Origin: a virus
DNA length: 64,000 bases
Virus record (IMG/VR): IMGVR_UViG_3300042888_001055
Strand: one strand, 5' to 3'
Shown here in pieces: positions 1 through 64,000 of the stretch. The notes under the pieces are model-generated. The model made no database searches. It was not told the origin of the DNA and worked only from the letters and a program-made list of their open reading frames with translations. Positions within the stretch are counted from its first letter, which is position 1; the number at the start of each line of letters is the position of its first letter. A program made the position numbers and the translations under genes.

Positions 1-1364
1 AATCCAGATATAAAAATTGTGCCACTGCCTGCTTGGTTTAATGTACCCGTTATATTGCCTGGACTACTTGTTGCTGTATAACTTTCTATTGTTCTACCAC
101 CGTTGCTTGCCGGCGCAGTAAATGTCACTGTTGCAGATAATGGACCGGTTGCATTAGCCGTACCAATTGTAGGTGCACCCGGTGCTAATGGTAAAATATC
201 CAAAGTAGAATTAGAATTAGCAGAAGCCGATCCATATGAATTAGTACCGGTTACTACGCACCTAATTACATTTAACACATCAGCTTGTACTAATACATAT
301 GTATTACTTGTAGCTAATGCTATATTAGACCCATTTCTTTGCCACTGGTATGCATATGTTATTGTAGCAGTGCCAGTCCAAGTACCAGTTGTACATGATA
401 ATGTTGAACCAAATGTTTCTGTGCCACTAACCACCGGTGCCACAGTATTAACTGGAAGACTGTCTGTTACAATACTATTACTTGCACTACTCGGAGAGCT
501 ATTACCCGCACTATTGGTAGCAATAACGGTAAATGTATAACTTGTACTTGCTGTTAGACCGGTTATGTTAATAGTACCACTACCAGCTTGGTTTAGTGTA
601 CCGGTTATATTACCAGGACTACTTGTTGCTGTATAACTTGAAATTGTAGCACCACCATTGCTTGCCGGAGCTGTAAATGCTACGGTAGCAGTTATAGCAC
701 CTGTTGTAGTGGCTGTGCCTATAGTTGGTGCTCCCGGAGCAATTGCAGATACATTAGATGTAGCATTAGAATTTGCCGAATTTGATCCAGAACCATTTGT
801 ACCAGTAACTACACACCGAATAGCATTACCTGCATCTGCATTTACTAACGTATATGTATTATTTGTTGCCAATGAAATATTTGATCCAGCACGTTGCCAT
901 TGATATGTTATAGACGGAGAGCCAGTCCAAGTACCATCAGTAGTAGATAATATTTGACCAACTGTAGCTGTACCACTAACTACCGGAGATACTGTATTAA
1001 CAGGAGCGCCTGACAGGGTAGTAATACTATTGCTAAAATTACTAGGTGAACTGGTTCCAATACTATTAGTTGCAGTTACTCTAAAAGTATAACTTGTACT
1101 TGATGTTAGTCCAGTAACAGTAATAGTACCAGATCCTGCTTGACTTAGTGTACCAGTTAAACCACCAGGACTACTTGTTGCTGTATAACTTAATATAGTA
1201 GAACCACCGTTATCTAAAGGAGCAGTAAATGATACTGTTGCTGTTGTAGAACCTGTTGCTGTTGCTGTGCCTATTATAGGATTATCCGGTATAGTCGTGC
1301 CGGTAGCGGGTACTACGCTAATACCACCAACTATACTGATACCGGATCCAATAGATAAAGACAT
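1..1364 (-). CDS. Virion surface protein with alternating fibronectin-III and Ig-like domains (3' end runs off window)
   Basis: Hand translation from ATG 1364: MSLSIGSGISIVGG...SFTAPLDNGGSTILSYTATSSPG...YTFRVTATNSIG (FN3) alternating with VNTVSPVVSGT...YQWQR...IRCVVTGTN; SD AAGG; absent from ORF track; plus-strand ORFs here are shadows. Confidence 0.85.
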   Translation of the reverse strand, partial: MSLSIGSGISIVGGISVVPATGTTIPDNPIIGTATATGSTTATVSFTAPLDNGGSTILSYTATSSPGGLTGTLSQAGSGTITVTGLTSSTSYTFRVTATNSIGTSSPSNFSNSITTLSGAPVNTVSPVVSGTATVGQILSTTDGTWTGSPSITYQWQRAGSNISLATNNTYTLVNADAGNAIRCVVTGTNGSGSNSANSNATSNVSAIAPGAPTIGTATTTGAITATVAFTAPASNGGATISSYTATSSPGNITGTLNQAGSGTINITGLTASTSYTFTVIATNSAGNSSPSSASNSIVTDSLPVNTVAPVVSGTETFGSTLSCTTGTWTGTATITYAYQWQRNGSNIALATSNTYVLVQADVLNVIRCVVTGTNSYGSASANSNSTLDILPLAPGAPTIGTANATGPLSATVTFTAPASNGGRTIESYTATSSPGNITGTLNQAGSGTIFISG

Positions 1365-1405
1365 GTAATTACCTTTTATGTAAGTTTAGTAGTATTTATG
1401 ACAAT

Positions 1406-1426
1406 AAAAAAGGCTCCGTAGAGCCT
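1406..1426 (-). terminator. Intrinsic terminator
   Basis: Minus strand AGGCTC-TACG-GAGCCT-TTTTT after 1450..2115. Confidence 0.8.
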
Positions 1427-1449
1427 AATTGAGTGTGATTATATTACGT

Positions 1450-2115
1450 TCACTTTGATGACTTTTTAGTTACAGGAGGGGCATCTAATGTAGTCTGTTC
1501 ATCATTAGCAGAGGAAGACGGTTGATTAGTAAGTTCTAACATAATATCTTTTTGTTCTAATAATACAGTGCCTTGCGGAACAAGACCAATTTGCATTAAT
1601 GAATTTAATGTTTGTGGATTACTCATTGCATTTAGTAGTTTAGCTGGACTAGGTCTACCCAAAGCAATAATTTCAGATTGTATTTCTCTACCAACAGTTA
1701 CTGTAAATTCATAATTAGCATTAGCTTCAAACATTTCGTCATCGGTATAGGGAGTACCATCTTCATGTTTTAATCTAGTTGGCTCAACTTCAGCATACAG
1801 TTCAGCCATATATTTTTCTAGTATTTTAATCTCTTTACGATTAAGTTCAAACGCATGTTTTTGATCATCCAAATGTGATTCTAATTCAAGGATTTCTGCT
1901 TGTAAATTAAGCAATATGTGTGGTAATGCGGGTACTGTTTTTAAATGTTTTAGTTCTTCAAGTTTAGCCTGATATTTTAATTCGGCGCATTCTTCAAGTA
2001 CTGCGGCACGTTTTCTGCCAACATAGAAGCCTTGAAGTGTTTTGATTTTTTCCCAGGGTGTTGAACCGATCACCTGGTAACGGTAGTTGAATTCTGAATT
2101 TAGATTGGAAGCCAT
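1450..2115 (-). CDS. Hypothetical phage protein (coiled-coil)
   Basis: 221-aa ORF, TATAAATA late-type motif and SD upstream. Confidence 0.75.
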   Translation of the reverse strand: MASNLNSEFNYRYQVIGSTPWEKIKTLQGFYVGRKRAAVLEECAELKYQAKLEELKHLKTVPALPHILLNLQAEILELESHLDDQKHAFELNRKEIKILEKYMAELYAEVEPTRLKHEDGTPYTDDEMFEANANYEFTVTVGREIQSEIIALGRPSPAKLLNAMSNPQTLNSLMQIGLVPQGTVLLEQKDIMLELTNQPSSSANDEQTTLDAPPVTKKSSK

Positions 2116-2184
2116 TTTATCTCTCTATAGGTTGTGTATAGAGATATTTATAAGCTAAATGATGTGAGTAAATTTTTTTAGGGT

Positions 2185-2358
2185 TTATTTGTTATTTTTA
2201 ACAAACCAGTAGTGTTTCTGTAACTCTCTGAGTACTTCACTTTCTGGTTGCTTGAAATGTCTTGCAGCCATCTCAACAAAAGCTAACCAACGAAAATTAT
2301 AGTCATCATTTCCCTGACACCATTGTTGATACATTAACTGTAGTTCTCTACTGTTCAT
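2185..2358 (-). CDS. Small hypothetical protein (57 aa)
   Basis: MNSRELQLMYQQWCQG...WFVKNNK; ATGA overlap with upstream gene. Confidence 0.6.
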   Translation of the reverse strand: MNSRELQLMYQQWCQGNDDYNFRWLAFVEMAARHFKQPESEVLRELQKHYWFVKNNK

Positions 2359-2510
2359 TTTTTCTTTTTTTCTTGTTCTGCTAACTTGGCTTTTACCCCA
2401 GTTACTTCAAGTTTTATCTCTTTTAGTATCTTTTCTGCTATAGGGCTTGTATGATGTACATGTAATTTTGGGGGTGTTTTAGGTCTGGGTTTGTGCTTGA
2501 ACCAACTCAT
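2355..2510 (-). CDS. Small basic hypothetical protein (51 aa)
   Basis: Start reassigned to MSWFKHK with SD AAGGAG. Confidence 0.6.
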   Translation of the reverse strand: MSWFKHKPRPKTPPKLHVHHTSPIAEKILKEIKLEVTGVKAKLAEQEKKKK

Positions 2511-2596
2511 TGGCTTACTCCTTTTGATTGGGTATAAATATATATTTAATTGATTAAATTCAATCAAATAGCATAAGTCATAACAAAGGAAATAAA

Positions 2597-3133
2597 ATGG
2601 CAGAAGAAAAAACATTATCACGCAGTGAACGTGAAGCACAAATTAAAGATAGAGCAGGATGGGTCATAACCGTCATTGCATTACTATTAGCAGTTACAAC
2701 TTATATGGCTAGTGGGTTTAGTAGTAAGATATTGACCAATACTATTAAAGCAAACGATACATGGAACTTCTATCAAGCTAAGTCAATTAAGCAATCTATT
2801 GCCGAAGGGCAATTAGAGGATGCCAAAGATCCAAAACGTAGAATAGAACTACAAGCCAAGATTGATAGATATGAATCTGAGCCTGATAAGGGTGAGGGTA
2901 AGAAAGAGTTAATGGCTAAAGCATTAAAGATCGAAGCCGAGCGTGATGAAGCCAAAAAGCATACACCATGGTTAACTTTTGCCGCAATGGCATTTCAGTT
3001 AGCGATTGTATTACTTTCCGCTAGTATTTTAGCTGTAGACAAGCGTATGTTTTGGGGAAGTATTGGTGTCAGTATTTTTGGAACAATGTTATTGACCCAA
3101 GGCATTTGGCTTGTTATACCATTTGCGATATAA
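2597..3133 (+). CDS. DUF4337-like membrane protein
   Basis: TM helices, NDTWNFYQAKSIKQ motif. Confidence 0.7.
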   Translation: MAEEKTLSRSEREAQIKDRAGWVITVIALLLAVTTYMASGFSSKILTNTIKANDTWNFYQAKSIKQSIAEGQLEDAKDPKRRIELQAKIDRYESEPDKGEGKKELMAKALKIEAERDEAKKHTPWLTFAAMAFQLAIVLLSASILAVDKRMFWGSIGVSIFGTMLLTQGIWLVIPFAI

Positions 3134-3140
3134 TAACTAA

Positions 3141-3698
3141 ATGAAAATTAAGGAATTAATGGAAGATACAAACAAAAAAATGCCACATCTATATTTGGAT
3201 ATGGATGGGGTACAAGCTGATTTCTTTGGAGCTTGGGCCGCAAAACATAATGTTGGTAATTATAAAGAGATTCCTGATACTGAAACATCAATCAATGAAT
3301 TAGCCTCAAGTAGCCCCTTAGAAGTATATAAGTTTTTTAGAGAACTACAACCTCTAGAGGGTGGCGGCAGAGTTGTACAATGGTTAAATCAACACAATAT
3401 TCCATACACTGTATTGAGTGCTCCATTGCGTGGACCGTATGCTGAAGCCAGTGTAGGAGCTAAAAAAGATTGGTTAGATGAACACAATCCAAATGCTACA
3501 CAAAACGCTATCTTTACACAACATAAGCACAAATACGCATTGAGTAATGGTGAACCAAATGTATTAGTAGATGATTACGGTAAATATTTGAATCTTTGGA
3601 CTAATGCCGGTGGTATTGCGGTTAAGCATGAAGATGACAACACTCAACATACTATTGATGAATTAGAAAAGATTTATGCTCCCTATCTAACTAGATAA
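3141..3698 (+). CDS. HAD-family 5'(3')-deoxyribonucleotidase (NT5C-like)
   Basis: YLDMDGV motif I, LSAP, K, LVDD motif IV. Confidence 0.8.
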   Translation: MKIKELMEDTNKKMPHLYLDMDGVQADFFGAWAAKHNVGNYKEIPDTETSINELASSSPLEVYKFFRELQPLEGGGRVVQWLNQHNIPYTVLSAPLRGPYAEASVGAKKDWLDEHNPNATQNAIFTQHKHKYALSNGEPNVLVDDYGKYLNLWTNAGGIAVKHEDDNTQHTIDELEKIYAPYLTR

Positions 3699-3706
3699 GT
3701 AATGAT

Positions 3707-3892
3707 ATGAAGAAACCCGGCAAAGACTTAGTTCGTTATGAAGTAATTACACATGAAGATCCTGATACAGGTGATTTAATGTTGCCTATACCACAGAAAT
3801 TATTAGATGAATTAGGCTGGCGTGAGGGTGATGAGATTGAATTTGCCATAGATTCAAAAGGTAAGTACATCTTAAAACGAGCTAACAAATGA
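3707..3892 (+). CDS. AbrB/MazE/SpoVT-like DNA-binding protein
   Basis: LPIPQKLLDELGWREGDEIEF. Confidence 0.7.
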   Translation: MKKPGKDLVRYEVITHEDPDTGDLMLPIPQKLLDELGWREGDEIEFAIDSKGKYILKRANK

Positions 3893-4281
3893 GTTACTCA
3901 AATTATAATAACACTATGATAGGGGATTCATTCAGTACTGTAGGTACAGTTACTACAGGCACAGTTACTGTACCCAATAATACTTCAAACGGGTTGTATT
4001 GGGGTTTAAATGGTACATCAACTATTACTTCAATCGAACCTAATATAAAAGGGGCTACACTTAAGGTTAACGGTGATGCTGACTTTGAAGGTGAAGTAAC
4101 TATCAAGGGCAAAAATCTATCAGAGATGCTTGAAAAGATTGACGAACGATTGGCTATTCTTCACCCACATCCTGAACTAGAAGATAGATGGGATGAGTTA
4201 AAAGAATTGGGTAAACGCTATAAAGAACTAGAGCAAGAACTACTAGAAAAAGAGAAGGTTTGGTCAATCTTAAAGAAGTAA
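3889..4281 (+). CDS. Hypothetical protein
   Basis: 130-aa ORF, ATGA-coupled. Confidence 0.7.
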   Translation: MSYSNYNNTMIGDSFSTVGTVTTGTVTVPNNTSNGLYWGLNGTSTITSIEPNIKGATLKVNGDADFEGEVTIKGKNLSEMLEKIDERLAILHPHPELEDRWDELKELGKRYKELEQELLEKEKVWSILKK

Positions 4282-4284
4282 GAT

Positions 4285-4313
4285 TTGACAAATAATCCAT
4301 ATTACGCTATAAT
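4285..4313 (+). promoter_or_regulatory. sigma70-type promoter
   Basis: TTGACA-17nt-TATAAT. Confidence 0.8.
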
Positions 4314-4345
4314 AGAAACTGTTTAATAACTATGACATACACATC

Positions 4346-4741
4346 ATGACCATGCATTTAGAAGGACCCTGGCTTAGTACCGGTGGTAAACGTAAGGGCA
4401 AGATTAAGTTTCGCAATAGCGCAGAGGCACAGAAAGCCCGTCAACTTGATGCCGATTGGAAAGAACTACAGAAAAAATGGGAAGTTGACGCTGATGACAA
4501 AAAGCGCAAACGAGCATTAGCGGCTGAGCCATTACAATACACACTATCTGCACCTGCAGGTCGTGAGACTGTACGTATTAACAGTTTAGATACCGGTCAC
4601 AAGGGTGCTGTTCGTACAAAAGATATTCCACAATATACGGGTAATAAAATTATTGGGATTGGCACTATGCATAAAAGTAATGCAGTGCCGGTCTTTAGTG
4701 ATGAAGAGGCTAAGGCAATTAGCACAATGCGTAGGAATTAA
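4346..4741 (+). CDS. Conserved hypothetical phage protein
   Basis: C-terminal [14 protein letters not shown] motif typical of T4-like phages. Confidence 0.7.
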
Positions 4742-4763
4742 AAAGGAGCGTAAAGCAAAACAC

Positions 4764-4976
4764 ATGGCAAAAGAAGAAGGTTTACGAATGGATGGTACGG
4801 TAACAGACGTGTTACCTAATGCCATGTTTCGTGTTAAAGTAAATAACACAAATGTAATAGGTTATATCTCTGGTAAAATGCGCCAGCATGATATTAAAGT
4901 TCTACTTGGAGATACAGTAGAATTAGAATTTAGTCCATACGACTTATCAAAAGGCCGAATCGTGCGCCGACGATAA
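4764..4976 (+). CDS. infA: Translation initiation factor IF-1
   Basis: [45 protein letters not shown]; start reassigned to 4764. Confidence 0.95.
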
Positions 4977-4998
4977 TCCCCAATAGTCTTTCATACGA

Positions 4999-5004
4999 TA
5001 AATA
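4999..5004 (+). promoter_or_regulatory. T4-like late promoter core (TAAATA), representative copy
   Basis: GATAAATA 5 nt before SOD ATG; motif recurs before many genes. Confidence 0.65.
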
Positions 5005-5009
5005 CATGT

Positions 5010-5564
5010 ATGAGAGATATAATTCAATTACTTGAGGACAAGGCTAAACCTCAAGATATAGAAATCATACCACTAAACTTCACTGCGAGTGAGGTTAAAC
5101 CTGTATTAAGTCAGGACACACTAGACCTACATTATGATAAACTAGCTAAAGGCTATGCTGAACGCTATAACAAGGGTGAGGGTGACAAAGACTTTAACTA
5201 TGCGGGTGCCTTCTTACATAACACATTATTCCCCCAATTCCGTGAAGTAAGAAACAAAAACAATCCAAATGGTCCTATGATGGGCTTTATCAACAAACAT
5301 TACGGTAACTATGATAACATGAAGTCACAGTTTGAAACTGAATTCATGAAGTTAGAGGGATCAGGTTGGGTATATTTAGCATATGATGGTAAGATTAAAA
5401 CAATCAAGAACCATGAAGTACGTAATGATATATTGCTATTAGTTGATAGATGGGAACACGCTTGGATATTAGACTATGGCAGTGATAAGCAAAAGTATCT
5501 AAAAGAGCAGTGGAAAATCATCAATTGGAATGTAATTAACACAAGGTGGGGTAAGAGTTTATGA
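5010..5564 (+). CDS. sod: Fe/Mn superoxide dismutase
   Basis: LHY..L...Y, FLHN, GSGW, DRWEHAW (DxWEHAY-type); four metal ligands present. Confidence 0.9.
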
Positions 5565-5887
5565 TAGAAATAACAGAAAATGCTACTATAAAGATAGCTG
5601 ATATTTTAGCTGAAGAAAACAATCCAAAAGCTAGGATTCGTGTATTTGTTCAAGGTGGTGGATGTAGTGGAATGCAGTATGGTTTTACCATAGATGAAGA
5701 ACAAAATGAAGATGATTTTGAGATACCTGCAGGATCATTAAGTATGTTAGTAGATAGTATTTCAGCACAATATTTACAGAATGCCAGCATAGATTATGTT
5801 GAAGATTTGAGTGGATCTCAGTTCAAAATTAGTAATCCTAATGCGGCAACAACATGCGGATGCGGGTCAAGTTTTAGTCCAACCTGA
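5561..5887 (+). CDS. erpA: A-type Fe-S carrier ErpA/IscA (HesB family)
   Basis: GGGCSGMQY ... [14 protein letters not shown]. Confidence 0.9.
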
Positions 5888-5936
5888 TGATATTACATTT
5901 AGTCCTTATTGATAAATACATAATAAGGATTAAATT

Positions 5937-6557
5937 ATGGCAATTTCAGGACTACAAGTAATTAATATTGGATTACAAAACGAATCTACCGGTAGCGACA
6001 GCCTATACACAGCATTTAATAAGACAAAAGATAACTTTGCAACGTTATTTACGTCTGCTAGCCCATACAATACATTTACCGGAAATGGCGTAACTATTAC
6101 AGCCAACGCTACGACAGGTACGGTAAATATAAATAATACAGGCGTGACCAATGTAGCTTTAACTAGTAATAATTTAACTATTACTGGGAGCCCATTAACT
6201 ACTACAGGAACATTGACTGTAGATTTACCTGCAAATGTATCGGTAACTGGTCAATTATTATTGAGTGGTAGTGAGAATTTAACAACAGGGTCATCTGTAA
6301 ACTTAGCAGTTACTGCTAGTTACTTTAGCACATCTGTAGCTAGTACAGCTACTTTAGGAGCCGGTACTACAGGACAAATAAAAACTTTTATGATGGTGGC
6401 TGACGGTGGTGATATGGTTATCACCGTAACCAATGCAGGATGGCAAAGTTCAGGTACAGGTACCATAACATTTGATAATATCGGTGATGGATGCACCTTA
6501 CAATATATAACAAATAAGTGGTTTTGTATAGGTAATAACGGTACAATATTTGCTTAA
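5937..6557 (+). CDS. Baseplate/fibre-associated structural protein
   Basis: N-terminus INIGLQNESTGSDSLYTAFNKTKDNF resembles T4 gp9/gp10-type N-terminal motif; T/G/N-rich. Confidence 0.65.
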   Translation: MAISGLQVINIGLQNESTGSDSLYTAFNKTKDNFATLFTSASPYNTFTGNGVTITANATTGTVNINNTGVTNVALTSNNLTITGSPLTTTGTLTVDLPANVSVTGQLLLSGSENLTTGSSVNLAVTASYFSTSVASTATLGAGTTGQIKTFMMVADGGDMVITVTNAGWQSSGTGTITFDNIGDGCTLQYITNKWFCIGNNGTIFA

Positions 6558-6575
6558 AGATATTAGGAAATAAAA

Positions 6576-8945
6576 ATGACAACGACAATTAAAATTACAG
6601 AACTAACAAATATTGGTGCAAACTTAGCTAGCTCTACAGTTATACCAGTAGTTAATATGGCAGGTACTCCTACTACAGAAAAAACAGTATTAGGTAATAT
6701 TGCTAATGTTGTATTAGCAGGTGCCGGAGGTAACTATGTTTCTGCCGCTAAAGCTACTACTGCAACAACAGCAAATACTGTATTAACTAATGCTCAACCA
6801 AATATAACAAGCATGGGTAATTTAACTGGATTAACCGTAAGCAATGTAACGGGTATAGTTAATTTTACAACTACTGCAAATGTTACATTAGGTAATGTTT
6901 CTAACTTACATATTGCAGGTGGTACAGCCGGACAATTGTTATCTACTAACGGTAACGGTACTTTAAGTTGGGCAAGTGATACTACTACATATGGTAATAG
7001 TAATGTTGTAACACTATTATCTGCGTTTGGTTCTAATACAATAACAACTACAGGTAATGTATCTGTTGGAAATATTATTGGTAATGGACAAGCATTGACT
7101 AATATTGCAGGTGCCAATGTCTCTGGATTTGTAGCTAATGCTAATGTTTCTAATACAGCATTTGCGGTTGCAGGTGCCAATGTCTCTGGATTCGTAGCTA
7201 ATGCTAATATTGCTAATACGGCATTTAGTGTGGCTGGTGCTAATGTCTCTGGATTTGTAGCTAATGCTAATGTTTCTAATACAGCATATGCGGTTGCAGC
7301 CGCAAATGTGTCAGGTTTAGGTAATATTGCTACTATCAATTTAACTGGTAATAGTAGTAATGTGTTATACGGCAACGGAGTATTTGCGGCGGTAGCAGGT
7401 GGTGCTAATACAGGTAATGTTACATTCAATGACGTTAATATCATTGGCACAGGTAACTTGAATCTGCAACCAAACTCTGCTGATGCTGCCGCATATGTAA
7501 ATATTTACTTGACCGGGGCCGCGGATATACATATGGCAGCCGGTGCTGCTGGTGCCAATTTGATTTTAGGTACAGATGAAGAAGCCAATGTCGCTGTTTT
7601 ACAGGGCGGCAACGTGGCTATACAGGCCGGTAATGTCAGTGGCACAAAGACTTGGAACTTTGACACAACTGGTAACTTAACACTACCATTGAATAGTGTT
7701 GTTTATGAAACCAACATTCCAGACCAATCACTTAGTGGTAGTGCTATTGCCTTGAAACCAACAGGTGGAACTACTGCCAATCAACAGTTATTGATTTATC
7801 CAACAGCGAATGACGGTGACCATATACACATGACAAGTGGAAACTTGTATACAACCGAGTTGTTCTTGGGCAGTGATAACTTGTATGTCAAACTGGCCAA
7901 CACCGGCAATGTTGTGATCAACAGCAATGATGGTAATAGTAGTAATGCTATGTGGACATTTGGCACAGATGGCAGTTTAACACTACCTATTGGTGTATCA
8001 ATTGATTATAACGGGAACATTCAGTATCCTAGAATCATTGCTGACTCTGGAAAGCTATTCAGCGTTCAAGGACAAGGTAATAGTGGTTCTGCGGCACTGG
8101 CATGGACTGTAGATCCTGATGCGGCATCTCAGTATGCGGCTGTTGCTGTTAGCAGAGCCGGCGACAATCTTGCCAAGGTAGTACTACAAGCACAATCTGA
8201 TTCAGGTAATGTTGGGACGGTGAAGCTTTGGAATTTTGATGAAACCGGTAATTTAACACTACCAGGCAATACAGTAGCAATCAACTTTGCTAATGGTTCA
8301 AGTGCATTTGGTAATATCGTAGCAACAAACTTAGATGGCAGTTCAAGCAATGTATTGTATGGTAACGGTATATTTTCAGCCGTACCGGCCCCAACAGTAG
8401 CACAAGATATCACCTCTACCGGTGCAATGAGTATAATGACATATGATGGTAATCTAAAATATGTAAACTATGCTACAGTTGAACCAAGTACTGGCAACAT
8501 CGCCGGTGGCAATATTAGTGCGTCTGGTAATATTTCAGCCAACAACTTTACCGGTAACGGTGGCGGTTTATCTAATGTTGCAACAAAAATAACAAGTAGT
8601 TGGACTCTTGAACCCGGCGTCAATACAGTAAACATTAGTGTTCCATTGAATGGAACTTATGCACTCTGGGTTAACGGTAATATTCCAAACGGTATCGTGA
8701 CATATACTGCGACTGCTGTTGTTACAAATACAAATGTACCGGTACTAGGTGAACAATATGGTTGGTACTACGCAGTTGGGAATGCGTTGGTGCTTACATC
8801 AATACCTAATCAGTTTACTGGCACAGTAGGTTCAATCAGCAATGTTAATACTTATTTAGGTAACACGGCTAATGTGTTTACATTTGGTATCACTAACAAT
8901 AGTGGTAACACAGCAGTAGTTAATTATGGCTACACTAAACTGTAA
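6576..8945 (+). CDS. Tail fibre-like protein
   Basis: 789 aa, N/G/T/V-rich, 21-aa repeats AGANVSGFVANANVSNTAFAV. Confidence 0.75.
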   Translation: MTTTIKITELTNIGANLASSTVIPVVNMAGTPTTEKTVLGNIANVVLAGAGGNYVSAAKATTATTANTVLTNAQPNITSMGNLTGLTVSNVTGIVNFTTTANVTLGNVSNLHIAGGTAGQLLSTNGNGTLSWASDTTTYGNSNVVTLLSAFGSNTITTTGNVSVGNIIGNGQALTNIAGANVSGFVANANVSNTAFAVAGANVSGFVANANIANTAFSVAGANVSGFVANANVSNTAYAVAAANVSGLGNIATINLTGNSSNVLYGNGVFAAVAGGANTGNVTFNDVNIIGTGNLNLQPNSADAAAYVNIYLTGAADIHMAAGAAGANLILGTDEEANVAVLQGGNVAIQAGNVSGTKTWNFDTTGNLTLPLNSVVYETNIPDQSLSGSAIALKPTGGTTANQQLLIYPTANDGDHIHMTSGNLYTTELFLGSDNLYVKLANTGNVVINSNDGNSSNAMWTFGTDGSLTLPIGVSIDYNGNIQYPRIIADSGKLFSVQGQGNSGSAALAWTVDPDAASQYAAVAVSRAGDNLAKVVLQAQSDSGNVGTVKLWNFDETGNLTLPGNTVAINFANGSSAFGNIVATNLDGSSSNVLYGNGIFSAVPAPTVAQDITSTGAMSIMTYDGNLKYVNYATVEPSTGNIAGGNISASGNISANNFTGNGGGLSNVATKITSSWTLEPGVNTVNISVPLNGTYALWVNGNIPNGIVTYTATAVVTNTNVPVLGEQYGWYYAVGNALVLTSIPNQFTGTVGSISNVNTYLGNTANVFTFGITNNSGNTAVVNYGYTKL
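7100..7320 (+). repeat. 63-bp tandem coding repeats
   Basis: About three copies of gcaggtgccaatgtctctggatttgtagctaatgctaat... Confidence 0.75.
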
Positions 8946-8978
8946 AACTAACTGTTCACATTAATTTAAGGAATTATT

Positions 8979-9812
8979 ATGAAACAAGATCCTCGCTCAA
9001 TAATAAACACAACTGAGGATCATACCTTTAATAAGCCTGCTGACAAAAAAGTCATACCTAGGACACTTGACAAATATAACCTAATATGGAAAACAGATAG
9101 ACCAGATACAAGAGATTACAAATATCAAGTAACAGCAAATACAAATCCTAACTTTGTTGATTTAAGAAGTCATTGTAGTCCAATTGAAAATCAAGGTAAT
9201 CTGGGAAGTTGTACTGGACAAGCTATTGCGGGTGCTATTGAATTACTAAACAAACGTAATGGTAAACCAACAGATGTTAGTAGATTGTTTATCTATTACT
9301 ATGAACGACTATTATTGGGTACTGTTAACTATGATAGTGGTGCTTATATACGTGATGGTATAAAAGCAACAAATCACTATGGTGCTAGTTTAGAAACTTA
9401 TTGGCCGTACAACATTAGAAAATTTAGACTAGAACCAATCAATGAAGCAAAGATTGACGCATTGAATCGTAAAGTAACACGATACGAAAGAGTAAATGAT
9501 TTTAATGGATGTATTGACGCATTAACAAATGGTTATCCAGTTATAATAGGCTTTCATGTTTATCAAAGTTTTATGTCATCTACTGTTGCTAGAACAGGTA
9601 GAATGCCCTATCCAAATACAAAACGTGAAAAGCTATTAGGTGGTCATGCTGTGTTGCTTGTTGGATATGATAAGCGTAAGAAAGTCTTTATTGTCAGAAA
9701 CAGTTGGGGACCTTATTGGGGAGATAAGGGTTACTTCTACATGCCATTTGATGTTATCAAACCTAATATGAGCAGTGATTATTGGATCATTAAGTCGGTT
9801 AACAATCCATAA
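8979..9812 (+). CDS. Papain-like cysteine protease (C1A)
   Basis: QGNLGSCT, GGHAVLLVGY, RNSWG..WGDKGY. Confidence 0.92.
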   Translation: MKQDPRSIINTTEDHTFNKPADKKVIPRTLDKYNLIWKTDRPDTRDYKYQVTANTNPNFVDLRSHCSPIENQGNLGSCTGQAIAGAIELLNKRNGKPTDVSRLFIYYYERLLLGTVNYDSGAYIRDGIKATNHYGASLETYWPYNIRKFRLEPINEAKIDALNRKVTRYERVNDFNGCIDALTNGYPVIIGFHVYQSFMSSTVARTGRMPYPNTKREKLLGGHAVLLVGYDKRKKVFIVRNSWGPYWGDKGYFYMPFDVIKPNMSSDYWIIKSVNNP

Positions 9813-9858
9813 CTTCTAAATTATAATAAATAGTAGTATAACAATTAAAGGACCATTA

Positions 9859-12800
9859 ATGGCAACAACACCCCCAATGATCGGTGGAGCTGATCCGTCT
9901 GTATTAAGATCATTAGAAACACAAAAACCCTCAGTAGCAAGAACAAGTCCCCCTACAGTTTCTGCTAGTACAGGTTCAGCAACCTCAGGTGGAACGGCAA
10001 TAGCTAGAAGTATTGCTCCACAAGTGTCTGGTGACACAATAACCTATAATCAAGCTACACAAACAGTTTCAGGAGCATCATTAACTATTACATCAGCAAC
10101 TAATAATGAACCAGCCGATGTTGTAACTGTATTTAATAGCAATAAAGCTATCTCTGTTAGTGCAGTTAATCAAACAGTAAATTCATATAACGTTAACACC
10201 TATTCAGGAAATGAATATACCAACGATGACGTTGCTAACTTTTTACCAACATTTACAGGTACAGTAGGTGCCGGCAATGTAACTGTTACGGGTACTGTAT
10301 ACACTAGTGGTATAAGTTCTGCTGGATTAGCATCATTAACCATATTAAATGTTTCTACTATAGCTAATCTTGGTGCTGTGAGTAATTTAATAATTACAGG
10401 TGGTACAGGTGGACAATATTTACAAACAGACGGAACTGGTAATTTAAGTTGGGCAGCCGGGGGCGGTGGAGGAAACGGATCACCCGGCGGTGCTAACACC
10501 CAAGTTCAATTTAATGATGCCGGTGCTTTTGGTGGTAACTCTGCATTTACTTTCAACAAAACGACCGGTGCATTAGCAGTTACTGGTAATGGCACATTTG
10601 GTAACGTGAGTGCAACTACATTTACAGGTGCGTTAACAGGTGCGGCAACAAGTGCAACTACTGCAGGTACAGTAACAACAGCCGCACAAGGTAATATCAC
10701 AAGTGTTGGTACATTAACATCCTTGAATTCTAGTGGTACTGTTACTGCACCGGCATTTACTGCTAATACAGGTGTATTTACCGGTAACGCTAGTGGATTA
10801 AGTTCATTGGTTGGTGCTAATGTATCTGGTTTTGTACCTAATGCCAATGTTGCTAATACGGCTTTTGCAGTAGCATTAGCTAATGTATCCGGAGTAGGAA
10901 ATATTGCTTCAATTAATTTAGATGGTAATTTAAGTAACATATTATATGGTAATGGTGTCTTTGCATCGGCTCCGGCTGGTGGAGGTTATGGTAACAGTAA
11001 TGTCGCAACATTCTTAGCAAGTTATGGCAGTAATACAATGACTACAACTGGTAATGTATCAGTTGGTAATATAATTGGTAATGGACAAGCATTAACTGGC
11101 TTAGCTGGTGCTAATGTAACAGGGCAAGTAACTTATGCCGCTACAGCTAACGCAGTGGCCGGTGCTAATGTATCTGGTGCTGTCACATACGCAACAACTG
11201 CTAATAGCGTAGCAGTAGCAAACGTATCAGGTATTGGTAATATCTCTACCATTAACTTAAATGGCAATTCATCACAAATATTATATGGTAATGGTGTATT
11301 TGCGGCCGCATCTGTTGCTGTCTCATATGGTGATAGTAATGTAGCAACATTTTTAGCCTCATACGGCAGTAATACTATTACTACTACAGGAAATGTAAGT
11401 GTTGGTAATATCATAGGTAATGGACAAGCATTGACCGGCATTGCCGGCGGTAATGTGTCTGGTGCAGTATCATTTGCTACCACAGCGAATGCCGTAGCCG
11501 GTGCTAATGTGTCTGGTGCAGTATCATTTGCTACCACAGCGAATGCCGTAGCCGGTGCTAATGTAAGTGGCACTGTGGCTTCAGCAACATCTGCCGCATC
11601 AGCAAACGCAGTGGCAGGTGCTAATGTATCAGGTGCAGTATCATTTGCTACCACAGCAAATGCCGTAGCCGGTGCTAATGTATCAGGTGCAGTATCATTT
11701 GCCGCAACGGCTAACAGTGTTGCAGTAGCTAATGTAAGTGGTATTGGTAATATTGCTACAATAAACAAAGACGGTAACGCAAGCAATATTCTTTACGGTA
11801 ATGGTGTCTTTGCATCGGCTCCAGCCGGCGGTGTGTACGGTGATAGTAATGTTGTAACATTATTGGCTAGTTATGGTAGCAATACTATTACTACAACCGG
11901 TAATGTATCCGTTGGTAATATCATAGGTAATGGACAAGCATTGACTGGCTTAGCTGGTGGTAATGTGTCAGGGCAAGTAGGTAACGCATTAGTATCAGGT
12001 ACAGTGTACACAAATGCACAACCTAATATTACTAGTGTTGGTACACTAACAAGTCTATCTGTTACAGGTAATGCAAATGTTGGTAACTTAGGTACTGCAA
12101 CTGCAATTATTACTACCGGTAACATTACTACTATCAATAGCGGTTTGTTACAGAATGGTAACTCAAACATCACTATTACTAGTAACGGTAACATCTCTTT
12201 GTCAGCAGTAGGTGCACCAAATGAAGTAGTAATTACTTCAACTGGCGTAAATGTAGCAGGAACATTAAGTGTTACTGGTAATGTGACTGGCGGCAACATC
12301 AGCACTGGCATCATCACACTCACAAACGGTGCAGTAATAAAAGATACTGTTGATGATGCTGTGGCATTTGGTCAAGGTGCTGGTAATACATCACAAGGTG
12401 CCGGTTCAATAGCCATTGGGTTTGCAGCTGGGAACACCGCGCAAGGTGGATATTCTGTAGGCGTTGGTCGAGAAGCTGGTTCAAATGCTCAAGGTGGTCT
12501 ATCAGTTGCCATTGGATTCACTGCTGGTTATACTTCACAGGGCACTTATGCACTAGCTATTGGTGCAAGTACTGGTTATAATACTCAAGGTACTCAAGCA
12601 GTAGCTATTGGTGCAAGTGCAGGTTACGCTAATCAAGGTGCTTCAGCAGTGGCTGTTGGTTTTGCTGCTGGTGGTACCAACCAAGCTAGCAACTCAATCA
12701 TATTAAATGCTACTGGCACTGAGCTAAATCAAACTACAGCCAATACATTCACAGTAGCACCAGTTCGCAATGATGTAGCTAATATTGCTCAAGTAATGTT

Positions 12801-13245
12801 CTACAATACTACTAGCAAAGAAGTTACATATGGTAACACAATAAGTGTTGCCGGTAATGTGATTGGTGGCAACATCTCAACTACCGGTAACATCTCAGGT
12901 AACACAAACGGTTTTACTATCGGTTATTTGAATGTCCCTCAAATTTCGGCAGCTAATGCTACACTTGCATTAACTGATGCAGGTAAACATTACTACTCAA
13001 CTACCGCTGGTAACTTGACATTGACTATTCCAACTAACGCTAGCGTGGCATTTGCTACTGGTACAGCAATTAGTATTGTTGTTCAGGCGGCAGGTAATGT
13101 GTTAGTTAATGCAACATCGGGTGTAACGTTGTATATGGGAGGCAACGCAACCGCTGGTAACAGAGTTGTGGGTACTTATGGTATGGCTACACTAATGAAG
13201 GTGGCAAGTGATACTTGGTTCATTAGCGGTGCAGGAGTAGCATAA
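9859..13245 (+). CDS. Long tail fibre/adhesin with YadA-head-like repeats
   Basis: 1128 aa; GANVSG repeats; Q-G-x-x-S/A-V/I-A-I-G repeats near C-terminus. Confidence 0.78.
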   Translation: MATTPPMIGGADPSVLRSLETQKPSVARTSPPTVSASTGSATSGGTAIARSIAPQVSGDTITYNQATQTVSGASLTITSATNNEPADVVTVFNSNKAISVSAVNQTVNSYNVNTYSGNEYTNDDVANFLPTFTGTVGAGNVTVTGTVYTSGISSAGLASLTILNVSTIANLGAVSNLIITGGTGGQYLQTDGTGNLSWAAGGGGGNGSPGGANTQVQFNDAGAFGGNSAFTFNKTTGALAVTGNGTFGNVSATTFTGALTGAATSATTAGTVTTAAQGNITSVGTLTSLNSSGTVTAPAFTANTGVFTGNASGLSSLVGANVSGFVPNANVANTAFAVALANVSGVGNIASINLDGNLSNILYGNGVFASAPAGGGYGNSNVATFLASYGSNTMTTTGNVSVGNIIGNGQALTGLAGANVTGQVTYAATANAVAGANVSGAVTYATTANSVAVANVSGIGNISTINLNGNSSQILYGNGVFAAASVAVSYGDSNVATFLASYGSNTITTTGNVSVGNIIGNGQALTGIAGGNVSGAVSFATTANAVAGANVSGAVSFATTANAVAGANVSGTVASATSAASANAVAGANVSGAVSFATTANAVAGANVSGAVSFAATANSVAVANVSGIGNIATINKDGNASNILYGNGVFASAPAGGVYGDSNVVTLLASYGSNTITTTGNVSVGNIIGNGQALTGLAGGNVSGQVGNALVSGTVYTNAQPNITSVGTLTSLSVTGNANVGNLGTATAIITTGNITTINSGLLQNGNSNITITSNGNISLSAVGAPNEVVITSTGVNVAGTLSVTGNVTGGNISTGIITLTNGAVIKDTVDDAVAFGQGAGNTSQGAGSIAIGFAAGNTAQGGYSVGVGREAGSNAQGGLSVAIGFTAGYTSQGTYALAIGASTGYNTQGTQAVAIGASAGYANQGASAVAVGFAAGGTNQASNSIILNATGTELNQTTANTFTVAPVRNDVANIAQVMFYNTTSKEVTYGNTISVAGNVIGGNISTTGNISGNTNGFTIGYLNVPQISAANATLALTDAGKHYYSTTAGNLTLTIPTNASVAFATGTAISIVVQAAGNVLVNATSGVTLYMGGNATAGNRVVGTYGMATLMKVASDTWFISGAGVA
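11450..11710 (+). repeat. 54-bp tandem coding repeats (VSGAVSFATTANAVAGAN)
   Basis: Near-identical nucleotide copies. Confidence 0.8.
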
Positions 13246-14093
13246 TGGGTGGTATGGTAGCTCTAATAATAGGTACGAACGGGGCCGCTGCAAATCCAGC
13301 TCCAGGTCCATCTCCAGCTCCAGCTGGTCAACAAGCCTATACAACAGCCGGGACATATTCTTGGGTTGCCCCTGCAGGTGTAACTTCTGTATCTGTAGTT
13401 TGTATCGGCGGCGGAGGGGGCGCAGTAGCTGTAAATAATGCTTTTCAATGGGGCGCGGGCGGTGCTTTAGCTTACGCTAATAATATTACAGTTGCTCCCG
13501 GAAATTCTTATACGGTTGTTGTCGGTGCAGTAGGCGTGTCATTCGGTGGCGCAAACGGCGGAGACAGTAGTTTTAATTCTACAAGTTGTATGGCGGGTGG
13601 AGGAGCTACTGGTTCAGTTATAGGAACTGCCGCGGCCGGCGGAGTAGTTATTTATGGCACTGGCGGGGCAGGTGGGGCAAGTGGTACGGTTATACTTGGT
13701 TCAGTTTCAAGAGCAGGTGGCGGCGGTGCTGGTGGATATTCAGGTGCTGGCGGTGCTGGTGGAAATGCAGGAGCTTCTGGAGCTTCTGGTGCTGGTGGTG
13801 GCGCTGGTGGTGGTGGCGGGTATCCTGGAAGTGGAAGTACAAACGGCGCTTCAGGTGGAGGCACAGGAATATTTGGAGAAGCCTCAAGTGGTACTGGTGG
13901 TGCTCCCGGAGTAAATGGTAATCCCGGCAGTAATGGAACTATTGGTGCTAGCCTTCTAGTTGGTGGCAATTATGGCGGTGGTGGTGTTGGCTCTTCTTTT
14001 GGAACAGACGGAGGAGGTGCAGTACGTATCATTTGGGCTGGCACTTCTGGCATTACCAGAGCCTTCCCTTCAACAAACACAGGTGATTTATAA
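13245..14093 (+). CDS. Glycine-rich virion protein
   Basis: TTAGTYSWVAPAGVTSVSVVCIGGGGG ... GAVRIIW..RAFPSTNTGDL. Confidence 0.75.
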   Translation: MGGMVALIIGTNGAAANPAPGPSPAPAGQQAYTTAGTYSWVAPAGVTSVSVVCIGGGGGAVAVNNAFQWGAGGALAYANNITVAPGNSYTVVVGAVGVSFGGANGGDSSFNSTSCMAGGGATGSVIGTAAAGGVVIYGTGGAGGASGTVILGSVSRAGGGGAGGYSGAGGAGGNAGASGASGAGGGAGGGGGYPGSGSTNGASGGGTGIFGEASSGTGGAPGVNGNPGSNGTIGASLLVGGNYGGGGVGSSFGTDGGGAVRIIWAGTSGITRAFPSTNTGDL

Positions 14094-14095
14094 TT

Positions 14096-14121
14096 AAAAA
14101 AGCCCCAATAGGGGCTTTTTT
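14096..14121. terminator. Bidirectional intrinsic terminator
   Basis: AAAAAAGCCCC-AATA-GGGGCTTTTTT between convergent genes. Confidence 0.9.
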
Positions 14122-14332
14122 ATTTCATCTTCTCTAGCATATAGTTTGTGAATTTACTTTCACACATTGCTGGAATCTCAACAAACGGATCCTCTAAAAA
14201 GAAAGGACACCCTGTTTTCCATTTACCATGTTTCTTAAAGAATTTAAATTCTAGCAAATCTTTTCTATCTGCAGGATTAAATTCTCTACGAGGGTTAAAC
14301 GAGCGACGGAATGTAGATAGATTTAAGTTCAT
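14120..14332 (-). CDS. Hypothetical protein
   Basis: 70-aa ORF. Confidence 0.65.
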   Translation of the reverse strand: MNLNLSTFRRSFNPRREFNPADRKDLLEFKFFKKHGKWKTGCPFFLEDPFVEIPAMCESKFTNYMLEKMK

Positions 14333-14338
14333 AGTATA

Positions 14339-14352
14339 AGGGCCGAAGCCCT
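14339..14352 (-). terminator. cUUCGg hairpin (terminator or stabiliser)
   Basis: AGGGC-TTCG-GCCCT just after 14358..14747. Confidence 0.6.
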
Positions 14353-14357
14353 ATTAA

Positions 14358-14747
14358 TTAGAGTGGAGCGTCTTCAACTGCCGCAAGAATATCTTCTGCG
14401 GACACTTTTGCTTTTTTAGCACGTGCTTTGATAACATCAATACTAGGCTTTGTTTTAGAAGCTTTTACTTTAACTTCACCTTTACTTGCTTCTTTAGTTT
14501 TATCTTCAAGTGTATCAGCAATAGTTGCCTGATCACTTGCACTAGCAAACTCAGATAGAGTAGCAAGATATTTTAATGCTTCTACTTTTGTCATTTCTGA
14601 AGGTAGTTCAACAAATTCCACACGACTAGCACCACCTTTAGTGAATTGCTTGATACGACGGACCATGTCATCGGTGAAACGAACTTTAGCGTTACCATTG
14701 TGAATAGTAATACCAGCGACTTTGAAAGTTTGATTAGAATTAGCCAT
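14358..14747 (-). CDS. Hypothetical Lys/Ala-rich protein
   Basis: 129 aa, SD AAGGA, own promoter. Confidence 0.75.
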   Translation of the reverse strand: MANSNQTFKVAGITIHNGNAKVRFTDDMVRRIKQFTKGGASRVEFVELPSEMTKVEALKYLATLSEFASASDQATIADTLEDKTKEASKGEVKVKASKTKPSIDVIKARAKKAKVSAEDILAAVEDAPL

Positions 14748-14807
14748 ATGTTTCCTTTAATTAAAAGCTAAGTTAAAAATGTACTGATATCACTCAGCAC
14801 TGTTATA

Positions 14808-14836
14808 ATGATAACACAATAGCCATTTATTGTCAA
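14808..14836 (-). promoter_or_regulatory. Early sigma70-type promoter
   Basis: TTGACAATAAATGG...TATCAT, 17-nt spacer. Confidence 0.75.
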
Positions 14837-14856
14837 CCATTGTGTTACCCATTATT

Positions 14857-15330
14857 TTACAAGTTGTGGGTAGCACCATACAACTTTACAAACTCCTCAG
14901 GAGTTTGCGTTTTAGAATACAAGTCATAAGCCAAATTCAGAATAGTTTGCTTGGCTTTTTCAAGGTCCTGTTTAACCTTGCCTCGTTTAGCACGATATCC
15001 CTTTTCTAGTTTCTCGCCATAGTGCTTCATATTGCCACGATGGTCAGTCCATTCTAAATTAGAGACATTGTTGTTGTTTTTAACACCATCAATATGATTG
15101 ACAATGTTTTTATTTTTAGGCTTTCTCAAATATGTTTCTGCCACTAGCCGATGAATAGTAGTATTATGTATACCACCATCAACTGATGACAGTTTAACCC
15201 GTTCATATCCCTGAAAGACATTCGGCTTAAGTTTGGTAGGTGCTCCTCGCTTAGTAGAATACAGTTCTCCGGTTTCTGTGATATGATAGTCTTTAAAACC
15301 CTTGATTGGTTTCATTTTAATTTTAACCAT
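14857..15330 (-). CDS. NUMOD4/HNH homing endonuclease
   Basis: IHRLVAETY...VNHIDGVKNNNNVSNLEW. Confidence 0.88.
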   Translation of the reverse strand: MVKIKMKPIKGFKDYHITETGELYSTKRGAPTKLKPNVFQGYERVKLSSVDGGIHNTTIHRLVAETYLRKPKNKNIVNHIDGVKNNNNVSNLEWTDHRGNMKHYGEKLEKGYRAKRGKVKQDLEKAKQTILNLAYDLYSKTQTPEEFVKLYGATHNL

Positions 15331-15333
15331 AAT

Positions 15334-15750
15334 TTATTTCTCCAAAATGTAAGATTTATTCCATTTACCAATATTAACGTCAACATAGTATGCTGTATTA
15401 AAATAGTCTGTCATTGCGTCTGATTCGTCAAACCAATCGGCCGCTTTTAATGCTACAAAAGCCTCGGTTAAGAATTCCTTAGCAACACCATCGTAGTGAT
15501 CCTGAAACCAATATTGATTTACCTGATCGTAACCATTTGTGTTGGGTTTGAAACCTCGTTGTACCTGATAAAAATCATTGCCACAGACCTTGTTGCTATT
15601 TCCAATAAAGTCAATAACACCCGATTTGAGGGTCAACGAAATGGTCATGTGATTACGGACACTCAGTGAGCCCTTAACCTTGTACTTAGCCAAGATTGGC
15701 TTGAGTGCTTGAGCAATTTTTTGTTTGCGTTCCTGATTCATGTAAGCCAT
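15334..15750 (-). CDS. Conserved hypothetical phage protein
   Basis: DESDAMTDYFNTAYY motif; SD AAGGA. Confidence 0.75.
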   Translation of the reverse strand: MAYMNQERKQKIAQALKPILAKYKVKGSLSVRNHMTISLTLKSGVIDFIGNSNKVCGNDFYQVQRGFKPNTNGYDQVNQYWFQDHYDGVAKEFLTEAFVALKAADWFDESDAMTDYFNTAYYVDVNIGKWNKSYILEK

Positions 15751-15782
15751 TTTGTTTCCTTTTCTTTACTGTTTAAGATTCT

Positions 15783-15811
15783 ATTATAGCACCAAATCCA
15801 TTTAATGTCAA
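15783..15811 (-). promoter_or_regulatory. Early sigma70-type promoter
   Basis: TTGACATTAAATGG...TATAAT, 17-nt spacer. Confidence 0.85.
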
Positions 15812-15812
15812 A

Positions 15813-15944
15813 TTATTGTTCCATTGGGTCACCGAGAAAATACTCAGTGACGTAGGTGACAACAATATTTTTGCCAGAATGAATCTTTAAGTACTCACCT
15901 AGTGCTTCTACATTACGAAATAAATAGCCATTTGCTTTGTACAT
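15813..15944 (-). CDS. Small hypothetical protein (43 aa)
   Basis: MYKANGYLFRNVEALG...; SD AAGGA; own promoter. Confidence 0.6.
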   Translation of the reverse strand: MYKANGYLFRNVEALGEYLKIHSGKNIVVTYVTEYFLGDPMEQ

Positions 15945-15976
15945 TTCTAGTCCTTTATTTAACTGTCTAAGTATCT

Positions 15977-16005
15977 ATTGTAGCAGAAAGACCATTTATT
16001 GTCAA
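15977..16005 (-). promoter_or_regulatory. Early sigma70-type promoter
   Basis: TTGACAATAAATGG...TACAAT. Confidence 0.8.
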
Positions 16006-16007
16006 AT

Positions 16008-16169
16008 TTAGGAGTTTACTGTTTTGAACGGGCTAAACACTTCCCTATTCTTAACGGAATCGGACACGTCATAGACCCAAGTTACAGGCACATCTAGTAC
16101 AGCGGAGATGGTAGCAGGATGTGTACCTTTCTCCAACATTTCCATGATATCAATTTCTAAATCACTCAT
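16008..16169 (-). CDS. Small hypothetical protein (53 aa, HTH-like)
   Basis: MSDLEIDIMEMLEKGTHPATISAVLDVPVTWV. Confidence 0.6.
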   Translation of the reverse strand: MSDLEIDIMEMLEKGTHPATISAVLDVPVTWVYDVSDSVKNREVFSPFKTVNS

Positions 16170-16339
16170 TTTGCTTTCCTAATATTAAATAAACCACCCA
16201 AAATCACTATAGCTAACCAGGACTCTAATGAGTACTTAATAGCTAAGATTGGGAACAACACATTCAATGACCAAATAGTCAATAACGGGCCAATTGCTAC
16301 GAGGGCAATGACAATCACAATTCCTACAAAATAACTCAT
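16166..16339 (-). CDS. Small membrane protein (57 aa)
   Basis: MSYFVGIVIVIALVAIGPLLTIWSLN...; ATGA overlaps both sides. Confidence 0.6.
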   Translation of the reverse strand: MSYFVGIVIVIALVAIGPLLTIWSLNVLFPILAIKYSLESWLAIVILGGLFNIRKAK

Positions 16340-16623
16340 ACAACCTCCAACATGTTAGCGGGCACTCTCCAAACACTATTAATGAATGAACCTGGCTTTG
16401 AGGAATCAACAATAATAAACTTACGATTGATTTTCTTTACAACACCAGAGATTGTACCACGGGTTGAACTAGTAAATTTCACATTGGATCCTATTGTCAA
16501 TGCCGATTTGTTTCGTACCACTAGTTGGGCACGGGCAAAACGAATAGCATCATTAATGCTGTTCAATTCTTCATTAGTAAGATCACCCTGCATGATAGCA
16601 GTATTAATTTGCTTGATGTTCAT
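16336..16623 (-). CDS. Hypothetical protein (SH3/KOW-like C-terminus)
   Basis: GVVKKINRK...WRVPANMLE; SD AAGGAG. Confidence 0.75.
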   Translation of the reverse strand: MNIKQINTAIMQGDLTNEELNSINDAIRFARAQLVVRNKSALTIGSNVKFTSSTRGTISGVVKKINRKFIIVDSSKPGSFINSVWRVPANMLEVV

Positions 16624-16652
16624 AAGAACTCCTTTTGACTGAATAAGACTCT

Positions 16653-16681
16653 ATTATAGACCCAAAACCATTTATTGTCAA
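16653..16681 (-). promoter_or_regulatory. Early sigma70-type promoter
   Basis: TTGACAATAAATGG...TATAAT. Confidence 0.85.
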
Positions 16682-16685
16682 GTTT

Positions 16686-16925
16686 TTATTGTTTGATGTT
16701 TTTAATTGAATTTTCCATGTCTTCCAGATGCTTGCGATACTGGATACGGCCAAGATTGATGGTGTACATCACATAAGCCAACATAGCAATACAGAATGTA
16801 ATTCCAATGTAAGGTACTGCTGACACTGGAATGAGTGTAAGCAAATAGATAGTTGCGGATCCGGCGATTGCGGCGAGTGCCAATTCTTTTGCGGTCTGTG
16901 CGACTGCTTCAGTTTTTTCTGACAT
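16686..16925 (-). CDS. Hypothetical membrane protein
   Basis: 79 aa, two TM segments. Confidence 0.7.
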   Translation of the reverse strand: MSEKTEAVAQTAKELALAAIAGSATIYLLTLIPVSAVPYIGITFCIAMLAYVMYTINLGRIQYRKHLEDMENSIKNIKQ

Positions 16926-16957
16926 ATTGAGTTTCCTTTCTAAGTTTCAATATAAGT

Positions 16958-16986
16958 ATTGTAACACCGAAACGATTTATTGTCAA
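16958..16986 (-). promoter_or_regulatory. Early sigma70-type promoter
   Basis: TTGACAATAAATCG...TACAAT. Confidence 0.8.
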
Positions 16987-17141
16987 ATTTCGGTGCTGTT
17001 TGGATGCTTGGGTTTACGAACGTACATACCTTTTTTGGATAATACGACCTTAGGTTTGAACGGAGTGTTGCTAGAAAACAACACTTTATGAGCCCGATGT
17101 TTGGGCTGTTCAATAGTGAATGATAAGATTTTTCGTTTCAT
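16983..17141 (-). CDS. ArfA-like (alternative ribosome-rescue factor-like) small basic protein, 52 aa
   Basis: MKRKILSFTIEQPKHRAHKVLFSSNTPFKPKVVLSKKGMYVRKPKHPNSTEI; F-x-x-K-V...KKG-x-Y-x-RK-x-KH resembles ArfA core; not in ORF track. Confidence 0.55.
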   Translation of the reverse strand: MKRKILSFTIEQPKHRAHKVLFSSNTPFKPKVVLSKKGMYVRKPKHPNSTEI

Positions 17142-17148
17142 AATACGT

Positions 17149-17178
17149 ATTATAGCATAGGAAACGTATTTATGTCAA
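17149..17178 (-). promoter_or_regulatory. sigma70-type promoter (predicts leaderless mRNA)
   Basis: TTGACA-18nt-TATAAT, ATG 7 nt after the -10 box. Confidence 0.7.
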
Positions 17179-17552
17179 CTTTTGGCAGTTGTATCCTGGT
17201 TCAAGCACCCAAATACAACGACGGGGACAGTGCCAAAAGGTGGGGGTAACAGTACAGTAATAGCAAACCAAGGATTGATTCCGGCATCATTACAACGCCT
17301 AATTGTAGTTGCAATCCATAACCAACATGATAATACACTACCTACACATAATATTGCTAATGAAATAATCCATCCAAGTAGTCCTATTACTACAATAGTG
17401 AAGGGTAAACTTAGTACAAATATCATGAAAGCCAATGAACTAGTAAGACCTAGTAGGACCCAACTAATTAAATATACACCCCAATATTCGCTACGAGTAC
17501 TAGTACCTGTAAAGGCAAAGTATTTTTTATATTGTTCTAATTTGTTTATCAC
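17175..17552 (-). CDS. DUF805 (YhaH-like) membrane protein
   Basis: FTGTSTRSEYW...IRRCNDAG. Confidence 0.8.
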   Translation of the reverse strand: MINKLEQYKKYFAFTGTSTRSEYWGVYLISWVLLGLTSSLAFMIFVLSLPFTIVVIGLLGWIISLAILCVGSVLSCWLWIATTIRRCNDAGINPWFAITVLLPPPFGTVPVVVFGCLNQDTTAKS

Positions 17553-17836
17553 GTTAACATCCTTATTAATCCTACACTATCAATTGTTACAAGTAGCAAG
17601 TAGTTAGCCAACATCCCAAAAGATTTCCTAGTAAAACTAGCCCAAGCATAGAGACCACAGCCGATGATCCAAATAGGGTACAAAGCAAGTAAAGGCGGAT
17701 TGGGGACTGTGAAAGCCATGGTAATCGAACAGCCAATTGAAATGCCCCAAGCAAGCAACTCAATGCCAAACCTAAAAGGATGAGTACGGTAATCATCTTT
17801 GATCCAATTAAAAATTCCATAAAAAATATCGTTCAT
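17549..17836 (-). CDS. Hypothetical membrane protein
   Basis: 95 aa, three TM segments. Confidence 0.7.
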   Translation of the reverse strand: MNDIFYGIFNWIKDDYRTHPFRFGIELLAWGISIGCSITMAFTVPNPPLLALYPIWIIGCGLYAWASFTRKSFGMLANYLLLVTIDSVGLIRMLT

Positions 17837-17881
17837 GTATCTATTATAGCACGGTGAACGCTATCATACAAGACATTTTGG

Positions 17882-18178
17882 TCACTGGGTGCAAGTTCGT
17901 TCTCTGTATATTTTACCATCAGATGTGTGAACTTCTTTCCAATCTGTACATGTTTGTGCTTGTACAGTTTGTTGCTGAACAATTATCGGTTGTTGTTGAA
18001 CAATAACTTGTTGACGGCCCAATTCATAACTAATTGCTCCTACTACTACAGGGGCTACCCACCAACCCATACTTGGACCACGATGATGGCCATGATGGCG
18101 GAAACCATGCCCGTGATGTTGTGCCATTGCTGTACCAGTCAATGCTAAAAGCGATAATGCTACTAGAATTTTTTTCAT
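17882..18178 (-). CDS. Exported His/Gln-rich protein
   Basis: Signal peptide MKKILVALSLLALTGTAMA; SD AGGAG. Confidence 0.7.
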   Translation of the reverse strand: MKKILVALSLLALTGTAMAQHHGHGFRHHGHHRGPSMGWWVAPVVVGAISYELGRQQVIVQQQPIIVQQQTVQAQTCTDWKEVHTSDGKIYRERTCTQ

Positions 18179-18205
18179 AACTATCTCCTATACTTATATA
18201 ACGTT

Positions 18206-18370
18206 TTACTCAAGTGTTCCGTTGACTTTATGTTTGTCAATAACCTCTTGTAGAATACTCTCTATCATCTTATTTAGTGTGATATCACGTTTGTGTGCTT
18301 GCATAGCTAACTGATAGATTTCATGTTCATCTAAGTTCAATTCAATTTCAACTCTGTTATCTTCTGTCAT
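18206..18370 (-). CDS. Small ribbon-helix-helix-like protein (54 aa)
   Basis: LAMQAHKRDITLNKMIESIL; ATGA-coupled. Confidence 0.6.
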   Translation of the reverse strand: MTEDNRVEIELNLDEHEIYQLAMQAHKRDITLNKMIESILQEVIDKHKVNGTLE

Positions 18371-18564
18371 TTCTTTTCTCCGTTTTGTTTAAGTAATGGT
18401 TCAATATTATTCTCATAAATTTGAAGCATGGTGTTATACAATCCCTTACGTTCTTCTGGTGTCATTCCTGCACACCATGATGGACTATTTGGATCTTTAT
18501 TTAAATCATAATCCTGTCTATATGCATAGCACATCTCAGTTATGATTTCTTCTTTACTTTTCAT
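18367..18564 (-). CDS. Hypothetical protein
   Basis: 65-aa ORF. Confidence 0.65.
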   Translation of the reverse strand: MKSKEEIITEMCYAYRQDYDLNKDPNSPSWCAGMTPEERKGLYNTMLQIYENNIEPLLKQNGEKK

Positions 18565-18672
18565 ATTTTTCTATTCTATATTGACTGAAGGGATACTTTT
18601 CTTGTAACCATTCAATCATACCTTCTTCGTAGGGTAAAAAGACCGTACGAGCTTTATTAGTTATATAAAGTA

Positions 18673-18909
18673 TCATTTGATTTTAACATTCATTTTTTTC
18701 AAAATAGTTTCAGCATAAGTACCGCCACCTTGCTTATATACATCTTTAACTTCTTTGGCACATTCACGCACTACCAATTCATAAAACTTGTCTAGTTCTT
18801 TATCATAGGAACTAGACCAATCAATATTACCTTTACCCGGACCATGTGGTTCATTAGCCCAAGTAACAAAGCCGGCCTCTTTGGCAAGGTCTTTAATCTT
18901 TTTATTCAT
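18673..18909 (-). CDS. Hypothetical protein (MN.KI..LA...ELVVREC family)
   Basis: Paralog of 19469 and 19681 ORFs. Confidence 0.7.
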   Translation of the reverse strand: MNKKIKDLAKEAGFVTWANEPHGPGKGNIDWSSSYDKELDKFYELVVRECAKEVKDVYKQGGGTYAETILKKMNVKIK

Positions 18910-18934
18910 TAATCAGTCCTCAATAATACATTAC

Positions 18935-19243
18935 TTATGCCGTAAACCAATCTATATCTTCTTTTGCTTCAACCGATTCGGCTCCATCATACTCATTGAT
19001 TTTAAACTCAATGCCTTCAGGTACCCAAGCAACTTCTAAGTCCATCAGACCACCATCGTATATTTCAGGATACTTCAATGCCACATATGTTCGTAGTTCA
19101 TCAAATTTTTCGTCCAATACAAATTGTGCTATGGCAGGTTCAAAAATAAGTTCAGGCATTGTAGGGTTCCAAGTGGACCATCCTGCACCAAATCCCGGGC
19201 TGTATAATACAGCAACCATTCCATCTCTAACCAATTTGTTCAT
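18935..19243 (-). CDS. Conserved hypothetical phage protein
   Basis: VAVLYSPGFGAGWSTWN...EYDGAESV. Confidence 0.75.
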   Translation of the reverse strand: MNKLVRDGMVAVLYSPGFGAGWSTWNPTMPELIFEPAIAQFVLDEKFDELRTYVALKYPEIYDGGLMDLEVAWVPEGIEFKINEYDGAESVEAKEDIDWFTA

Positions 19244-19244
19244 T

Positions 19245-19472
19245 TTATCTCCAAGCGTTTACTAATCCAATTAAACAAGTAACTATTGCTACCACGTTCA
19301 CTACTAATTGCGGATTGTTCTTTACACGTATCGTCCATGTCAAAAACATAATTGTACCTAATGTAAATGCTACAATGTTGTAGGGATGTGCATCAGGTCC
19401 AATTGCATTACATATATGGCCAACAATAATGAATACTGCCCCAATCCATTGCAATATATCGTTTACTTTCAT
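19245..19472 (-). CDS. Small membrane protein
   Basis: Start reassigned to MKVNDILQ (ATGA overlap, GGAG SD). Confidence 0.65.
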   Translation of the reverse strand: MKVNDILQWIGAVFIIVGHICNAIGPDAHPYNIVAFTLGTIMFLTWTIRVKNNPQLVVNVVAIVTCLIGLVNAWR

Positions 19473-19681
19473 TCTACTCCAAAATGTATCTTTGTATTCC
19501 AAATAGCATCACTAAGACGCAATTTGGAATCACTGGCATCAGTCATAATTGTTACACATTCCTTAACAATCAATTCGGCAAACTTTTCAATAACCTGTTT
19601 ATCATACTCATCCATTTCATCCCAGCATCCTTGTGCAGTTAGTCCTGAATGATACATCAAATCTTGAATTTTTTGATTCAT
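19469..19681 (-). CDS. Hypothetical protein (KFAELIVKEC family)
   Basis: Start reassigned to MNQKIQDL. Confidence 0.7.
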   Translation of the reverse strand: MNQKIQDLMYHSGLTAQGCWDEMDEYDKQVIEKFAELIVKECVTIMTDASDSKLRLSDAIWNTKIHFGVE

Positions 19682-19863
19682 TACTTTACTCCAAAATGTT
19701 CTGACAACCATTGTCTTGTGTGAAAACGTGCTATCAATTGATGACCACCTGGATCTAATACATTCATACATTCCTTAACAATCAATTCGGCGAACTTTTG
19801 TTCTTGGTCGGTTGCTTGTGTACCATAGACCTGTTCGGCCAGTTCTTTAATTCGTTCATTCAT
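19681..19863 (-). CDS. Hypothetical protein (KFAELIVKEC family)
   Basis: MNERIKELAEQ...KFAELIVKEC...HFGVK. Confidence 0.7.
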   Translation of the reverse strand: MNERIKELAEQVYGTQATDQEQKFAELIVKECMNVLDPGGHQLIARFHTRQWLSEHFGVK

Positions 19864-20201
19864 TATTTTACTCCAAATGTGTTCAATGCTGGTTGCAATG
19901 TGTTAATCAATTCTGTCTCATGTGCATGAGCAGGACGCTTACCACGAATCACTTCCAACTTACCAAATACAAAACGTTCAGCACCACGCTCACGCAAGGC
20001 ACGTGACAAACCCCAAGTTTTGTTCTCAGTCATGGCCCGTTGCATATGTTTTTGCATACGACGGCGTAATGTCAAAAACACATTGCCTTTATATGACAAT
20101 GCAGTTAAACCAATGTAGTACTCAAGTGTTACAGTATCTTGTATATAGTATATCACTTGATTGCGATCTGTTCTACGTTTACGGGCGATTTTTGAGTTCA
20201 T
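19863..20201 (-). CDS. GIY-YIG-like endonuclease
   Basis: VIY...YYIG...R...H...E..LI...P.LN; start reassigned to MNSKIARK. Confidence 0.7.
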   Translation of the reverse strand: MNSKIARKRRTDRNQVIYYIQDTVTLEYYIGLTALSYKGNVFLTLRRRMQKHMQRAMTENKTWGLSRALRERGAERFVFGKLEVIRGKRPAHAHETELINTLQPALNTFGVK

Positions 20202-20207
20202 AGATGA

Positions 20208-20236
20208 ATTATACATCAAAGCCCATTTATTGTCAA
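20208..20236 (-). promoter_or_regulatory. Early sigma70-type promoter (leaderless)
   Basis: TTGACAATAAATGG...TATAAT, ATG 6 nt downstream. Confidence 0.8.
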
Positions 20237-20355
20237 ATATTGGTAAAAACCGCTAGAAGTGTATCAGAGTGTATACCTGAGTATTCTAGCGATTTTGAAG
20301 CCCCTGAGGGGGCTAAATGAGTACTTTTGTTTGTAAAAAATGTAATACTTAAGTA

Positions 20356-20649
20356 TTAGTGAATTACTTGCCCTACACTTGTATTAAGCCAAGTCTTAAT
20401 TTCTTTGCGTAATTCTTTTTCTGTATATCCCATTTCACCTAAACGGGATATTAATGAAATAAATAATCCATGACTAGCTATACCATATATATAAGTATCA
20501 TCGTCATTATCAAGTTCAAATTTATCTAATTGATTTAATAAAACATCATTAATGAATTCTGATGCGATAATGGCACTATGTTCAAATTGCCACATTTCCG
20601 GATCTTCATCTTCTACTTCTTTAACTATTAATAGATTCTCTTTGCTCAT
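20356..20649 (-). CDS. Hypothetical acidic protein
   Basis: 97 aa, SD GGAG. Confidence 0.7.
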   Translation of the reverse strand: MSKENLLIVKEVEDEDPEMWQFEHSAIIASEFINDVLLNQLDKFELDNDDDTYIYGIASHGLFISLISRLGEMGYTEKELRKEIKTWLNTSVGQVIH

Positions 20650-21121
20650 TATTATTCTCCGAGTTATTATCTGTATTTACTATCGGTGTATATTCATAAT
20701 TAATTGTTTCTATATTCTCTCTAAAAACAATAGCTCCATTACGTAAATGAAATCTCCTAGCCATATTAGTTTTAGGACTTAATGTTACAAATCTAGTAAC
20801 ACTTGGATATTGTTCCTGAATTCCCTTAACTGCCCTATATAATAATTCAGCACCTTTACCGGCTTTATAACTCCATATAGTATAGAATACTGCGGTTGTT
20901 GGTACTTGTGTAGTATTATCTAAATCTTTTACATTTTCTGGAATAAAATCATGGAAACTAACACATACCATAGCATCCGGATTATCTGCTGATTCATCAG
21001 TTAATGCGGCAACTAATCTACCATTACTAACACGAAAATCGGCTGATATTTCAGGTCTTACTGGGTCGTCTTTAATAAATTCTAATAGTTTGTGTGTGAT
21101 ATCTTTGATGAAATGTAGCAT
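20621..21121 (-). CDS. Hypothetical protein, possible GNAT-like fold
   Basis: FYTIWSYKAGKGAELL...ARRFHLRNGA. Confidence 0.55.
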   Translation of the reverse strand: MLHFIKDITHKLLEFIKDDPVRPEISADFRVSNGRLVAALTDESADNPDAMVCVSFHDFIPENVKDLDNTTQVPTTAVFYTIWSYKAGKGAELLYRAVKGIQEQYPSVTRFVTLSPKTNMARRFHLRNGAIVFRENIETINYEYTPIVNTDNNSENNNEQRESINS

Positions 21122-21209
21122 TTTAGCCTCAGGGTAGTGTTATTCGTATTTAGCATAAATTTAAAATATGCTATTATTTAGCGACTTTTTTTATCCACTA
21201 AATATTGTC

Positions 21210-22115
21210 ATGGGAAATATTATTGAGTGGAATGTTGGATTAAATGATTTTAAGAAATGTACCCTAGAATTAGGGGGAAATTCTCATAAATTCACCACAG
21301 AATTATTGGATGTTCCATTTGAACCTAATCGTAATATTACTGACATATTCAATGAACATTTAACAAATAGACAAACCAAATATGTAGAGATATTATATAG
21401 TGGTGGATTGGATAGTGAATTGGTATTATTATCCTGTGTTAAAAACAGTATACCAATAATAGCAATAACGTTAGTTATTAAAATAGAAGGGTTAATCATT
21501 AATACCCATGATTTGTATTATGCAGAAAAGTTTTGTAGAGAAAATGATATAACTCATAAATTGATTGAATTGGATGCAGATAAATTTTTTCAGAACGGGA
21601 ATCATCTATCATATTTGTCACCTTATTATATCATAGAACCTCATGTAGCAACACATTTATGGTTACTTGAGCAATGTAGTTATTTCCCAATTATCGGTGG
21701 GGATTGGCCTTGGGTACACGCTCAAAAGGAAGACAAAGTTTTATCACCCTCAAGATTAGAGTTTTCTAGTTATGAACGGTTTATGAAAGATAACGGTATA
21801 CACGGAATTGGTAATATGATTGGATACAGTTTAGAATCTACGTGTAAACTAGTACAGATACATTTGGATAATCATGTAAGTGGTGAATCTGTATCTAACT
21901 TTAAATCACGCATGTATCAAACAATGTATCCTGAATTAGAACCCAGATTAAGAAGTTATGGATGGGAACATCATAAAATAAACTCATTTAATCTAATGAA
22001 TTATAAAATAGAGTTAATTAAACAACTAAGACCCACTACTCCATTTATTAAATGGGGTAATACCATAAAAACACTATTAAATACAGAAGCCAATGAAAAT
22101 GACAAATTCAAATAA
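21210..22115 (+). CDS. PP-loop (adenine nucleotide alpha-hydrolase / asparagine-synthetase-like) protein
   Basis: LYSGGLDSE; start MGNII 5 nt after CTAAATA. Confidence 0.7.
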   Translation: MGNIIEWNVGLNDFKKCTLELGGNSHKFTTELLDVPFEPNRNITDIFNEHLTNRQTKYVEILYSGGLDSELVLLSCVKNSIPIIAITLVIKIEGLIINTHDLYYAEKFCRENDITHKLIELDADKFFQNGNHLSYLSPYYIIEPHVATHLWLLEQCSYFPIIGGDWPWVHAQKEDKVLSPSRLEFSSYERFMKDNGIHGIGNMIGYSLESTCKLVQIHLDNHVSGESVSNFKSRMYQTMYPELEPRLRSYGWEHHKINSFNLMNYKIELIKQLRPTTPFIKWGNTIKTLLNTEANENDKFK

Positions 22116-22689
22116 ATTTGATACACATGAATCCTTTTACCATGGATTAATTAAAAGTAAAATATGGTTATGTGAAGAATTAGAGACAGCTATATACCGT
22201 GAATGTCTTACAAAACCCTCTTTACATATTCTAGGATGTTGGGATAATCTATTAGCATTTATGCTACTTACTCGAAAACCTACATTCTATAATACTGTAC
22301 ATGGATATGACATTAATCCAGACGCAATATCTAATGCTAATAAAGTATGTGACATGTGGAAATATGAATCACCTAAAGTTTATAATCACATACAAGATGT
22401 GAACAAATATGATTACAGCCTACATGCTAACGGTATTTTCATCAATTGTAGTATAGACCAAATGGATAGTAATAACTGGTATAATTCAATTCCAAATGGA
22501 AGTTTAGTATGTATCCAAACTACTAATATGAAAGATCCAGAATTTCCCTGGTTTATTAAACAAACAACTGATAGTTTAGATGAATTGGTTGATAAATTTA
22601 AACTGAGTAATTTGTTATATTCCGGGGTAAAAAACATACCATATGCTACTAATGGATATAAACGCTATATGATTATAGGAACCAAATGA
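22093..22689 (+). CDS. Class I SAM-dependent methyltransferase-like protein
   Basis: SKIWL..LGCW..GYDIN..INCS pattern. Confidence 0.6.
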   Translation: MKMTNSNKFDTHESFYHGLIKSKIWLCEELETAIYRECLTKPSLHILGCWDNLLAFMLLTRKPTFYNTVHGYDINPDAISNANKVCDMWKYESPKVYNHIQDVNKYDYSLHANGIFINCSIDQMDSNNWYNSIPNGSLVCIQTTNMKDPEFPWFIKQTTDSLDELVDKFKLSNLLYSGVKNIPYATNGYKRYMIIGTK

Positions 22690-22711
22690 TTATAAAAGAA
22701 TAAATACATAT

Positions 22712-23617
22712 ATGGATAATTATAAGTATTTTTCGCAATTATGCGAAAGCATAGTTTCAGAAGCCAGTACAACTATGGCTCAATTTAATGGGCCGGGCGC
22801 ACAGGAAATATTAAAACAACTACATTCTAAAGAAGCTTTAGGACACGATGTTCAACCTGAACCTGCAGTTAGACCTAAATGGACTGATCTAAAAGATAAA
22901 CCGGGAACATGGTTATTAATAGCAGGTAATAAAGGATTTGGTGCAGTAAGATTTATGGTATCCAATGATGCTTATCGTAGCAGGGCATCAAGGTCTGGTT
23001 CATATCAAATATTTGCTAGTAACGGTAAACCTGATCCTGATGAAGGAAATATGGTATATTCTTCCTTTGCAGACAATGTTACCGACGCTAATAGTTTGTT
23101 AAAAAAGATTGTAGGTGATGCTAGAAAATTTTACTTTATGGATAGTGAGTACTCTAAACAATTACGACAGGATCGTGCTAGTAATAAACCAGAGCCTGCA
23201 GGCTTTACTACTACAAATAAATTAACCAAACGGTTCAAACCACTTTTTAAGAAAATACTAATTGCTTCTAAAGCTGATATTAATGGTGTTATTGCTAGTA
23301 TGGCAAAAAATGATGCTCATCACAAAGTAGATAAGAAAATTGATCAGGTAAAATTAATTGATCAGGCAATTGAAGCTTTAGATAATGGTGCCATGACTGA
23401 ATTACTTAATAATGCTGTAAACAATAGTATAGTTTTAACAGCAAGATATTACTATCCAGAATTAACAGGTAATGTAACTAGCGGTTATAGATATCGTGAT
23501 AATAGTTTATCCTCAGAAAAAAACGATGGTACTACAAAAGTGTTGTCAGATATAGCTAACGGAGATAGACAGAAATTAAGTGCTGTTCTCGCTTATCTAA
23601 AAAGGAGTTTAGTATAA
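22712..23617 (+). CDS. Hypothetical late protein (possible internal head protein)
   Basis: 301 aa, TAAATA 5 nt upstream. Confidence 0.7.
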   Translation: MDNYKYFSQLCESIVSEASTTMAQFNGPGAQEILKQLHSKEALGHDVQPEPAVRPKWTDLKDKPGTWLLIAGNKGFGAVRFMVSNDAYRSRASRSGSYQIFASNGKPDPDEGNMVYSSFADNVTDANSLLKKIVGDARKFYFMDSEYSKQLRQDRASNKPEPAGFTTTNKLTKRFKPLFKKILIASKADINGVIASMAKNDAHHKVDKKIDQVKLIDQAIEALDNGAMTELLNNAVNNSIVLTARYYYPELTGNVTSGYRYRDNSLSSEKNDGTTKVLSDIANGDRQKLSAVLAYLKRSLV

Positions 23618-24846
23618 TGAGAGCAATACACTTTTTAACAGAAGCTGATATCAGCACTAATATAATGAAAGACCCAAAGCTAGCAAAAATGTTAGCTATA
23701 GCTGTCAGACATGATAGGACATTTCCAAAAAATGAAATAGCAGATATGGGTCCAAGACCTACTGTTGCTGATTATGTTCAATCATGGAGTAAATTAGTTA
23801 ATCAAACACTAGCGAAAAATGAGTATGGTGATTTAAGTAAAGAAGGTAAGTTTGATAGTTGGTTATTAAAACTATATAATAATCACGCCATAGATTATGA
23901 AGATTTGAATGGTGAGGGCGGAGACGCACTAGGTGCTTGGCAAGCATTAAGCACACGTGGTTTATTAAAGAAACCAGATCAAGACTTTAATAAATTTCCT
24001 AGTATACGGGCGTTACAACAGGCAATGGAAAAAGATGAGTATCGTAATACTCTAAGAAGAATTAAAGATGCCGAAGCATTAGAGAAGCATAAACGTAACA
24101 GAAAAGAAATTGTATTATTAGATAACGATAGATTTCATGTTATCATGCCATTGAACTATGGTGCTTGTTATACATTTAACAATCAAACAGGACACATGAG
24201 TAATTTCTGTACAGGAGGTTCTAGTGGATTGAATTGGTTTAATAATTATGCTCCTGATGGTCCTATCATTAGTATCATTGATAAACAAAACATTGATAAT
24301 AAAAATGGAAAGTGGCAATTACATGCACCAACTAGTCAACTAGTTAATAGTACACAAGATCAAAGATATAATAGAACAGGTGCCGATCGTGAATTTTCTA
24401 AAAGATTTCCCGGCTTATTGAAAGAAATTGTTAAAGGTATGCTTACTAAAGCAGGTGAAGTAAAAGCCGGTAGTAAAGAAATTAGTCCACCTGATGGATA
24501 TGATGTTAGAGAAGCTGCCAAACAAATAATAGCTAAATTCCCTGAAAGTTATAAATCAGTACCGGGTGCTCCGGGAAAAAATCTACCACCCGATGACGAT
24601 GAATTTGTAAATCAACCAGCTCAACCAGAACCAACTCAAGCTACACAAGCAACACAACCTACTGAGCCTGAAGGGCCACGTATAAGTGATTGGAAAATTT
24701 ATAATGCAGGAAGACAAGTTGCAACAGTAGTAAATAAAACACAACAACAAGCTATGCAAGACCTAGAAAAATATGCTATAAAGAATAGAGTACCGCGTGG
24801 TCGTATGTATCTACAAGATTATTCTAACAATCAAATAGTCAGATGA
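23617..24846 (+). CDS. Hypothetical late protein (possible internal head protein)
   Basis: 409 aa, MRAIHFLTEA N-terminus; FCT...F..Y...GP motif. Confidence 0.7.
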   Translation: MRAIHFLTEADISTNIMKDPKLAKMLAIAVRHDRTFPKNEIADMGPRPTVADYVQSWSKLVNQTLAKNEYGDLSKEGKFDSWLLKLYNNHAIDYEDLNGEGGDALGAWQALSTRGLLKKPDQDFNKFPSIRALQQAMEKDEYRNTLRRIKDAEALEKHKRNRKEIVLLDNDRFHVIMPLNYGACYTFNNQTGHMSNFCTGGSSGLNWFNNYAPDGPIISIIDKQNIDNKNGKWQLHAPTSQLVNSTQDQRYNRTGADREFSKRFPGLLKEIVKGMLTKAGEVKAGSKEISPPDGYDVREAAKQIIAKFPESYKSVPGAPGKNLPPDDDEFVNQPAQPEPTQATQATQPTEPEGPRISDWKIYNAGRQVATVVNKTQQQAMQDLEKYAIKNRVPRGRMYLQDYSNNQIVR

Positions 24847-24851
24847 TAGCC

Positions 24852-24880
24852 AAAAAAATAGACCCCGAAGGGTCTATTTT
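24852..24880. terminator. Bidirectional terminator with UUCG loop
   Basis: AAAATAGACCC-CGAA-GGGTCTATTTT. Confidence 0.9.
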
Positions 24881-25464
24881 CACATTGTAGGTCCATTACC
24901 GTTCTTAAATCCCACACTACCACCTTCACTTTCAATACGTTTGATAACATCTTCAAACAGTATAGGTCTATAGTCTGTATGTTCTACACATACACAATGA
25001 TAACGAGTATCAATTATAGGAATGCCATACTTGCCTATAGGGTCCATCATTACACGATTAGCGTGTAAGTGTCCGTGAATATTAGTACCAAAACGTCCTA
25101 ACGATTCAGTATGAATAGGTATATGACTTAATATCATTCCATTCATAACATGATAAGCACGTAATTCACGGAAATATTCTCTATACTCATCATCACGGAA
25201 GATATCGTGGTTACCACGAATCAATACTTTGTCACCGTTCAAGCGAGACATAATCTTTAATGATTTTCTATTGATAACAACATCACCCAAATGATATACT
25301 TTATCATTTGGTCTAACTGTTTCATTCCATCGTTTAACCATTTCTTCATCCATCTCATCTGGATCAGTCCATGGGCGTAATTTTGTAACACCATCGTTAC
25401 GTGTGAAATGACATACTCCGGCATGCCCGAAGTGTGTATCCGATACTAAAAATACTGAGGGCAT
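24880..25464 (-). CDS. Calcineurin-like metallophosphoesterase
   Basis: SDTHFGH, HLGD, GNHD, SH.P, HGHLH. Confidence 0.9.
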   Translation of the reverse strand: MPSVFLVSDTHFGHAGVCHFTRNDGVTKLRPWTDPDEMDEEMVKRWNETVRPNDKVYHLGDVVINRKSLKIMSRLNGDKVLIRGNHDIFRDDEYREYFRELRAYHVMNGMILSHIPIHTESLGRFGTNIHGHLHANRVMMDPIGKYGIPIIDTRYHCVCVEHTDYRPILFEDVIKRIESEGGSVGFKNGNGPTM

Positions 25465-25478
25465 AACATTCCTTTATT

Positions 25479-25553
25479 TGGCATCCCCCCAAGGATTTGA
25501 ACCTTGCCTTGCGGTTTTGGAGACCGATGTGCTGCCGCTGACACTAGGGAGAT
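25479..25553 (-). tRNA. tRNA-Trp(CCA)
   Basis: Cloverleaf, loop CT-CCA-AA, CCA end. Confidence 0.9.
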
Positions 25554-25558
25554 ATTAT

Positions 25559-25780
25559 TTACAAATTCTTTCTAATACGTTTGAGATATTCTCTACCAAT
25601 CAAGCCAGCTTCAATTTCTTCTAATGCAGTTACCATTGGTCCTGCTTTAGTATTAAGCAATGAACGATGTCCACGCTTTAATTCTCTTACCCGCTGTGAG
25701 GCAATAAGAACTAAATCAAATCTACTACCAACCATAAGTGCGGCTTCTTCACTTGTATATCTTGCTCTGCTTTGTGACAT
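25559..25780 (-). CDS. rpoZ: RNA polymerase omega subunit homolog
   Basis: AR.TSE.A...VGSRFDLVLIASQRVREL...VTALEEIEAG. Confidence 0.88.
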   Translation of the reverse strand: MSQSRARYTSEEAALMVGSRFDLVLIASQRVRELKRGHRSLLNTKAGPMVTALEEIEAGLIGREYLKRIRKNL

Positions 25781-25789
25781 ATTTTTCCT

Positions 25790-25930
25790 TTATCTTGTTA
25801 CTTTTCTAATCAACTTATACCAATAGTATTTGAACCCTCGGAACACAATGATATCAAAACTAATTATAGGATTAACTTCTTTTACAATGTGTCCGTATGC
25901 TCTATTAATTACATCTTCACTTTTGCTCAT
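25790..25930 (-). CDS. Small hypothetical protein (46 aa)
   Basis: SD AAGGAG; MSKSEDVINRAYG. Confidence 0.55.
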   Translation of the reverse strand: MSKSEDVINRAYGHIVKEVNPIISFDIIVFRGFKYYWYKLIRKVTR

Positions 25931-25945
25931 AATTACTCCTTTGTT

Positions 25946-26020
25946 TGGTGGATCGTGTAGGGATTGAACCTACGACCTACGCCTTGTAAGGGCGCCGCAC
26001 TACCGCTGTGCTAACGATCC
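25946..26020 (-). tRNA. tRNA-Val(TAC)
   Basis: Cloverleaf, CCA. Confidence 0.92.
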
Positions 26021-26025
26021 GATAT

Positions 26026-26205
26026 TTAACCACCTTGATTACTGTCTTTAACTTCTGTTTGACTAGCAATTTGTTCAAATGCTTCATCTTCATTCTTTTG
26101 ATCCTCAACTACTCTTGGATCAGGCTTGCGAAAAATATTGTTCCAGTTATTGTCAAATGTATTTAAATCAACACTGTATGGTCTTGGCAAGCTACCTTTA
26201 GTCAT
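26026..26205 (-). CDS. Small conserved phage protein (59 aa)
   Basis: MTKGSLPRPYSV...FDNNWNNIF. Confidence 0.6.
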   Translation of the reverse strand: MTKGSLPRPYSVDLNTFDNNWNNIFRKPDPRVVEDQKNEDEAFEQIASQTEVKDSNQGG

Positions 26206-26372
26206 TTGCTATTATCCTTACGAGAAGAAGGGCTACGTAAGTTGCTTTTCTCAATCTCTACAAAACTACGAATAAAAGCTCCACGTACATGTGCATCACG
26301 TATAAGTGTTGCCGCACGTTTAACTGCTTTGGGAAGTTTAACTGCCCGTGAATCATAACCTCTACATGTCAT
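26202..26372 (-). CDS. Small basic protein (56 aa)
   Basis: MTCRGYDSRAVKLPKAVKR; SD GAGGA. Confidence 0.55.
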   Translation of the reverse strand: MTCRGYDSRAVKLPKAVKRAATLIRDAHVRGAFIRSFVEIEKSNLRSPSSRKDNSK

Positions 26373-26397
26373 ACTATTTCCTCTTTTAAAAAATGAT

Positions 26398-26471
26398 TGG
26401 TCTCGGTAGCAGGAATCGAACCTACGCTCGAACGTCCCAAACGTTCAGTGATACCATTTCACCATACCGAG
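26398..26471 (-). tRNA. tRNA-Pro(TGG)
   Basis: Cloverleaf, CCA. Confidence 0.92.
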
Positions 26472-26477
26472 ATAAAC

Positions 26478-26627
26478 TTAACTTGGTATTACATGCGGTA
26501 TGAATGGAACATTTCTAGGACCATATGTTTGTTCAAAAAGCTTTTTAGCTTCTTGTACATTAGGTGCAAAGATTTTTTCTTTCTTTTCACCTTGTGGTGT
26601 TCTAACTGTTGTTTCATACATTGGCAT
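26478..26627 (-). CDS. Small hypothetical protein (49 aa)
   Basis: MPMYETTVRTPQG...EAKKLFEQTYG; SD AGGAG. Confidence 0.6.
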   Translation of the reverse strand: MPMYETTVRTPQGEKKEKIFAPNVQEAKKLFEQTYGPRNVPFIPHVIPS

Positions 26628-26641
26628 ATAATTCTCCTAAT

Positions 26642-26716
26642 TGGTTGCGGGGGACGGAATCGAACCGCCGATCTTCAGGTTATGAGCCTGGTGAGTTACC
26701 GCTTCTCTACCCCGCG
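26642..26716 (-). tRNA. Initiator tRNA-fMet(CAT)
   Basis: C1xA72 mismatch, CGCGGGG acceptor. Confidence 0.9.
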
Positions 26717-26722
26717 CTATCT

Positions 26723-26798
26723 TGGTGGAGGAGACAGGGATCGAACCTGCGACCTATTGCTTGCAAAGCAACCGCTCTCCCAACTGAGCTACACCCCC
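26723..26798 (-). tRNA. tRNA-Ala(TGC)
   Basis: Cloverleaf, G3-U70. Confidence 0.92.
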
Positions 26799-26807
26799 AA
26801 ATACTTT

Positions 26808-26892
26808 TGGTGCCCTAGGTCGGACTCGAACCGACACATATTTCTACGCCAGAACCTAAATCTGGTGCGTCTACCAATTTCGCCACCAGGGC
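26808..26892 (-). tRNA. tRNA-Leu(TAG)
   Basis: Class II cloverleaf. Confidence 0.92.
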
Positions 26893-26952
26893 ATTTATTT
26901 CAATACTGATTGTAACAGAAAACTATTTATCTGTCTACTACTTTGGATAACT

Positions 26953-27026
26953 TGGAGCGGGGTAACAGAATCGAACTGTCAGCATTAGCTTGGAAGGCTA
27001 AGGTATTACCACTATACGAACCCCGC
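26953..27026 (-). tRNA. tRNA-Gly(TCC)
   Basis: Cloverleaf, U73. Confidence 0.92.
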
Positions 27027-27041
27027 ATAAATACTATTTAT

Positions 27042-27587
27042 ATGACAAACTGCTTTGATATAAACTTATCTCTAAATCCTCTTAAAGAAGATATAGATAT
27101 AAAATCATACGGACCTGATCGTCATACACGAATTCCAATATCAGATATTAATCCTAATTTAATATCATTAATAGATAGATTAGATTTAAAAGTTATATTG
27201 GCTGAACTATTCTACACTAAACCCCATACAATAACCGGGATACACATTGATGTAGTAGGGGGTGATTATACCAAACTAAACTATATATTCGATGGCAAAG
27301 ATAGTTTAATGATGTGGTATAAACCAAAAGACAACATTGTAAAATCTATTAGCAAAACACCTATTAATACTAGGTACATCAGTTATGCTTTACATGAAGT
27401 TGAAATTACTGATAAACAATCAGTTAAGTTTCCTAGCATTATACAAGCTGGTATACCGCATAATGTTATTAACTATTCAGAACCTAGATGGTGTCTTAGT
27501 ATAGTGTTAGTTAAACAAAATGGTGAACGACTTACAATGAAAGAATCAATCTGCATATTCAATAAATATGTAGAAGTTTCATTATGA
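27042..27587 (+). CDS. Cupin / Fe(II)-2OG oxygenase-like protein
   Basis: IHID...PHNVIN..RW; start reassigned to MTNCFD (track start lies inside tRNA-Gly). Confidence 0.65.
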   Translation: MTNCFDINLSLNPLKEDIDIKSYGPDRHTRIPISDINPNLISLIDRLDLKVILAELFYTKPHTITGIHIDVVGGDYTKLNYIFDGKDSLMMWYKPKDNIVKSISKTPINTRYISYALHEVEITDKQSVKFPSIIQAGIPHNVINYSEPRWCLSIVLVKQNGERLTMKESICIFNKYVEVSL

Positions 27588-28129
27588 AGTATTATGTTTC
27601 TGTACCTATAGAAAACTTAAAAACTATACAAGAAAAAGTATTTGAGCTTTTTCCTAAAAGAGAACTTTTTAAAAAAGAATCATTGTTTTATATACCTGAT
27701 AATCTAAATCTTTTCTTAAATATACCTGAGTTAAAAGCAGAGTTAGATAAACTCAACTGGACACCCTATGTCTTTAGTATAGGATTTTATATCATTGGTA
27801 CTACTAATGGAACACATATACATTTAGATAGTAATACATTTACTCATAGTTTTAATATACCAATACTAAACTGTGAAAATACTTTTGTTAATTTTTATAA
27901 GACTGATAAAGAGCCTAAAAAAGAAGTATACAAGTTATATGATACTCTTATAAACTATTACAGGTTTGATCCTGCAGACTGTGTAGTTGTTGACCAACTT
28001 GAAATGTTAACACCGAATGTTATTAACGTACAAGAACCACATAATGTGGTAAATAAGAATACAAAACCACGTATTACATTACTAATACGTTTACGAAATG
28101 ACCTTGATTTATCACACTTATTCCAATGA
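27584..28129 (+). CDS. Cupin / Fe(II)-2OG oxygenase-like protein
   Basis: IHLD...FNIP...PHNVVN...RI. Confidence 0.65.
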   Translation: MKYYVSVPIENLKTIQEKVFELFPKRELFKKESLFYIPDNLNLFLNIPELKAELDKLNWTPYVFSIGFYIIGTTNGTHIHLDSNTFTHSFNIPILNCENTFVNFYKTDKEPKKEVYKLYDTLINYYRFDPADCVVVDQLEMLTPNVINVQEPHNVVNKNTKPRITLLIRLRNDLDLSHLFQ

Positions 28130-28563
28130 ACTATATAGAATATATAAACTTTCCTAGTATACCCAATGAGTTACTAGATCCAATTGAAAATATTATTAAT
28201 AGCACACGAATAAATAGTATTGTTAAGCAAGATTTTTTTCAAGGAAGACCTGTTAGTAACCAATTACAAGACTGGCTTGAAAAGAACCTTTCATTTAACT
28301 TTGTTGCACAATATCAAATAATCTATTCAGGTATACCTATACATAAAGATATGGGTAATAGGAAATTAGCATATAACTATTTACTGGTATTAGGCGGTAG
28401 TAATGTTAAGACCGTAATATTTGACGACAGTAAAAAGATATTACAATCAGAAATATTACCATTACGTACATGGCACAGTATTAAAACTGACATGTTTCAC
28501 GGTGTATTTGGATTACAAAAAGATAATCCTAGGGTATCACTAAGTGTGACACCTAAACAATAA
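28126..28563 (+). CDS. Cupin / Fe(II)-2OG oxygenase-like protein
   Basis: IHKD...FHGV...RV. Confidence 0.6.
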   Translation: MNYIEYINFPSIPNELLDPIENIINSTRINSIVKQDFFQGRPVSNQLQDWLEKNLSFNFVAQYQIIYSGIPIHKDMGNRKLAYNYLLVLGGSNVKTVIFDDSKKILQSEILPLRTWHSIKTDMFHGVFGLQKDNPRVSLSVTPKQ

Positions 28564-28584
28564 AGCCCGGGGTTGCCGGGCCTT
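28562..28584. terminator. Hairpin between convergent genes
   Basis: AAAGCCCGG-GGTTG-CCGGGCCTT. Confidence 0.6.
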
Positions 28585-28604
28585 AAAGTGAGTGTGTGAA
28601 AGTT

Positions 28605-28844
28605 TTATTTCCTATCAAATGCCCAGAATAAAACTCCTAGAGCCACAAGACCTACTAGACCTTGACTACCCAATGCTGTCACAAACTTTAGAACATTACC
28701 TAAAATGTCTAAACCAATGAATGGCACTGCCGCTCCGAAAATGATTTGTAAGATTACGCCTACTGCTAATAACTTAACTCCCATGTCAACTACATGACCT
28801 AGAAATCCACCAGCAATATCGAATGCGTTGTTCATTTTTTCCAT
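28605..28844 (-). CDS. Small membrane protein
   Basis: MEKMNNAFDIAGG..., hydrophobic, SD AAGGA. Confidence 0.7.
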   Translation of the reverse strand: MEKMNNAFDIAGGFLGHVVDMGVKLLAVGVILQIIFGAAVPFIGLDILGNVLKFVTALGSQGLVGLVALGVLFWAFDRK

Positions 28845-28951
28845 GTTTTTGTTTCCTTTCACAAACTAATATTTACCGTTTTGTGAAGGCTTCAAAGCAC
28901 ATTCTCTTTACATTATTAGACTATTCTTATTACACAATAAGTCTATATATT

Positions 28952-29027
28952 TGGAGTAGGTGACAGGAGTCGAACCTGCATAGCACGGATTTGCAATCCG
29001 CTACCTAACCATTCGGTACACACCTAC
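28952..29027 (-). tRNA. tRNA-Cys(GCA)
   Basis: Cloverleaf, U73. Confidence 0.92.
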
Positions 29028-29032
29028 ATAAA

Positions 29033-29119
29033 AGCATATTGAAACACACTAACTACCTTGGTATGTACTAAAGTTCAATGAACCGCTACGACCCTATCTT
29101 TAATGTGCTTCAATATGCT
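29033..29119 (-). ncRNA. Closed-stem small RNA A
   Basis: 20-bp terminal stem; both arm differences are G-U pairs on minus strand. Confidence 0.6.
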
Positions 29120-29122
29120 CTG

Positions 29123-29311
29123 CGTCCCCCGGCGGTAATTATAGTACAAAAAGATATGACGCTATCATACCCCTCACACGTACCTTCCACCCGCTTCCCG
29201 ACAGGGACCGTTCTCGCATTGCTAGCGGCCTTTAGGTTCAAAGACTACCACCCGTAGTTGTCACACTACTTCTCATCGTGCGGGTCACACTATCCGAAGA
29301 CACTCGGAACG
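29123..29311 (-). ncRNA. About 190-nt multi-helix pseudoknotted RNA
   Basis: GC-rich; nested helices plus 9-bp pseudoknot (see findings). Confidence 0.65.
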
Positions 29312-29329
29312 TTCTTTTATAAATACAGT

Positions 29330-29512
29330 ATGGAACTACAAAACTGTATTGATGTTGTTGAAAAGTTGTTGCGTCAAAACAAACGTAATTACAAAGATAG
29401 CCACGAACAGTTATTATATGAACGGGGTTACCTCACTGGATTGCTTGCTCGTATGATGAGTGATGATCCTAGTATCTTACATCAAATCATAAACAAAACA
29501 AATAATCGCTGA
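29330..29512 (+). CDS. Small hypothetical protein (60 aa)
   Basis: MELQNC...LYERGYLTGLLA; TATAAATA 4 nt upstream. Confidence 0.6.
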   Translation: MELQNCIDVVEKLLRQNKRNYKDSHEQLLYERGYLTGLLARMMSDDPSILHQIINKTNNR

Positions 29513-29513
29513 T

Positions 29514-29605
29514 TGGTGGAGACGGTGAGATTCGAACTCACGGTACGTGTTGCCACATACGACAGGTTAGCAACCTGCTGCCTTCGGCCACTCGGCCACG
29601 TCTCC
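29514..29605 (-). tRNA. tRNA-Ser(GCT)
   Basis: Class II cloverleaf. Confidence 0.92.
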
Positions 29606-29612
29606 TAATACT

Positions 29613-29689
29613 TGGTGCCTCCACCTGGACTCGAACCAGGAACCAACGGATTATGAGTCCGCTGCGCTAACCAATTGCGCTATAGAGGC
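29613..29689 (-). tRNA. tRNA-CAT, probably Ile2 (lysidine type)
   Basis: GACTCATAATC arm and T arm resemble proteobacterial Ile2. Confidence 0.8.
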
Positions 29690-29698
29690 ATCATTCTT

Positions 29699-29783
29699 TG
29701 GTGCGAGTGGGCGGGGTCGAACCGCCATGCCTTGCGACGCCAGATTTTAAGTCTGGAGAGTATACCGATTTCTCCACACTCGC
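29699..29783 (-). tRNA. tRNA-Leu(TAA)
   Basis: Class II cloverleaf. Confidence 0.92.
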
Positions 29784-29830
29784 ATTATTGTTAACATTAT
29801 ATATCATACAATGATTGTTGTCAAATAATT

Positions 29831-29907
29831 TGGCGCACCGTAGGGGACTTGAACCCCTGGCCTCATGCGTGACAGGCATGCGATCTAACCAACTGATCTA
29901 ACGGTGC
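29831..29907 (-). tRNA. tRNA-Asp(GTC)
   Basis: Cloverleaf, G73. Confidence 0.92.
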
Positions 29908-29980
29908 AAATATGAAACAGGACACCCCTTTGGCCTAGGTCATTTAAGAGTACGCCTGCCCAGCGACTCTCCTATATTCT

Positions 29981-30065
29981 TGGTGGAGATTACCGGGATC
30001 GAACCAGTCGTGCTATAAAGCGGCGGATTTACAGTCCACTGCATCACCATTGATGCTTCATCTCC
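29981..30065 (-). tRNA. tRNA-Tyr(GTA)
   Basis: Class II cloverleaf. Confidence 0.92.
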
Positions 30066-30070
30066 AAGGG

Positions 30071-30135
30071 GAGAGCCACGGTTGCAGGACCTAGTGCTTT
30101 GTTACCAAAGGAAGTATCCAGGCGATGTGGCTCTC
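30071..30135 (-). ncRNA. Closed-stem small RNA
   Basis: GAGAGCCAC/GTGGCTCTC terminal stem, internal CTTTG-GTAA-CAAAG hairpin. Confidence 0.45.
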
Positions 30136-30205
30136 AAAACTCAGTATAATATAGATGTATACAACAAGCCTATTATTGTACATATCTATGTTATGTATTA
30201 GTATA

Positions 30206-30400
30206 AGCTACTTGTTTCCACACAAGCCCTTAATTGAGCGGTTACTCTGTCCATCTCCATTTATTCAAAGTCTGTGTGCAGTTGAGATTCTGCCTATCAG
30301 AGCCTGCGAGGGTATTGTTAATCCTCACGCTAACGGTTTTCTGCCACCGGAACTCTATCGCTATTCAAACGCTACTTTAAGGAAAGTAGTAACCGGATTC
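30206..30400 (-). ncRNA. About 190-nt multi-helix RNA with predicted pseudoknot
   Basis: CGGTTACT/AGTAACCG closing helix, several hairpins, CACACAG/TTGTGTG pseudoknot. Confidence 0.6.
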
Positions 30401-30402
30401 TT

Positions 30403-30477
30403 TGGAAGAGCATAGGAGAATCGAACTCCTCTTCTTAGGATGAAAACCTAATGTCCTAACCGATAGACGAATGCTCC
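30403..30477 (-). tRNA. tRNA-Glu(TTC)
   Basis: Cloverleaf, CCA. Confidence 0.9.
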
Positions 30478-30478
30478 A

Positions 30479-30605
30479 TGTTATTAGTTTTGCTGACGCA
30501 CTATTTGCTATGCTCAACGGAATTATTTGCAAATTTACCGTTTATATACATAGTTAGTTAGAGTTGACGTTTACTCAGGCGCTTACATCAGCAAAACTAA
30601 TAACA
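30479..30605 (-). ncRNA. Rod-shaped RNA with 18-bp terminal stem and internal bubble
   Basis: TGTTATTAGTTTTGCTGA perfect inverted repeat; inner stem. Confidence 0.55.
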
Positions 30606-30606
30606 C

Positions 30607-30676
30607 ACTATATGAAAACACACTACCTCGCTATTTGCGGGCGAGACACCGACTGTATAGTGTGTTTACATATAGT
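30607..30676 (-). ncRNA. Closed-stem small RNA B
   Basis: ACTATATG(T/A)AAACACACTA 19-bp stem. Confidence 0.55.
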
Positions 30677-30764
30677 CCCTGTAACTTAAACAGGGCTATA
30701 TGATAACTCAGAATTTTAAAGAACTTTGTTGATTAGTACGATGACTTTCTCAACTCATGCTATG

Positions 30765-30874
30765 ATTGTATCATAACTACCATTTATTGTCAAATTCTTC
30801 TGTTTCACTGTTTCCCGAGAACTTGTTCAATCAATCTATGAATAGAGTATATCAGATTGAGGATTTATTGTCAA
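30765..30874 (-). promoter_or_regulatory. Two tandem early sigma70-type promoters inside tRNA array
   Basis: TTGACAATAAATGG..TACAAT and TTGACAATAAATCC..TATACT. Confidence 0.75.
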
Positions 30875-30929
30875 ATTTTATCATTTTAGTACTTTATACT
30901 ACATAAAATACTTGATGATAAATATTGTT

Positions 30930-31526
30930 ATGACAACCTCCCTATATGATGATTTAGAATTACCAAAAACTTGCACCTCTGAAGAAATCAAACAAAAATA
31001 CAGAATCTTAGCACAACTACATCATCCTGACAAGGGAGGGGATGTGGAAAAGTTCAAACGGATGAAATTGGCATACGAAGTGTTAAGTGACCCTATCAAA
31101 CGTGAACACTATGATTCGACCGGTGATCATTATAATGATATTAACCTTGACAGTGAGGTTATGGGCAGATTAGCTGTTATGGTTTCACAGTTTGTTCAAC
31201 ATATTAATCCAGAGTTTGATGATTTAATACTAAAAATGAAAATTGAGATTCGTGCATTACAACAACTGACAACAAATGCTATTGTAGAATGTAATGATTT
31301 AATTGCCAAATTTAACATTATTTCTAAAAAGATTAGATTAAAAAAAGAAGGCGAGAACTTGTTAAAGTTGGTAGTTGACAAAAAAGTATTAGGGCTTCAT
31401 AATGAAGTAATTAACCACAAAAGAGGTTTAATTGTTTTTGCTAGGATGTTAGAAGTATTAGACGATTATCACTACAGTAGTGATGAATGGCGATTACTAC
31501 TAGAAAACGTTGATGGTCCGGCGTAG
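30930..31526 (+). CDS. DnaJ (J-domain) protein
   Basis: LYDDLEL...EEIKQKYR.LAQLHHPDKGG...AYEVLSDP.KR..YD. Confidence 0.9.
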   Translation: MTTSLYDDLELPKTCTSEEIKQKYRILAQLHHPDKGGDVEKFKRMKLAYEVLSDPIKREHYDSTGDHYNDINLDSEVMGRLAVMVSQFVQHINPEFDDLILKMKIEIRALQQLTTNAIVECNDLIAKFNIISKKIRLKKEGENLLKLVVDKKVLGLHNEVINHKRGLIVFARMLEVLDDYHYSSDEWRLLLENVDGPA

Positions 31527-31588
31527 AGGAATCGAACCTCTATTGACGGCTTAGAAGGCCGCTGTATGATCCATTATACTAACGCCAG
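31514..31588 (-). tRNA. tRNA-Arg(TCT)
   Basis: Cloverleaf, CCA. Confidence 0.9.
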
Positions 31589-31603
31589 AAGTTTTAAGTT
31601 GTT

Positions 31604-31684
31604 TGGCTCCACGGCTAGGACTCGAACCTAGCTAGCTTTCGCACAGATTAACAGTCTGCTGCCACACCCGGCGGCTCCCGTGGA
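31604..31684 (-). tRNA. tRNA-Asn(GTT), atypical (long variable arm, G8)
   Basis: U1-A72, G73, CT-GTT-AA loop; 11-nt variable region. Confidence 0.8.
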
Positions 31685-31691
31685 ATAATTT

Positions 31692-31767
<76 letters not shown>

Positions 31768-31792
31768 GACTTTTATTTAATAGTATTATACA

Positions 31793-32353
31793 CTAACTTA
31801 ATAATATTCTACTATGTTTTGGAACTCCTGCTAACAAATATTCCATTTGATCAGCAAGAATTGTTCTATGTTGTAATATCATATTTTCGTAGTGGTTTGG
31901 GATGTATGGTAAGTATAGTAATTCCATACGCACTTCTTTTAAACTCTTATGTCCTTTTTTGCTGTTACAATCTTTACATGCTGTAACAACATTCATCCAA
32001 GTATTTTCACCACCTTTGCTTCTAGGGACAATGTGGTCACGACTTAACAGATGATAGTTTGGAAACTGTTCACCGCAATAAGCACATACATGTCTATCAC
32101 GACCAAACAATGTTTTATTAGTTAGTGCAACACATGAATGCTTGTATGGATTGAATCCATGACCTTTAATAGCAATAATGCTACTAGCTTCTAGGTAACT
32201 TAATGTACCGTCATTTTGTATACCACCACGATATTTAGCTACAATATTACCCATTGACCAAGCGATGGCATCTTTTGCTTTATAGGTAATTGCGTCATCA
32301 TTTGATATCCATTGCCGGGGAACTCCCGAGATATCTAGTGCTAGAACAGCCAT
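31793..32353 (-). CDS. HNH endonuclease (McrA-like)
   Basis: RDRHVCAYCG...DHIVPRSKGG...NVVTACKDCNSKK; start MAVLALD with SD AAGGAG. Confidence 0.9.
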   Translation of the reverse strand: MAVLALDISGVPRQWISNDDAITYKAKDAIAWSMGNIVAKYRGGIQNDGTLSYLEASSIIAIKGHGFNPYKHSCVALTNKTLFGRDRHVCAYCGEQFPNYHLLSRDHIVPRSKGGENTWMNVVTACKDCNSKKGHKSLKEVRMELLYLPYIPNHYENMILQHRTILADQMEYLLAGVPKHSRILLS

Positions 32354-32400
32354 AGTGTACTCCTTTTCTGTTATTATCACTATATGTATTTAATGCCTAA

Positions 32401-32475
32401 TGGCGGGTCCTGCAGGAATCGAACCCACATCTCCAAGTTCGAAGCATGGCATTCTATCCATTGAACTAAGGACCC
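32401..32475 (-). tRNA. tRNA-Arg(TCG)
   Basis: Loop CT-TCG-AA; one mismatch in anticodon stem. Confidence 0.85.
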
Positions 32476-32515
32476 TTAATATATCATAACATAAACTATG
32501 TTTGTTGTCAACTAT

Positions 32516-32602
32516 TGGTGCCCCCACTGAGATTCGAACTCAGATTTCCTTTAAGATACTCCCTTTTGAGGAGAGTGACTTTGCCAATTTGTCTATGGGG
32601 GC
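32516..32602 (-). tRNA. tRNA-Leu(CAA)
   Basis: Class II cloverleaf. Confidence 0.9.
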
Positions 32603-32607
32603 ATGTT

Positions 32608-32683
32608 TGGTGCAACCTTGTGGGATCGAACCACGTTCAACGGTTCTTCAGACCGCCGCTATGACTACATCAGCTAAAGTTGC
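32608..32683 (-). tRNA. tRNA-Phe(GAA)
   Basis: Loop CT-GAA-GA (G37). Confidence 0.88.
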
Positions 32684-32694
32684 ATAAATATATA

Positions 32695-32883
32695 ATGTCT
32701 TATATAAAAAGATTTATCATTCTTTTCCCCACTCCATTGTTTATGATTATGGGGTTTTTTAATCTGTTTCACGTTAATCCACATATGTGCGGTGGACATG
32801 ATGGTCAATCATTTGAAATGACTTTAATGTGGTTTGCTATGTCGATTGCACATTGTAGACCATGGCTTGATTATATAGATTAA
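32695..32883 (+). CDS. Small membrane protein
   Basis: PTPLFMIMG...EMTLMWFAMSIAH; TAAATA 4 nt upstream. Confidence 0.6.
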   Translation: MSYIKRFIILFPTPLFMIMGFFNLFHVNPHMCGGHDGQSFEMTLMWFAMSIAHCRPWLDYID

Positions 32884-32887
32884 TATT

Positions 32888-32963
32888 TGGGGTGAAGGAT
32901 GGGACTCGAACCCACAACCAACGGAATCACAATCCGTTGCTCTACCATTGAGCTACCAACACC
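32888..32963 (-). tRNA. tRNA-His(GTG) copy 1
   Basis: G-1/C73. Confidence 0.9.
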
Positions 32964-33133
32964 ATAAAAAGATGGGAGCCTAGCTATCTTATTGTTAATA
33001 AGCCTCGCTAGATTGTCTCGTATAGGCAAGTTTATACACCCATCAATCATACTATAGTGTCATCACAGTTAACCCCACTGTGATTAGATTGACAGGGACT
33101 CGAACCTATCGTCTATCCCATAACTTTGTAAAA

Positions 33134-33679
33134 TTAATTTGTTAAATAACAGTTGAATAATTGCAATGCAGTATTCCAATCTACCCATTCATTATTAATT
33201 GTCTTTAATTTTAAATTAACACACCATCTTTCATTTATTTGATTAGTGACATTGTGTGGCACAGCACCTTGAAATAAACAGGTGCCATTAATATTTCTAG
33301 ATTCTATGATTCTTAATTTAGTATTGTTGTATTTTCTTATAGTTGTAAACGGTGTTTTTATTACCTCGCCATTATATCCATCAACAGGTTTATACCAAAA
33401 TACTTTACTATTTGTACCACCAATAACCAAATTCAAATTAGTTTGATCGTACACATCATCGTCATCAATATGTATACGTGAAGGTTCATACGTTGCGGCG
33501 TAATACAGTACAATACAATTAACTATTTTAATTTTTCCCGATGATTCAACTAAGTTGAATAATTCAGGATTTAAAATAATATGTGGATTAATTTTAATTA
33601 TCTGTTTAACACTTGTTAAATCAAATTCCGTGTTAAGAAATGGAATCGGTAAATTTAATTTTTGAAAATTTCTAGACAT
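33134..33679 (-). CDS. Cupin / Fe(II)-2OG oxygenase-like protein
   Basis: IHID...PHNVTN...RW; start MSRNF 4 nt after TATAAATA. Confidence 0.65.
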   Translation of the reverse strand: MSRNFQKLNLPIPFLNTEFDLTSVKQIIKINPHIILNPELFNLVESSGKIKIVNCIVLYYAATYEPSRIHIDDDDVYDQTNLNLVIGGTNSKVFWYKPVDGYNGEVIKTPFTTIRKYNNTKLRIIESRNINGTCLFQGAVPHNVTNQINERWCVNLKLKTINNEWVDWNTALQLFNCYLTN

Positions 33680-33736
33680 TTTGTATTTATATACAATTGT
33701 GTTCTGTGGGCAGAACTGATAGTCTATACTATAAAC

Positions 33737-33814
33737 TGGCACCCCCTCAAGGATTTGAACCTCGGAGTGTCGGAATCAAAATCCGATGCCTTAGACCAAC
33801 TTGGCGAAGGGGGT
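33737..33814 (-). tRNA. tRNA-Gln(TTG)
   Basis: Cloverleaf. Confidence 0.9.
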
Positions 33815-33819
33815 ATAAA

Positions 33820-33896
33820 TGGTAGCTTCACTGTGACTCGAACACAGGACCCCCGCCTTATCAAGACGGTGCTCTAACCAACTGAGCTATGAAGCT
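33820..33896 (-). tRNA. tRNA-Ile(GAT)
   Basis: Cloverleaf. Confidence 0.92.
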
Positions 33897-33901
33897 GAAA
33901 C

Positions 33902-33976
33902 TGGTGGATGTAAGTAGATTTGAACTACTGACCTATTCCGTATGAAGGAATTGCACTACCGCTGTGCTATACATCC
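33902..33976 (-). tRNA. tRNA-Met(CAT), probably elongator
   Basis: Loop TT-CAT-AC. Confidence 0.85.
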
Positions 33977-33977
33977 A

Positions 33978-34054
33978 TGGGGTGCTTGATGGGATTCGAA
34001 CCCACGTATATCGGAATCACAATCCGAGGTCTTAACCGCTTGACGACAAGCACC
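33978..34054 (-). tRNA. tRNA-His(GTG) copy 2
   Basis: G-1/C73. Confidence 0.92.
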
Positions 34055-34055
34055 A

Positions 34056-34145
34056 TGGTAGAAACGGTGAGATTTGAACTCACGGACCCTTTCGGACCGA
34101 CAGTTTTCAAGACTGTTGCAATAAACCAAACTCTGCCACGTTTCC
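34056..34145 (-). tRNA. tRNA-Ser(TGA)
   Basis: Class II cloverleaf. Confidence 0.92.
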
Positions 34146-34151
34146 ATAATA

Positions 34152-34227
34152 TGGTGGGACCAGGGCGGTTCGAACGCCCGACCAATGGATTAAAAGTCCA
34201 CTGCTCTACCGACTGAGCTATGGTCCC
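34152..34227 (-). tRNA. tRNA-Lys(TTT)
   Basis: Cloverleaf. Confidence 0.93.
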
Positions 34228-34233
34228 ATATAT

Positions 34234-34310
34234 TGGTGCGACCGGAAGGACTTGAACCTCCGACTCCCTATTTCGTAGACAGGTACTCTAATCCACTGAG
34301 TTACGGTCGC
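34234..34310 (-). tRNA. tRNA-Arg(ACG)
   Basis: Cloverleaf. Confidence 0.92.
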
Positions 34311-34390
34311 ATTCTAAAACACACATAGTACACCCTAGTCAACAGGGTTGCCGCACAGGCCATACTGTTCAACTATGTATGCTTTAGAAT
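34311..34390 (-). ncRNA. Closed-stem small RNA C
   Basis: 19-bp stem ATTCTAAAGCATACATAGT/ACTATGTGTGTTTTAGAAT with two G-U pairs on minus strand. Confidence 0.6.
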
Positions 34391-34539
34391 GCCCAGTATC
34401 ACTACCGGACATGATAGGGTCAATACCCTACCCAGTAGTCTTACTAACATGTTGTCTCCATGCTTTCATATATACTGTCCGCCCATTCTATACATTTAAC
34501 GCTGTATTACGGCTCTCGTTGCCTATTCACGCTATCTAT

Positions 34540-34707
34540 TCAATCAGTATAAGTTAGTTGGTTAACTTTCTTAGTAGCCTCATGATGGACTTTAGCACGT
34601 TGAAATTTATCCTCTATCAACTGTGCTACTTGCTCCTTAGTCAAAACATGATTGCTAAACCAATCTTGTTTGTTTTCAGAAGTTTTGTATTCTATCTGTT
34701 CATCCAT
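34540..34707 (-). CDS. Small hypothetical protein (55 aa) right after the attenuator terminator
   Basis: MDEQIEYKTSENKQDWFSNHVLTKEQVAQLIEDKFQRAKVHHEATKKVNQLTYTD; SD GAGGA. Confidence 0.5.
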   Translation of the reverse strand: MDEQIEYKTSENKQDWFSNHVLTKEQVAQLIEDKFQRAKVHHEATKKVNQLTYTD

Positions 34708-34717
34708 TTATTGTCAA
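34689..34717 (-). promoter_or_regulatory. Early sigma70-type promoter at head of tRNA array
   Basis: TTGACAATAAATGG...TAGAAT, 17-nt spacer. Confidence 0.7.
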
Positions 34718-34728
34718 ATCCTCTCTGT

Positions 34729-34768
34729 AAAAGCAAAAACCCCTGAGACTTTTTAGTTCCCAGGGGTT
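34729..34768 (-). terminator. Intrinsic terminator (putative attenuator)
   Basis: CCCCTGGGAAC-TAAAAA-GTCTCAGGGG-TTTTTGCTTTT. Confidence 0.85.
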
Positions 34769-34795
34769 AGATAAATGTGTTATGATGTTAACTTG

Positions 34796-34933
34796 TTACC
34801 TAGTCCCCGGGGTTCTCTCTTGGTTATCATTTGAACCGCGAATACTTGTTGGATATGCTGGTACAAAGGATACACTGGCTAACGTTAGCCACTGTCCGGT
34901 ATGCTTCAGCATGTTACAAGTTTTATTCATCAT
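34796..34933 (-). CDS. Putative attenuator leader peptide containing all 20 amino acids (45 aa)
   Basis: MMNKTCNMLKHTGQWLTLASVSFVPAYPTSIRGSNDNQERTPGTR; ends 28 nt before terminator; 3' end complementary to terminator 5' arm. Confidence 0.65.
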   Translation of the reverse strand: MMNKTCNMLKHTGQWLTLASVSFVPAYPTSIRGSNDNQERTPGTR

Positions 34934-34988
34934 AGTCTCTTATTTAGTCCTGGGTGTAAAAATTACACCTTTTTTCAATTCATGCTGA

Positions 34989-35017
34989 AGTATAGCACAA
35001 GTAGGCATTAATGTCAA
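34989..35017 (-). promoter_or_regulatory. sigma70-type promoter for the leader (late-type CTAAATA also at 34941-34947)
   Basis: TTGACA-17nt-TATACT. Confidence 0.75.
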
Positions 35018-35044
35018 CACTTTTTTCATTTATTTACCCAAAAA

Positions 35045-35632
35045 TTAGTCAAACTTGTTGGTGTCAATATCTACTATAATATGAATGCGATCATCATTGC
35101 TGTTATTTTCTACTCCGTGCAGTTGTCTATTCATTAATTGGCATAGGATTCCTTTCGGCATATGTATCGGCTTATTATCAGCCGGACCTATAAACAATAC
35201 CTGACTATTAGTTGTTATCGGTACATGAAATCTGTGATATCTTTGAAAGTACAATCCAGTGTCTATATGTGGTATAACTCTACCACCCGGTAATAATTTA
35301 ACTACCATAATGCGTCCCAACTCTTTTCCATTAACTACAGAATAGCACCATTCAATCATGCTATTTATTTGAGGGTACATATATCTTACACTACTATCCT
35401 TACATTCAATAATGTCTGATACAGCTTCACGTGTTCTTGGTGTATTTTGTTCTAATTTGTGTGTCCGAAGATGTGTTGTAATAGATGTTGCAAATACCGG
35501 ATCACGTTTTCTAAAATCCGAGATTACAGTGGTAGAATCCCAATTAATATTGTCAATTTCATTTTTAGTAGAATTGAATAATTCTGTTGGCACTGATTCT
35601 ATTAAACGAACATGATTTTCTTTTATAAACAT
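35045..35632 (-). CDS. Aspartyl/asparaginyl beta-hydroxylase-like Fe(II)/2OG oxygenase
   Basis: LLPGGRVIPHID...RFHVPI...HGVEN...RIHIIVD. Confidence 0.8.
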   Translation of the reverse strand: MFIKENHVRLIESVPTELFNSTKNEIDNINWDSTTVISDFRKRDPVFATSITTHLRTHKLEQNTPRTREAVSDIIECKDSSVRYMYPQINSMIEWCYSVVNGKELGRIMVVKLLPGGRVIPHIDTGLYFQRYHRFHVPITTNSQVLFIGPADNKPIHMPKGILCQLMNRQLHGVENNSNDDRIHIIVDIDTNKFD

Positions 35633-35691
35633 TGAGAACTATTTATATTAATATAAATACTATATATATTTGTGTACAAAGGAGTTACAAA

Positions 35692-36231
35692 ATGAGCGTA
35701 ATTACATTTTTTGCGGCCGCACCAGAATCTACCGTAAGTCAATCAGTTACTGAGGTTAATTCTATAGATTGGGATGGATCACCCATCGATGGTATTGAAA
35801 TTGATAGTAATGATAACATCAAGGTTATGATGTTGTCACAACTGAACGATCTAGGTGATACTGTTGAAGAAATAAATAATACTGTAATATTTAATCAACT
35901 TACCCCTTTACTTTATCCAGGAATTTATTCTTTAATAGATTGGCTAAAGAGTACAGTCGGAGCATCCTACATTGGAAAAACAAGAATTGTGGCATTATTA
36001 CCGGGAAAAGGTATACCGGATCACATTAATAATAGTTCATATTACTCTAAGTATACCCGATATCATATTCCTCTAGTAACTCATTCTGATGTTAAAATTA
36101 TAGAAACACTCACATCTACAGAAGAAAACATGTTAGTTGGTAACGTTTATACGTTATCTAATACAATAAGCCACAGTTTTAAAAATAATTCTAATATTAC
36201 TAGGATACATCTTATAGTAGATTTGGCATGA
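35692..36231 (+). CDS. AspH-like oxygenase
   Basis: LLPGKGIPDHIN...RYHIPL...HSFKN...RIHLIVD; start MSVITF with SD AAGGAG. Confidence 0.75.
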   Translation: MSVITFFAAAPESTVSQSVTEVNSIDWDGSPIDGIEIDSNDNIKVMMLSQLNDLGDTVEEINNTVIFNQLTPLLYPGIYSLIDWLKSTVGASYIGKTRIVALLPGKGIPDHINNSSYYSKYTRYHIPLVTHSDVKIIETLTSTEENMLVGNVYTLSNTISHSFKNNSNITRIHLIVDLA

Positions 36232-36755
36232 AATACAATTTTCTTTTTAAAAAAATACTAGATGTAGATGATAGTGTTTTAGATGTATTAGAGGATTATG
36301 CAATGTCAGTTGAGTATGGGGATAATCTTGGTTTTTATAAGGGTAAAGGAATCAGAACACACATGATAGAAAACGTGTTAAACGTTCAACCGGCAATAGA
36401 AGCACTTTCAAATATTGTTAACCCTAACGGTTATTTAAATTCTTATATTAATATATTGCCAGCAAATCATTATATTTTTGAACATAGTGACGTGGGTGAG
36501 GGAAAATTCTTCAGTGATAATTTAACTATACACAAAATACATATTCCATTAATAACCAATCAATCATCTGGTCATATGTGGAAATGTTTTTATGAAGAAA
36601 ATAAACAGGTTGCCGTTAATTTTGAACGCGGTGCATCATATTTATTCAACAATATTGACATACATTCAGCCGTAAATTTTTCTTCTAGTGAAGATCGATA
36701 TCATTTAATTCTGAGATATCGACAGGATTCTATTGCAGAATCTTTTTACAGTTAA
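36228..36755 (+). CDS. AspH-like oxygenase
   Basis: EHSD...KIHIPL...HSAVN...RYHLI. Confidence 0.75.
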   Translation: MKYNFLFKKILDVDDSVLDVLEDYAMSVEYGDNLGFYKGKGIRTHMIENVLNVQPAIEALSNIVNPNGYLNSYINILPANHYIFEHSDVGEGKFFSDNLTIHKIHIPLITNQSSGHMWKCFYEENKQVAVNFERGASYLFNNIDIHSAVNFSSSEDRYHLILRYRQDSIAESFYS

Positions 36756-37891
36756 TCTATCAAATTTCCCATATAATAATAACTAGAATCAATAGACGGA
36801 AATTGTCCGTTTTTCATTACTACATTTGTAGTATCTAGTTTATTTAAATAAGAACTCCAATGATATCTCCATCCCTTTTTTATTTTCATAATTTCAGGAT
36901 GTGTTTCTACTATAATATCAAATTGGCTCATATCATCTATTTCTCCTACAATAGGTTTTCTAACTTGAAATTTAGATATATCCCAGTCCGGGTATATTAT
37001 GGGTTTTATTAATTCACTATACTTATCCCATCGTTCTGTATGTCGACCAATCCATTTTGGTTTATATAATAAGTCTTGATATTGCGGATTTCTTTTAAAC
37101 CATAAAAATACTTGATATGCTCTTTCTAATGCAAGTTCAGGAAAGTCAGGAGTCCAGAAAAAATATTCAGTACCATATGGATTAGTTACAGTTGGTGGGA
37201 TAAGTACCATTGGTTTGTCAGGAAAAGTAGTGTATGCCTTATTGTCCTTAGCTAAGAGTACGGGCTTTTCTACTCCATTGATAACTCCGACCTTTTTCCC
37301 ACGTTCTATTAATTTTATTTCTATATCATTATTACTATGTTCCGGATGCTTTAGAATATATGACATAAAATACAATCCTCTATGTGATTGAAATTTGTCA
37401 TCACCGAAACTATTTGCTGTTATGCCATCAAGCCAATCGATTAATTTGATTTCTATTTCCGGATGGTATGTTGATATGTACTCAAGATCAGGTTTAATAA
37501 TATAATCCCATTCTGACAATTGATTTTTAGCTGATGTATCTATTAAATTTGGGTTATGTATTTTTTGATTAATCAAATTAAACGGTTGTTTAACCATTAT
37601 CTGATCAAGTTTGATATTATTTTGTAGAAACGCCTGTAAAATACAATGACTATCACTACCACCGCTATATTGTAAAATTAGATAATCATATGAATCTCGT
37701 AGCATCTGGGCACGTTGTTTATATAATTCTTTAAGAGCCGTTCTACCTAATAGAGATTTATCAAAGTTTCTCCAAATATTATCATAGTAATGCCATTTAA
37801 TGGGTAAACCTGTTTTAGATTTTTCTAAAAAGGCAAGCATTGAATTAGTAATTATTTTATCACCGACAGTATAATGTCCATACTTACTCAC
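36752..37891 (-). CDS. PP-loop (asparagine-synthetase-like) protein
   Basis: LQYSGGSDS; GVEKP; EYFFWTPD. Confidence 0.7.
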   Translation of the reverse strand: MSKYGHYTVGDKIITNSMLAFLEKSKTGLPIKWHYYDNIWRNFDKSLLGRTALKELYKQRAQMLRDSYDYLILQYSGGSDSHCILQAFLQNNIKLDQIMVKQPFNLINQKIHNPNLIDTSAKNQLSEWDYIIKPDLEYISTYHPEIEIKLIDWLDGITANSFGDDKFQSHRGLYFMSYILKHPEHSNNDIEIKLIERGKKVGVINGVEKPVLLAKDNKAYTTFPDKPMVLIPPTVTNPYGTEYFFWTPDFPELALERAYQVFLWFKRNPQYQDLLYKPKWIGRHTERWDKYSELIKPIIYPDWDISKFQVRKPIVGEIDDMSQFDIIVETHPEIMKIKKGWRYHWSSYLNKLDTTNVVMKNGQFPSIDSSYYYMGNLID

Positions 37892-38820
37892 TTAAAAATC
37901 CCTTCAAGCCTTTCTTTATTTGCCATCATATTATCAAGTCTTTTATTAATTGCCGGGATAGATAAATCAGAATTATTAAAATATATCTGATTCTGTGTCC
38001 ATATTTCTTTCGCTTCGGGTGTTGACATAATTGTACTTAATTGCAAATTATATTGTGCAATTACTGATTTTGGTGTGCCTGCAGGAACCATTAATGCAAT
38101 TGTACTATCAATAAATGATCCAAATCCTTTAAAGGTTTCTGCCACCGTAGGGATATCCGGTAACTCGTTAAGTCGGTTGTTATTAACTACTGCAATGATT
38201 TTTATACGATCATTCTTATGCAACATTCTAGCTGTACTTCCATTTAATATAGCAAATTCAACGTGTCCACCTGCTATATCAGTGCCCAACTGACCGGCCG
38301 ATTTATAAGGAACTACCGTAACTTGTTTGCTTCCCAAGTTTTCTGCTAGCTCGGTAGTCCAAGCTTTTACAATACCCGACATACTACCCAACGAAATGTT
38401 TTCTCCTGCATCAATTCTTTTTTGGATATCAGAAATAGTAGACGATTTGCTATTTGGAGCCGCTACTACCATAGATACTGCACGGCCAAGACTTATTACC
38501 ATTTCGAAATCCTGTCTTGTGTATGTCTTGTTTGATTTATACAATACATCTGATAGTACAAATGTGCTAGCAAGACCGCATAACATGAATGTGTTATTTT
38601 CACCATGTTGTTTATAATAGTTTGCCGCAATTACTCCGTCAGCGCCAGGTTTACGGTTGAAAATTAAAGTAGTGTCTGGCATTTTCGAAAATAGGTATCG
38701 CATTATATTAGTAGAAGAACCTCCCTCTCCTATAGCTGTAGTTACTGTAATTACTTCAGCCTGTGCTATACCTATTAAGGATAGTAGTATAATAGTAAAT
38801 ATTTTTTTCATGTAAATCAT
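37888..38820 (-). CDS. Bug/TctC-family periplasmic solute-binding protein
   Basis: Signal peptide; NRKPGADG.IA, VPYKS, LPDIPTVAE, PAGTP. Confidence 0.85.
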   Translation of the reverse strand: MIYMKKIFTIILLSLIGIAQAEVITVTTAIGEGGSSTNIMRYLFSKMPDTTLIFNRKPGADGVIAANYYKQHGENNTFMLCGLASTFVLSDVLYKSNKTYTRQDFEMVISLGRAVSMVVAAPNSKSSTISDIQKRIDAGENISLGSMSGIVKAWTTELAENLGSKQVTVVPYKSAGQLGTDIAGGHVEFAILNGSTARMLHKNDRIKIIAVVNNNRLNELPDIPTVAETFKGFGSFIDSTIALMVPAGTPKSVIAQYNLQLSTIMSTPEAKEIWTQNQIYFNNSDLSIPAINKRLDNMMANKERLEGIFK

Positions 38821-38880
38821 CCATCTATTTATTAAAGGATTTTGTCTACTATAAATATATGTAACATTGAAGTGAGAAAT

Positions 38881-40191
38881 ATGTTTTGTAAAACTATCTG
38901 GAATGGGATTTATATTTTACCGTACGGTGATATTCGGCTGTGTTCTATTGGAAACAATTCCGATGCATCATTAGATATGAATACTGCTAGGGATGAGAAC
39001 GGTGTTGCTATGAATATTCTTACTCATAGCATCAAGGAAATTGTTAATTCTAAAAAACATCTTGAGGTAAGAAAACTAAACATAGATGATCCAACGGCGT
39101 GGAGCCAGCATTGTTCTTGCTGTGAGAATAGGGAAATGGTTACTAAAAATAATGTATTACACCCTAATTCAAGTAGAAGGTTATATTTAAAACAGGTTAT
39201 AAAATCAAACGACATAGTTACTGAATCAAACTGTACAGAAAAAGCCAGCGCAGATGGTAATATCGACTGGTATCCGAGTAGTTTAGATATACGATTTGGA
39301 AATCTATGCAATCAAAAATGCGTAATGTGCAGTCCTATATATAGTAAACTATGGTATGATGAATATACTGAATACTATAAAACCAATCTATTTGGTAGCG
39401 GTACAAATAATAAGAAAATTTCTTTAGTTAAAAATAACAACGGTCAATGGCAACAACCCAAAGAAATGGAATGGTACGAAGATCCAAGGTGGTGGCCAAA
39501 GTTTAAAGAAATGATGCCATATCTACGACACATTTATGTGACCGGGGGTGAGCCAATGATTGTACCATCGCACGATACAATGTTAGATATACTAATAGAG
39601 AATGATTTAGCAAAGAACATAGTACTTGAGTATGATACAAATCTAACTGTCATTAATACAAAATTATTCCATCGTTGGAAACATTTTAATAAGGTGTTGA
39701 TTCGTGTTAGTATGGATGCTATTAAAGAAAAATATAATTTAATTAGGTTTGGAGGTAACTGGGAAAAGTTTGTTGATAATATTGAAAAACTAAAAACATA
39801 TGAAGAAGAATCCGAAGGACGAATTAAGATACAAGCAATCACCTCTTGTTTTCAAATCAGTACAGCATTGAATATTGTAGAATCAGAAGAATGGTGTAAT
39901 ACTATGAAGTTGCCATTTCATATTAGGTTTTTAGATGGCCCTGACAAACATGCTACTATGTCACTACCCATTTCTGCAAAAGAAGAATTAATAGATTTTT
40001 ATTCAAATCATAATACAGAAAAATCAAAACTAATAGTAAATTATCTATCGGAGCACTTATATTCGACACGAGGATCAGTGGACGAGATACATTCATTTAT
40101 TAATTTCATGGATTTCCTTGACAATAGCAGATCAACTAACTGGAGAGAGACTCTTTCGGATATCCACACTTTCCTTGAAAGGCATAAATGA
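38881..40191 (+). CDS. Radical SAM protein with N-terminal twitch/SPASM-like Cys domain
   Basis: CNQKCVMC, TGGEP, YDTN; N-terminal FC..W...C...CSCC. Confidence 0.9.
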   Translation: MFCKTIWNGIYILPYGDIRLCSIGNNSDASLDMNTARDENGVAMNILTHSIKEIVNSKKHLEVRKLNIDDPTAWSQHCSCCENREMVTKNNVLHPNSSRRLYLKQVIKSNDIVTESNCTEKASADGNIDWYPSSLDIRFGNLCNQKCVMCSPIYSKLWYDEYTEYYKTNLFGSGTNNKKISLVKNNNGQWQQPKEMEWYEDPRWWPKFKEMMPYLRHIYVTGGEPMIVPSHDTMLDILIENDLAKNIVLEYDTNLTVINTKLFHRWKHFNKVLIRVSMDAIKEKYNLIRFGGNWEKFVDNIEKLKTYEEESEGRIKIQAITSCFQISTALNIVESEEWCNTMKLPFHIRFLDGPDKHATMSLPISAKEELIDFYSNHNTEKSKLIVNYLSEHLYSTRGSVDEIHSFINFMDFLDNSRSTNWRETLSDIHTFLERHK

Positions 40192-40775
40192 ATTATATAC
40201 ATTTAGGTAAGGCCCCGCAATCATTTATTGAAAAAATACAAAAATTAATTGAATTAAAGCACGATACCAATGCCACATATGAATGGATAATGTTTGATTA
40301 CGGCATGCAAGAAATATTTAATTCTGTGTTTCCTATCCCTGAACTAAAAATACAATATTTACCTAATAATGTAATAAATCAAAAAGCGTTTTTTTCTAGC
40401 CCATTTAATGGTTTTAGACCACATAAAGATGGTATTGATTGTCAATGCGCTCTTAATATTGCCGTCTCATGTAATAAAGAAGATTGGGTAAGATGGTATG
40501 ATGAAGATTATATTAATAATATTTCAAGCACACATAGAAACAATACAACAGAATCTCATAGACATAGTAGAAACACAGACCTGCATGAATATGAGGATAT
40601 CCCATTTATTGACGAAATGAGACAAAATATAGGTGATGTTTATTTAGTTAATACTAATGTTTATCATAGTTTCAAATGCTATGGACCACTTAATCGTATA
40701 ATTATACAGACTAAGCTTGAAGATAATCCTAATATTGTAGAAGTTTATGAAAATTTAAAATATTATTTTAAATAA
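40188..40775 (+). CDS. Cupin / Fe(II)-2OG oxygenase-like protein
   Basis: PHKDG...ALNI...YHSF...RI. Confidence 0.65.
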   Translation: MNYIHLGKAPQSFIEKIQKLIELKHDTNATYEWIMFDYGMQEIFNSVFPIPELKIQYLPNNVINQKAFFSSPFNGFRPHKDGIDCQCALNIAVSCNKEDWVRWYDEDYINNISSTHRNNTTESHRHSRNTDLHEYEDIPFIDEMRQNIGDVYLVNTNVYHSFKCYGPLNRIIIQTKLEDNPNIVEVYENLKYYFK

Positions 40776-41631
40776 CTAAATCAATATTTGCCCTATAGAA
40801 ATTGCGAATTTCGCCGGAATTCAGAATAAGTTTACTTCTATTATGAACAAAAGACCAATTATCATAAATTGCTATATCAAACGTGTCCCAAGTGTGATAG
40901 TAGGTACGATTTGGTATTTTTAATAATTCTTTAATATACGTTCCTATTAGAGAACAATCTGGTTGAAGTATATCATCAATTTTTACATTGCATATCCAAG
41001 CATCCTTACATACTCCGGGTATATTATAGAAATTCAATCTTAATGATTTTTCTTTAGTGACAGGATGTTCTTTTATGAAATCAAATTCTTGCAAATCTTG
41101 TAGTGGTTTATGCTCAGGCCCAGATACTTTATACCAACTCTGTTGAATAATTTTAACTCTTGGGATTAGTTTTAAGAGTTCTTCATTCATATCTGTTAAC
41201 GGAAGATTTATATTTAAAAACCCAGTTATACCTGAAATTTCAGGATTTGGATTTTGTGTAATCCAAAGACTACGAAACGGAAACGGGTTCTCTCTCTTAT
41301 TAGGAATATCAGCATGCCATGGCATTGGTTGAACATTAAGTCTAGGAGCATTTATATTATTGAACGGGCTTAATACATAGTCACCCATAGGTGTAGTTAT
41401 TGTTTCAGTTTTTTCTTGACTATATGAATAATCAGTTTTATTCCACATATTACCAAACTGTGAGCAGAACAAGGCATAATCTTCAACTGAAAAATTCATT
41501 TTTTTGAACACAAGTAATTTTCTAGCATATATCAATGATCTCCAAAAAGAAAAATCTTTGTTAAAAAAGTCTTTTGGATTTTCAAATTCTATTGTTGAAC
41601 CCCAAGATTCATGTATGTTCTTTATTTTCAT
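40768..41631 (-). CDS. TauD/TfdA-family dioxygenase
   Basis: WHAD...HPVT...DIAIYDNW..VHNR. Confidence 0.85.
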   Translation of the reverse strand: MKIKNIHESWGSTIEFENPKDFFNKDFSFWRSLIYARKLLVFKKMNFSVEDYALFCSQFGNMWNKTDYSYSQEKTETITTPMGDYVLSPFNNINAPRLNVQPMPWHADIPNKRENPFPFRSLWITQNPNPEISGITGFLNINLPLTDMNEELLKLIPRVKIIQQSWYKVSGPEHKPLQDLQEFDFIKEHPVTKEKSLRLNFYNIPGVCKDAWICNVKIDDILQPDCSLIGTYIKELLKIPNRTYYHTWDTFDIAIYDNWSFVHNRSKLILNSGEIRNFYRANIDLVI

Positions 41632-41661
41632 ATTGGTTATTTTATATAGATAAATATCCAT

Positions 41662-42282
41662 ATGCATATATTAAATTCGCACAGTGACATATGTTATCCT
41701 ATTACACTGACTACAAACCTTAATAATTTAAATGAGTCAATATCAACACTATTTATTAGATTGGGTATTAGCAAAGAATTATTCTTTAAAGATTTAGAGA
41801 AAGCTTTGATAATTACACTAAATCTGTCTCATTTACCAACTTTGCAAGGAGCTGATAGGTGGAAAAAACATGCAGGAAATCACCCATCGGTTAAAGCTGA
41901 ATCAGTTTCTGAGATTGATTTTACACAGTTTCTTACTGAGATGGATGATCTTTATATTAAAAAAGTAATAGATGATATATTCACATACCATGAACTTAAA
42001 TTTGGAAAGAAATTTCAAGGTAGGTGTCAATTGATTGCTAGTCGAGCACCTCAATGTTATAAAATACATAGAGATTTACATACTACCCATAGATATCATA
42101 TACCGTTAGAAACTGATGAAAGATTTTTATGGTTATTTGAAGATGATAATAAGGATATTACATTACTTCATATGCCAGCTGACGGTAGAATATGGTATCT
42201 AAATCCAGTAACTGCTAAACATACAGTGATTCACGTAGGCTCATCAATTCGTTTTCATATTCTATTAACTAGCAGTGTTTAG
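41662..42282 (+). CDS. AspH-like oxygenase
   Basis: IHRD...RYHIPL...HTVIH...RFHIL. Confidence 0.7.
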   Translation: MHILNSHSDICYPITLTTNLNNLNESISTLFIRLGISKELFFKDLEKALIITLNLSHLPTLQGADRWKKHAGNHPSVKAESVSEIDFTQFLTEMDDLYIKKVIDDIFTYHELKFGKKFQGRCQLIASRAPQCYKIHRDLHTTHRYHIPLETDERFLWLFEDDNKDITLLHMPADGRIWYLNPVTAKHTVIHVGSSIRFHILLTSSV

Positions 42283-42293
42283 TAGCAACTAAG

Positions 42294-43085
42294 TTATTTT
42301 AAGAAAGGTAGAAAAATTCTGCAAGGATCAAATTCCCACCATTTGCCACTAATATTAGTTCCGAAGTCATATGACTTAGGGTCATGATGATGATTATTAT
42401 GCCAACCTTGTCCCCATCCTAAATAGCCTAAAACAAAATTATTCTGACTCATATCGGTGGTGTCAAAATTTCGATATCCAATTATAGATTTCCAATGTCC
42501 AAACAAATTAGTAAGATTGTCTTGAACCAGTGTAATTGCAATGGGTAGACATAATAATGACAAACTCAATTTCCAATTGATCAATGCAACCAATATTGGT
42601 ATTCCCCATAATATTTTAAATTGATTATTATGAAACCAAATGTGATTCTCTTTACGTAACAGATTGGCTGCATATCGCATGTTTATAGGATTAGCTTCAG
42701 TAATCTTAGTTGTCCACGTGAATACTGAATGAATTTTGCCGTGTATTGGACTATGCAAATCTTTAGGAGTGTCACTGTATCTATGATGATACCCTCTATG
42801 AATTGCTACCCAAGAAATACTTGATCCTTCACCACTAAGTATTCCAAAAAACAATATAAGATTTTCTTTCCATTTTGGAAGATTTGGATGAGTGTTGTGT
42901 GAAAAAATTCTATGGAATCCTACTGCTACTCCTAGACCGGCAATACATACCCAGCCCAAGAATGTAAACCAAAGATACCATAATGGTATAGCACTATTAA
43001 TAAACAATATAATAGTAAATATACCTAATGTTATAAATGGTATAAAGCTGAACCAGGAATATCTAGAAATATTTTTGAACATCAT
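42294..43085 (-). CDS. Membrane fatty-acid (delta-9-type) desaturase
   Basis: His boxes HRIFSH, HRGYHH, HNNHH; WWEFDP. Confidence 0.92.
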   Translation of the reverse strand: MMFKNISRYSWFSFIPFITLGIFTIILFINSAIPLWYLWFTFLGWVCIAGLGVAVGFHRIFSHNTHPNLPKWKENLILFFGILSGEGSSISWVAIHRGYHHRYSDTPKDLHSPIHGKIHSVFTWTTKITEANPINMRYAANLLRKENHIWFHNNQFKILWGIPILVALINWKLSLSLLCLPIAITLVQDNLTNLFGHWKSIIGYRNFDTTDMSQNNFVLGYLGWGQGWHNNHHHDPKSYDFGTNISGKWWEFDPCRIFLPFLK

Positions 43086-43089
43086 GTAT

Positions 43090-43686
43090 TTATAATCTTC
43101 CTGCGTTTGACCAATTAGTGCGATATGCGTTTTTTAAAAATGTGCAACGAACTACAGTATCAATTGGTATCAAAGTACGATTATATAATATTTGCCAATG
43201 TAAATTATACTTGCATTGATGTTTTAAAGGTATCATATACTCATCGAAATAATCATATCTTTCATTAGCCCATTCACTGAAGGTAAATCTTCTTAATAAC
43301 TTTGCATGTTTAGCAGACCATAATGTATAAAACTTTAATCTACCTCGTTCTTCATTGTGCTTGATTGCAGTATCTAGTAATAATTGTGCTACTTTTTTAT
43401 CCCCTGAGTTTTTTATGTGTGTTCCGTACCAACTAGCATCATCTGTTGATTCATAGAATCCTATCAAACCCTGAACTATACCTCCGTCATCTATAGCACC
43501 ATAGGCATGATAATTATTCAAATCTGACAAATATGTGTCGCTGAATGCAGTATGATAATATTCTACATAGTCTTGGTCAGTAGCAACAAAATAATTACTG
43601 TGAACCATGGAGCCCATATATTTTTTCTTTTCAAAAAGTCTACGTACACCTAATATATTAGATGAATCTAATTTAACAATTTTCAT
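43090..43686 (-). CDS. Hypothetical protein, GNAT-like
   Basis: AYGAIDDG..QGLIGF..., VAQLLLD.AI pattern. Confidence 0.5.
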   Translation of the reverse strand: MKIVKLDSSNILGVRRLFEKKKYMGSMVHSNYFVATDQDYVEYYHTAFSDTYLSDLNNYHAYGAIDDGGIVQGLIGFYESTDDASWYGTHIKNSGDKKVAQLLLDTAIKHNEERGRLKFYTLWSAKHAKLLRRFTFSEWANERYDYFDEYMIPLKHQCKYNLHWQILYNRTLIPIDTVVRCTFLKNAYRTNWSNAGRL

Positions 43687-44600
43687 TCATTACCTTTTAA
43701 CATATTAATAACTTTATTAAATTCTATTCCATCAACATTTGATTCTAATCTCATTATTTGTTCATATGTTAGCTGTCTATACGCTTCAAAATTAAAACCC
43801 AATAATTTTTCAAATCCATGTGTCTTTTTACGAACTCTAATTTCAGGTACTAGCTTTTTTAATATAGTATTTTTGCTACTTACTGATGATAGTTTATAAT
43901 TATATTTGGTAGATACTAAATTAACAATATCAGGATCTTCTAAATAATAGAGTAACAATTCAGGAGTATAACTAAAATATTCATTAACCAATGGTATACC
44001 AAATTTTAAACTAAAACGCATTGCACTAGCATCTTCATTCTCACGTATACAGTAAAACCAAGTACTTGGATCAGTATTGATATTTCTTTTTAAAAATACT
44101 TCCCCACCCATTACTGCCGGCATTCCTATTTTTTTAATAGAATGATATACCATTAAATATGTAATCTGTGTACATTGCAATTCTCTACCAAACTCACTAG
44201 CCTCACCGCTGTATAGAAAATCTTTTACATCAAAATCTATGATGTTCAACTCTAAATCTAATTCTGTAGCTAAATCAATTGCTTCATTCACATCAAAAAT
44301 ATTATAGTCATCTTTAAATTTAATGACAAAACATTTGGGTTTTATACCAATATCTACAAAGTTTCTAGCAACAATTTCGCTATCTGTTCCGCCACTGAGA
44401 AACAATGCAATATCCGATTTGTAGTCTTGGTAAATCAAATCAGCCGTTCTATGTAATTCTTGCTTATAATTACTTTTTTTATAATGATCCTTATCAATTG
44501 ATCCCAAAAAAATCTTGTAACGCTGTATTGGTGAGGTTCTGTATCCAAACTCTACCCCATCAATTGAATATTTTAAATGATTTTGATGAGTAAAATACAT
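43683..44600 (-). CDS. PP-loop (asparagine-synthetase-like) protein
   Basis: LFLSGGTDSE; R.KTHGFE; paralog of 21210. Confidence 0.72.
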   Translation of the reverse strand: MYFTHQNHLKYSIDGVEFGYRTSPIQRYKIFLGSIDKDHYKKSNYKQELHRTADLIYQDYKSDIALFLSGGTDSEIVARNFVDIGIKPKCFVIKFKDDYNIFDVNEAIDLATELDLELNIIDFDVKDFLYSGEASEFGRELQCTQITYLMVYHSIKKIGMPAVMGGEVFLKRNINTDPSTWFYCIRENEDASAMRFSLKFGIPLVNEYFSYTPELLLYYLEDPDIVNLVSTKYNYKLSSVSSKNTILKKLVPEIRVRKKTHGFEKLLGFNFEAYRQLTYEQIMRLESNVDGIEFNKVINMLKGNE

Positions 44601-44621
44601 AGTATGTTATTTAGCAGTGAA

Positions 44622-45212
44622 TTAGTCTGAGTATATTTTAACAACATCTTCAAAGTTTGGATTACCTGCAAATCTAATACTCATTAAGTATCTATAGTTT
44701 TTGTTTAACTTATTATCTATTCTATGCCAAACATCTGTATTAACTATAGATGGTGTTTCAATCAAACATCGGTGTGCCGGTGTGTACACACCGGCTGGTG
44801 TGTCTTCTATTCTATATGATGAATGATTTTTTTCAATTGTTGTTAATCTTACATTAGTGTATCCGGAAACAACTTTAAATTCATCAAATATATTTTCAAA
44901 CCAATCCATAAATCCCTCATCACAATTAAGTAATGGTATATTTAATGCAGCTTTTCTATCAATGCCATCACGATGAACCATGCCGGTTGATTCCGGGGTA
45001 ATAGCAAATATTTGAAATACTACCGGTTTTATTTTTAAACCAGCAAGCATCCAATCGGGAAAGTTATTTAGTTGTCTGTATATGATAGTATGACCGTCGC
45101 CGGTTTTTTCAGATAATATTTTTGCCCGATCATTATTAATAAATTGATTACCATATTCTTTTAATCTAAGAAAAAAGTCATTCCATTCTAAATGTGTTAC
45201 TACATTATTCAT
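44622..45212 (-). CDS. Cupin / Fe(II)-2OG oxygenase-like protein
   Basis: VHRDG..AALNIP...WHRIDN...R. Confidence 0.65.
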   Translation of the reverse strand: MNNVVTHLEWNDFFLRLKEYGNQFINNDRAKILSEKTGDGHTIIYRQLNNFPDWMLAGLKIKPVVFQIFAITPESTGMVHRDGIDRKAALNIPLLNCDEGFMDWFENIFDEFKVVSGYTNVRLTTIEKNHSSYRIEDTPAGVYTPAHRCLIETPSIVNTDVWHRIDNKLNKNYRYLMSIRFAGNPNFEDVVKIYSD

Positions 45213-45808
45213 TTTTTAATATCCAATATAGAAACTATACGAGGTTGTTCTACATTCATTTCTTCATAATCAACCCCGTGACTTAAATTACCATCATCAA
45301 ACATAAAAGAATTATCCATTCCTTCTTCCCATTTCTTTTTATCTCCCTCAATGTTAAATGTAAATCCGGGATTTGTTTGAAAACATATATGGGCTCGCCA
45401 AGCATGATTACTAACTCCATAATGATATGATAAGTTTGCTTTGGGATATGCAATATTAAAGAAACATTGTTCCAGTGTGTCATCAAACGTGTTTATAAAA
45501 TCCTGCCATCTTATCAATTTGTTATACACTTCAGGATATCTATTTTTAAATGGGTATCTATATAAACCATGTGTATCTGTCCATCTTGTTAATCTTAATT
45601 CATTTACATCTAATAAAGTTTTAGTAAGCTTAAATGCAACAACATCAATTCTACCATCATATAATAATTCTCCGGTGTTTCGTATGTATTTAGGTTTATC
45701 TGCCTTATTCATAGGCATCACGTGTTCAATAAATTCTGATTTTAACTCATCGTAATGAGTTGTATAATAATCAGCTATTTTTCCAATAAAAGGTAAAAAA
45801 TGTGTCAT
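45209..45808 (-). CDS. AspH-like oxygenase
   Basis: YHYG...RAHIC...W.EG...FDD...HGV...RIV..LDI. Confidence 0.75.
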   Translation of the reverse strand: MTHFLPFIGKIADYYTTHYDELKSEFIEHVMPMNKADKPKYIRNTGELLYDGRIDVVAFKLTKTLLDVNELRLTRWTDTHGLYRYPFKNRYPEVYNKLIRWQDFINTFDDTLEQCFFNIAYPKANLSYHYGVSNHAWRAHICFQTNPGFTFNIEGDKKKWEEGMDNSFMFDDGNLSHGVDYEEMNVEQPRIVSILDIKK

Positions 45809-45840
45809 TATTATTTCAATAAAAATTAATCTCTAGGGTG

Positions 45841-46434
45841 CTATATCTCATCTTTATACCTGATCATCTTATTTAATATATCAAACTTAGTACCAAATCC
45901 ATATGTAATAAGATATCTAGGTATATCTAGTTTACCCTCGACTGCATGAATTTGATTAGTATTTAATAAGTACCCAAACCCTTCTTCAACTATATAGGAA
46001 CTATGATTATTTTCAAAGTTTTCATAAACACCGTCATTACTTATTTTAGTGATTGCTGTAGAACTATTTTTAATCCCTATATTAATACATGAGTATCTCC
46101 CGGCTTCATCTCTATGAGGTATAATATTACCTAAGGTACGTATTAAATGAACTCTTTCTATAGTAGGTGGAGAATTATTTGGGAGAACAGTGGTCAATAC
46201 TTCTATCACTTTGTTAACCATTTGAGATAATATCGGGTGCTTAAATGTATGCCGAGTAAATGCAATTGATCCTATTATAGATCCTTCATTTCTATATTCC
46301 ATCCAGCACGGGTAGTCGGGTATTACAAAATCTCCACCATATTTATGAATAACAGTTTCTAGTTTTTCTGCTTCATCAACATATATTTGAAAATCGTTTG
46401 GATTAATTAATTTACCTAGAGGTATAATGTTCAT
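45841..46434 (-). CDS. Cupin / Fe(II)-2OG oxygenase-like protein
   Basis: PHRDE...INI...IHAVEG...RY. Confidence 0.65.
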   Translation of the reverse strand: MNIIPLGKLINPNDFQIYVDEAEKLETVIHKYGGDFVIPDYPCWMEYRNEGSIIGSIAFTRHTFKHPILSQMVNKVIEVLTTVLPNNSPPTIERVHLIRTLGNIIPHRDEAGRYSCINIGIKNSSTAITKISNDGVYENFENNHSSYIVEEGFGYLLNTNQIHAVEGKLDIPRYLITYGFGTKFDILNKMIRYKDEI

Positions 46435-46970
46435 TTTTGATACTCTGCCACGTATTGTTCTGTATAGTAGATTGTTTTCTTTCCAATTGGTTTAAAATTT
46501 CGATATATGTCAGGCCAATCATTAAATAATCCACCTGCTTTACCTTGTTCCACTCTAACAAACCATTCGTAAATCTTTTTATTGTATTCATTACATGTAA
46601 ACCATATATGTTTGTAATCTTTTACTTCTGCTAAGGCTAATGGTAGAATATTATTAGCTATATGATAGTTCATTCTAAACTTGGGTATAGTATACATACG
46701 TGTTAACATTAATGCAATATTATTGTCTAAATCATATTCATTCCATCCTGCACTAGCAATATAATTACCATCTTCCTCTATAATATAGTATTTACCCTGC
46801 CCTAATTTATATCTTCCGGACTTTAATGTATTAAACAAATTACCCGGAGTACTTTCATAATCCGGGTGATAGTTAGTAACATAACTTTCTTTATCAATGT
46901 GTGATAAACCTTGTTTTAATAAAGTTATTACACGTTGATTATTTAGGCCATGTATTTCATGCACGATCAT
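46431..46970 (-). CDS. GNAT-like acetyltransferase
   Basis: YIASAGW...LTRMYTIPKFR. Confidence 0.6.
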   Translation of the reverse strand: MIVHEIHGLNNQRVITLLKQGLSHIDKESYVTNYHPDYESTPGNLFNTLKSGRYKLGQGKYYIIEEDGNYIASAGWNEYDLDNNIALMLTRMYTIPKFRMNYHIANNILPLALAEVKDYKHIWFTCNEYNKKIYEWFVRVEQGKAGGLFNDWPDIYRNFKPIGKKTIYYTEQYVAEYQK

Positions 46971-47099
46971 TTATAATGTTTCGTAGTCTACTTTAAAACC
47001 ACCGCACTCTGGACAAGGAAAATCTTCTGGTAGATCATCCCATTTACCTTCTGTTTCTTCATCGTGAACATGTCCACAAATTACACATACATGATCCAT
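46971..47099 (-). CDS. Rubredoxin (42 aa)
   Basis: MDHVCVICGH...WDDLPEDFPCPECG; not in ORF track; TAATG-coupled to rubrerythrin. Confidence 0.9.
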   Translation of the reverse strand: MDHVCVICGHVHDEETEGKWDDLPEDFPCPECGGFKVDYETL

Positions 47100-47563
47100 T
47101 ATTCTGCTCCCTTTGTTAATTCATCTAATTTAGCTTGATATGCTTCAGCATGGCGCTTCTCTACTTTAGCAAGAGCCGCAAAACGTTTTTCAGCTTTCTT
47201 TAGTATTTCTTGGAACTCACTAGCATGACGCTGTGATTCTTCAATCTGATGTTGTGCTTCTTTGGCTGCACCTAGATTACCTTCAAATTCAGCAATCTCA
47301 CGGAACTCTGGGTACATAATCTGATACTCATAAGTCTCACCCTCAATAGCCATCTCTAAACATTGTTTAGTATCTGGTTTCTTAATAAGTAATTCTAAAT
47401 GACCCCATGCATGTAATAATTCTTGGTCTGCTGTATGCTCAAAATGTTTTGCAATATCTTCATGCCCCTCAGCACGTGCAATTTTTGCAAAATATTTATA
47501 TTTTACATGTGCCTGGCTTTCACCGGCTAGTGCCCCTTGTAGGCTAGTTATAGTTTCTGACAT
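47099..47563 (-). CDS. Rubrerythrin (short, ferritin-like)
   Basis: AGESQA..KY..FA..A..EG...E..HA...GETYE...MYP...E..HA. Confidence 0.9.
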   Translation of the reverse strand: MSETITSLQGALAGESQAHVKYKYFAKIARAEGHEDIAKHFEHTADQELLHAWGHLELLIKKPDTKQCLEMAIEGETYEYQIMYPEFREIAEFEGNLGAAKEAQHQIEESQRHASEFQEILKKAEKRFAALAKVEKRHAEAYQAKLDELTKGAE

Positions 47564-47584
47564 AGTTTCTCCTTTGTGTGTATA

Positions 47585-47887
47585 TCATTCATCAGATGGT
47601 ATTAAACCATTACTGTGTTTATCTGTTGTTTTTTCAACATCCTGAAACAAACGTTTCTCTTGTGCTGTTAATGTATCTTTATGTGATCTGCGTGGGTTAC
47701 CGCATAAGGGACATTGTGGGTTACCACAATCCATAACATGATGTTTAGCTAACCGATGTGGTTCTTTTATTACTTTATCTTTGTTAGATAATCCGTGTGC
47801 TTTTGCTATCTTAACTTGTTTCTTAACTGCTAGTTCGTCACGATGACGGCGTTGTGAGTTTAAAAATTTTGCTAATTCATTGGCCAT
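47585..47887 (-). CDS. Hypothetical protein with CxxxxCxxC motif
   Basis: CGNPQCPLCGNPRR. Confidence 0.7.
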   Translation of the reverse strand: MANELAKFLNSQRRHRDELAVKKQVKIAKAHGLSNKDKVIKEPHRLAKHHVMDCGNPQCPLCGNPRRSHKDTLTAQEKRLFQDVEKTTDKHSNGLIPSDE

Positions 47888-48266
47888 TATATCTCTTTCT
47901 ATAATCTTCTACTGCGGCTTTGATGGCGTCTTCGGCGAGGATACTGCAGTGGATTTTGACTGGGGGGAGGCTGAGTTCGTCGGCAATATGGGAGTTTTTA
48001 ATGGATGTTGCTTCATCCAATGTTTTACCCTTGACCCAGTCTGTGACAAGACTTGAAGAAGCAATTGCCGACCCACACCCATATGTTTTAAATTTGGCAT
48101 CTGTTATAATTCCTGTTTCTTTATTTACTTTAATTTGTAATTTCATTACATCACCGCATGCAGGTGCGCCAACCATACCAGTACCAATACCAGTATCACT
48201 CTTATCAAAAGATCCGACATTCCTGGGATTTTCATAGTGGTCAATAACTTGTGCGCTATAAGCCAT
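47877..48266 (-). CDS. iscU: Fe-S scaffold IscU
   Basis: YENPRNVGS, GAPACGDVM, KTYGCGSAIAS, LPPVKIHCS. Confidence 0.97.
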   Translation of the reverse strand: MAYSAQVIDHYENPRNVGSFDKSDTGIGTGMVGAPACGDVMKLQIKVNKETGIITDAKFKTYGCGSAIASSSLVTDWVKGKTLDEATSIKNSHIADELSLPPVKIHCSILAEDAIKAAVEDYRKRYNGQ

Positions 48267-48269
48267 ATA

Positions 48270-48386
48270 TTAATCCTTTTTGAACATAGTCAAAATCTTT
48301 GCTTGTATATTCTTTGCAAACTGAGGCTGCGGGAAATTCCAACCAATAAATGCACCTAGTGCTAACCAAAATAACGTTTCTAACAT
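48270..48386 (-). CDS. Small membrane protein (38 aa)
   Basis: MLETLFWLALGAFIGWNFPQP; SD AAGGAG. Confidence 0.6.
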   Translation of the reverse strand: MLETLFWLALGAFIGWNFPQPQFAKNIQAKILTMFKKD

Positions 48387-48414
48387 AATATATTCTCCTT
48401 GTATGTTATTGTAT

Positions 48415-48975
48415 TTAGTCGTTAGGATCATCTATTACAATCCAACCTAATTTTAACAAATCTTCTCGTATTTCAACTGTTACAACACTTTCTGGAACAA
48501 ACTTCTTACATTGTATGTAATATTCTTGTTGTTCTTTAGTTAATGCTTGATATTCATCATCATCTAGTATCTTAGTATCTCTGATACCAGAGCAATACCA
48601 ATCAATGTAGTCACCCTTCTCTTGCATATCAGCAACAATACCACCAGCATGTCTCCAACTACAACTCCACTTTTTCTCAGTTAGTATGGGCCATACATCA
48701 TTTTTAGTAAAATCATTGTTACACATGGAAGCATAAAGATGTTGAGCATAAACATCATCAGCCTTAGTTTTATCAATTATCCATTGAGTACTACGTAAGT
48801 CATACTCCATGTTGTCTTTTTGCCACTCAGGATCTACTATGTTGGCTTCATCTTGTTCTTTGGCTGTTTTCCACATGTTAATGTAAGTTTCAGGAAGTTC
48901 TTTACCATCTTCTTCTGCACGTTTCTTTGCACCTTCAAGTTGGAATGTATGACGGTTTGGACTACTACTTATCAT
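48415..48975 (-). CDS. Conserved hypothetical phage protein
   Basis: WSCSWRHAGG...DYIDWYCSG. Confidence 0.75.
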   Translation of the reverse strand: MISSSPNRHTFQLEGAKKRAEEDGKELPETYINMWKTAKEQDEANIVDPEWQKDNMEYDLRSTQWIIDKTKADDVYAQHLYASMCNNDFTKNDVWPILTEKKWSCSWRHAGGIVADMQEKGDYIDWYCSGIRDTKILDDDEYQALTKEQQEYYIQCKKFVPESVVTVEIREDLLKLGWIVIDDPND

Positions 48976-49441
48976 CTTCTACCTCTATCCAAGTGTGATC
49001 GCCTAACCATTTAACTCTACAAATATATTCGTACTGTTCAGGGGCAGTACCCGACCAATCATTGGGTCCATGAATACTTAATCTAGTAAACTGTTTCAAT
49101 GTATCAAACAACAACCAATAGATATTACCATTTGCCAATTGAAAATCGTATTTTGCGGCATGAATCATATCAGTCAAATCTAATCTATGTTTAATCTGTT
49201 CTGCTTGTTTCTGTAATACAGTTACTAGTTCCATGATTCTATCATATTCTTGTTTAGCATGTAGTCTAGCAACATTAAGCATAATATCTTTATGCTTCTC
49301 TACAGGAACTAAATCAAACTTGGGTCCACTACTTTCTGTGGGATAAGGTGTTACATTACGATTAAAGAAATGTATCAATGATCCACTAGTGGTGGAATCA
49401 TAACTGCTAACACCATTTGCTGAATTTGGTTTGTCTGACAT
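48965..49441 (-). CDS. DUF2452-like protein
   Basis: A.Y.F....G.IY.L...LSIHGPNDW. Confidence 0.55.
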   Translation of the reverse strand: MSDKPNSANGVSSYDSTTSGSLIHFFNRNVTPYPTESSGPKFDLVPVEKHKDIMLNVARLHAKQEYDRIMELVTVLQKQAEQIKHRLDLTDMIHAAKYDFQLANGNIYWLLFDTLKQFTRLSIHGPNDWSGTAPEQYEYICRVKWLGDHTWIEVEDDK

Positions 49442-49447
49442 TAGATA

Positions 49448-50041
49448 TTATATATCATTTTCTGATTTAACTGTAATCTTTTGGGTAGGCTTTTTAGCCT
49501 TACTATAGAATATGTGATTGCCAATCTTTGCTACTTGTTTATAAGGCCATAATGGATCTACACTTAAATTGTGAAAAAATAATGTTGATTTTGGCACTAC
49601 ATCAGTATACGCATCATGTGCTAGTACATCATATGCTACCTGTTCTGCTTGTTTATATCTTGCGCTGTTTTTATTGGGATCATTTTTCCCCTCACATACC
49701 CAACTAAACTGACATAGTTTTACCTTTTGCATTTCATCGTCTATAATTTTATCTACATATGATGCTTGATATATTACAGCGCAGGGATCTTTGCCAAATC
49801 CATGTGCTATTCTATTCATTACCACACGTGCTACTGCCGCTTGCCCATTTAATGATTCACCACCTGCTTCATAAAATATATTCTTGGCCATACATGTTAA
49901 TTGCTTTGGATCTACCGTTTTTGCAACTTTGGGTTCTTCTACAGGTTTAGGTTCTGTTGATGTTGTCAATTGGTCAAACGTTAGAACCACTGTTATAAGT
50001 ATTAATACTATTAAAATTTTAATAGGTTGGATTAAATTCAT
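49448..50041 (-). CDS. SleB-like cell wall hydrolase (Hydrolase_2)
   Basis: CMAKNIFYEAGGE...AVARVVMNR...CQFSW...IGNHIFY. Confidence 0.9.
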   Translation of the reverse strand: MNLIQPIKILIVLILITVVLTFDQLTTSTEPKPVEEPKVAKTVDPKQLTCMAKNIFYEAGGESLNGQAAVARVVMNRIAHGFGKDPCAVIYQASYVDKIIDDEMQKVKLCQFSWVCEGKNDPNKNSARYKQAEQVAYDVLAHDAYTDVVPKSTLFFHNLSVDPLWPYKQVAKIGNHIFYSKAKKPTQKITVKSENDI

Positions 50042-50077
50042 AATTTATCCTTTCTGCTTATTTCTAAGCTATGAAAT

Positions 50078-51658
50078 TTAGATGTTATCCCAGCAGTCGC
50101 AATTGCAACGAATTACTTCGTCTATTGCTTCTGGTACGGAATATGTTGCAGGTAACAGTATATCAGATGCATATATTACTGATAACTGAGGTGGTATTAG
50201 ATTACGATACCTTGATCCTGCAAAACTGCCCGGCTCAACTGCTTCGCCGGTGTCTATTGCTACACCGTCACTATAATAACGGTCATCAACTGGATCATAA
50301 TATCCTAGAGGAGTAGGTGATCCAATTTCGGTTGCTAATGTTGCTGGAATACTACCACCCAACGTTCCATTAGCTATTAACTCTGACTCTTGTTGTTTAG
50401 TTAATTTGTTATCTATGTTGTTGTCTACTGGTATACCCGCTTCTTGCAATCTAGCTTGATTGCGAGATTCACGTAACATTGCTACCAGACTTTGTCCGCC
50501 CACTGTATTGTAATTAGCAATAGCTTCTAATGTTTGTGAATACATATGTGGCTGTGTAAATGTAGCATAACGAGGTATAGTATCTACGAAAGCATACTGT
50601 GTTGCAGGAAATGTTGCTATTGTTGGTTCTCTTAAGTTATCCGGAGAACTATTGGGTACTCTAATTGACATACCTGTAAAAATTGCACGTTGTTCAGTTG
50701 ACAGTATTGTTCCAGTTAACTCCCAATTAGTAATTAATCGTTGTGCAGTTGCTGGATTATTATTTTTAATTGATAGTATCTCTGCATTGGCAGCATCAAT
50801 GTAACCTTGAACAATCGTATTATCAAAACTTGAACCGCCCGGGGGATATGCAATTGATATCGTAGGAACGGATGAAGTTGTTCCAGCTGTAAAGTTCAAT
50901 GCAGTAACTTTACCAAAATTTGTAATGTCAGTGTCATCGGTTCCTATAGTAGCAGTAACAGTAGCGCCGTTAACTGTAACTACAGGTGCGGCTGCCCCCT
51001 CACGTCCATATCCACCACCTGGATCAGTAAGTGTTACACCTGTAGTAGTGTATGTGCTTATACCATCATATGTATATTGTATTGATGCGGTAGCACGTTC
51101 CCATGTTACTGCTAGATATAATTGCTTATAAATGTTAAGTAGTGTACTTGTTTGTAAATTCTTTGTTAGTCCGTCAATATCTATACCAAGATAAGGTAAT
51201 CCACTCATACATCCTAAGAAATTACTCATAGTATATGTACCATACGGACCATTACCCAATGCAATTAATGCTAATCCTTGACTTGCTAGTGTAGTATCAG
51301 TTGGAACATTAGTGCCATTAACGTTCAAATTTTTAATTGTTTCTAAACTATTAACTACTTGTGCAAACTTTTCAATTGGTACACTAGAAATGTTTTTAAT
51401 CTGTTGCATTGACACACTAAAGCAACCGGCAGCTTTAGCAATATCAGGTGGTAATATACCATCTAAATATGCACCAAACCCTTGTGGTATAGCTTGTATT
51501 GTTAATATATTAGATTGAGTACCTTCAGGCGTAATCTGTTCTGTACTAGATTGAGCAACATTTGTATTAGGACTAGTAGTTTCATATGCATTACTAGCAG
51601 GAGCATCCATATCATTGCGCTCTGATACTACTCTAAGATTTTGAAAGAAGCCAGCCAT
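50078..51658 (-). CDS. Putative structural (baseplate-region) protein
   Basis: 526 aa, in operon with PAAR. Confidence 0.6.
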   Translation of the reverse strand: MAGFFQNLRVVSERNDMDAPASNAYETTSPNTNVAQSSTEQITPEGTQSNILTIQAIPQGFGAYLDGILPPDIAKAAGCFSVSMQQIKNISSVPIEKFAQVVNSLETIKNLNVNGTNVPTDTTLASQGLALIALGNGPYGTYTMSNFLGCMSGLPYLGIDIDGLTKNLQTSTLLNIYKQLYLAVTWERATASIQYTYDGISTYTTTGVTLTDPGGGYGREGAAAPVVTVNGATVTATIGTDDTDITNFGKVTALNFTAGTTSSVPTISIAYPPGGSSFDNTIVQGYIDAANAEILSIKNNNPATAQRLITNWELTGTILSTEQRAIFTGMSIRVPNSSPDNLREPTIATFPATQYAFVDTIPRYATFTQPHMYSQTLEAIANYNTVGGQSLVAMLRESRNQARLQEAGIPVDNNIDNKLTKQQESELIANGTLGGSIPATLATEIGSPTPLGYYDPVDDRYYSDGVAIDTGEAVEPGSFAGSRYRNLIPPQLSVIYASDILLPATYSVPEAIDEVIRCNCDCWDNI

Positions 51659-51663
51659 TATAA

Positions 51664-52785
51664 TTAACTCCCTATACCGGTAGCTGATGTACCACCTAAA
51701 GCACGACCAACTGATTGACTAGTTGCTGTAGGTGATCTTAACTGACTATTCAACCCATCATTCACGTATATAGGATAATATATTTTACTATTAGCTGGTC
51801 CACCTACTGTATTATAAACCGGAACTGTTAATGATGCATAACTATTAGGGAACAACTTTATTGGACTTAATAAATCAGCTAATGATTCTAAACCAGCTGT
51901 CTTGCAATTCAATGATACTAACACATCTTTCAAATCTTGTCCTAATATAATACCAAATGCCCCGTATATTTTACGTTCTTGTTCTTTGGTTACTGATGAT
52001 ATATTACCCAGCATTTGTTCTAACTCTGTTACAGTAATGTTACTTGCAATTAATGCAAGACTTACTGAAGAAGTAATACAATTGTTTTTCTGTAATGTAG
52101 ATAACAAGTTACTAGGTAAACCAAATGTTGCAATAGTTTGTAAATTTATCGCTTTGCCACTAGCAAGTAAATCTTGTCCAAATACAGTAGTTGCTACACT
52201 TACACCGGCAATATCACCTGTTATTAAATCGTTCATATTACTATATGTACCATCTAAAAATTCTTGTGAGTTATTTACTGCTAATATAGCATCATTACTA
52301 GATTCAATAAAACTATAAGATGACATAAAGCCTGATAAAAAGTCTTTGTATGCTCCACTATCGGCTGATAGTCCACTATTGTAATTAAATTCATTATATC
52401 CTTGTAATGCAAACAATCTTACATAACCCCAACGTGTTACTTCATTTGTATATGTATAGTTACTGGCCCAGTTAGGATATCCAGTCCAATCAAATGTTGA
52501 TGGTGGACTATTACCTAATGCAGGAATACTACTTGCCCCAATAGATATTAAATTATTATAGGTTGTACTATTAACTTGTCCTCTACCGTACGCATCATTA
52601 ATTGAATATGTAAGTAATCTTAAACAAGTTTCATTAACAATTTTACCTAATTGAGTAGCAGATGTTACACTGGTACTAGAGCCTGTAAAGGTTATCATAA
52701 TAGGATTAATATTAAATCCAATATTTTGTAATAGTGAACTTAATGTATTAACACCTAACGGGCTTTGTTTTCCTGTATCGCTCAT
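51664..52785 (-). CDS. Putative structural (baseplate-region) protein
   Basis: 373 aa, ATGA-coupled to PAAR gene. Confidence 0.6.
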   Translation of the reverse strand: MSDTGKQSPLGVNTLSSLLQNIGFNINPIMITFTGSSTSVTSATQLGKIVNETCLRLLTYSINDAYGRGQVNSTTYNNLISIGASSIPALGNSPPSTFDWTGYPNWASNYTYTNEVTRWGYVRLFALQGYNEFNYNSGLSADSGAYKDFLSGFMSSYSFIESSNDAILAVNNSQEFLDGTYSNMNDLITGDIAGVSVATTVFGQDLLASGKAINLQTIATFGLPSNLLSTLQKNNCITSSVSLALIASNITVTELEQMLGNISSVTKEQERKIYGAFGIILGQDLKDVLVSLNCKTAGLESLADLLSPIKLFPNSYASLTVPVYNTVGGPANSKIYYPIYVNDGLNSQLRSPTATSQSVGRALGGTSATGIGS

Positions 52786-53066
52786 GGAACAAAAACGTCA
52801 GGACTACCTTGTACGATACTATGACCGCAACTGTTTCCTGACCCTACTCTGAGTACTGGCACACCTTCACAAAACACAGTTGGACTACCATCTGTAGTTG
52901 TTGCCGCTTTATGAGGTGGATGGGGTTTTCTAGCCCAAGGAGCGTGTGGGGTAATCTGACTAACATGTAGCCCTACTTTAATTCCATTAGCAAATACAGT
53001 ATCGGCACCACGCATTATTGCGCCACCTTCTTGATTTGTATCACCTACACGACTTAGTTTTGCCAT
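52782..53066 (-). CDS. PAAR-type spike tip protein (T4 gp5.4-like)
   Basis: SRVGD...VFANG...PH...H...GSPTVF..G.PVLRVG...CGH...GSPDVF. Confidence 0.85.
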   Translation of the reverse strand: MAKLSRVGDTNQEGGAIMRGADTVFANGIKVGLHVSQITPHAPWARKPHPPHKAATTTDGSPTVFCEGVPVLRVGSGNSCGHSIVQGSPDVFVP

Positions 53067-53067
53067 T

Positions 53068-53373
53068 TTATCCCAATACAATTTTTTTACTAGGTACCTT
53101 AATGCCAGTTGTTGCTTCTAGGTACTTGTCTTTGATGTTATCATCTGTCTCTGCATACATTGCAACACTAGTAGTATTTAGCTTAAATTCACCCTTCGGA
53201 TTTGCGGTAAAGATACTTGGAATCATTTGCATACCCTGTTGACTTGGTGCAATAGATACTGGTTCTTCAATCTGAATAAACTCACTACCTGCTTGAATTA
53301 CTTTTGCAATTAATTCCTCGCCGGAATTAAGCTTAAATGTGTACACTGTGTTTGGTTGTATTGATATTTGCAT
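53068..53373 (-). CDS. Conserved hypothetical protein (Sm-like)
   Basis: FKLNSGEELIAKV. Confidence 0.7.
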   Translation of the reverse strand: MQISIQPNTVYTFKLNSGEELIAKVIQAGSEFIQIEEPVSIAPSQQGMQMIPSIFTANPKGEFKLNTTSVAMYAETDDNIKDKYLEATTGIKVPSKKIVLG

Positions 53374-53603
53374 TACGCTGCCTTTGTTAAAAATTGTTTA
53401 AGTTCATTGAATCCACCGATTAATTGTCCATCAATTATAATCTGTGGTACTGTTCTAGCTGATGGAATTTCTTCTAATAGTTCTTCTTTTGTATATCCGT
53501 CTCCGATTTTCTTTTCTTCAAACGGTATCTCTCGTTGACCCAACAATGCTTTTGCTTGATCGCAGTAGGGACAATGGTACTTTGACCAAATAATTGCCTT
53601 CAT
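53373..53603 (-). CDS. Glutaredoxin
   Basis: CPYC, TVPQI, IGGF; start MKAIIW with SD AAGGAG. Confidence 0.93.
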   Translation of the reverse strand: MKAIIWSKYHCPYCDQAKALLGQREIPFEEKKIGDGYTKEELLEEIPSARTVPQIIIDGQLIGGFNELKQFLTKAA

Positions 53604-53613
53604 TTTATTCTCC

Positions 53614-54714
53614 TTAAATATTTGGTAAGTCATCATAGTCTAATGATTCACTCATTACTCCTATAACGTAGTTTGTTGATTCAGTTTCCTGCAATGCAGA
53701 TTGTTTCTTACTTGTGTCACTATGTTTATTGAACCAAGGAATAGGTGTACTCTTTGGCGATGGACTATTATATCGTATGCCAATTTCTTTTAATGCACCT
53801 ACGGCCGTATAATCTACAAAGTCTTTTAATACTGTTGCATTTAATCCAATAACAGGGCCCATCTTAAATAGATAATCAGCCCAGTCTTTTTCTTCTTTAA
53901 TAACATCTAGGTATAGTTGATAGACTTCAACTTCGGATTCTGATTTAACTTGTGCAAAACGACTATCTTCTTTTACAACTTGATTAATAAGGTAAGCAGT
54001 CCAGCCTTTATGTAACAATTCATCTTGGAGAATTAAACTGATAATGTTACCATTACCAATAAAGATTTTGTTCTCAACCATTGCTAAACTAGTAGCAAAT
54101 GATACCATAAATCTAAATGCTTCCAATGCGTAACTAGCATGTAATGCCATGTAAATTGCTTTGATGTGTTCTTTCTCGTTTACATCTTGCCCTAACTCTT
54201 TGCGACAGTTAACTTTATGTAGTTCATCATAGTAAAGACCCACACTACTTGCCATGTCAACAATCTCTTTTGTATCATGTATTGTATTGAATACATCTTT
54301 GGGTACATTATATATGTTACGAATGATGTGACTGTATGACCTACTATGAATATTTGATTCAAAAAATCCCCAATTAAACATCAATGCTTCTAGTTCAGGT
54401 AAGGATACTACCGGAGTAAACACTTGAGTTGGACCTCTACCCTGTAAACTATCTAGTGCTGTTTGACGTAACAGATTACTAGTAAAGATATGTTTAACCG
54501 CATCTGATGCATCTTTGAAATCATTGGCATCTTTGGTTAATGAAATCTCTTCTGGAACCCAGAAGAAACCACGTGCCGTTGTTTCAAAGTCTGCAATCTT
54601 TTTATATTTCACCTCCTCAAACCTTTGAATGGTTACGGGACCTTCCGGGTCCAAAAACATTTTTCTATTCAAATAATCTGTCTTAGTGTGTAAGTTGTAT
54701 TGTTGTTTTGACAT
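53614..54714 (-). CDS. nrdB: Ribonucleotide reductase class Ia beta subunit
   Basis: FFWVPEEI, LDSLQG, ESNIHSRSY, LEAFRF.VSFA, DELLH. Confidence 0.96.
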   Translation of the reverse strand: MSKQQYNLHTKTDYLNRKMFLDPEGPVTIQRFEEVKYKKIADFETTARGFFWVPEEISLTKDANDFKDASDAVKHIFTSNLLRQTALDSLQGRGPTQVFTPVVSLPELEALMFNWGFFESNIHSRSYSHIIRNIYNVPKDVFNTIHDTKEIVDMASSVGLYYDELHKVNCRKELGQDVNEKEHIKAIYMALHASYALEAFRFMVSFATSLAMVENKIFIGNGNIISLILQDELLHKGWTAYLINQVVKEDSRFAQVKSESEVEVYQLYLDVIKEEKDWADYLFKMGPVIGLNATVLKDFVDYTAVGALKEIGIRYNSPSPKSTPIPWFNKHSDTSKKQSALQETESTNYVIGVMSESLDYDDLPNI

Positions 54715-54723
54715 TGTTTTTCC

Positions 54724-57042
54724 TTAAAGCTTACAAGCTTCGCAATCTTCTTCATCCATATCATTAAAGCCACTTGGCAAATCTAATACAGTTTCATCTT
54801 GACTCTTACTACCTGCTTTGTTAATCAAGCTATAGTAGAATGTTTTTAATCCCCACACATGTGCCTGCATCAAGTTCTTAGCAATCAATGTTGTTGGGAC
54901 TTTTCTCTCAGGGAAATGTGCTGGATTATAAAACGTATTAGTACTTATGCTTTGATCAACATAGGCTGCAATCACAGCCGCTGTCTTTAAGTACCCGTCA
55001 CAATCTTTTTGATCCCACATCAATTGATATTTGTTTTTCAACTTATGATATTCTGGGACAACTTGTACAAAACTTCCTGCTTTACTTTCTTTAACTGAAA
55101 TTAAACTCATTGGCATTTCAATACCATTAGTGCTATTGATAACTACACTACTAGATTCTACAGGAGCCACTGCCATTTGTGTAGCATTACGGACACCATG
55201 ACTACGCATCATAGCACGTAATCCTTCCCAATTCAATTCAGGTTCAAAGTTTGTTAATTCATTAACACCTTTAGCACGTAACTCCCAGGGAAATATACCT
55301 TGACCATAACGTGTTTTATCACTATGTTCACATCGTCCACGTTCTTGTGCTAGTTCTACACTTGCTTCAGTTAAGTAGAAGGATAAGTGTTCCATCCACG
55401 TCTTGACTTCAGCCAATGCGTCTTTTTCTCCGTACTTGAGACTTCGCTTGGCGTGCCAGTAGGCAAGATTAGTGATTCCAATTCCAAGAGGTCTGATTTC
55501 ATCGTTTGATAATTTAGATTGAATGGATAGAAAGTCTTGATAGTCAAGAATGTTATTGAGGCTACGATGCAGTATGCGACAAGCACGGCGCATATCTTCT
55601 GGGTTACGGAACGCACCCCAATTAATACTGCCCAATGTGCAAAGAGCGATACGACCATCGCTGTCATCCAGACGTTTAAAGGATTTAGTAGGTAAAAGAA
55701 TTTCACAGCATAAGTTACTCTGGTAAATTGTATGATATTCAGGATCAAATGGTCCCTGTTTCATTACGTTATCAACGAACACTAAGTAAATACGACCTGT
55801 ATCTGTTCGTTCTTTTAATATGCCTGACTTGAATACTTCTTCAGCCGACATTGTTTTCTTTCTCAGGTCTTTACGTTTTTCATATTTAACGTATAATTCT
55901 TCAAACAATTCTGTATTACTATAGAATGCTTGATAAAGATCAGGTACTTCGTTTGGATCAAAGAATGTTATTTGTTCTTTGTTTTTGAATCTTCTCCAGA
56001 AGAATGCGCTAAGAACAACCCCATAGTCCATGAACCTGACTCTAGTTTCGTCTGTTCCTTGATTGTTTTTAAGTACGATAAGATCATCAAACTGATGATG
56101 CCATATAGGATAGAATACAGTAGCACTTGCATTGCGAATACCTCCTTGACTGCAACTACGTAAATCGCCGAACCATTTCTTTAAGAATGGTATCATGCCG
56201 GTGTGCATAATCTCGCCACCACGAATAGGACTACCTAATGGTCGTAGTCGTCCTATTTCTAAACCAATGCCAGCACGTTTGCTAGCATACTTTGCCATCA
56301 TTTCTCCGCTAGCAAATATACTGTCCAGATCATCGTCACTGCGGATAAGTACGCAACTACTAAACTGTTTAGTAGGAGTCCCAAGACCAGCGAGAACAGG
56401 AGTAGCAAGAGTGAACAAGCCATCACTGGCTGCATTATAATATTCTTTAATATAACGCATGCGGGCACTATTAGGTTCTTCATTATGAAAGACTGTAGCG
56501 GCTGCAACCATGTATCTAACTTGAGGTGTTTCATATGTTTGTTTTGTTGATCTATTTTTTACTAGATATTTTTCAATCAATTGTTCAATGGCGGCATAAC
56601 TATATTGTTCGTCCTTAGAATGGTCAAGCATGTCGTCCATCTTGTTCCAATCTTCTTCACTGTACCATTCTAGTAGCTCTGGAGTATATAATCCTGTAGC
56701 AACATTAGTTACTACAATATCATAAAGACGGGGAGGCTCATAGTTACCATACACATCTTTACGTAGCATTGATAATCTTTGTTTACCTGCTACATATTGA
56801 TAGTTTGTATGACCTACGTCTGGATTGTTTTCTACATCTATTAAGTCTACAACCGCACGTAACGTAATTCCATCAATTTCTGTAGTTGAAATTCCATCAT
56901 AGAAGTGTAATTGACTTTTAATCTCTACCATTGAAGGGCTAACATCAGCTATTCCTACACATATCTTTGCCACTTGCGCTTGCCATTTTTCTAACATTAA
57001 TGGTTCTTTTGTCCCATTTCTCTTAGTGACGTATATTTTCAT
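54724..57042 (-). CDS. nrdA: Ribonucleotide reductase class Ia alpha subunit
   Basis: ATP-cone VTKRNG, SSCVL, SNLCCEI, KTFYY, C-terminal CEACKL; no intein or intron seen. Confidence 0.97.
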   Translation of the reverse strand: MKIYVTKRNGTKEPLMLEKWQAQVAKICVGIADVSPSMVEIKSQLHFYDGISTTEIDGITLRAVVDLIDVENNPDVGHTNYQYVAGKQRLSMLRKDVYGNYEPPRLYDIVVTNVATGLYTPELLEWYSEEDWNKMDDMLDHSKDEQYSYAAIEQLIEKYLVKNRSTKQTYETPQVRYMVAAATVFHNEEPNSARMRYIKEYYNAASDGLFTLATPVLAGLGTPTKQFSSCVLIRSDDDLDSIFASGEMMAKYASKRAGIGLEIGRLRPLGSPIRGGEIMHTGMIPFLKKWFGDLRSCSQGGIRNASATVFYPIWHHQFDDLIVLKNNQGTDETRVRFMDYGVVLSAFFWRRFKNKEQITFFDPNEVPDLYQAFYSNTELFEELYVKYEKRKDLRKKTMSAEEVFKSGILKERTDTGRIYLVFVDNVMKQGPFDPEYHTIYQSNLCCEILLPTKSFKRLDDSDGRIALCTLGSINWGAFRNPEDMRRACRILHRSLNNILDYQDFLSIQSKLSNDEIRPLGIGITNLAYWHAKRSLKYGEKDALAEVKTWMEHLSFYLTEASVELAQERGRCEHSDKTRYGQGIFPWELRAKGVNELTNFEPELNWEGLRAMMRSHGVRNATQMAVAPVESSSVVINSTNGIEMPMSLISVKESKAGSFVQVVPEYHKLKNKYQLMWDQKDCDGYLKTAAVIAAYVDQSISTNTFYNPAHFPERKVPTTLIAKNLMQAHVWGLKTFYYSLINKAGSKSQDETVLDLPSGFNDMDEEDCEACKL

Positions 57043-57044
57043 TT

Positions 57045-57482
57045 TTACCCTATCTTATTATTAATTGTTGTTATATCTAATTTGCTTACTATATTAAATT
57101 CTTGTAGATTATTACTTATCACCGTATCAGGCCAGTAATTAAGTATATATTTTGCGTTGTCTACCAATACTAATGGTACTTCATTGCTATCAATGTCCTT
57201 AGCCAAAACGTATTCTATGTCAGTAATATTCATTAATAATAGAGTATAACACATTCCTAGACCTCTTGCAAGTGGACAATAGGTGTTTTCTACCAAAAGT
57301 TCCCAAGGACCAGGCCAATTGGGTAAATCAGTTGGGTGAAGATAGTGATTGATTAATGGCGCACATTGCCACCATTTATCTATTTCCACACATTGTTGAC
57401 TTAAATCAAAGTTTTTGATTTGATTGCGTAAATTATACCAAGATTGTAATCTATTGTCGTAAGACGATTGAAATGTATTCAT
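57045..57482 (-). CDS. Conserved hypothetical protein
   Basis: WPGPWELL..N.YC...RGLGMCYTL. Confidence 0.7.
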   Translation of the reverse strand: MNTFQSSYDNRLQSWYNLRNQIKNFDLSQQCVEIDKWWQCAPLINHYLHPTDLPNWPGPWELLVENTYCPLARGLGMCYTLLLMNITDIEYVLAKDIDSNEVPLVLVDNAKYILNYWPDTVISNNLQEFNIVSKLDITTINNKIG

Positions 57483-57527
57483 TAGATAACTACTTATCTA
57501 AAATTAAAAGATAGCTAACTTTGTTAC

Positions 57528-57824
57528 TTAAAAGAAAGAAGAAAAGTTACCTTGTACTACAGACGGTGCTGTAAAGTTCCATCCATTATTGTTACCAAGA
57601 TCAGTAGAAGTTAAATTAGAAAAGAAAGCAGATGATACATTACTATCTTGTATGCTTAAGTAATTTACGTTAGCTGTGCCTGTAGGTTTAGTCAATGTAA
57701 ATTGAGTACCCGAAACAGAGCTATTAATAGTTACAGGTGCACCGGATTCTCCTGTCATAGTGAAGTTAGTAATTGTAGTAGTAGAACCTGCTTCAAAGGT
57801 AATAGTTGTTGCGTATTGTGTCAT
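57528..57824 (-). CDS. Detached C-terminal module of beta-helix fibre protein
   Basis: TITFEAGSTTT...YLSIQDSN...GNNNGWNF; own SD AAGGA. Confidence 0.65.
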   Translation of the reverse strand: MTQYATTITFEAGSTTTITNFTMTGESGAPVTINSSVSGTQFTLTKPTGTANVNYLSIQDSNVSSAFFSNLTSTDLGNNNGWNFTAPSVVQGNFSSFF

Positions 57825-57835
57825 GGGTTATTCCT

Positions 57836-60800
57836 TTAGAATATATCACCTGTATTTGTTGATGGGAATGCCCTACCACTACCCCATATAATACGTACTA
57901 TTCCACCGCCACCGGTACCGCCGGCTGCTGATTGATATTGGAATGCGCCACCGCCGCCACCGCCGCCACCATAGTTACCACCATTAGCTCCGGGTAATAC
58001 AGCTTGGAATTGAAACGGTGAGCCTGTTCCGCCTTGTGTGCCTTGAGAGCTAGGTGAAACATATGAGCCACCGCCACCACCTGTTATAAGTGCGTTAGAT
58101 CCAGGAGCACCATTTGTGCCTTGACCAAATGAACCTACACCGCCACCACCAGCTCCGGCTGATGCATAAGATCCATTACTAACACCGGCTGTAGCACCAC
58201 CACCGCCACCACCGCCACCTGATCCTGCGCCGGGTTCAGGTCCTAGTGTGCCTGAACCAGAGAATCCTGCGCCAGCACCGCCGTTGCCTGCGTAACCGCC
58301 TGCGCCACCACCACCTGATGCACCTGAACCCCAGCCACCACCAGTACCACCTATACCGCCATTGCCACCACCATCGCCCACGTATGTTCCACCGGCTCTA
58401 TTCTGATATCCCATCATACCACCGCCACCTTTAACAGTTGCAGGACTGACAAAATAACTATCGCCCCCTGCTAAGTTGCTAGTGCCGCCTGCTCCTGCAA
58501 CAACAGTATATGATTGTCCTGGTGTGACAGCTATGTTGTTTTTCCAACCTAATCCACCGCCACCGCCACCATCACCATTGTGATATGCTCCAGGGGGACC
58601 GTAACCAGCATAATCTCCTCCTCCGCCGCCTCCGATACATACTACACAGACATTCAATACACCAGCAGGTACTACCCATGAATACGTACCCGGAGTAGTA
58701 AATGCTGCTTGGAATAAGTCGTTATTTATCATGTTAGGACTTATTTGAATATCTTGGAACGTATTAGAACCAGTAATAGTTAAAGCACCTACACCTTCTT
58801 GTATCAAAGTACCATATGTGCCTCCGCCACCAGCAAATGTTTTTACATCAGGATTATACATGTTTATATTGTACCCAGAGCCAGTGAATCCAGCTCCCGA
58901 AGTTACTGTCCAAGCATAACCAACTGTAATTGTACCACCCGTACCTGTTATAGACCTAGATCCAGTGCCAGTTGAACTTACATAACCCAACGTTAATGTT
59001 CTTGCATTTAAATTTAAGTTACCTTCATTTAATGCATAGGTACAACTACTTATTAATGTCAAATTAGCTGACAGTACTAAATTGCCGCCCGTCTGTGTAA
59101 ATGTAGTTAATGTGCTAAGATTTCCAGTATCATATGTAAATGTACCACCTGTTAAATTTAAGCTAGTAGATGTTACTGATGCGTTGGCACCAAATGTTAA
59201 ATCTGCGCCTGTACTAAATGAAGAAGATGCTACAGTACCAACATTTAATAATGTACCAGTTGTAGAGCTAAAGGCACCTGAACATGTTAATGTATAATTA
59301 GCAAAATCTATTGTACCTGTAGTTTGTGTAAAAGTACTACATGTTAAATTACTACCTAATGTAGTTGTTCCCGGTGAGTTAGTAACAACGGCTGCTATAG
59401 TTTTTCCGTTACTAGTAACTGTACCTGTACCACGCATAGTAATTGATAATCCAGTATATGTTCCACTACTAGATAATGTTAATCCATTAAGATTTAGTGA
59501 GGTGGTTGCTAAAGTAAATGCAGTAGTACCAAAACTTAAATTATTAAAATAACTACCAGATGTAAGTGTTGCAATTGCAGTGCCTGTACCAGTTAGTGTT
59601 AAACTAGGTGCATTTGAATATGAACCGCCTGTAGTACCAAATGTAAATGTTCTAGTAACATTAGCTTCTGCAGTAAATCCGCCAGTACCAGTCACGGTAC
59701 AATTAGTAGCATTTGCCATGTTAAGAACAGTTTGTCCTGCTGTAGAATGTGCTAATACAATATTACCAGTGCCAAAATCAATTGAGCGGGCAGTACTATT
59801 AGTTGAACTGAATATACCTGTTGTTAAATTAACACTGGTTAGTATTAAATTACCAGCATTGAATGTATATGTTCCGGTCGCAGTCATTGCATATGCTTTT
59901 GCAAATGTTACAGTACCGGCATTATGAGTAAAAGTAGGGGTAGCAGTAAATGTACCATCTGTAAAAGTAAATGATCCTGAATCAATCACAAAACTTGTAC
60001 TTGCTGTTAGTGTTCCACTAGTTAACTCAAATGTTGCACCTAATGTAAATGTAGTGCAACTAAGAGTACCTATATTAGAATATATACCGGATGTGAAAGT
60101 AATGGTCCCTGTACTTGTTAAACTATTAGTAGCAAAGTTTATATCACCAGATGTTTGTGTTAATGATGAGCATCCGCCCGAACCAGTAAAAGTACTTGTA
60201 CCGGAATGATTAATTGTTAATGGACCAATTGTTTTACCACCAAGATTAATGTTTCCTGTACCTAGTATATTAAAAGTTAAAAGATTGGTACTACTAAGAC
60301 CACCCGATAGATATAAAGTATTACAATTTAAAGTAGTAGATGTTCCTATAGCAAAACTTGTACTACCAAAGTCTAAGATATTAAACCAACTTCCACTAGC
60401 CAATGATATTACACCACTCGTACCAGTAATAGTCAAATTGAGTGCAGTAGTAGAAGAACCACCGCCGCCGTTGGCCATAGTAACAGTACGTGATCTATCT
60501 GCGGGTACAGTAAATCCACCGGTACCAGTATATGTAAAGTTAGTAATATTAGACATATTTATTACATTACTACCACTAGTGCTATAATATGCATTAATTA
60601 TACCAGTACCAAAATTAATAGTACGTACATTACTATTATTAGAACTAAATATACCTACGGATAAAGTAAACCCATCAACTGTTAGTGTACCTGAACTAAA
60701 TGAATAAGTAGACAACGTATTCATAGAATATGATTTTAGAAAGGTAACCGTACCTGCAGTATGTGTGAAAGTTGTAAAAGTTGTACCTAACGAGCCTGAT

Positions 60801-63800
60801 GCACCTAAAGTAAAGCTTCCTGAATTAATTACAATAGATGTAGTAGGATTTAAACTACCGCTGTTGACAGTAACACTGGTATCGTTGTTTACAGTGAAAG
60901 TAGTACATGCGGTAGTACCAAAATTAATTAAACTTCCTCCATTGACTGTAATTGCACCAGTTGTATTAAATATATAACCATTAAAATTTAATGTAGTATT
61001 AGCTATATGAGTGTATGGTTGAGCAGTATAGAAGTCCGCTTGTAATGTAATTGATGCACCTGTTGCTAGGTATAAATTATTAATAAGTTTTCCACTATTA
61101 CTATTAGAAATGGTACCAGTACCATACATAGTAACATTAAAACTAGTAAATATTGGTCCAGTACCTAACTCTAATACTCTAACATAAGGACCGGCACCAC
61201 CGGCTATAGGATCTCCAGTTGTACCTATAAAGCTTAATGTATCAAGCCAACTACCTGCACTTATAGTTGGATCATTCGTTCCTGCATTAAAATACAGTTT
61301 GATAGCATTAGAAGCAGATCCACCGCTACTATTACCAAAACTAACAGTACCGGTAGCGGCTTGTGTGCCTTTAAACCCCCCTGTACCTGTCCATGTAAAA
61401 TTAGTAGCATCACTCATACTAATACTACCCTGTGTAGTTATAATGTATGATGTACCAAAATTAATACTTCTAACTAAATTAGAACTTGAGCTAAATGACC
61501 CAACTGTTAAATCTGCATTTAAGACTAATCCACAAGGATTAGATGTTGCAAAAGTACAAGTAGCGGACATTACAGTAGAACTTGTTATTGTAATATCACC
61601 ACTAGTAGTTGGATTAATATTTAAAGAGCTAAATGTTCTGCCATTACCTGATATTGTTCCACCTGAGTCTACTATATTAAAACTCATAGCACTATGTGTA
61701 GCACTAGTACCTAGATTTAATGACCTAATATTTAAGTTTGTGCCTGTAATAGTAGCAGTAGATCCAGTAGTATCAATTGTATTAAACCAACTACCTGCTG
61801 AAATATCAGGTGAACTTGAACTACCAGTTAACACTAGTTTTGGGGCATTAGCGATTGAGGCACCTCCACCATTACCAAAAGTTATAACTCTAACTCGGTC
61901 AGTTTGTACAGTAAATCCACCGGTACCAGTATATGTAAAGTTAGTAATATTAGACATATCTAGTACCGTTAGTCCAGAAGTCAGTGGATAGGTTAAATTA
62001 ACAGTTCCAGTACCAAATAATATAGATCGGGTATTTGTATTATTAGACGAAAAAGATGGTGTAGATAGTGTAATATCAGTTATATCTAATACACCTGTAT
62101 TAAATAAATATTTACCATTTGAACTACCACTTAGCATAGTATATGATTTTCTTAAAATCATAGTACCTGCATTTTGTGTGATCAATGGAACCGAACCTAA
62201 AGTGCCGCCGGCTCCGGCAGCTAAAGTAAAAGATCCGGAATTGAGTGTGAAAGTACCAGAGGTAGAATTAAAAGTTATACTGCCGTTATCCAATACATAA
62301 TTTGGACCAGTATGTACATAATTGTAACAAGCGATGGTGCCGCTATTTAAAGTTAATGTACCACCGGTATACGTAAACGTACCTGTTGGTAATGAGCATG
62401 TTAAAGTAAACCCTGCTAAATCTAATGTGTTGGCTGCATGAGTATATAATGTAACTGCTAATGCGCTAGTTAACGTTACTGTGCCGCCACTTGGTGCAGT
62501 AAAAGTATATAATTGTTTACCACTACCACTGACAGTACTAGTAGCACCGTAAAAATCTATTTGCAATCCTGTATAAGCTGTAGTAGCGCCAGCTGTACTA
62601 GATAAAATTACTGAATTTGCATATACTGATGATACTGAAGGGGCTGTAGCACCTACTGGTATAGTATTTTCTGAGCAATTTAATGTTTTAAACCAGCTAC
62701 CACCTGACAATGATATCCTTCTAGATGCTGAACCTGAACCTGTTATAAACATATTAATTGCGTTATCAGCAGAGCCACCTGCACTATTACCATAACTAAC
62801 AGTCTGACTGGCAGATGCATTGGGACAAATTCCACCTGTACCACTCCAAGTAAAATTTCTAACATCCGACATATTAAATCCGCCGGATGTTGAAACAATG
62901 TTAGTAGTTCCAAAATTTATACTGCGAACCAATGTACTAGAGGAATTGAACGTACCAGTGGTAAGAGTATATCCATTAAGTACTATTATAGAAGGGTTAG
63001 AAGTACCAAATGTAGTAGTACCACTAACAATTATATTACTAACAAGAGTACTAGTTCCATTGGATTGTATATCTAAAGTATTGATAGTTCTAGTACCCAT
63101 ATTTAAAGTACCGGTACCTCTTACATTAACAGTAAGTGGATATGTACTTGTACTGCTACCTAATATTATACTGTTAACATTATATGTTGCAGATGCGGGT
63201 GTAGATGAAGTACCTCCTAAATCTAGCATATTAAACCAACTACCACTACTAATACCATATACACTACTACCACTAGTTAAATATAAATTAGGAGCATTGG
63301 CTGAACTCATTCCGCCACCATTACCAAAACTAAATAGTCTAGTACGTGACATTACTGAACGGAATCCACCGGTACCTGTCCATGAAAAATTAGTCCCGTT
63401 TCCCATTTCAATATTAGTATTACTATTCGATGAAAATGCTACATCAATATACCCTGAACCAAATAATATCGCACGTGTATTTGAATTACTAGAATTAAAT
63501 TTACCAGTTGATATTGTGAAACTAGCTAAATCTAATGTACCACTAGTGAATTCTATAGTACCTGCTACTTTAACATTCAATGCGCTTCCTAATGTCCAAG
63601 TACCTACGCCAGTAAATGTTAATGTATCGCAGTTCAATGTAATACCATTAGTAGTTACTGTATTAGTAGTACTTGAATTAAATGTCAGTGTACCTGTACC
63701 ACTCCAAGTAGTACTACTTAATGACATACTGCCATATACTGTAAGTGCACCTGTTCCTGAAAACGTAGTGCTACTAGTTACAGTCATGTTCCTACAAACA

Positions 63801-63958
63801 CCACCAGATAAAGTTACTGTACCACCAGATGGGAAAAATACATCATCAGCACTTGTAGGGGCACTGGCACCACCCGCACCACCTGAAGTAGCACTCCAAC
63901 GTGTAGTGGTACTTGTATTCCAAGTTCCACTGCCGCCTATCCAATATCTGTCTGCCAT
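57836..63958 (-). CDS. Giant fibre/adhesin (2040 aa) with repeated beta-rich modules and C-terminal glycine-rich domain
   Basis: MADRYWIGGSGTW...WSATSGG.GGASAPTSADDVFF N-terminus; about 6 repeats of FSS.N...RSI.FGT...MSN.TNFT.TGTGGF...GSWFN. Confidence 0.82.
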   Translation of the reverse strand: MADRYWIGGSGTWNTSTTTRWSATSGGAGGASAPTSADDVFFPSGGTVTLSGGVCRNMTVTSSTTFSGTGALTVYGSMSLSSTTWSGTGTLTFNSSTTNTVTTNGITLNCDTLTFTGVGTWTLGSALNVKVAGTIEFTSGTLDLASFTISTGKFNSSNSNTRAILFGSGYIDVAFSSNSNTNIEMGNGTNFSWTGTGGFRSVMSRTRLFSFGNGGGMSSANAPNLYLTSGSSVYGISSGSWFNMLDLGGTSSTPASATYNVNSIILGSSTSTYPLTVNVRGTGTLNMGTRTINTLDIQSNGTSTLVSNIIVSGTTTFGTSNPSIIVLNGYTLTTGTFNSSSTLVRSINFGTTNIVSTSGGFNMSDVRNFTWSGTGGICPNASASQTVSYGNSAGGSADNAINMFITGSGSASRRISLSGGSWFKTLNCSENTIPVGATAPSVSSVYANSVILSSTAGATTAYTGLQIDFYGATSTVSGSGKQLYTFTAPSGGTVTLTSALAVTLYTHAANTLDLAGFTLTCSLPTGTFTYTGGTLTLNSGTIACYNYVHTGPNYVLDNGSITFNSTSGTFTLNSGSFTLAAGAGGTLGSVPLITQNAGTMILRKSYTMLSGSSNGKYLFNTGVLDITDITLSTPSFSSNNTNTRSILFGTGTVNLTYPLTSGLTVLDMSNITNFTYTGTGGFTVQTDRVRVITFGNGGGASIANAPKLVLTGSSSSPDISAGSWFNTIDTTGSTATITGTNLNIRSLNLGTSATHSAMSFNIVDSGGTISGNGRTFSSLNINPTTSGDITITSSTVMSATCTFATSNPCGLVLNADLTVGSFSSSSNLVRSINFGTSYIITTQGSISMSDATNFTWTGTGGFKGTQAATGTVSFGNSSGGSASNAIKLYFNAGTNDPTISAGSWLDTLSFIGTTGDPIAGGAGPYVRVLELGTGPIFTSFNVTMYGTGTISNSNSGKLINNLYLATGASITLQADFYTAQPYTHIANTTLNFNGYIFNTTGAITVNGGSLINFGTTACTTFTVNNDTSVTVNSGSLNPTTSIVINSGSFTLGASGSLGTTFTTFTHTAGTVTFLKSYSMNTLSTYSFSSGTLTVDGFTLSVGIFSSNNSNVRTINFGTGIINAYYSTSGSNVINMSNITNFTYTGTGGFTVPADRSRTVTMANGGGGSSTTALNLTITGTSGVISLASGSWFNILDFGSTSFAIGTSTTLNCNTLYLSGGLSSTNLLTFNILGTGNINLGGKTIGPLTINHSGTSTFTGSGGCSSLTQTSGDINFATNSLTSTGTITFTSGIYSNIGTLSCTTFTLGATFELTSGTLTASTSFVIDSGSFTFTDGTFTATPTFTHNAGTVTFAKAYAMTATGTYTFNAGNLILTSVNLTTGIFSSTNSTARSIDFGTGNIVLAHSTAGQTVLNMANATNCTVTGTGGFTAEANVTRTFTFGTTGGSYSNAPSLTLTGTGTAIATLTSGSYFNNLSFGTTAFTLATTSLNLNGLTLSSSGTYTGLSITMRGTGTVTSNGKTIAAVVTNSPGTTTLGSNLTCSTFTQTTGTIDFANYTLTCSGAFSSTTGTLLNVGTVASSSFSTGADLTFGANASVTSTSLNLTGGTFTYDTGNLSTLTTFTQTGGNLVLSANLTLISSCTYALNEGNLNLNARTLTLGYVSSTGTGSRSITGTGGTITVGYAWTVTSGAGFTGSGYNINMYNPDVKTFAGGGGTYGTLIQEGVGALTITGSNTFQDIQISPNMINNDLFQAAFTTPGTYSWVVPAGVLNVCVVCIGGGGGGDYAGYGPPGAYHNGDGGGGGGLGWKNNIAVTPGQSYTVVAGAGGTSNLAGGDSYFVSPATVKGGGGMMGYQNRAGGTYVGDGGGNGGIGGTGGGWGSGASGGGGAGGYAGNGGAGAGFSGSGTLGPEPGAGSGGGGGGGGATAGVSNGSYASAGAGGGGVGSFGQGTNGAPGSNALITGGGGGSYVSPSSQGTQGGTGSPFQFQAVLPGANGGNYGGGGGGGGAFQYQSAAGGTGGGGIVRIIWGSGRAFPSTNTGDIF

Positions 63959-64000
63959 ATTTTATTCTTTAATTATTAAGGATTTTCGTCTGTAGGCACA

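Follow-up and report, generated by a model that had tools for sequence, protein, structure and literature searches.

Organization of the leader unit

The element under study occupies about 290 nt of DNA from an uncultured lake phage and lies at the 5′ head of a tRNA array. All coordinates refer to the window, i.e., the whole 64-kb stretch of DNA that was analyzed, and all features given below are located on the minus strand. The following order was found on this strand: a promoter, a 5′ hairpin, a UTR motif, a 45-codon ORF, and a terminator hairpin with a U tract; then a second promoter, a 55-aa ORF, a conserved non-coding stretch of about 230 nt, and a series of 27–28 tRNA genes of the same strand. 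A preliminary description of the window had proposed that this region is an attenuator, in which a leader peptide containing all 20 amino acids gates the tRNA operon.

The promoter of the leader unit (34989–35017) is of the sigma-70 type, with 11 of the 12 consensus positions, a 17-nt spacer, and an extended −10 TG, in agreement with the preliminary description. A promoter of the same form was present 29–78 nt 5′ of the start codon in 56/56 distinct relatives, all of which also have the leader ORF placed between promoter and terminator. The MFE fold of the transcript contained a 5′-proximal hairpin (34953–34969), the stem of which is kept in the relatives; the alignments show that its loop varies and that one U-A pair is exchanged for C-G. 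On the plus strand, this hairpin looks terminator-like. Next to it lies a 5′-UTR motif, designated region 0 (34940–34953), which is complementary to the terminator spacer and the terminator 5′ arm and is invariant in 33/33 aligned sequences. The late-promoter-like box reported earlier falls within region 0.

The leader ORF itself (34796–34933, 45 codons and a stop codon) is preceded by a poor and unconserved Shine–Dalgarno-like sequence, and its start codon is paired in the full-length MFE fold. Several segments in and around the ORF take part in RNA pairing. The 5′ strand of helix P1 (34916–34934) comprises the start codons and codons 4–6; its partner, the P1 3′ strand (34781–34796), is non-coding, nearly invariant, and located in the loop of the 2:3 hairpin described below. 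Region 1 (34833–34846, codons 30–34) is a weak partner of region 2 (34796–34812), which consists of the last five codons with the stop codon and forms the 5′ strand of the antiterminator. Region 3 (34758–34774), made up of a spacer pentamer and the terminator 5′ arm, is the strand common to the terminator and the antiterminators.

The intrinsic terminator (34729–34768) is composed of a hairpin (34768–34738) and a U tract reaching 34729. The hairpin, recognized as a GC-rich terminator already in the preliminary description, has 13 pairs and one bulge and a folding energy of −18.6 kcal/mol, the mean over the relatives being −18.0 kcal/mol. A simple terminator scan overlooked it because its loop is larger than the limit of the scan. 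The stem covaries: pairing was 99% over 33 sequences, 9 of which carry a compensatory double change from C-G to A-U. A run of at least five U residues followed the stem in 40/51 distinct relatives, with only three or four U in the other 11/51.

The second sigma-70-type promoter (34689–34717) is situated directly 3′ of the terminator and also has 11 of the 12 consensus positions; it corresponds to the downstream promoter placed earlier at 34717. The start codon of the 55-aa ORF (34540–34707) lies within the spacer of this promoter, and the same was observed in the relatives listed. Pfam and PHROG provided no significant family for the 55-aa ORF. The first gene of the array encodes tRNA-Arg with the anticodon ACG (34234–34310). 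ARAGORN identified 27 tRNA genes with 24 distinct anticodons, and a weak 28th tRNA was detected with Rfam at 29984–30065. Within 34729–35017, no match to a T-box or any other Rfam family was obtained at E values up to 1.

Distribution and genomic context

The module was found in about 100 contigs of uncultured freshwater phages. These roughly 100 loci came from four pattern scans of IMG/VR and provided 78 copies of the element, 60 of them distinct at the nucleotide level, encoding 49 distinct peptides of 43–49 residues; loci L003–L007 were reached via metagenome proteins related to a neighboring gene. A profile search of 1.84 billion representatives added about 25 clusters with peptides of 43–59 residues, mutually less than 50% identical by construction of the library. 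The promoter, leader ORF, and terminator were present in 6/6 divergent members inspected, and a tRNA array was present in 4/4 of those with enough downstream DNA. The architecture is therefore kept by members from different 50%-identity peptide clusters. Related DNA was present in many lake-water metagenomes, while DNA and protein searches of cultured-phage records gave no relative of the locus, and a back-translated search of IMG/VR with the neighboring hydroxylase gave no match. Lake metatranscriptome contigs from three runs that mapped on relatives span the terminator; DNA carry-over is possible, and these contigs show no ends, so they were counted neither for nor against the reading proposed below.

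A same-strand tRNA gene occurred downstream within 2.5 kb in 40/40 copies having at least 1.6 kb of downstream DNA, and such a gene occurred upstream in 0/58 copies having 2.5 kb of upstream DNA. Upstream genes vary among the relatives, and a homologue of the 55-aa ORF is almost always found downstream. Since the upstream genes vary while the 55-aa ORF and the tRNAs are constant, the module belongs with the tRNA array and not with the adjacent oxygenase island of this phage. An assignment of the peptide as a RiPP precursor for the adjacent island of Asp/Asn-hydroxylase and radical-SAM genes was rejected, the upstream genes being different in most relatives and the downstream ones constant.

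Homologues of the 55-aa ORF (41–95% identity) follow the leader in most relatives. A second promoter was located within 250 nt 3′ of the terminator in 43/56 relatives, usually 2–21 nt after it; in 13/56 relatives no such promoter was present within 250 nt of the terminator. The proposal that the leader gates the tRNA operon stood only in part: the element always heads a tRNA array, but most relatives possess a separate promoter after the terminator, and tRNA transcription therefore does not depend on read-through. In the 13 relatives lacking it nearby, the proximal tRNAs may rely on read-through or on promoters further downstream. Concerning the 55-aa ORF, its start lies inside the spacer of the second promoter, and therefore only read-through RNA carries the ORF. 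The switch modeled below is thus predicted to gate the 55-aa ORF strictly and to be only an addition to tRNA transcription.

Leader peptide and amino acid composition

The translation of the leader ORF was exactly as given previously. All 20 amino acids are present, the last to appear being Glu at codon 39, and 36 distinct codons are used among the 45; ATA, CGA, and TTG codons are absent, as had been stated. There are no codon runs, unlike trp/his/leu-type leaders, which are enriched for the regulating amino acid. Among stop-free 45-codon segments of the window, taken in six frames, 0.8% contained all 20 amino acids; the value for 45-aa segments taken from long ORFs of the window was 1.0%. At least 36 distinct codons occurred in 0.07% of the 45-codon segments, with a mean of 25.8. 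The leader ORF was the sole all-20 ORF among the 82 ORFs of 40–50 aa in the window. The composition noted in the preliminary description thus goes beyond what chance would give.

The length of the leader ORF ranged from 43 to 49 codons, and the frame was open in 78/78 copies. Indels inside the ORF were of 3, 6, or 9 nt only, i.e., in frame, and 1-nt indels appeared just past the stop codon. Only synonymous variation was observed in 12 codon columns, one invariant Ser switched between the TCC and AGT codon families, and 22 residues were invariant among 29 close peptides. The ORF is under purifying selection at the protein level. From the in-frame indels, the synonymous-only columns, the Ser switch, and the open frames, we infer that the ORF is translated in vivo. 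Pfam and PHROG scans yielded nothing significant for the peptide, and neither a family nor a fold match was obtained; matches of the peptide profile to WD40 repeats were judged to be chance similarity amplified by the repeats. An assignment to type I toxin-like mRNAs was also rejected, the peptide having no membrane-spanning hydrophobic stretch.

It had been predicted that related tRNA arrays would be preceded by ORFs of conserved all-20 composition and divergent sequence. The ORF and its completeness are kept in the relatives, but the peptide sequence is conserved rather than divergent. All 20 amino acids were present in 44/49 distinct peptides of the loci and in 60/70 when divergent representatives were added. 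Two null models were applied. In the first, each alignment column was drawn independently, and 21–30% of complete peptides were expected; in the second, the conserved core was fixed and the remaining positions were drawn from the pool of variable sites of the family, with an expectation of 8–22%. The 60/70 complete peptides compare with 22–30% expected across the two nulls. Among 14 representatives of less than 50% identity, 10 were complete versus 8–21% expected (P about 1e-4 to 1e-8, with columns treated as independent in the nulls). Phe, His, and Cys, when missing from their usual column, turn up elsewhere in the peptide. Because the nulls leave aside part of the phylogeny and other epistasis, we regard the all-20 excess as good but not conclusive evidence of selection on completeness. 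The conserved sequence, with its 22 invariant columns, is not needed by a pure composition sensor; the peptide may therefore have another role besides composition sensing.

Alternative RNA structures

Folding of the leader RNA (260 nt) gave energies below those of shuffled sequences (z = −4.5). According to these folds, the terminator 5′ arm has two conserved alternative partners, region 2 and region 0 with the start-codon region. The first pairing, the 2:3 hairpin, overlaps the ORF, takes in the stop codon, and competes with the terminator. Its energy was −20.9 kcal/mol (z = −3.9) for the isolated segment 34815–34758 and, with the terminator 3′ arm left out of the fold, from −15.5 to −29.3 kcal/mol in 56/56 relatives (mean −19.7 kcal/mol). 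By comparison, −10.0 kcal/mol was obtained for the 1:2 hairpin of the window and −8.9 kcal/mol on average for 56 relatives, with some covariation.

The complementarity between the last codons with the stop codon and the terminator 5′ arm, pointed out in the preliminary description, is real and conserved; however, the register given there was one base off, and the second, long-range antiterminator had been missed. The earlier register displayed no covariation, only breaks, and the register shifted by one base was adopted instead. The latter contains an invariant 7-bp G+C core. This core is kept in two reading frames: it is read as Pro-Gly in one clade and as Arg-Gly in another, where a 1-nt shift compensates. 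This points to a constraint at the RNA level. Being invariant, the adopted register is backed by cross-frame conservation and not by classical covariation. Synonymous sites in region 2 do not vary. In the divergent members L066 and L094, the place of the core is taken by perfect complements of the arm, of 11 bp and 8 bp, respectively.

The antiterminator is extended by a helix in which the last sense codon and the stop codon pair with the 5–7 bases just 5′ of the terminator stem. This extension persists although its sequence differs, and from clade to clade its G-C pair moves in concert on the two strands; at −2 to −7 kcal/mol it is a weak helix, in which cognate pairs are favored over non-cognate ones by only about 1 kcal/mol. 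A palindromic hairpin in the middle of the leader, considered previously as a possible pause site, is present in the window but not conserved, the relatives keeping only a 4-bp stem.

In the second antiterminator, one side consists of the UTR motif, the start codons, and codons 4–6, and the other of the post-stop segment, the spacer, and the terminator arm. This long-range duplex (0:3/P1) had −23 kcal/mol and z = −6.8 in the window, with a mean z of −6.05 over 52 members. Pairing of the P1 outer helix was 100% over 33 sequences, the only changes being compatible with wobble pairs. The near-invariance of the UTR motif and of the non-coding post-stop bases is attributed to this duplex. Region 0 held the terminator 5′ arm in 19/60 prefix folds.

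A ribosome on the leader was simulated by masking the covered nucleotides in the fold. Region 2 held the terminator arm as long as the P site was at codons 1 to about 36; Glu39 is at the edge of this modeled sensing window. Once the P site had reached about codon 37, and from there up to the stop codon, region 2 was masked, and the thermodynamic fold then paired the arm with the distant 5′ UTR. The folds are thermodynamic while the switch decision is kinetic, and the long-range UTR contact would presumably be too slow to beat the local terminator hairpin. The simple masking model thus agrees with the claim that a ribosome upstream (within the first 36 codons or so) would leave the antiterminator free and that one near the stop codon would mask it.

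Proposed mechanism

The computed parts of the unit, their conservation and covariation, the composition excess, and the genomic position are most readily combined in the following reading, to which we give somewhat better than an even chance: the region is an attenuator of transcription that depends on ribosomes, with efficient translation leading to termination and slow or stalled decoding to read-through. The strong early promoter would produce a leader RNA encoding the translated 45-residue peptide. Both partners of the terminator arm, region 2 and region 0 with the start-codon region, precede the terminator 3′ arm in transcription and lie in ribosome-covered sequence. A leading ribosome that keeps pace with RNA polymerase would have arrived at the last codons by the time the terminator is made and would mask region 2; the terminator would then form, and transcription would stop at about 34729. 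If no ribosome is at the end of the ORF, translation being absent or slowed at an earlier codon, region 2 would capture the arm, and read-through would extend into the 55-aa ORF and then the tRNA array. Such a direction of the switch is consistent with the calculated energies and with the masking model. Since the 2:3 pairing is much stronger than 1:2 and both arm partners are covered by ribosomes, the predicted default is read-through.

A hungry codon anywhere in roughly the first 36 codons would have the same outcome. Selection would then keep every amino acid in the leader because a hungry codon at almost any position opens the switch. On this basis we suggest, tentatively and with less than even confidence, a physiological trigger: the leader might gauge the decoding capacity of the whole cell and thereby place the phage's own supply of tRNA under feedback. 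Any shortage or cleavage of host tRNA, whether through starvation or tRNA-targeting immunity, would open the terminator and raise the 55-aa protein and the tRNA array; the tRNA supplied by the phage would in turn restore termination.

Phage tRNA arrays are now viewed as a counter to tRNA-cleaving host defenses and to codon mismatch (PMC10264068, PMC11555353). No account of how the expression of such arrays is controlled was found in the literature, and full-text searches returned no description of an element of this type before phage tRNA arrays. If the proposed reading is true, no regulatory circuit would have been described for phage tRNA arrays before this one, and the all-20 translated leader would give them a built-in sensor with feedback. 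The leader's makeup in amino acids, besides its sequence, would be a selected trait, a rare case of selection on the completeness of a peptide itself. The element could also act as a general reporter of translation stress; it is compact and has consensus sigma-70 signals and is therefore directly testable in laboratory strains.

Alternative interpretations

The coding signature would also be expected of an independent early gene for a 45-residue micro-protein. According to this explanation, the promoter and terminator delimit a highly expressed unit, the RNA pairings tune mRNA stability or the number of translation rounds, the synteny is inherited, and the all-20 composition is a by-product. 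The invariant residues, the synonymous variation, and the Ser codon-family switch are consistent with it, as are the separate promoter and terminator of the unit with the second promoter directly after, and the closed 5′–3′ pairing resembles translation-limiting folds of small-protein mRNAs. Such a gene leaves unexplained, however, the stable hairpin, present in all 56 relatives, which takes in the stop codon and is a competitor of the terminator, the G+C core kept in two frames, the start of the 55-aa ORF hidden in the next promoter, and the all-20 composition at 3–9 times the expectation together with the relocation of Phe, His, and Cys; the lack of a family or fold match for the peptide also speaks against it. 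We consider a micro-protein gene rather unlikely.

The weakness of the 1:2 pairing (mean −8.9 kcal/mol) relative to 2:3 (mean −19.7 kcal/mol) makes a classical attenuator of the trp type improbable. In an attenuator of this kind, 1:2 would form without translation, with termination as the default, and a stall over region 1 (about codons 27–40) would free region 2, so that sensing would be limited to Thr, Ser, Ile, Arg, Gly, Asn, Asp, and Gln instead of extending to all 20. All four segments are indeed present, 1:2 occurs in the full-length MFE fold with some double changes, and the logic is the textbook one of the trp, his, and leu leaders. However, ribosome-free prefix folds place the terminator arm in an antiterminator instead of leaving it free, no run of a single codon is present, and the composition excess receives no reason.

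Still less probable is a nascent-peptide sensor, in which the conserved peptide would pause the ribosome at a defined codon through the tunnel in response to some ligand or state, so that the pause and not the tRNA supply sets the switch. TnaC and SecM are arrest leaders with conserved peptides, and in the phage peptide Trp15, the blocks Pro-x-Tyr-Pro and Ile-Arg-Gly, and the terminal Pro-Gly are kept despite synonymous change. Yet known arrest motifs were unmatched, and a SecM/TnaC-like motif was rejected for a misfit of spacing, compared by eye for SecM; at the C terminus, a frame change preserving the RNA but not the peptide has put Arg-Gly in place of Pro-Gly, and the all-20 excess is again unexplained. 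A structured non-coding RNA with an untranslated, accidentally open ORF, an idea raised by the first fold and compatible with the z of −4.5 for 260 nt, the nearly invariant post-stop segment, and the omission of the ORF by gene callers in several relatives, is hardly credible and was rejected on the coding signature (indels in frame only, synonymous-only columns, the Ser codon-family switch, and an ORF open in all 78 copies), with no Rfam family at E up to 1.

Comparison with known systems

By analogy, the system closest to the proposed ribosome-dependent attenuator appears to be the whiB7 uORF attenuator of mycobacteria, a general sensor of translation stress with a short uORF ahead of a Rho-independent terminator (PMC10274678). 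Efficient translation of the whiB7 uORF results in termination, and poor translation in an antiterminator and read-through; the composition of the uORF decides which amino acid shortages are sensed, and that of M. smegmatis contains 19 of the 20 amino acids (PMC10274678). The logic proposed for the phage leader is at work there (PMC10274678), and the earlier statement that no described equivalent was known is too strong. Both elements have a short uORF with broad amino acid content, an intrinsic terminator, and an antiterminator, and there is no sequence relationship between them. They differ in host (a phage here, a bacterium there) and in cargo (the 55-aa ORF and the tRNA array versus a transcription factor). 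Furthermore, the phage peptide is conserved whereas whiB7 uORFs are variable and Ala-rich, and the phage leader is seemingly selected for all 20 residues and has a second, long-range antiterminator at the start region. The novel points of the present element are its occurrence in a phage, a tRNA array as cargo, a completeness that is apparently selected, the conservation of the peptide, and an additional antiterminator.

Leader-peptide attenuators of amino acid operons include trpL, hisL, leuL, thrL, and pheL (PMC1183508, PMC3082878). Like the phage unit, they consist of a promoter, a short leader that is translated, four RNA segments with mutually exclusive pairings, and an intrinsic terminator, and their stop codon is in or beside segment 2; their fold is set by the position of the ribosome, as is proposed for the phage unit. 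Unlike them, the phage leader has no codon run for a single amino acid, its 1:2 pairing is much weaker than 2:3, with read-through and not termination as the predicted default, and its cargo consists of tRNA genes instead of biosynthetic enzymes.

Attenuators of the bmrB/bmrCD type are uORF sensors of ribosome-targeting antibiotics. So is toiL of E. coli, located upstream of topAI-yjhQ, which acts via Rho and stalls at specific codons (PMC12121999). In these systems, as in the proposed phage switch, a short ORF reports general slowing of ribosomes to downstream transcription; in contrast to the phage leader, neither is known to be phage-borne or to gate tRNA genes, and no report describes maintenance of all 20 amino acids in them. 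T-box riboswitches are untranslated and bind one tRNA directly, sensing uncharged tRNA. Their choice between terminator and antiterminator is likewise tied to tRNA status upstream of translation-related genes, whereas the phage leader would sense tRNAs only via the ribosome.

Leader-Module Variants and Matches of the Peptide Profile

Among the related loci carrying the leader module, all from uncultured freshwater phage contigs, L082 (IMG/VR contig 3300027798_002157) is a natural variant with one additional G in the G+C core, the 7-nt part of the antiterminator located in the last codons of the leader ORF. The extra G shifts the reading frame so that the usual stop is bypassed and the ORF ends 9 nt further on, within the post-stop pairing segment; despite the frame shift, the peptide retains all 20 amino acids. 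The 524 kb viral IMG/VR contig 3300027749_002876 carries two differing copies of the module (L020 and L049), and a separate tRNA array lies downstream of each; the contig represents either a chimeric assembly or a megaphage bearing two such arrays.

The profile of the leader-peptide family weakly matched single WD40 repeats in long STAND/WD40 proteins from bacteria (P0018, P0028, P0029, P0036, and P0038), with several matched stretches in each protein. These matches are probably a chance likeness boosted by the repeats.

In plus-strand reading, the hairpin near the 5' end of the leader RNA (34952–34970) resembles an intrinsic terminator whose T run derives from an A run that is conserved in relatives. 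In this orientation, the hairpin might halt antisense transcription.

Region between the Terminator and the tRNA Array

The second promoter (34689–34717, minus strand) contains in its spacer the start codon (34705–34707, minus strand) of the 55-aa ORF; therefore, RNA initiated at this promoter cannot encode the 55-aa protein. The same overlap of start codon and promoter spacer was present in most of the 43 relatives having the second promoter. Pfam and PHROG scans assigned the 55-aa protein to no known family.

The stretch that separates the 55-aa ORF from the first tRNA gene (34311–34539, minus strand) contains a conserved non-coding element, in which a conserved hairpin near 34430–34405 accompanies several blocks rich in G+C. 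The G+C-rich blocks recur at the same location in at least six relatives (L055, L065, L066, L072, L080, and L103), and no Rfam family matched the element, which is apparently structured.

tRNA Array and Putative Host

Apart from the called tRNA genes, the region 29984–30065 (minus strand) matched the Rfam tRNA model with 33 bits and may represent the 28th tRNA of the array; ARAGORN called no gene there. Leaving this match aside, tRNA-Tyr was absent among the called tRNA genes. An HNH homing-endonuclease gene (31793–32380, minus strand) was located within the array, and relatives carry HNH or GIY-YIG genes at similar positions.

The tRNA-Glu gene (30416–30471) had 98% identity over 56 nt to a tRNA-Glu gene of Limnohabitans phage DC31, and all metagenomes in which related DNA occurred originated from lake water. 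Together, this likeness and the common origin hint at a freshwater betaproteobacterium as the host.

Follow-up and report, generated by a model that had tools for sequence, protein, structure and literature searches.

A conserved core of PP-loop enzyme, GNAT-fold protein and membrane desaturase in a tailoring-enzyme island of an uncultured T4-type lake phage

The gene island at positions 35045-46970 of the 64,000-nucleotide stretch of viral DNA analysed here (the window), which is carried by an uncultured T4-type lake phage, contains a fixed core X-[ACP]-PPB-Y-FAD whose order is conserved across dozens of related uncultured phages. Around it lies an accessory shell with an exceptionally large, rapidly changing complement of Fe/2OG oxygenases, together with radical SAM enzymes, the PP-loop enzyme PPA and an exported TctC. 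We propose that the island's product, made or remodelled in the infected cell, is a fatty-acyl compound of aminolipid-like character that is amide-linked, unsaturated and hydroxylated, and give this reading about even odds (probability about 0.5).

As predicted originally, the island is a block of 16 genes in alternating orientation: 16 intact and tightly packed open reading frames fill about 12 kb in seven units.

35045-35632, minus strand: AspH1, AspH-family cupin oxygenase, 195 aa (PF05118 1e-6)
35692-36231, plus strand: AspH2, cupin with H-x-N in place of H-x-D (PF05118 3e-8)
36228-36755, plus strand: AspH3, cupin (PF05118 1e-5)
36752-37891, minus strand: PPA, accessory PP-loop enzyme, 379 aa, SGGSDS
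37888-38811, minus strand: TctC/Bug-family solute-binding protein with Sec signal peptide (PF03401 2e-21, above cutoff)
38881-40191, plus strand: radical SAM enzyme (rSAM) with N-terminal twitch (auxiliary Fe-S) domain
40188-40775, plus strand: cupB1, cupin of a second subgroup, 195 aa, H79-x-D81...H160...R170
40768-41661, minus strand: TauD-family Fe/2OG oxygenase, H118-x-D motif (PF02668 4e-11, above cutoff)
41662-42282, plus strand: AspH4, AspH-like cupin, 206 aa, joined by iterated HMM
42294-43085, minus strand: FAD, core membrane desaturase of delta-9 (stearoyl-CoA desaturase) type, 263 aa
43090-43686, minus strand: Y, core acyltransferase with predicted GNAT fold, 198 aa
43683-44600, minus strand: PPB, core PP-loop ATP pyrophosphatase, 305 aa, SGGTDS
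44622-45212, minus strand: cupB2, cupin
45209-45808, minus strand: AspH5, cupin with H-x-G (PF05118 1e-9)
45841-46434, minus strand: AspH6, cupin, joined by iterated HMM and 96% to cupB2
46431-46970, minus strand: X, probable second GNAT, 179 aa

The starts of AspH2 (35692), rSAM (38881), TctC (38811) and TauD (41661 or 41631) were corrected following the gene callers' placement on identical contigs. The predicted overlaps of convergent stops are present at 36752-36755 (AspH3/PPA) and 40768-40775 (cupB1/TauD), and with intergenic gaps of at most 60 nt the island indeed holds no precursor peptide. At least 19 contigs carry the identical intact island, and among the matches listed four places correspond to four different samples. 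Most of the seven units are headed by T4-type late-promoter motifs, and the 40 nt preceding 4 of the 16 genes contain an exact TATAAATA, compared with 0.3% of random 40-mers; counted over the full window, it shows no enrichment (11 observed, 15 expected). Late expression of the island is what we infer, from these promoter motifs only.

35640-35659, both strands: back-to-back, late-promoter-like TATAAATA pair for AspH1 (minus) and AspH2 (plus)
38850-38857, plus strand: exact TATAAATA copy before rSAM
43087-43094, minus strand: exact TATAAATA copy before FAD

A joint function is supported by the arrangement of the core in relatives (loci designated L). PPB lies directly upstream of Y in 54/54 related loci, in the window with the start of Y overlapping the PPB stop by 4 nt, and FAD adjoins PPB-Y in 47/51. 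Upstream of PPB, X is found in 30 and an acyl carrier protein (ACP) in 21 of 50 loci; about 40% of relatives have a PF00550 carrier between X and PPB (above cutoff in L001), with X directly upstream of it, and in L055 (8309-9076) X and ACP are fused. In this phage three cupins fill that place instead, and an ACP HMM run over the whole 64-kb window found no carrier (E > 1). The core genes are under purifying selection with dN/dS of 0.07-0.13 (0.07 for Y, 0.13 for PPB), and the hydroxylase and radical-SAM shell is completely different even in close relatives. Some relatives have further genes: L072 carries a FabF-like ketosynthase and three more desaturases, L003 an FA_hydroxylase and two desaturases, and L073 a remote ACP. 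The genes are thus not scattered across related phages, which supports the original prediction of a coherent modification or biosynthetic system.

The family calls made originally were each checked and hold for the eight AspH-type cupins, TauD, the N-twitch radical SAM enzyme, the SCD1-like desaturase, the two SGGxDS PP-loop enzymes and the exported TctC; of the two GNAT-like proteins Y is firm by fold, but X is a GNAT only weakly. PPB matches TIGR01536 weakly, and 30 of its orthologues give weak matches to QueC (25/30), Asn_synthase (17/30) and NAD_synthase (14/30) as well as to tRNA_Me_trans. QueC, Asn_synthase and NAD_synthase all adenylate and amidate carboxylates, and by sequence PPB appears to belong to this class of carboxylate-adenylating, amide-forming enzymes. 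Its neighbours in the ESM-Atlas are viral 'Asn synthase domain' clusters, and it is homologous to PPA (96%, hhalign). PPA itself showed no sequence match in Pfam, NCBIfam or the PDB, and its AF2 model (pLDDT 91) suggests a stand-alone asparagine-synthetase-like synthetase domain without glutaminase domain, with a VIA Z of 10.8 over 285 residues to AsnB (1ct9), 10.1 to human ASNS, 8.9 to TsnB9 and 8.3 to beta-lactam synthetase. The 308 PPA homologues are hypothetical proteins, and the family is nearly missing from cellular genomes (4 matches in 185,579 species genomes, each on a MAG contig).

The window copy of Y has no match in Pfam, and its AF2 model (pLDDT 82) predicts a GNAT fold with 415 PDB matches at E<=1e-3 in Foldseek (SpeG 1e-7) and a VIA Z of 14.5 (rmsd 2.8, 149 aligned residues). 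Only 168 representatives of the Y family were found among 1.84 billion proteins, and neither Y nor PPB, the two invariant core genes, has a match in deposited phage genomes. For X, weak matches of 27 orthologues (Acetyltransf_7 8/27, Acetyltransf_1 5/27) and a lead from the ESM-Atlas point to a probable second GNAT; profile comparison of X with Y found no relationship. FAD, with three His boxes, three hydrophobic segments and PF00487 at 1e-9 (above the Pfam cutoff), is predicted to be SCD1-like and membrane-embedded, its only solved relatives being SCD1 4ymk (3e-10) and 4zyo.

The eight island cupins were assigned by PF05118 above cutoff (four genes), iterated HMM (two) and profile-profile comparison (two, 96-99%), and four more lie within the tRNA array.

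26943-28563, plus strand: cupT1, cupT2 and cupT3, cupins
33134-33742, minus strand: cupT4, fourth cupin of the array

The island's cupins have no membrane segments. Their orthologues keep H-x-D...H plus Arg. Two depart naturally from this pattern: AspH2 has H-x-N, and AspH5 has the H-x-G that human AspH also shows. AspH1, whose nearest solved relative is Cpz10 (7v4f, E 7e-5), has H122, D124 and H172 invariant in 30 orthologues, and AspH4 (98.4% to AspH1 by hhalign) conserves H136, D138 and H187. The L001 orthologues of AspH2 and AspH3 are 47% and 63% identical with conserved metal ligands, and cupB1, which has no Pfam match and is related to cupB2 at 98.9% (hhalign), has its ligands invariant in 12 orthologues. 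Membership of the array cupins in the same network, which makes 12 in total, was confirmed by hhalign (cupT1-cupT2 99.5%, cupT1-cupT4 99.8%, cupT1-cupB2 97%, cupT2-cupB2 99.2%, cupT2-AspH1 89%), the link of cupT3 to cupB1 (85%) being weak; H-x-D...H...R is conserved here as well. Catalytic residues are kept in all cupin lineages, which speaks against catalytically dead genes. Diversifying selection, which had been read from the paralog expansion, is not borne out, as 11 of the 12 cupins have a counterpart in other phages that is closer than any home paralog and core dN/dS is as low as given above. The cupins are instead old separate lineages shuffled between phages, and their diversity arises from gene-content turnover. 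TauD has as nearest solved relative the putative alpha-KG-dependent 2,4-D dioxygenase 5j92 (E 0.004).

The radical SAM enzyme matches NF033640 (N_Twi_rSAM) at 3e-73 with 247 bits against a cutoff of 170, as well as PF04055 and SPASM, and carries CxxxCxxC at residue 156. The stop of TctC and the start of PPA share 4 nt. The TctC signal peptide is retained in all phage homologues seen, and TctC adjoins a PPA-type gene again in L001, L003, L038, L042 and L071. Three genes across the tRNA array (20621-22689) are probably a satellite of the island system, and helper genes in the same orientation as the core follow at 46971-48266 (minus strand); their upstream order Hyd2-DUF2452-h186-NifU-h100(-Rbr) recurs in many related loci. 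In L038, L040 and L056 the methyltransferase-like gene immediately precedes X.

20621-21121, minus strand: MCD_C-like (malonyl-CoA-decarboxylase-like) GNAT (PF05292 1.8e-8)
21168-22115, plus strand: PPB paralog, SGGLDS, matched by PPB orthologues in tblastn
22093-22689, plus strand: methyltransferase-like protein
46971-47099, minus strand: rubredoxin, 42 aa (PF00301 1e-6)
47099-47563, minus strand: rubrerythrin (PF02915 2e-17)
47585-47887, minus strand: 100-aa protein of no assigned family
47877-48266, minus strand: NifU/IscU scaffold (PF01592 5e-54)

In the proposed pathway, transcribed from the T4-type late promoters, an acyl carrier protein would bear the acyl chain in thioester linkage; since the window has no carrier, host AcpP or one from elsewhere in the phage genome would serve. 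X would prime or load the carrier, FAD would introduce the double bond, Y would move the acyl group onto an amine to give an N-acyl amide, and PPB would adenylate a carboxylate on the intermediate for coupling to an amine, which may be ammonia. Hydroxylation of chain or head group may be the task of TauD and the eight AspH/LpxO/OlsC-type cupins, and a further modification may come from the radical SAM enzyme. Exported TctC could bind a carboxylate precursor in the periplasm, which would then be taken up via host TctAB and activated by PPA. NifU, rubrerythrin and rubredoxin would supply and protect Fe-S clusters. Several points count against this reading: no gene for an O-acyltransferase, a thioesterase or an ANL ligase turned up, three cupins sit at the relatives' carrier position in a window without carrier, X is only weakly a GNAT, AsnB-like enzymes have to our knowledge few precedents in thiotemplated lipid pathways, modification of peptides and proteins is likewise a typical role of the AspH, TauD and SPASM/twitch radical SAM families, and the tRNA array with four cupins inside adjoins the island. 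In its favour, tailoring by small AspH-family hydroxylases is known both for small molecules, from Cpz10 (PMC9814697), and for lipids, from OlsC, OlsD and LpxO (PMC12971839).

The same enzymes could instead hydroxylate, acylate (GNAT lipidation), amidate or cyclise a ribosomal product, be it the tip of a virion fibre, some other protein of phage or host, or a RiPP-like peptide whose gene lies elsewhere. Protein and peptidyl hydroxylases occur in the AspH and TauD families, twitch/SPASM radical SAM enzymes often serve as RiPP maturases, lasso cyclases and beta-lactam synthetase are among the AsnB-like enzymes, and the window also contains fibre genes, from 57836 onward. However, the fibre genes are more than 10 kb off with RNR and baseplate genes between, the island has neither a precursor ORF nor space for one, and a membrane desaturase of SCD1 type is the invariant partner, to which relatives add ketosynthase, FA_hydroxylase and ACPs, so that we consider protein modification unlikely. 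Direct remodelling of lipids already present in the host envelope (acyl chains of phospholipids, ornithine lipid or lipid A) without a new scaffold is rather improbable in our view, as it leaves unexplained the invariant coupling of PPB and Y to the desaturase, the dedicated ACP and the X-ACP fusion, even if desaturases are known as cyanophage auxiliary genes (PMC5776448), LpxO, OlsC and OlsD are PF05118-family lipid hydroxylases (PMC12971839) and the signal peptide of TctC points to an envelope-directed activity. The desaturase and LpxO/OlsC-like hydroxylases would then alter membrane fluidity or surface chemistry, for example as a superinfection block, but the cupins of the island lack membrane segments whereas LpxO is an inner-membrane enzyme according to the title of Gibbons 2008, a reference cited in PMC12971839.

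Decoration of the phage's 27 tRNAs by PP-loop (like TilS, QueC, MnmA), GNAT (like TmcA, Elp3), radical SAM and cupin enzymes (like TYW5, AlkB) would fit the abutting array with its four cupins, the presence of tRNAs no more than 10 kb from the core at about 21 of 44 related loci, and the weak QueC and tRNA_Me_trans matches of PPB orthologues. It is very improbable, since about half of the related loci have no nearby tRNA, RNA modification has no use for a membrane desaturase, an ACP or a ketosynthase, and the full-length fold match of PPA is of AsnB type, not TilS or MnmA. A mere pile-up of unrelated auxiliary genes in a hyperplastic region of a T4-type genome would explain the fast turnover of the shell, and such regions exist in pelagimyophage and cyanomyophage genomes (PMC7029224), but neither the fixed order and overlapping stop and start codons of PPB-Y-FAD (54/54, 47/51) nor the X-ACP fusion would be expected from it, making it the least probable explanation. 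Among the four targets named originally, an acyl-amide or lipid fits best with the SCD1-like FAD and with the carrier proteins and lipid accessories in relatives, while tRNA and fibre are less probable and draw no specific support.

For the proposed fatty-acyl amide pathway, partial counterparts are known. Aquatic T4-type phages carry DesC-type desaturases, fabF, stearoyl-CoA desaturase and AspH as a core gene, and the island resembles cyanophages and pelagimyophages in having a delta-9-type desaturase and AspH-family genes in a plastic region, but those reports give single auxiliary genes (PMC5776448, PMC7029224). In the published literature that we searched, no PPB-Y-desaturase cassette, carrier protein or PP-loop partners are reported. 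CurA-type modular polyketide synthases have GNAT-ACP loading didomains, and although there are no PKS modules here and X is only weakly assignable to GNATs, the system would share with them the GNAT-then-ACP order of relatives, the X-ACP fusion of L055, the methyltransferase-like gene upstream of X in three relatives and the malonyl-CoA-decarboxylase-like GNAT of the window. Thiotemplated desaturation is carried out by the cassette of acyl-ACP ligase JamA, membrane desaturase/acetylenase JamB and ACP JamC (bioRxiv 10.1101/291195; PMC8341276). The core is like JamABC in layout, with a carboxylate activator, a small dedicated carrier and a membrane His-box desaturase side by side, but its activator is PP-loop/AsnB-like and not an ANL ligase, two GNATs are extra and the window is without carrier.

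The N-acyltransferase OlsB uses acyl-ACP as donor. In the Ols aminolipid pathway it is accompanied by the LpxO-type Fe/2OG hydroxylases OlsC/OlsD, the di-iron hydroxylase OlsE and N-methylation, and ornithine-lipid tailoring also includes ATP-dependent taurine amidation of the head-group carboxylate (PMC12971839). Unlike Ols, the island has no OlsA/PlsC-type O-acyltransferase, neither X nor Y matches PF13444, the invariant core includes a desaturase and the cupins, about 195 aa long, are soluble. It shares with Ols an acyltransferase-fold enzyme, several PF05118 hydroxylases, a methyltransferase-like gene and ATP-dependent amide-forming enzymes, and in relative L003 also the FA_hydroxylase. 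As no gene has yet been assigned to the ATP-dependent taurine transfer in cerilipin (PMC12971839), an AsnB-like PP-loop enzyme would be a plausible type for such a step.

The island (35045-46970) holds 16 open reading frames of 175–449 aa each, which lie no more than 60 nt apart and form seven units of alternating orientation, with a G+C content of about 0.30 compared to 0.35–0.40 on both flanks. The overlapping convergent stops described in the original prediction are present at 36752-36755 and 40768-40775. The window, which also encodes 27 tRNAs, RNR, PAAR and fibre genes, derives from an uncultured T4-type lake phage, and at least 19 contigs carry the identical island with all its genes intact; the four places shown stem from four different samples. 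The genes referred to by name in the following are:

36752-37891, minus strand, PPA, PP-loop enzyme
37888-38811, minus strand, TctC
38881-40191, plus strand, rSAM, radical SAM enzyme
40768-41661, minus strand, TauD
42294-43085, minus strand, FAD, desaturase
43090-43686, minus strand, Y, GNAT protein
43683-44600, minus strand, PPB, second PP-loop enzyme
46431-46970, minus strand, X, weakly GNAT-like protein

The remaining island genes named here are cupins (AspH1-AspH6, cupB1 and cupB2), and four more (cupT1-cupT4) lie inside the tRNA array. We compiled 56 IMG/VR loci identified with the Y profile and 11 distinct loci identified by exact-protein look-up; among the IMG/VR searches the Y profile alone retrieved relatives, and single-protein scans with PPA and with rSAM gave no close ones. 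In all 54 loci with room for it PPB immediately precedes Y in the same orientation, and FAD adjoins this pair in 47 of 51 loci, 34 times directly downstream of Y and 13 times directly upstream of PPB. X is found upstream in 30 of 50 loci and an acyl carrier protein (ACP, PF00550) of 72–78 aa sits between X and PPB in 21 of 50. A cell-wall hydrolase, DUF2452, an unknown protein, NifU, another unknown protein and rubrerythrin are upstream neighbours also common to relatives. Compared with the related locus L071 (Y 89% identical, dS about 0.7), dN/dS is 0.13 for PPB, 0.07 for Y and 0.11 for FAD, while the identical-population contigs L067-L070 show zero differences and are uninformative in this respect. 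The island had been proposed to be one coherent system, and this holds on both sides from which it could have failed, as its genes are neither scattered independently in relatives nor catalytically dead; the core genes show a fixed order and the cupins conserved ligands.

The T4 late promoter motif TATAAATA occurs as an exact copy within 40 nt upstream of AspH1, AspH2, rSAM and FAD and with one mismatch in front of TctC, AspH4 and Y. Among random 40-mers 0.3% contain an exact copy and 5.3% a copy with up to one mismatch. From the sequence we infer that T4-type late promoters drive the island units. The distance from the end of the motif to the ATG is 7 nt for AspH1, 9 nt for AspH4 and 1 nt for FAD, and motifs so near the start codon imply leaderless or nearly leaderless late mRNAs for these three genes:

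35633-35691, 41632-41665 and 43086-43094, motifs like TATAAATA near start codons

TauD and AspH4 may also start back to back at the CATATG at 41659-41664.

Both PP-loop enzymes carry an SGGxDS motif, which is invariant as SGGSDS in PPA. For PPA (379 aa) no match was obtained in Pfam, NCBIfam or PDB sequences, even with a 32-sequence profile. Its AlphaFold model (pLDDT 91) aligns with E. coli AsnB in the synthetase domain (VIA Z 10.8, 285 residues), followed by human ASNS, the hydroxyamidotransferase TsnB9, beta-lactam synthetase and carbapenam synthetase as next VIA matches; this AsnB-type match emerged by VIA-align, and Foldseek with the same model recovered the generic PP-loop core only (E of at least 1e-3). 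PPA covers only residues 137-516 of AsnB (1ct9), and the N-terminal Ntn glutaminase domain is absent. Homology to PPA is found for PPB (305 aa) by hhalign at 96%, and the likeness of PPB to AsnB consists of the motif and weak profile matches among 30 orthologues, namely to QueC (25), Asn_synthase (17) and NAD_synthase (14), families that all adenylate a carboxylate and then amidate it. Both proteins also stay below the Pfam and TIGR01536 cutoffs. PPA and PPB are stand-alone synthetase-type domains and not AsnB. PPA has 308 hypothetical homologues in metagenomes and four in 185,579 species genomes, all of them on MAG contigs; a search for Y in the two MAGs with PPA-like genes found none. A conserved ORF of 107–108 aa with no Pfam match follows PPA in two relatives (L005:11198-11521 and L006:11184-11510) and is absent at that place in the window.

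Y (198 aa) has no Pfam match, and its model (pLDDT 82) shows a canonical GNAT fold, with 415 Foldseek matches at E<=1e-3 and a VIA Z of 14.5. It is highly conserved, with at least 50% identity over more than 100 clusters, and its superfamily is small, since a profile search of 1.84 billion proteins resulted in 168 representatives. The distant profile matches belong to no Pfam family and two long ones are spurious GAF-repeat proteins; no fused form of Y was detected among longer proteins, which is weak evidence. X (179 aa) is weakly GNAT, with Acetyltransf_7 in 8 of 27 orthologues and a lead from the ESM-Atlas, and hhalign gave no signal between X and Y or between X and an MCD-like GNAT encoded elsewhere in the window. 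No profile match to PF13444 (N-acyl amino acid synthase/OlsB type) was seen in X, Y or the distant-Y alignments, with remote kinship being possible. PDB sequence searches with the Y and X profiles and a PHROGs search with 10 island proteins gave no useful match.

FAD shows the three His boxes HRIFSH, HRGYHH and HNNHH, three hydrophobic segments and the Pfam domain FA_desaturase (PF00487), and among solved structures it is related only to two stearoyl-CoA desaturases, 4ymk (E 3e-10, residues 9-240) and 4zyo, by which we assign it as a membrane fatty-acid desaturase, putatively of the delta-9/SCD type. FAD is also the sole multi-span membrane protein among the island and flanking proteins scanned. 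Sec-type signal peptides are found on TctC (PF03401) and all its phage homologues; TctC is present without TctA or TctB and would need the host TctAB. This phage is among the few relatives having a TctC-PPA pair, here with a gene overlap of 4 nt; with TctC exported and PPA cytoplasmic, the two may serve to take up a carboxylate and then activate it. The radical SAM enzyme belongs to the N-terminal-twitch family NF033640 of NCBIfam (247 bits, cutoff 170), matches Radical_SAM and SPASM in Pfam and has its CxxxCxxC motif as CNQKCVMC at residue 156. One island gene falls into the TauD family by Pfam; reading it as a ScoE-like isonitrile enzyme was rejected, as the match spans only the N-terminal 97 residues with 21.7 bits against a cutoff of 400.

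Among the eight island cupins PF05118 (AspH) is found in four (26–38.6 bits, gathering cutoff 22.6), an iterated HMM brings in two further AspH-like genes, and the last two, cupB1 and cupB2 (195 aa), are linked only through profile-profile comparison. Hhalign joins these two and the four cupins of the tRNA array into one network:

cupB1 to cupB2, 98.9%; AspH6 to cupB2, 96%; cupT2 to AspH1, 89%
cupT1 to cupT2, 99.5%; cupT1 to cupT4, 99.8%; cupT3 at 85% only

In the orthologue alignments of 11 of the 12 cupin lineages, the H-x-D...H ligands are 88–100% conserved, as is an Arg some 10 residues past the distal His; the cupT4 alignment consists of two sequences only and yielded no conserved columns. 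Variants of the Fe(II) ligands are H-x-N in AspH2 and H-x-G in AspH5. The pattern H-x-G is that of human AspH and the distal Arg binds 2OG. With ligands and Arg conserved, the cupins look active. Eleven of the 12 have their nearest counterpart in another phage (27–66% identity), compared to at most 37% identity to paralogs at home, and we therefore regard the cupin set as assembled from old lineages and not as a recent expansion. Thus, the proposal that a paralog expansion reflects diversifying selection is not borne out.

The genes around the core change quickly. Among 33 loci with at least 9 kb on either flank, 28 contain cupins, 19 PPA, 13 TauD, 12 rSAM and 2 TctC, with 0 to 7 cupins per locus. 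This phage, having eight island cupins and a further four within the tRNA array, stands at the top of that range. Downstream of FAD, L071 has a class-III aminotransferase, PhyH, two other radical SAM enzymes and a different PPA-TctC pair. L072 (80%) has a FabF-like ketosynthase and three more desaturases, and L073 (74%) a B12-radical SAM enzyme, an ATP-grasp protein, three AspH genes and a remote carrier protein. The swapped-in genes are:

L071:11626-13624, class-III aminotransferase and PhyH
L072:8807-10015, FabF-like ketosynthase
L073:12959-16653, B12-radical SAM enzyme and ATP-grasp protein

No carrier protein was found in the 64-kb window, the best hit of an HMM built from 19 phage ACPs having E 1.5; the same HMM recovers the remote ACP of L073 at 1e-7. 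Three cupins occupy the usual place of the carrier in this phage. In one relative X and the carrier form a single ORF, which is known from a single contig and might be an assembly artefact:

L055:8309-9076, plus strand, X-ACP fusion, X part 50% identical to the window X over 179 aa, LGLDSLD motif

A second low-G+C cluster at 20.6–22.7 kb encodes an MCD_C-like GNAT, a PPB paralog and a methyltransferase-like gene, which look like a satellite of the island:

20621-24846, MCD_C-like GNAT (166 aa, minus strand), PPB paralog (315 aa, SGGLDS), methyltransferase-like gene (198 aa), then unknowns of 301 aa and 409 aa, the latter with a P/Q-rich tail

As the methyltransferase-like gene lies directly upstream of X in three relatives, the system is probably split across the tRNA array. 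At the edge of this array a metallophosphoesterase is encoded (24880-25464, minus strand), and inside it a DnaJ-domain protein (30912-31526, plus strand) and an HNH endonuclease (31793-32380, minus strand). Relatives encode a CUA-anticodon tRNA (L059:16651-16726, tRNA-Pyl per ARAGORN), possibly an amber suppressor, and phage tmRNAs (L059:13994-14450 and L052:7616-8025).

In the window we also detected iron-related genes:

46971-47099, minus strand, rubredoxin of 42 aa (PF00301, E 1e-6), below the size limit of the ORF list
5555-5884, plus strand, IscA/ErpA-type Fe-S carrier (PF01521, 1e-19)
47877-48266, minus strand, NifU/IscU scaffold (PF01592, 5e-54)

The rubredoxin joins rubrerythrin to X, its ATG overlapping the rubrerythrin stop (TAATG) and its TAA abutting the ATG of X, and the pair of rubrerythrin and rubredoxin also occurs in L047, L048 and L067-L071. 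We did not adopt it as electron donor of FAD because it travels with rubrerythrin (L047, L048, L071) and not with FAD. The Fe-S carrier and the scaffold are consistent with the phage's complement of radical SAM and iron enzymes.

A PP-loop enzyme of the carboxylate-adenylating kind, a GNAT and a membrane desaturase of the delta-9 type make up the invariant trio, and this combination points to acyl-chain chemistry ending in at least one amide bond. The same is indicated by the dedicated carrier that many relatives have, by the X-ACP fusion and by what relatives add, namely a ketosynthase, FA_hydroxylase and extra desaturases. For small AspH-family enzymes, Cpz10 is a precedent for tailoring small molecules (PMC9814697). 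Modification of a protein or peptide is unlikely in our view; the island does encode a SPASM-type radical SAM enzyme, and no RiPP precursor peptide gene was found beside the maturases, the gaps leaving no free small ORF. Direct remodelling of host lipids, with the desaturase on its side and the amide-forming enzymes and carriers of the core on the other, seems more doubtful, and tRNA modification, for which four cupins inside the tRNA array might speak, is very improbable beside a core of this composition.

A bolder reading, to which we give a probability of about one in four, is that large freshwater T4-type phages carry a true small biosynthetic gene cluster, in which the carrier/PP-loop/GNAT core makes an amino-lipid-type scaffold that receives lineage-specific decoration, with PPA and PPB as a class amidating the head group. 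In this reading the scaffold would lack phosphorus or be a lipid with a signalling or toxic role; the hydroxylases, radical SAM enzymes, desaturases and amide ligases that decorate it would differ from lineage to lineage; and PPA and PPB would represent the missing ATP-dependent class, as in the orphan transfer of taurine to ornithine lipid. A fixed core with rapidly swapped tailoring enzymes resembles the diversification of natural product clusters, and such swapping suggests a molecule under ecological pressure, for example from changes in the host envelope, the exclusion of superinfection or the sparing of phosphorus. With four or five small genes the core is directly accessible to heterologous expression and lipidomics, which could also give a function to stand-alone asparagine-synthetase-like PP-loop enzymes.

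In deposited phage genomes neither the island (megablast) nor PPA, Y or PPB (tblastn) found a match, the sole one being rSAM with 21% identity to Ralstonia phage RsoM2USA (tblastn), and literature searches revealed no published account of the PPB-Y-desaturase cassette. No Pfam model exists for the PPA, PPB and Y families; PPB and Y also lack matches in deposited phages, and PPA is nearly absent from cellular genomes. These findings suggest that abundant lake phages have a lipid or acyl-amide chemistry of a phage-specific kind. The closest parts lists are those of ornithine-lipid synthesis and tailoring and of the JamABC-type ligase/ACP/desaturase cassettes (10.1101/291195). Ornithine lipids are tailored by the LpxO-type hydroxylases OlsC and OlsD, the di-iron OlsE and N-methylation, and their head group by an ATP-dependent amidation whose gene is still unknown (PMC12971839); in contrast, the island has no OlsA and no PF13444 match. 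Unlike JamABC it has no AMP-binding (ANL) ligase but a PP-loop enzyme in that position, and a dedicated carrier beside the desaturase, though present in 21 of 50 related loci, is absent from the window. The island thus belongs to neither class. An 'ACP module' has been described in Flavobacterium jumbophages, and lipid auxiliary genes of cyanophages and pelagimyophages have been described as single genes such as desaturases and fabF (PMC5776448, PMC7029224), whereas the island represents a multi-enzyme cassette under purifying selection.
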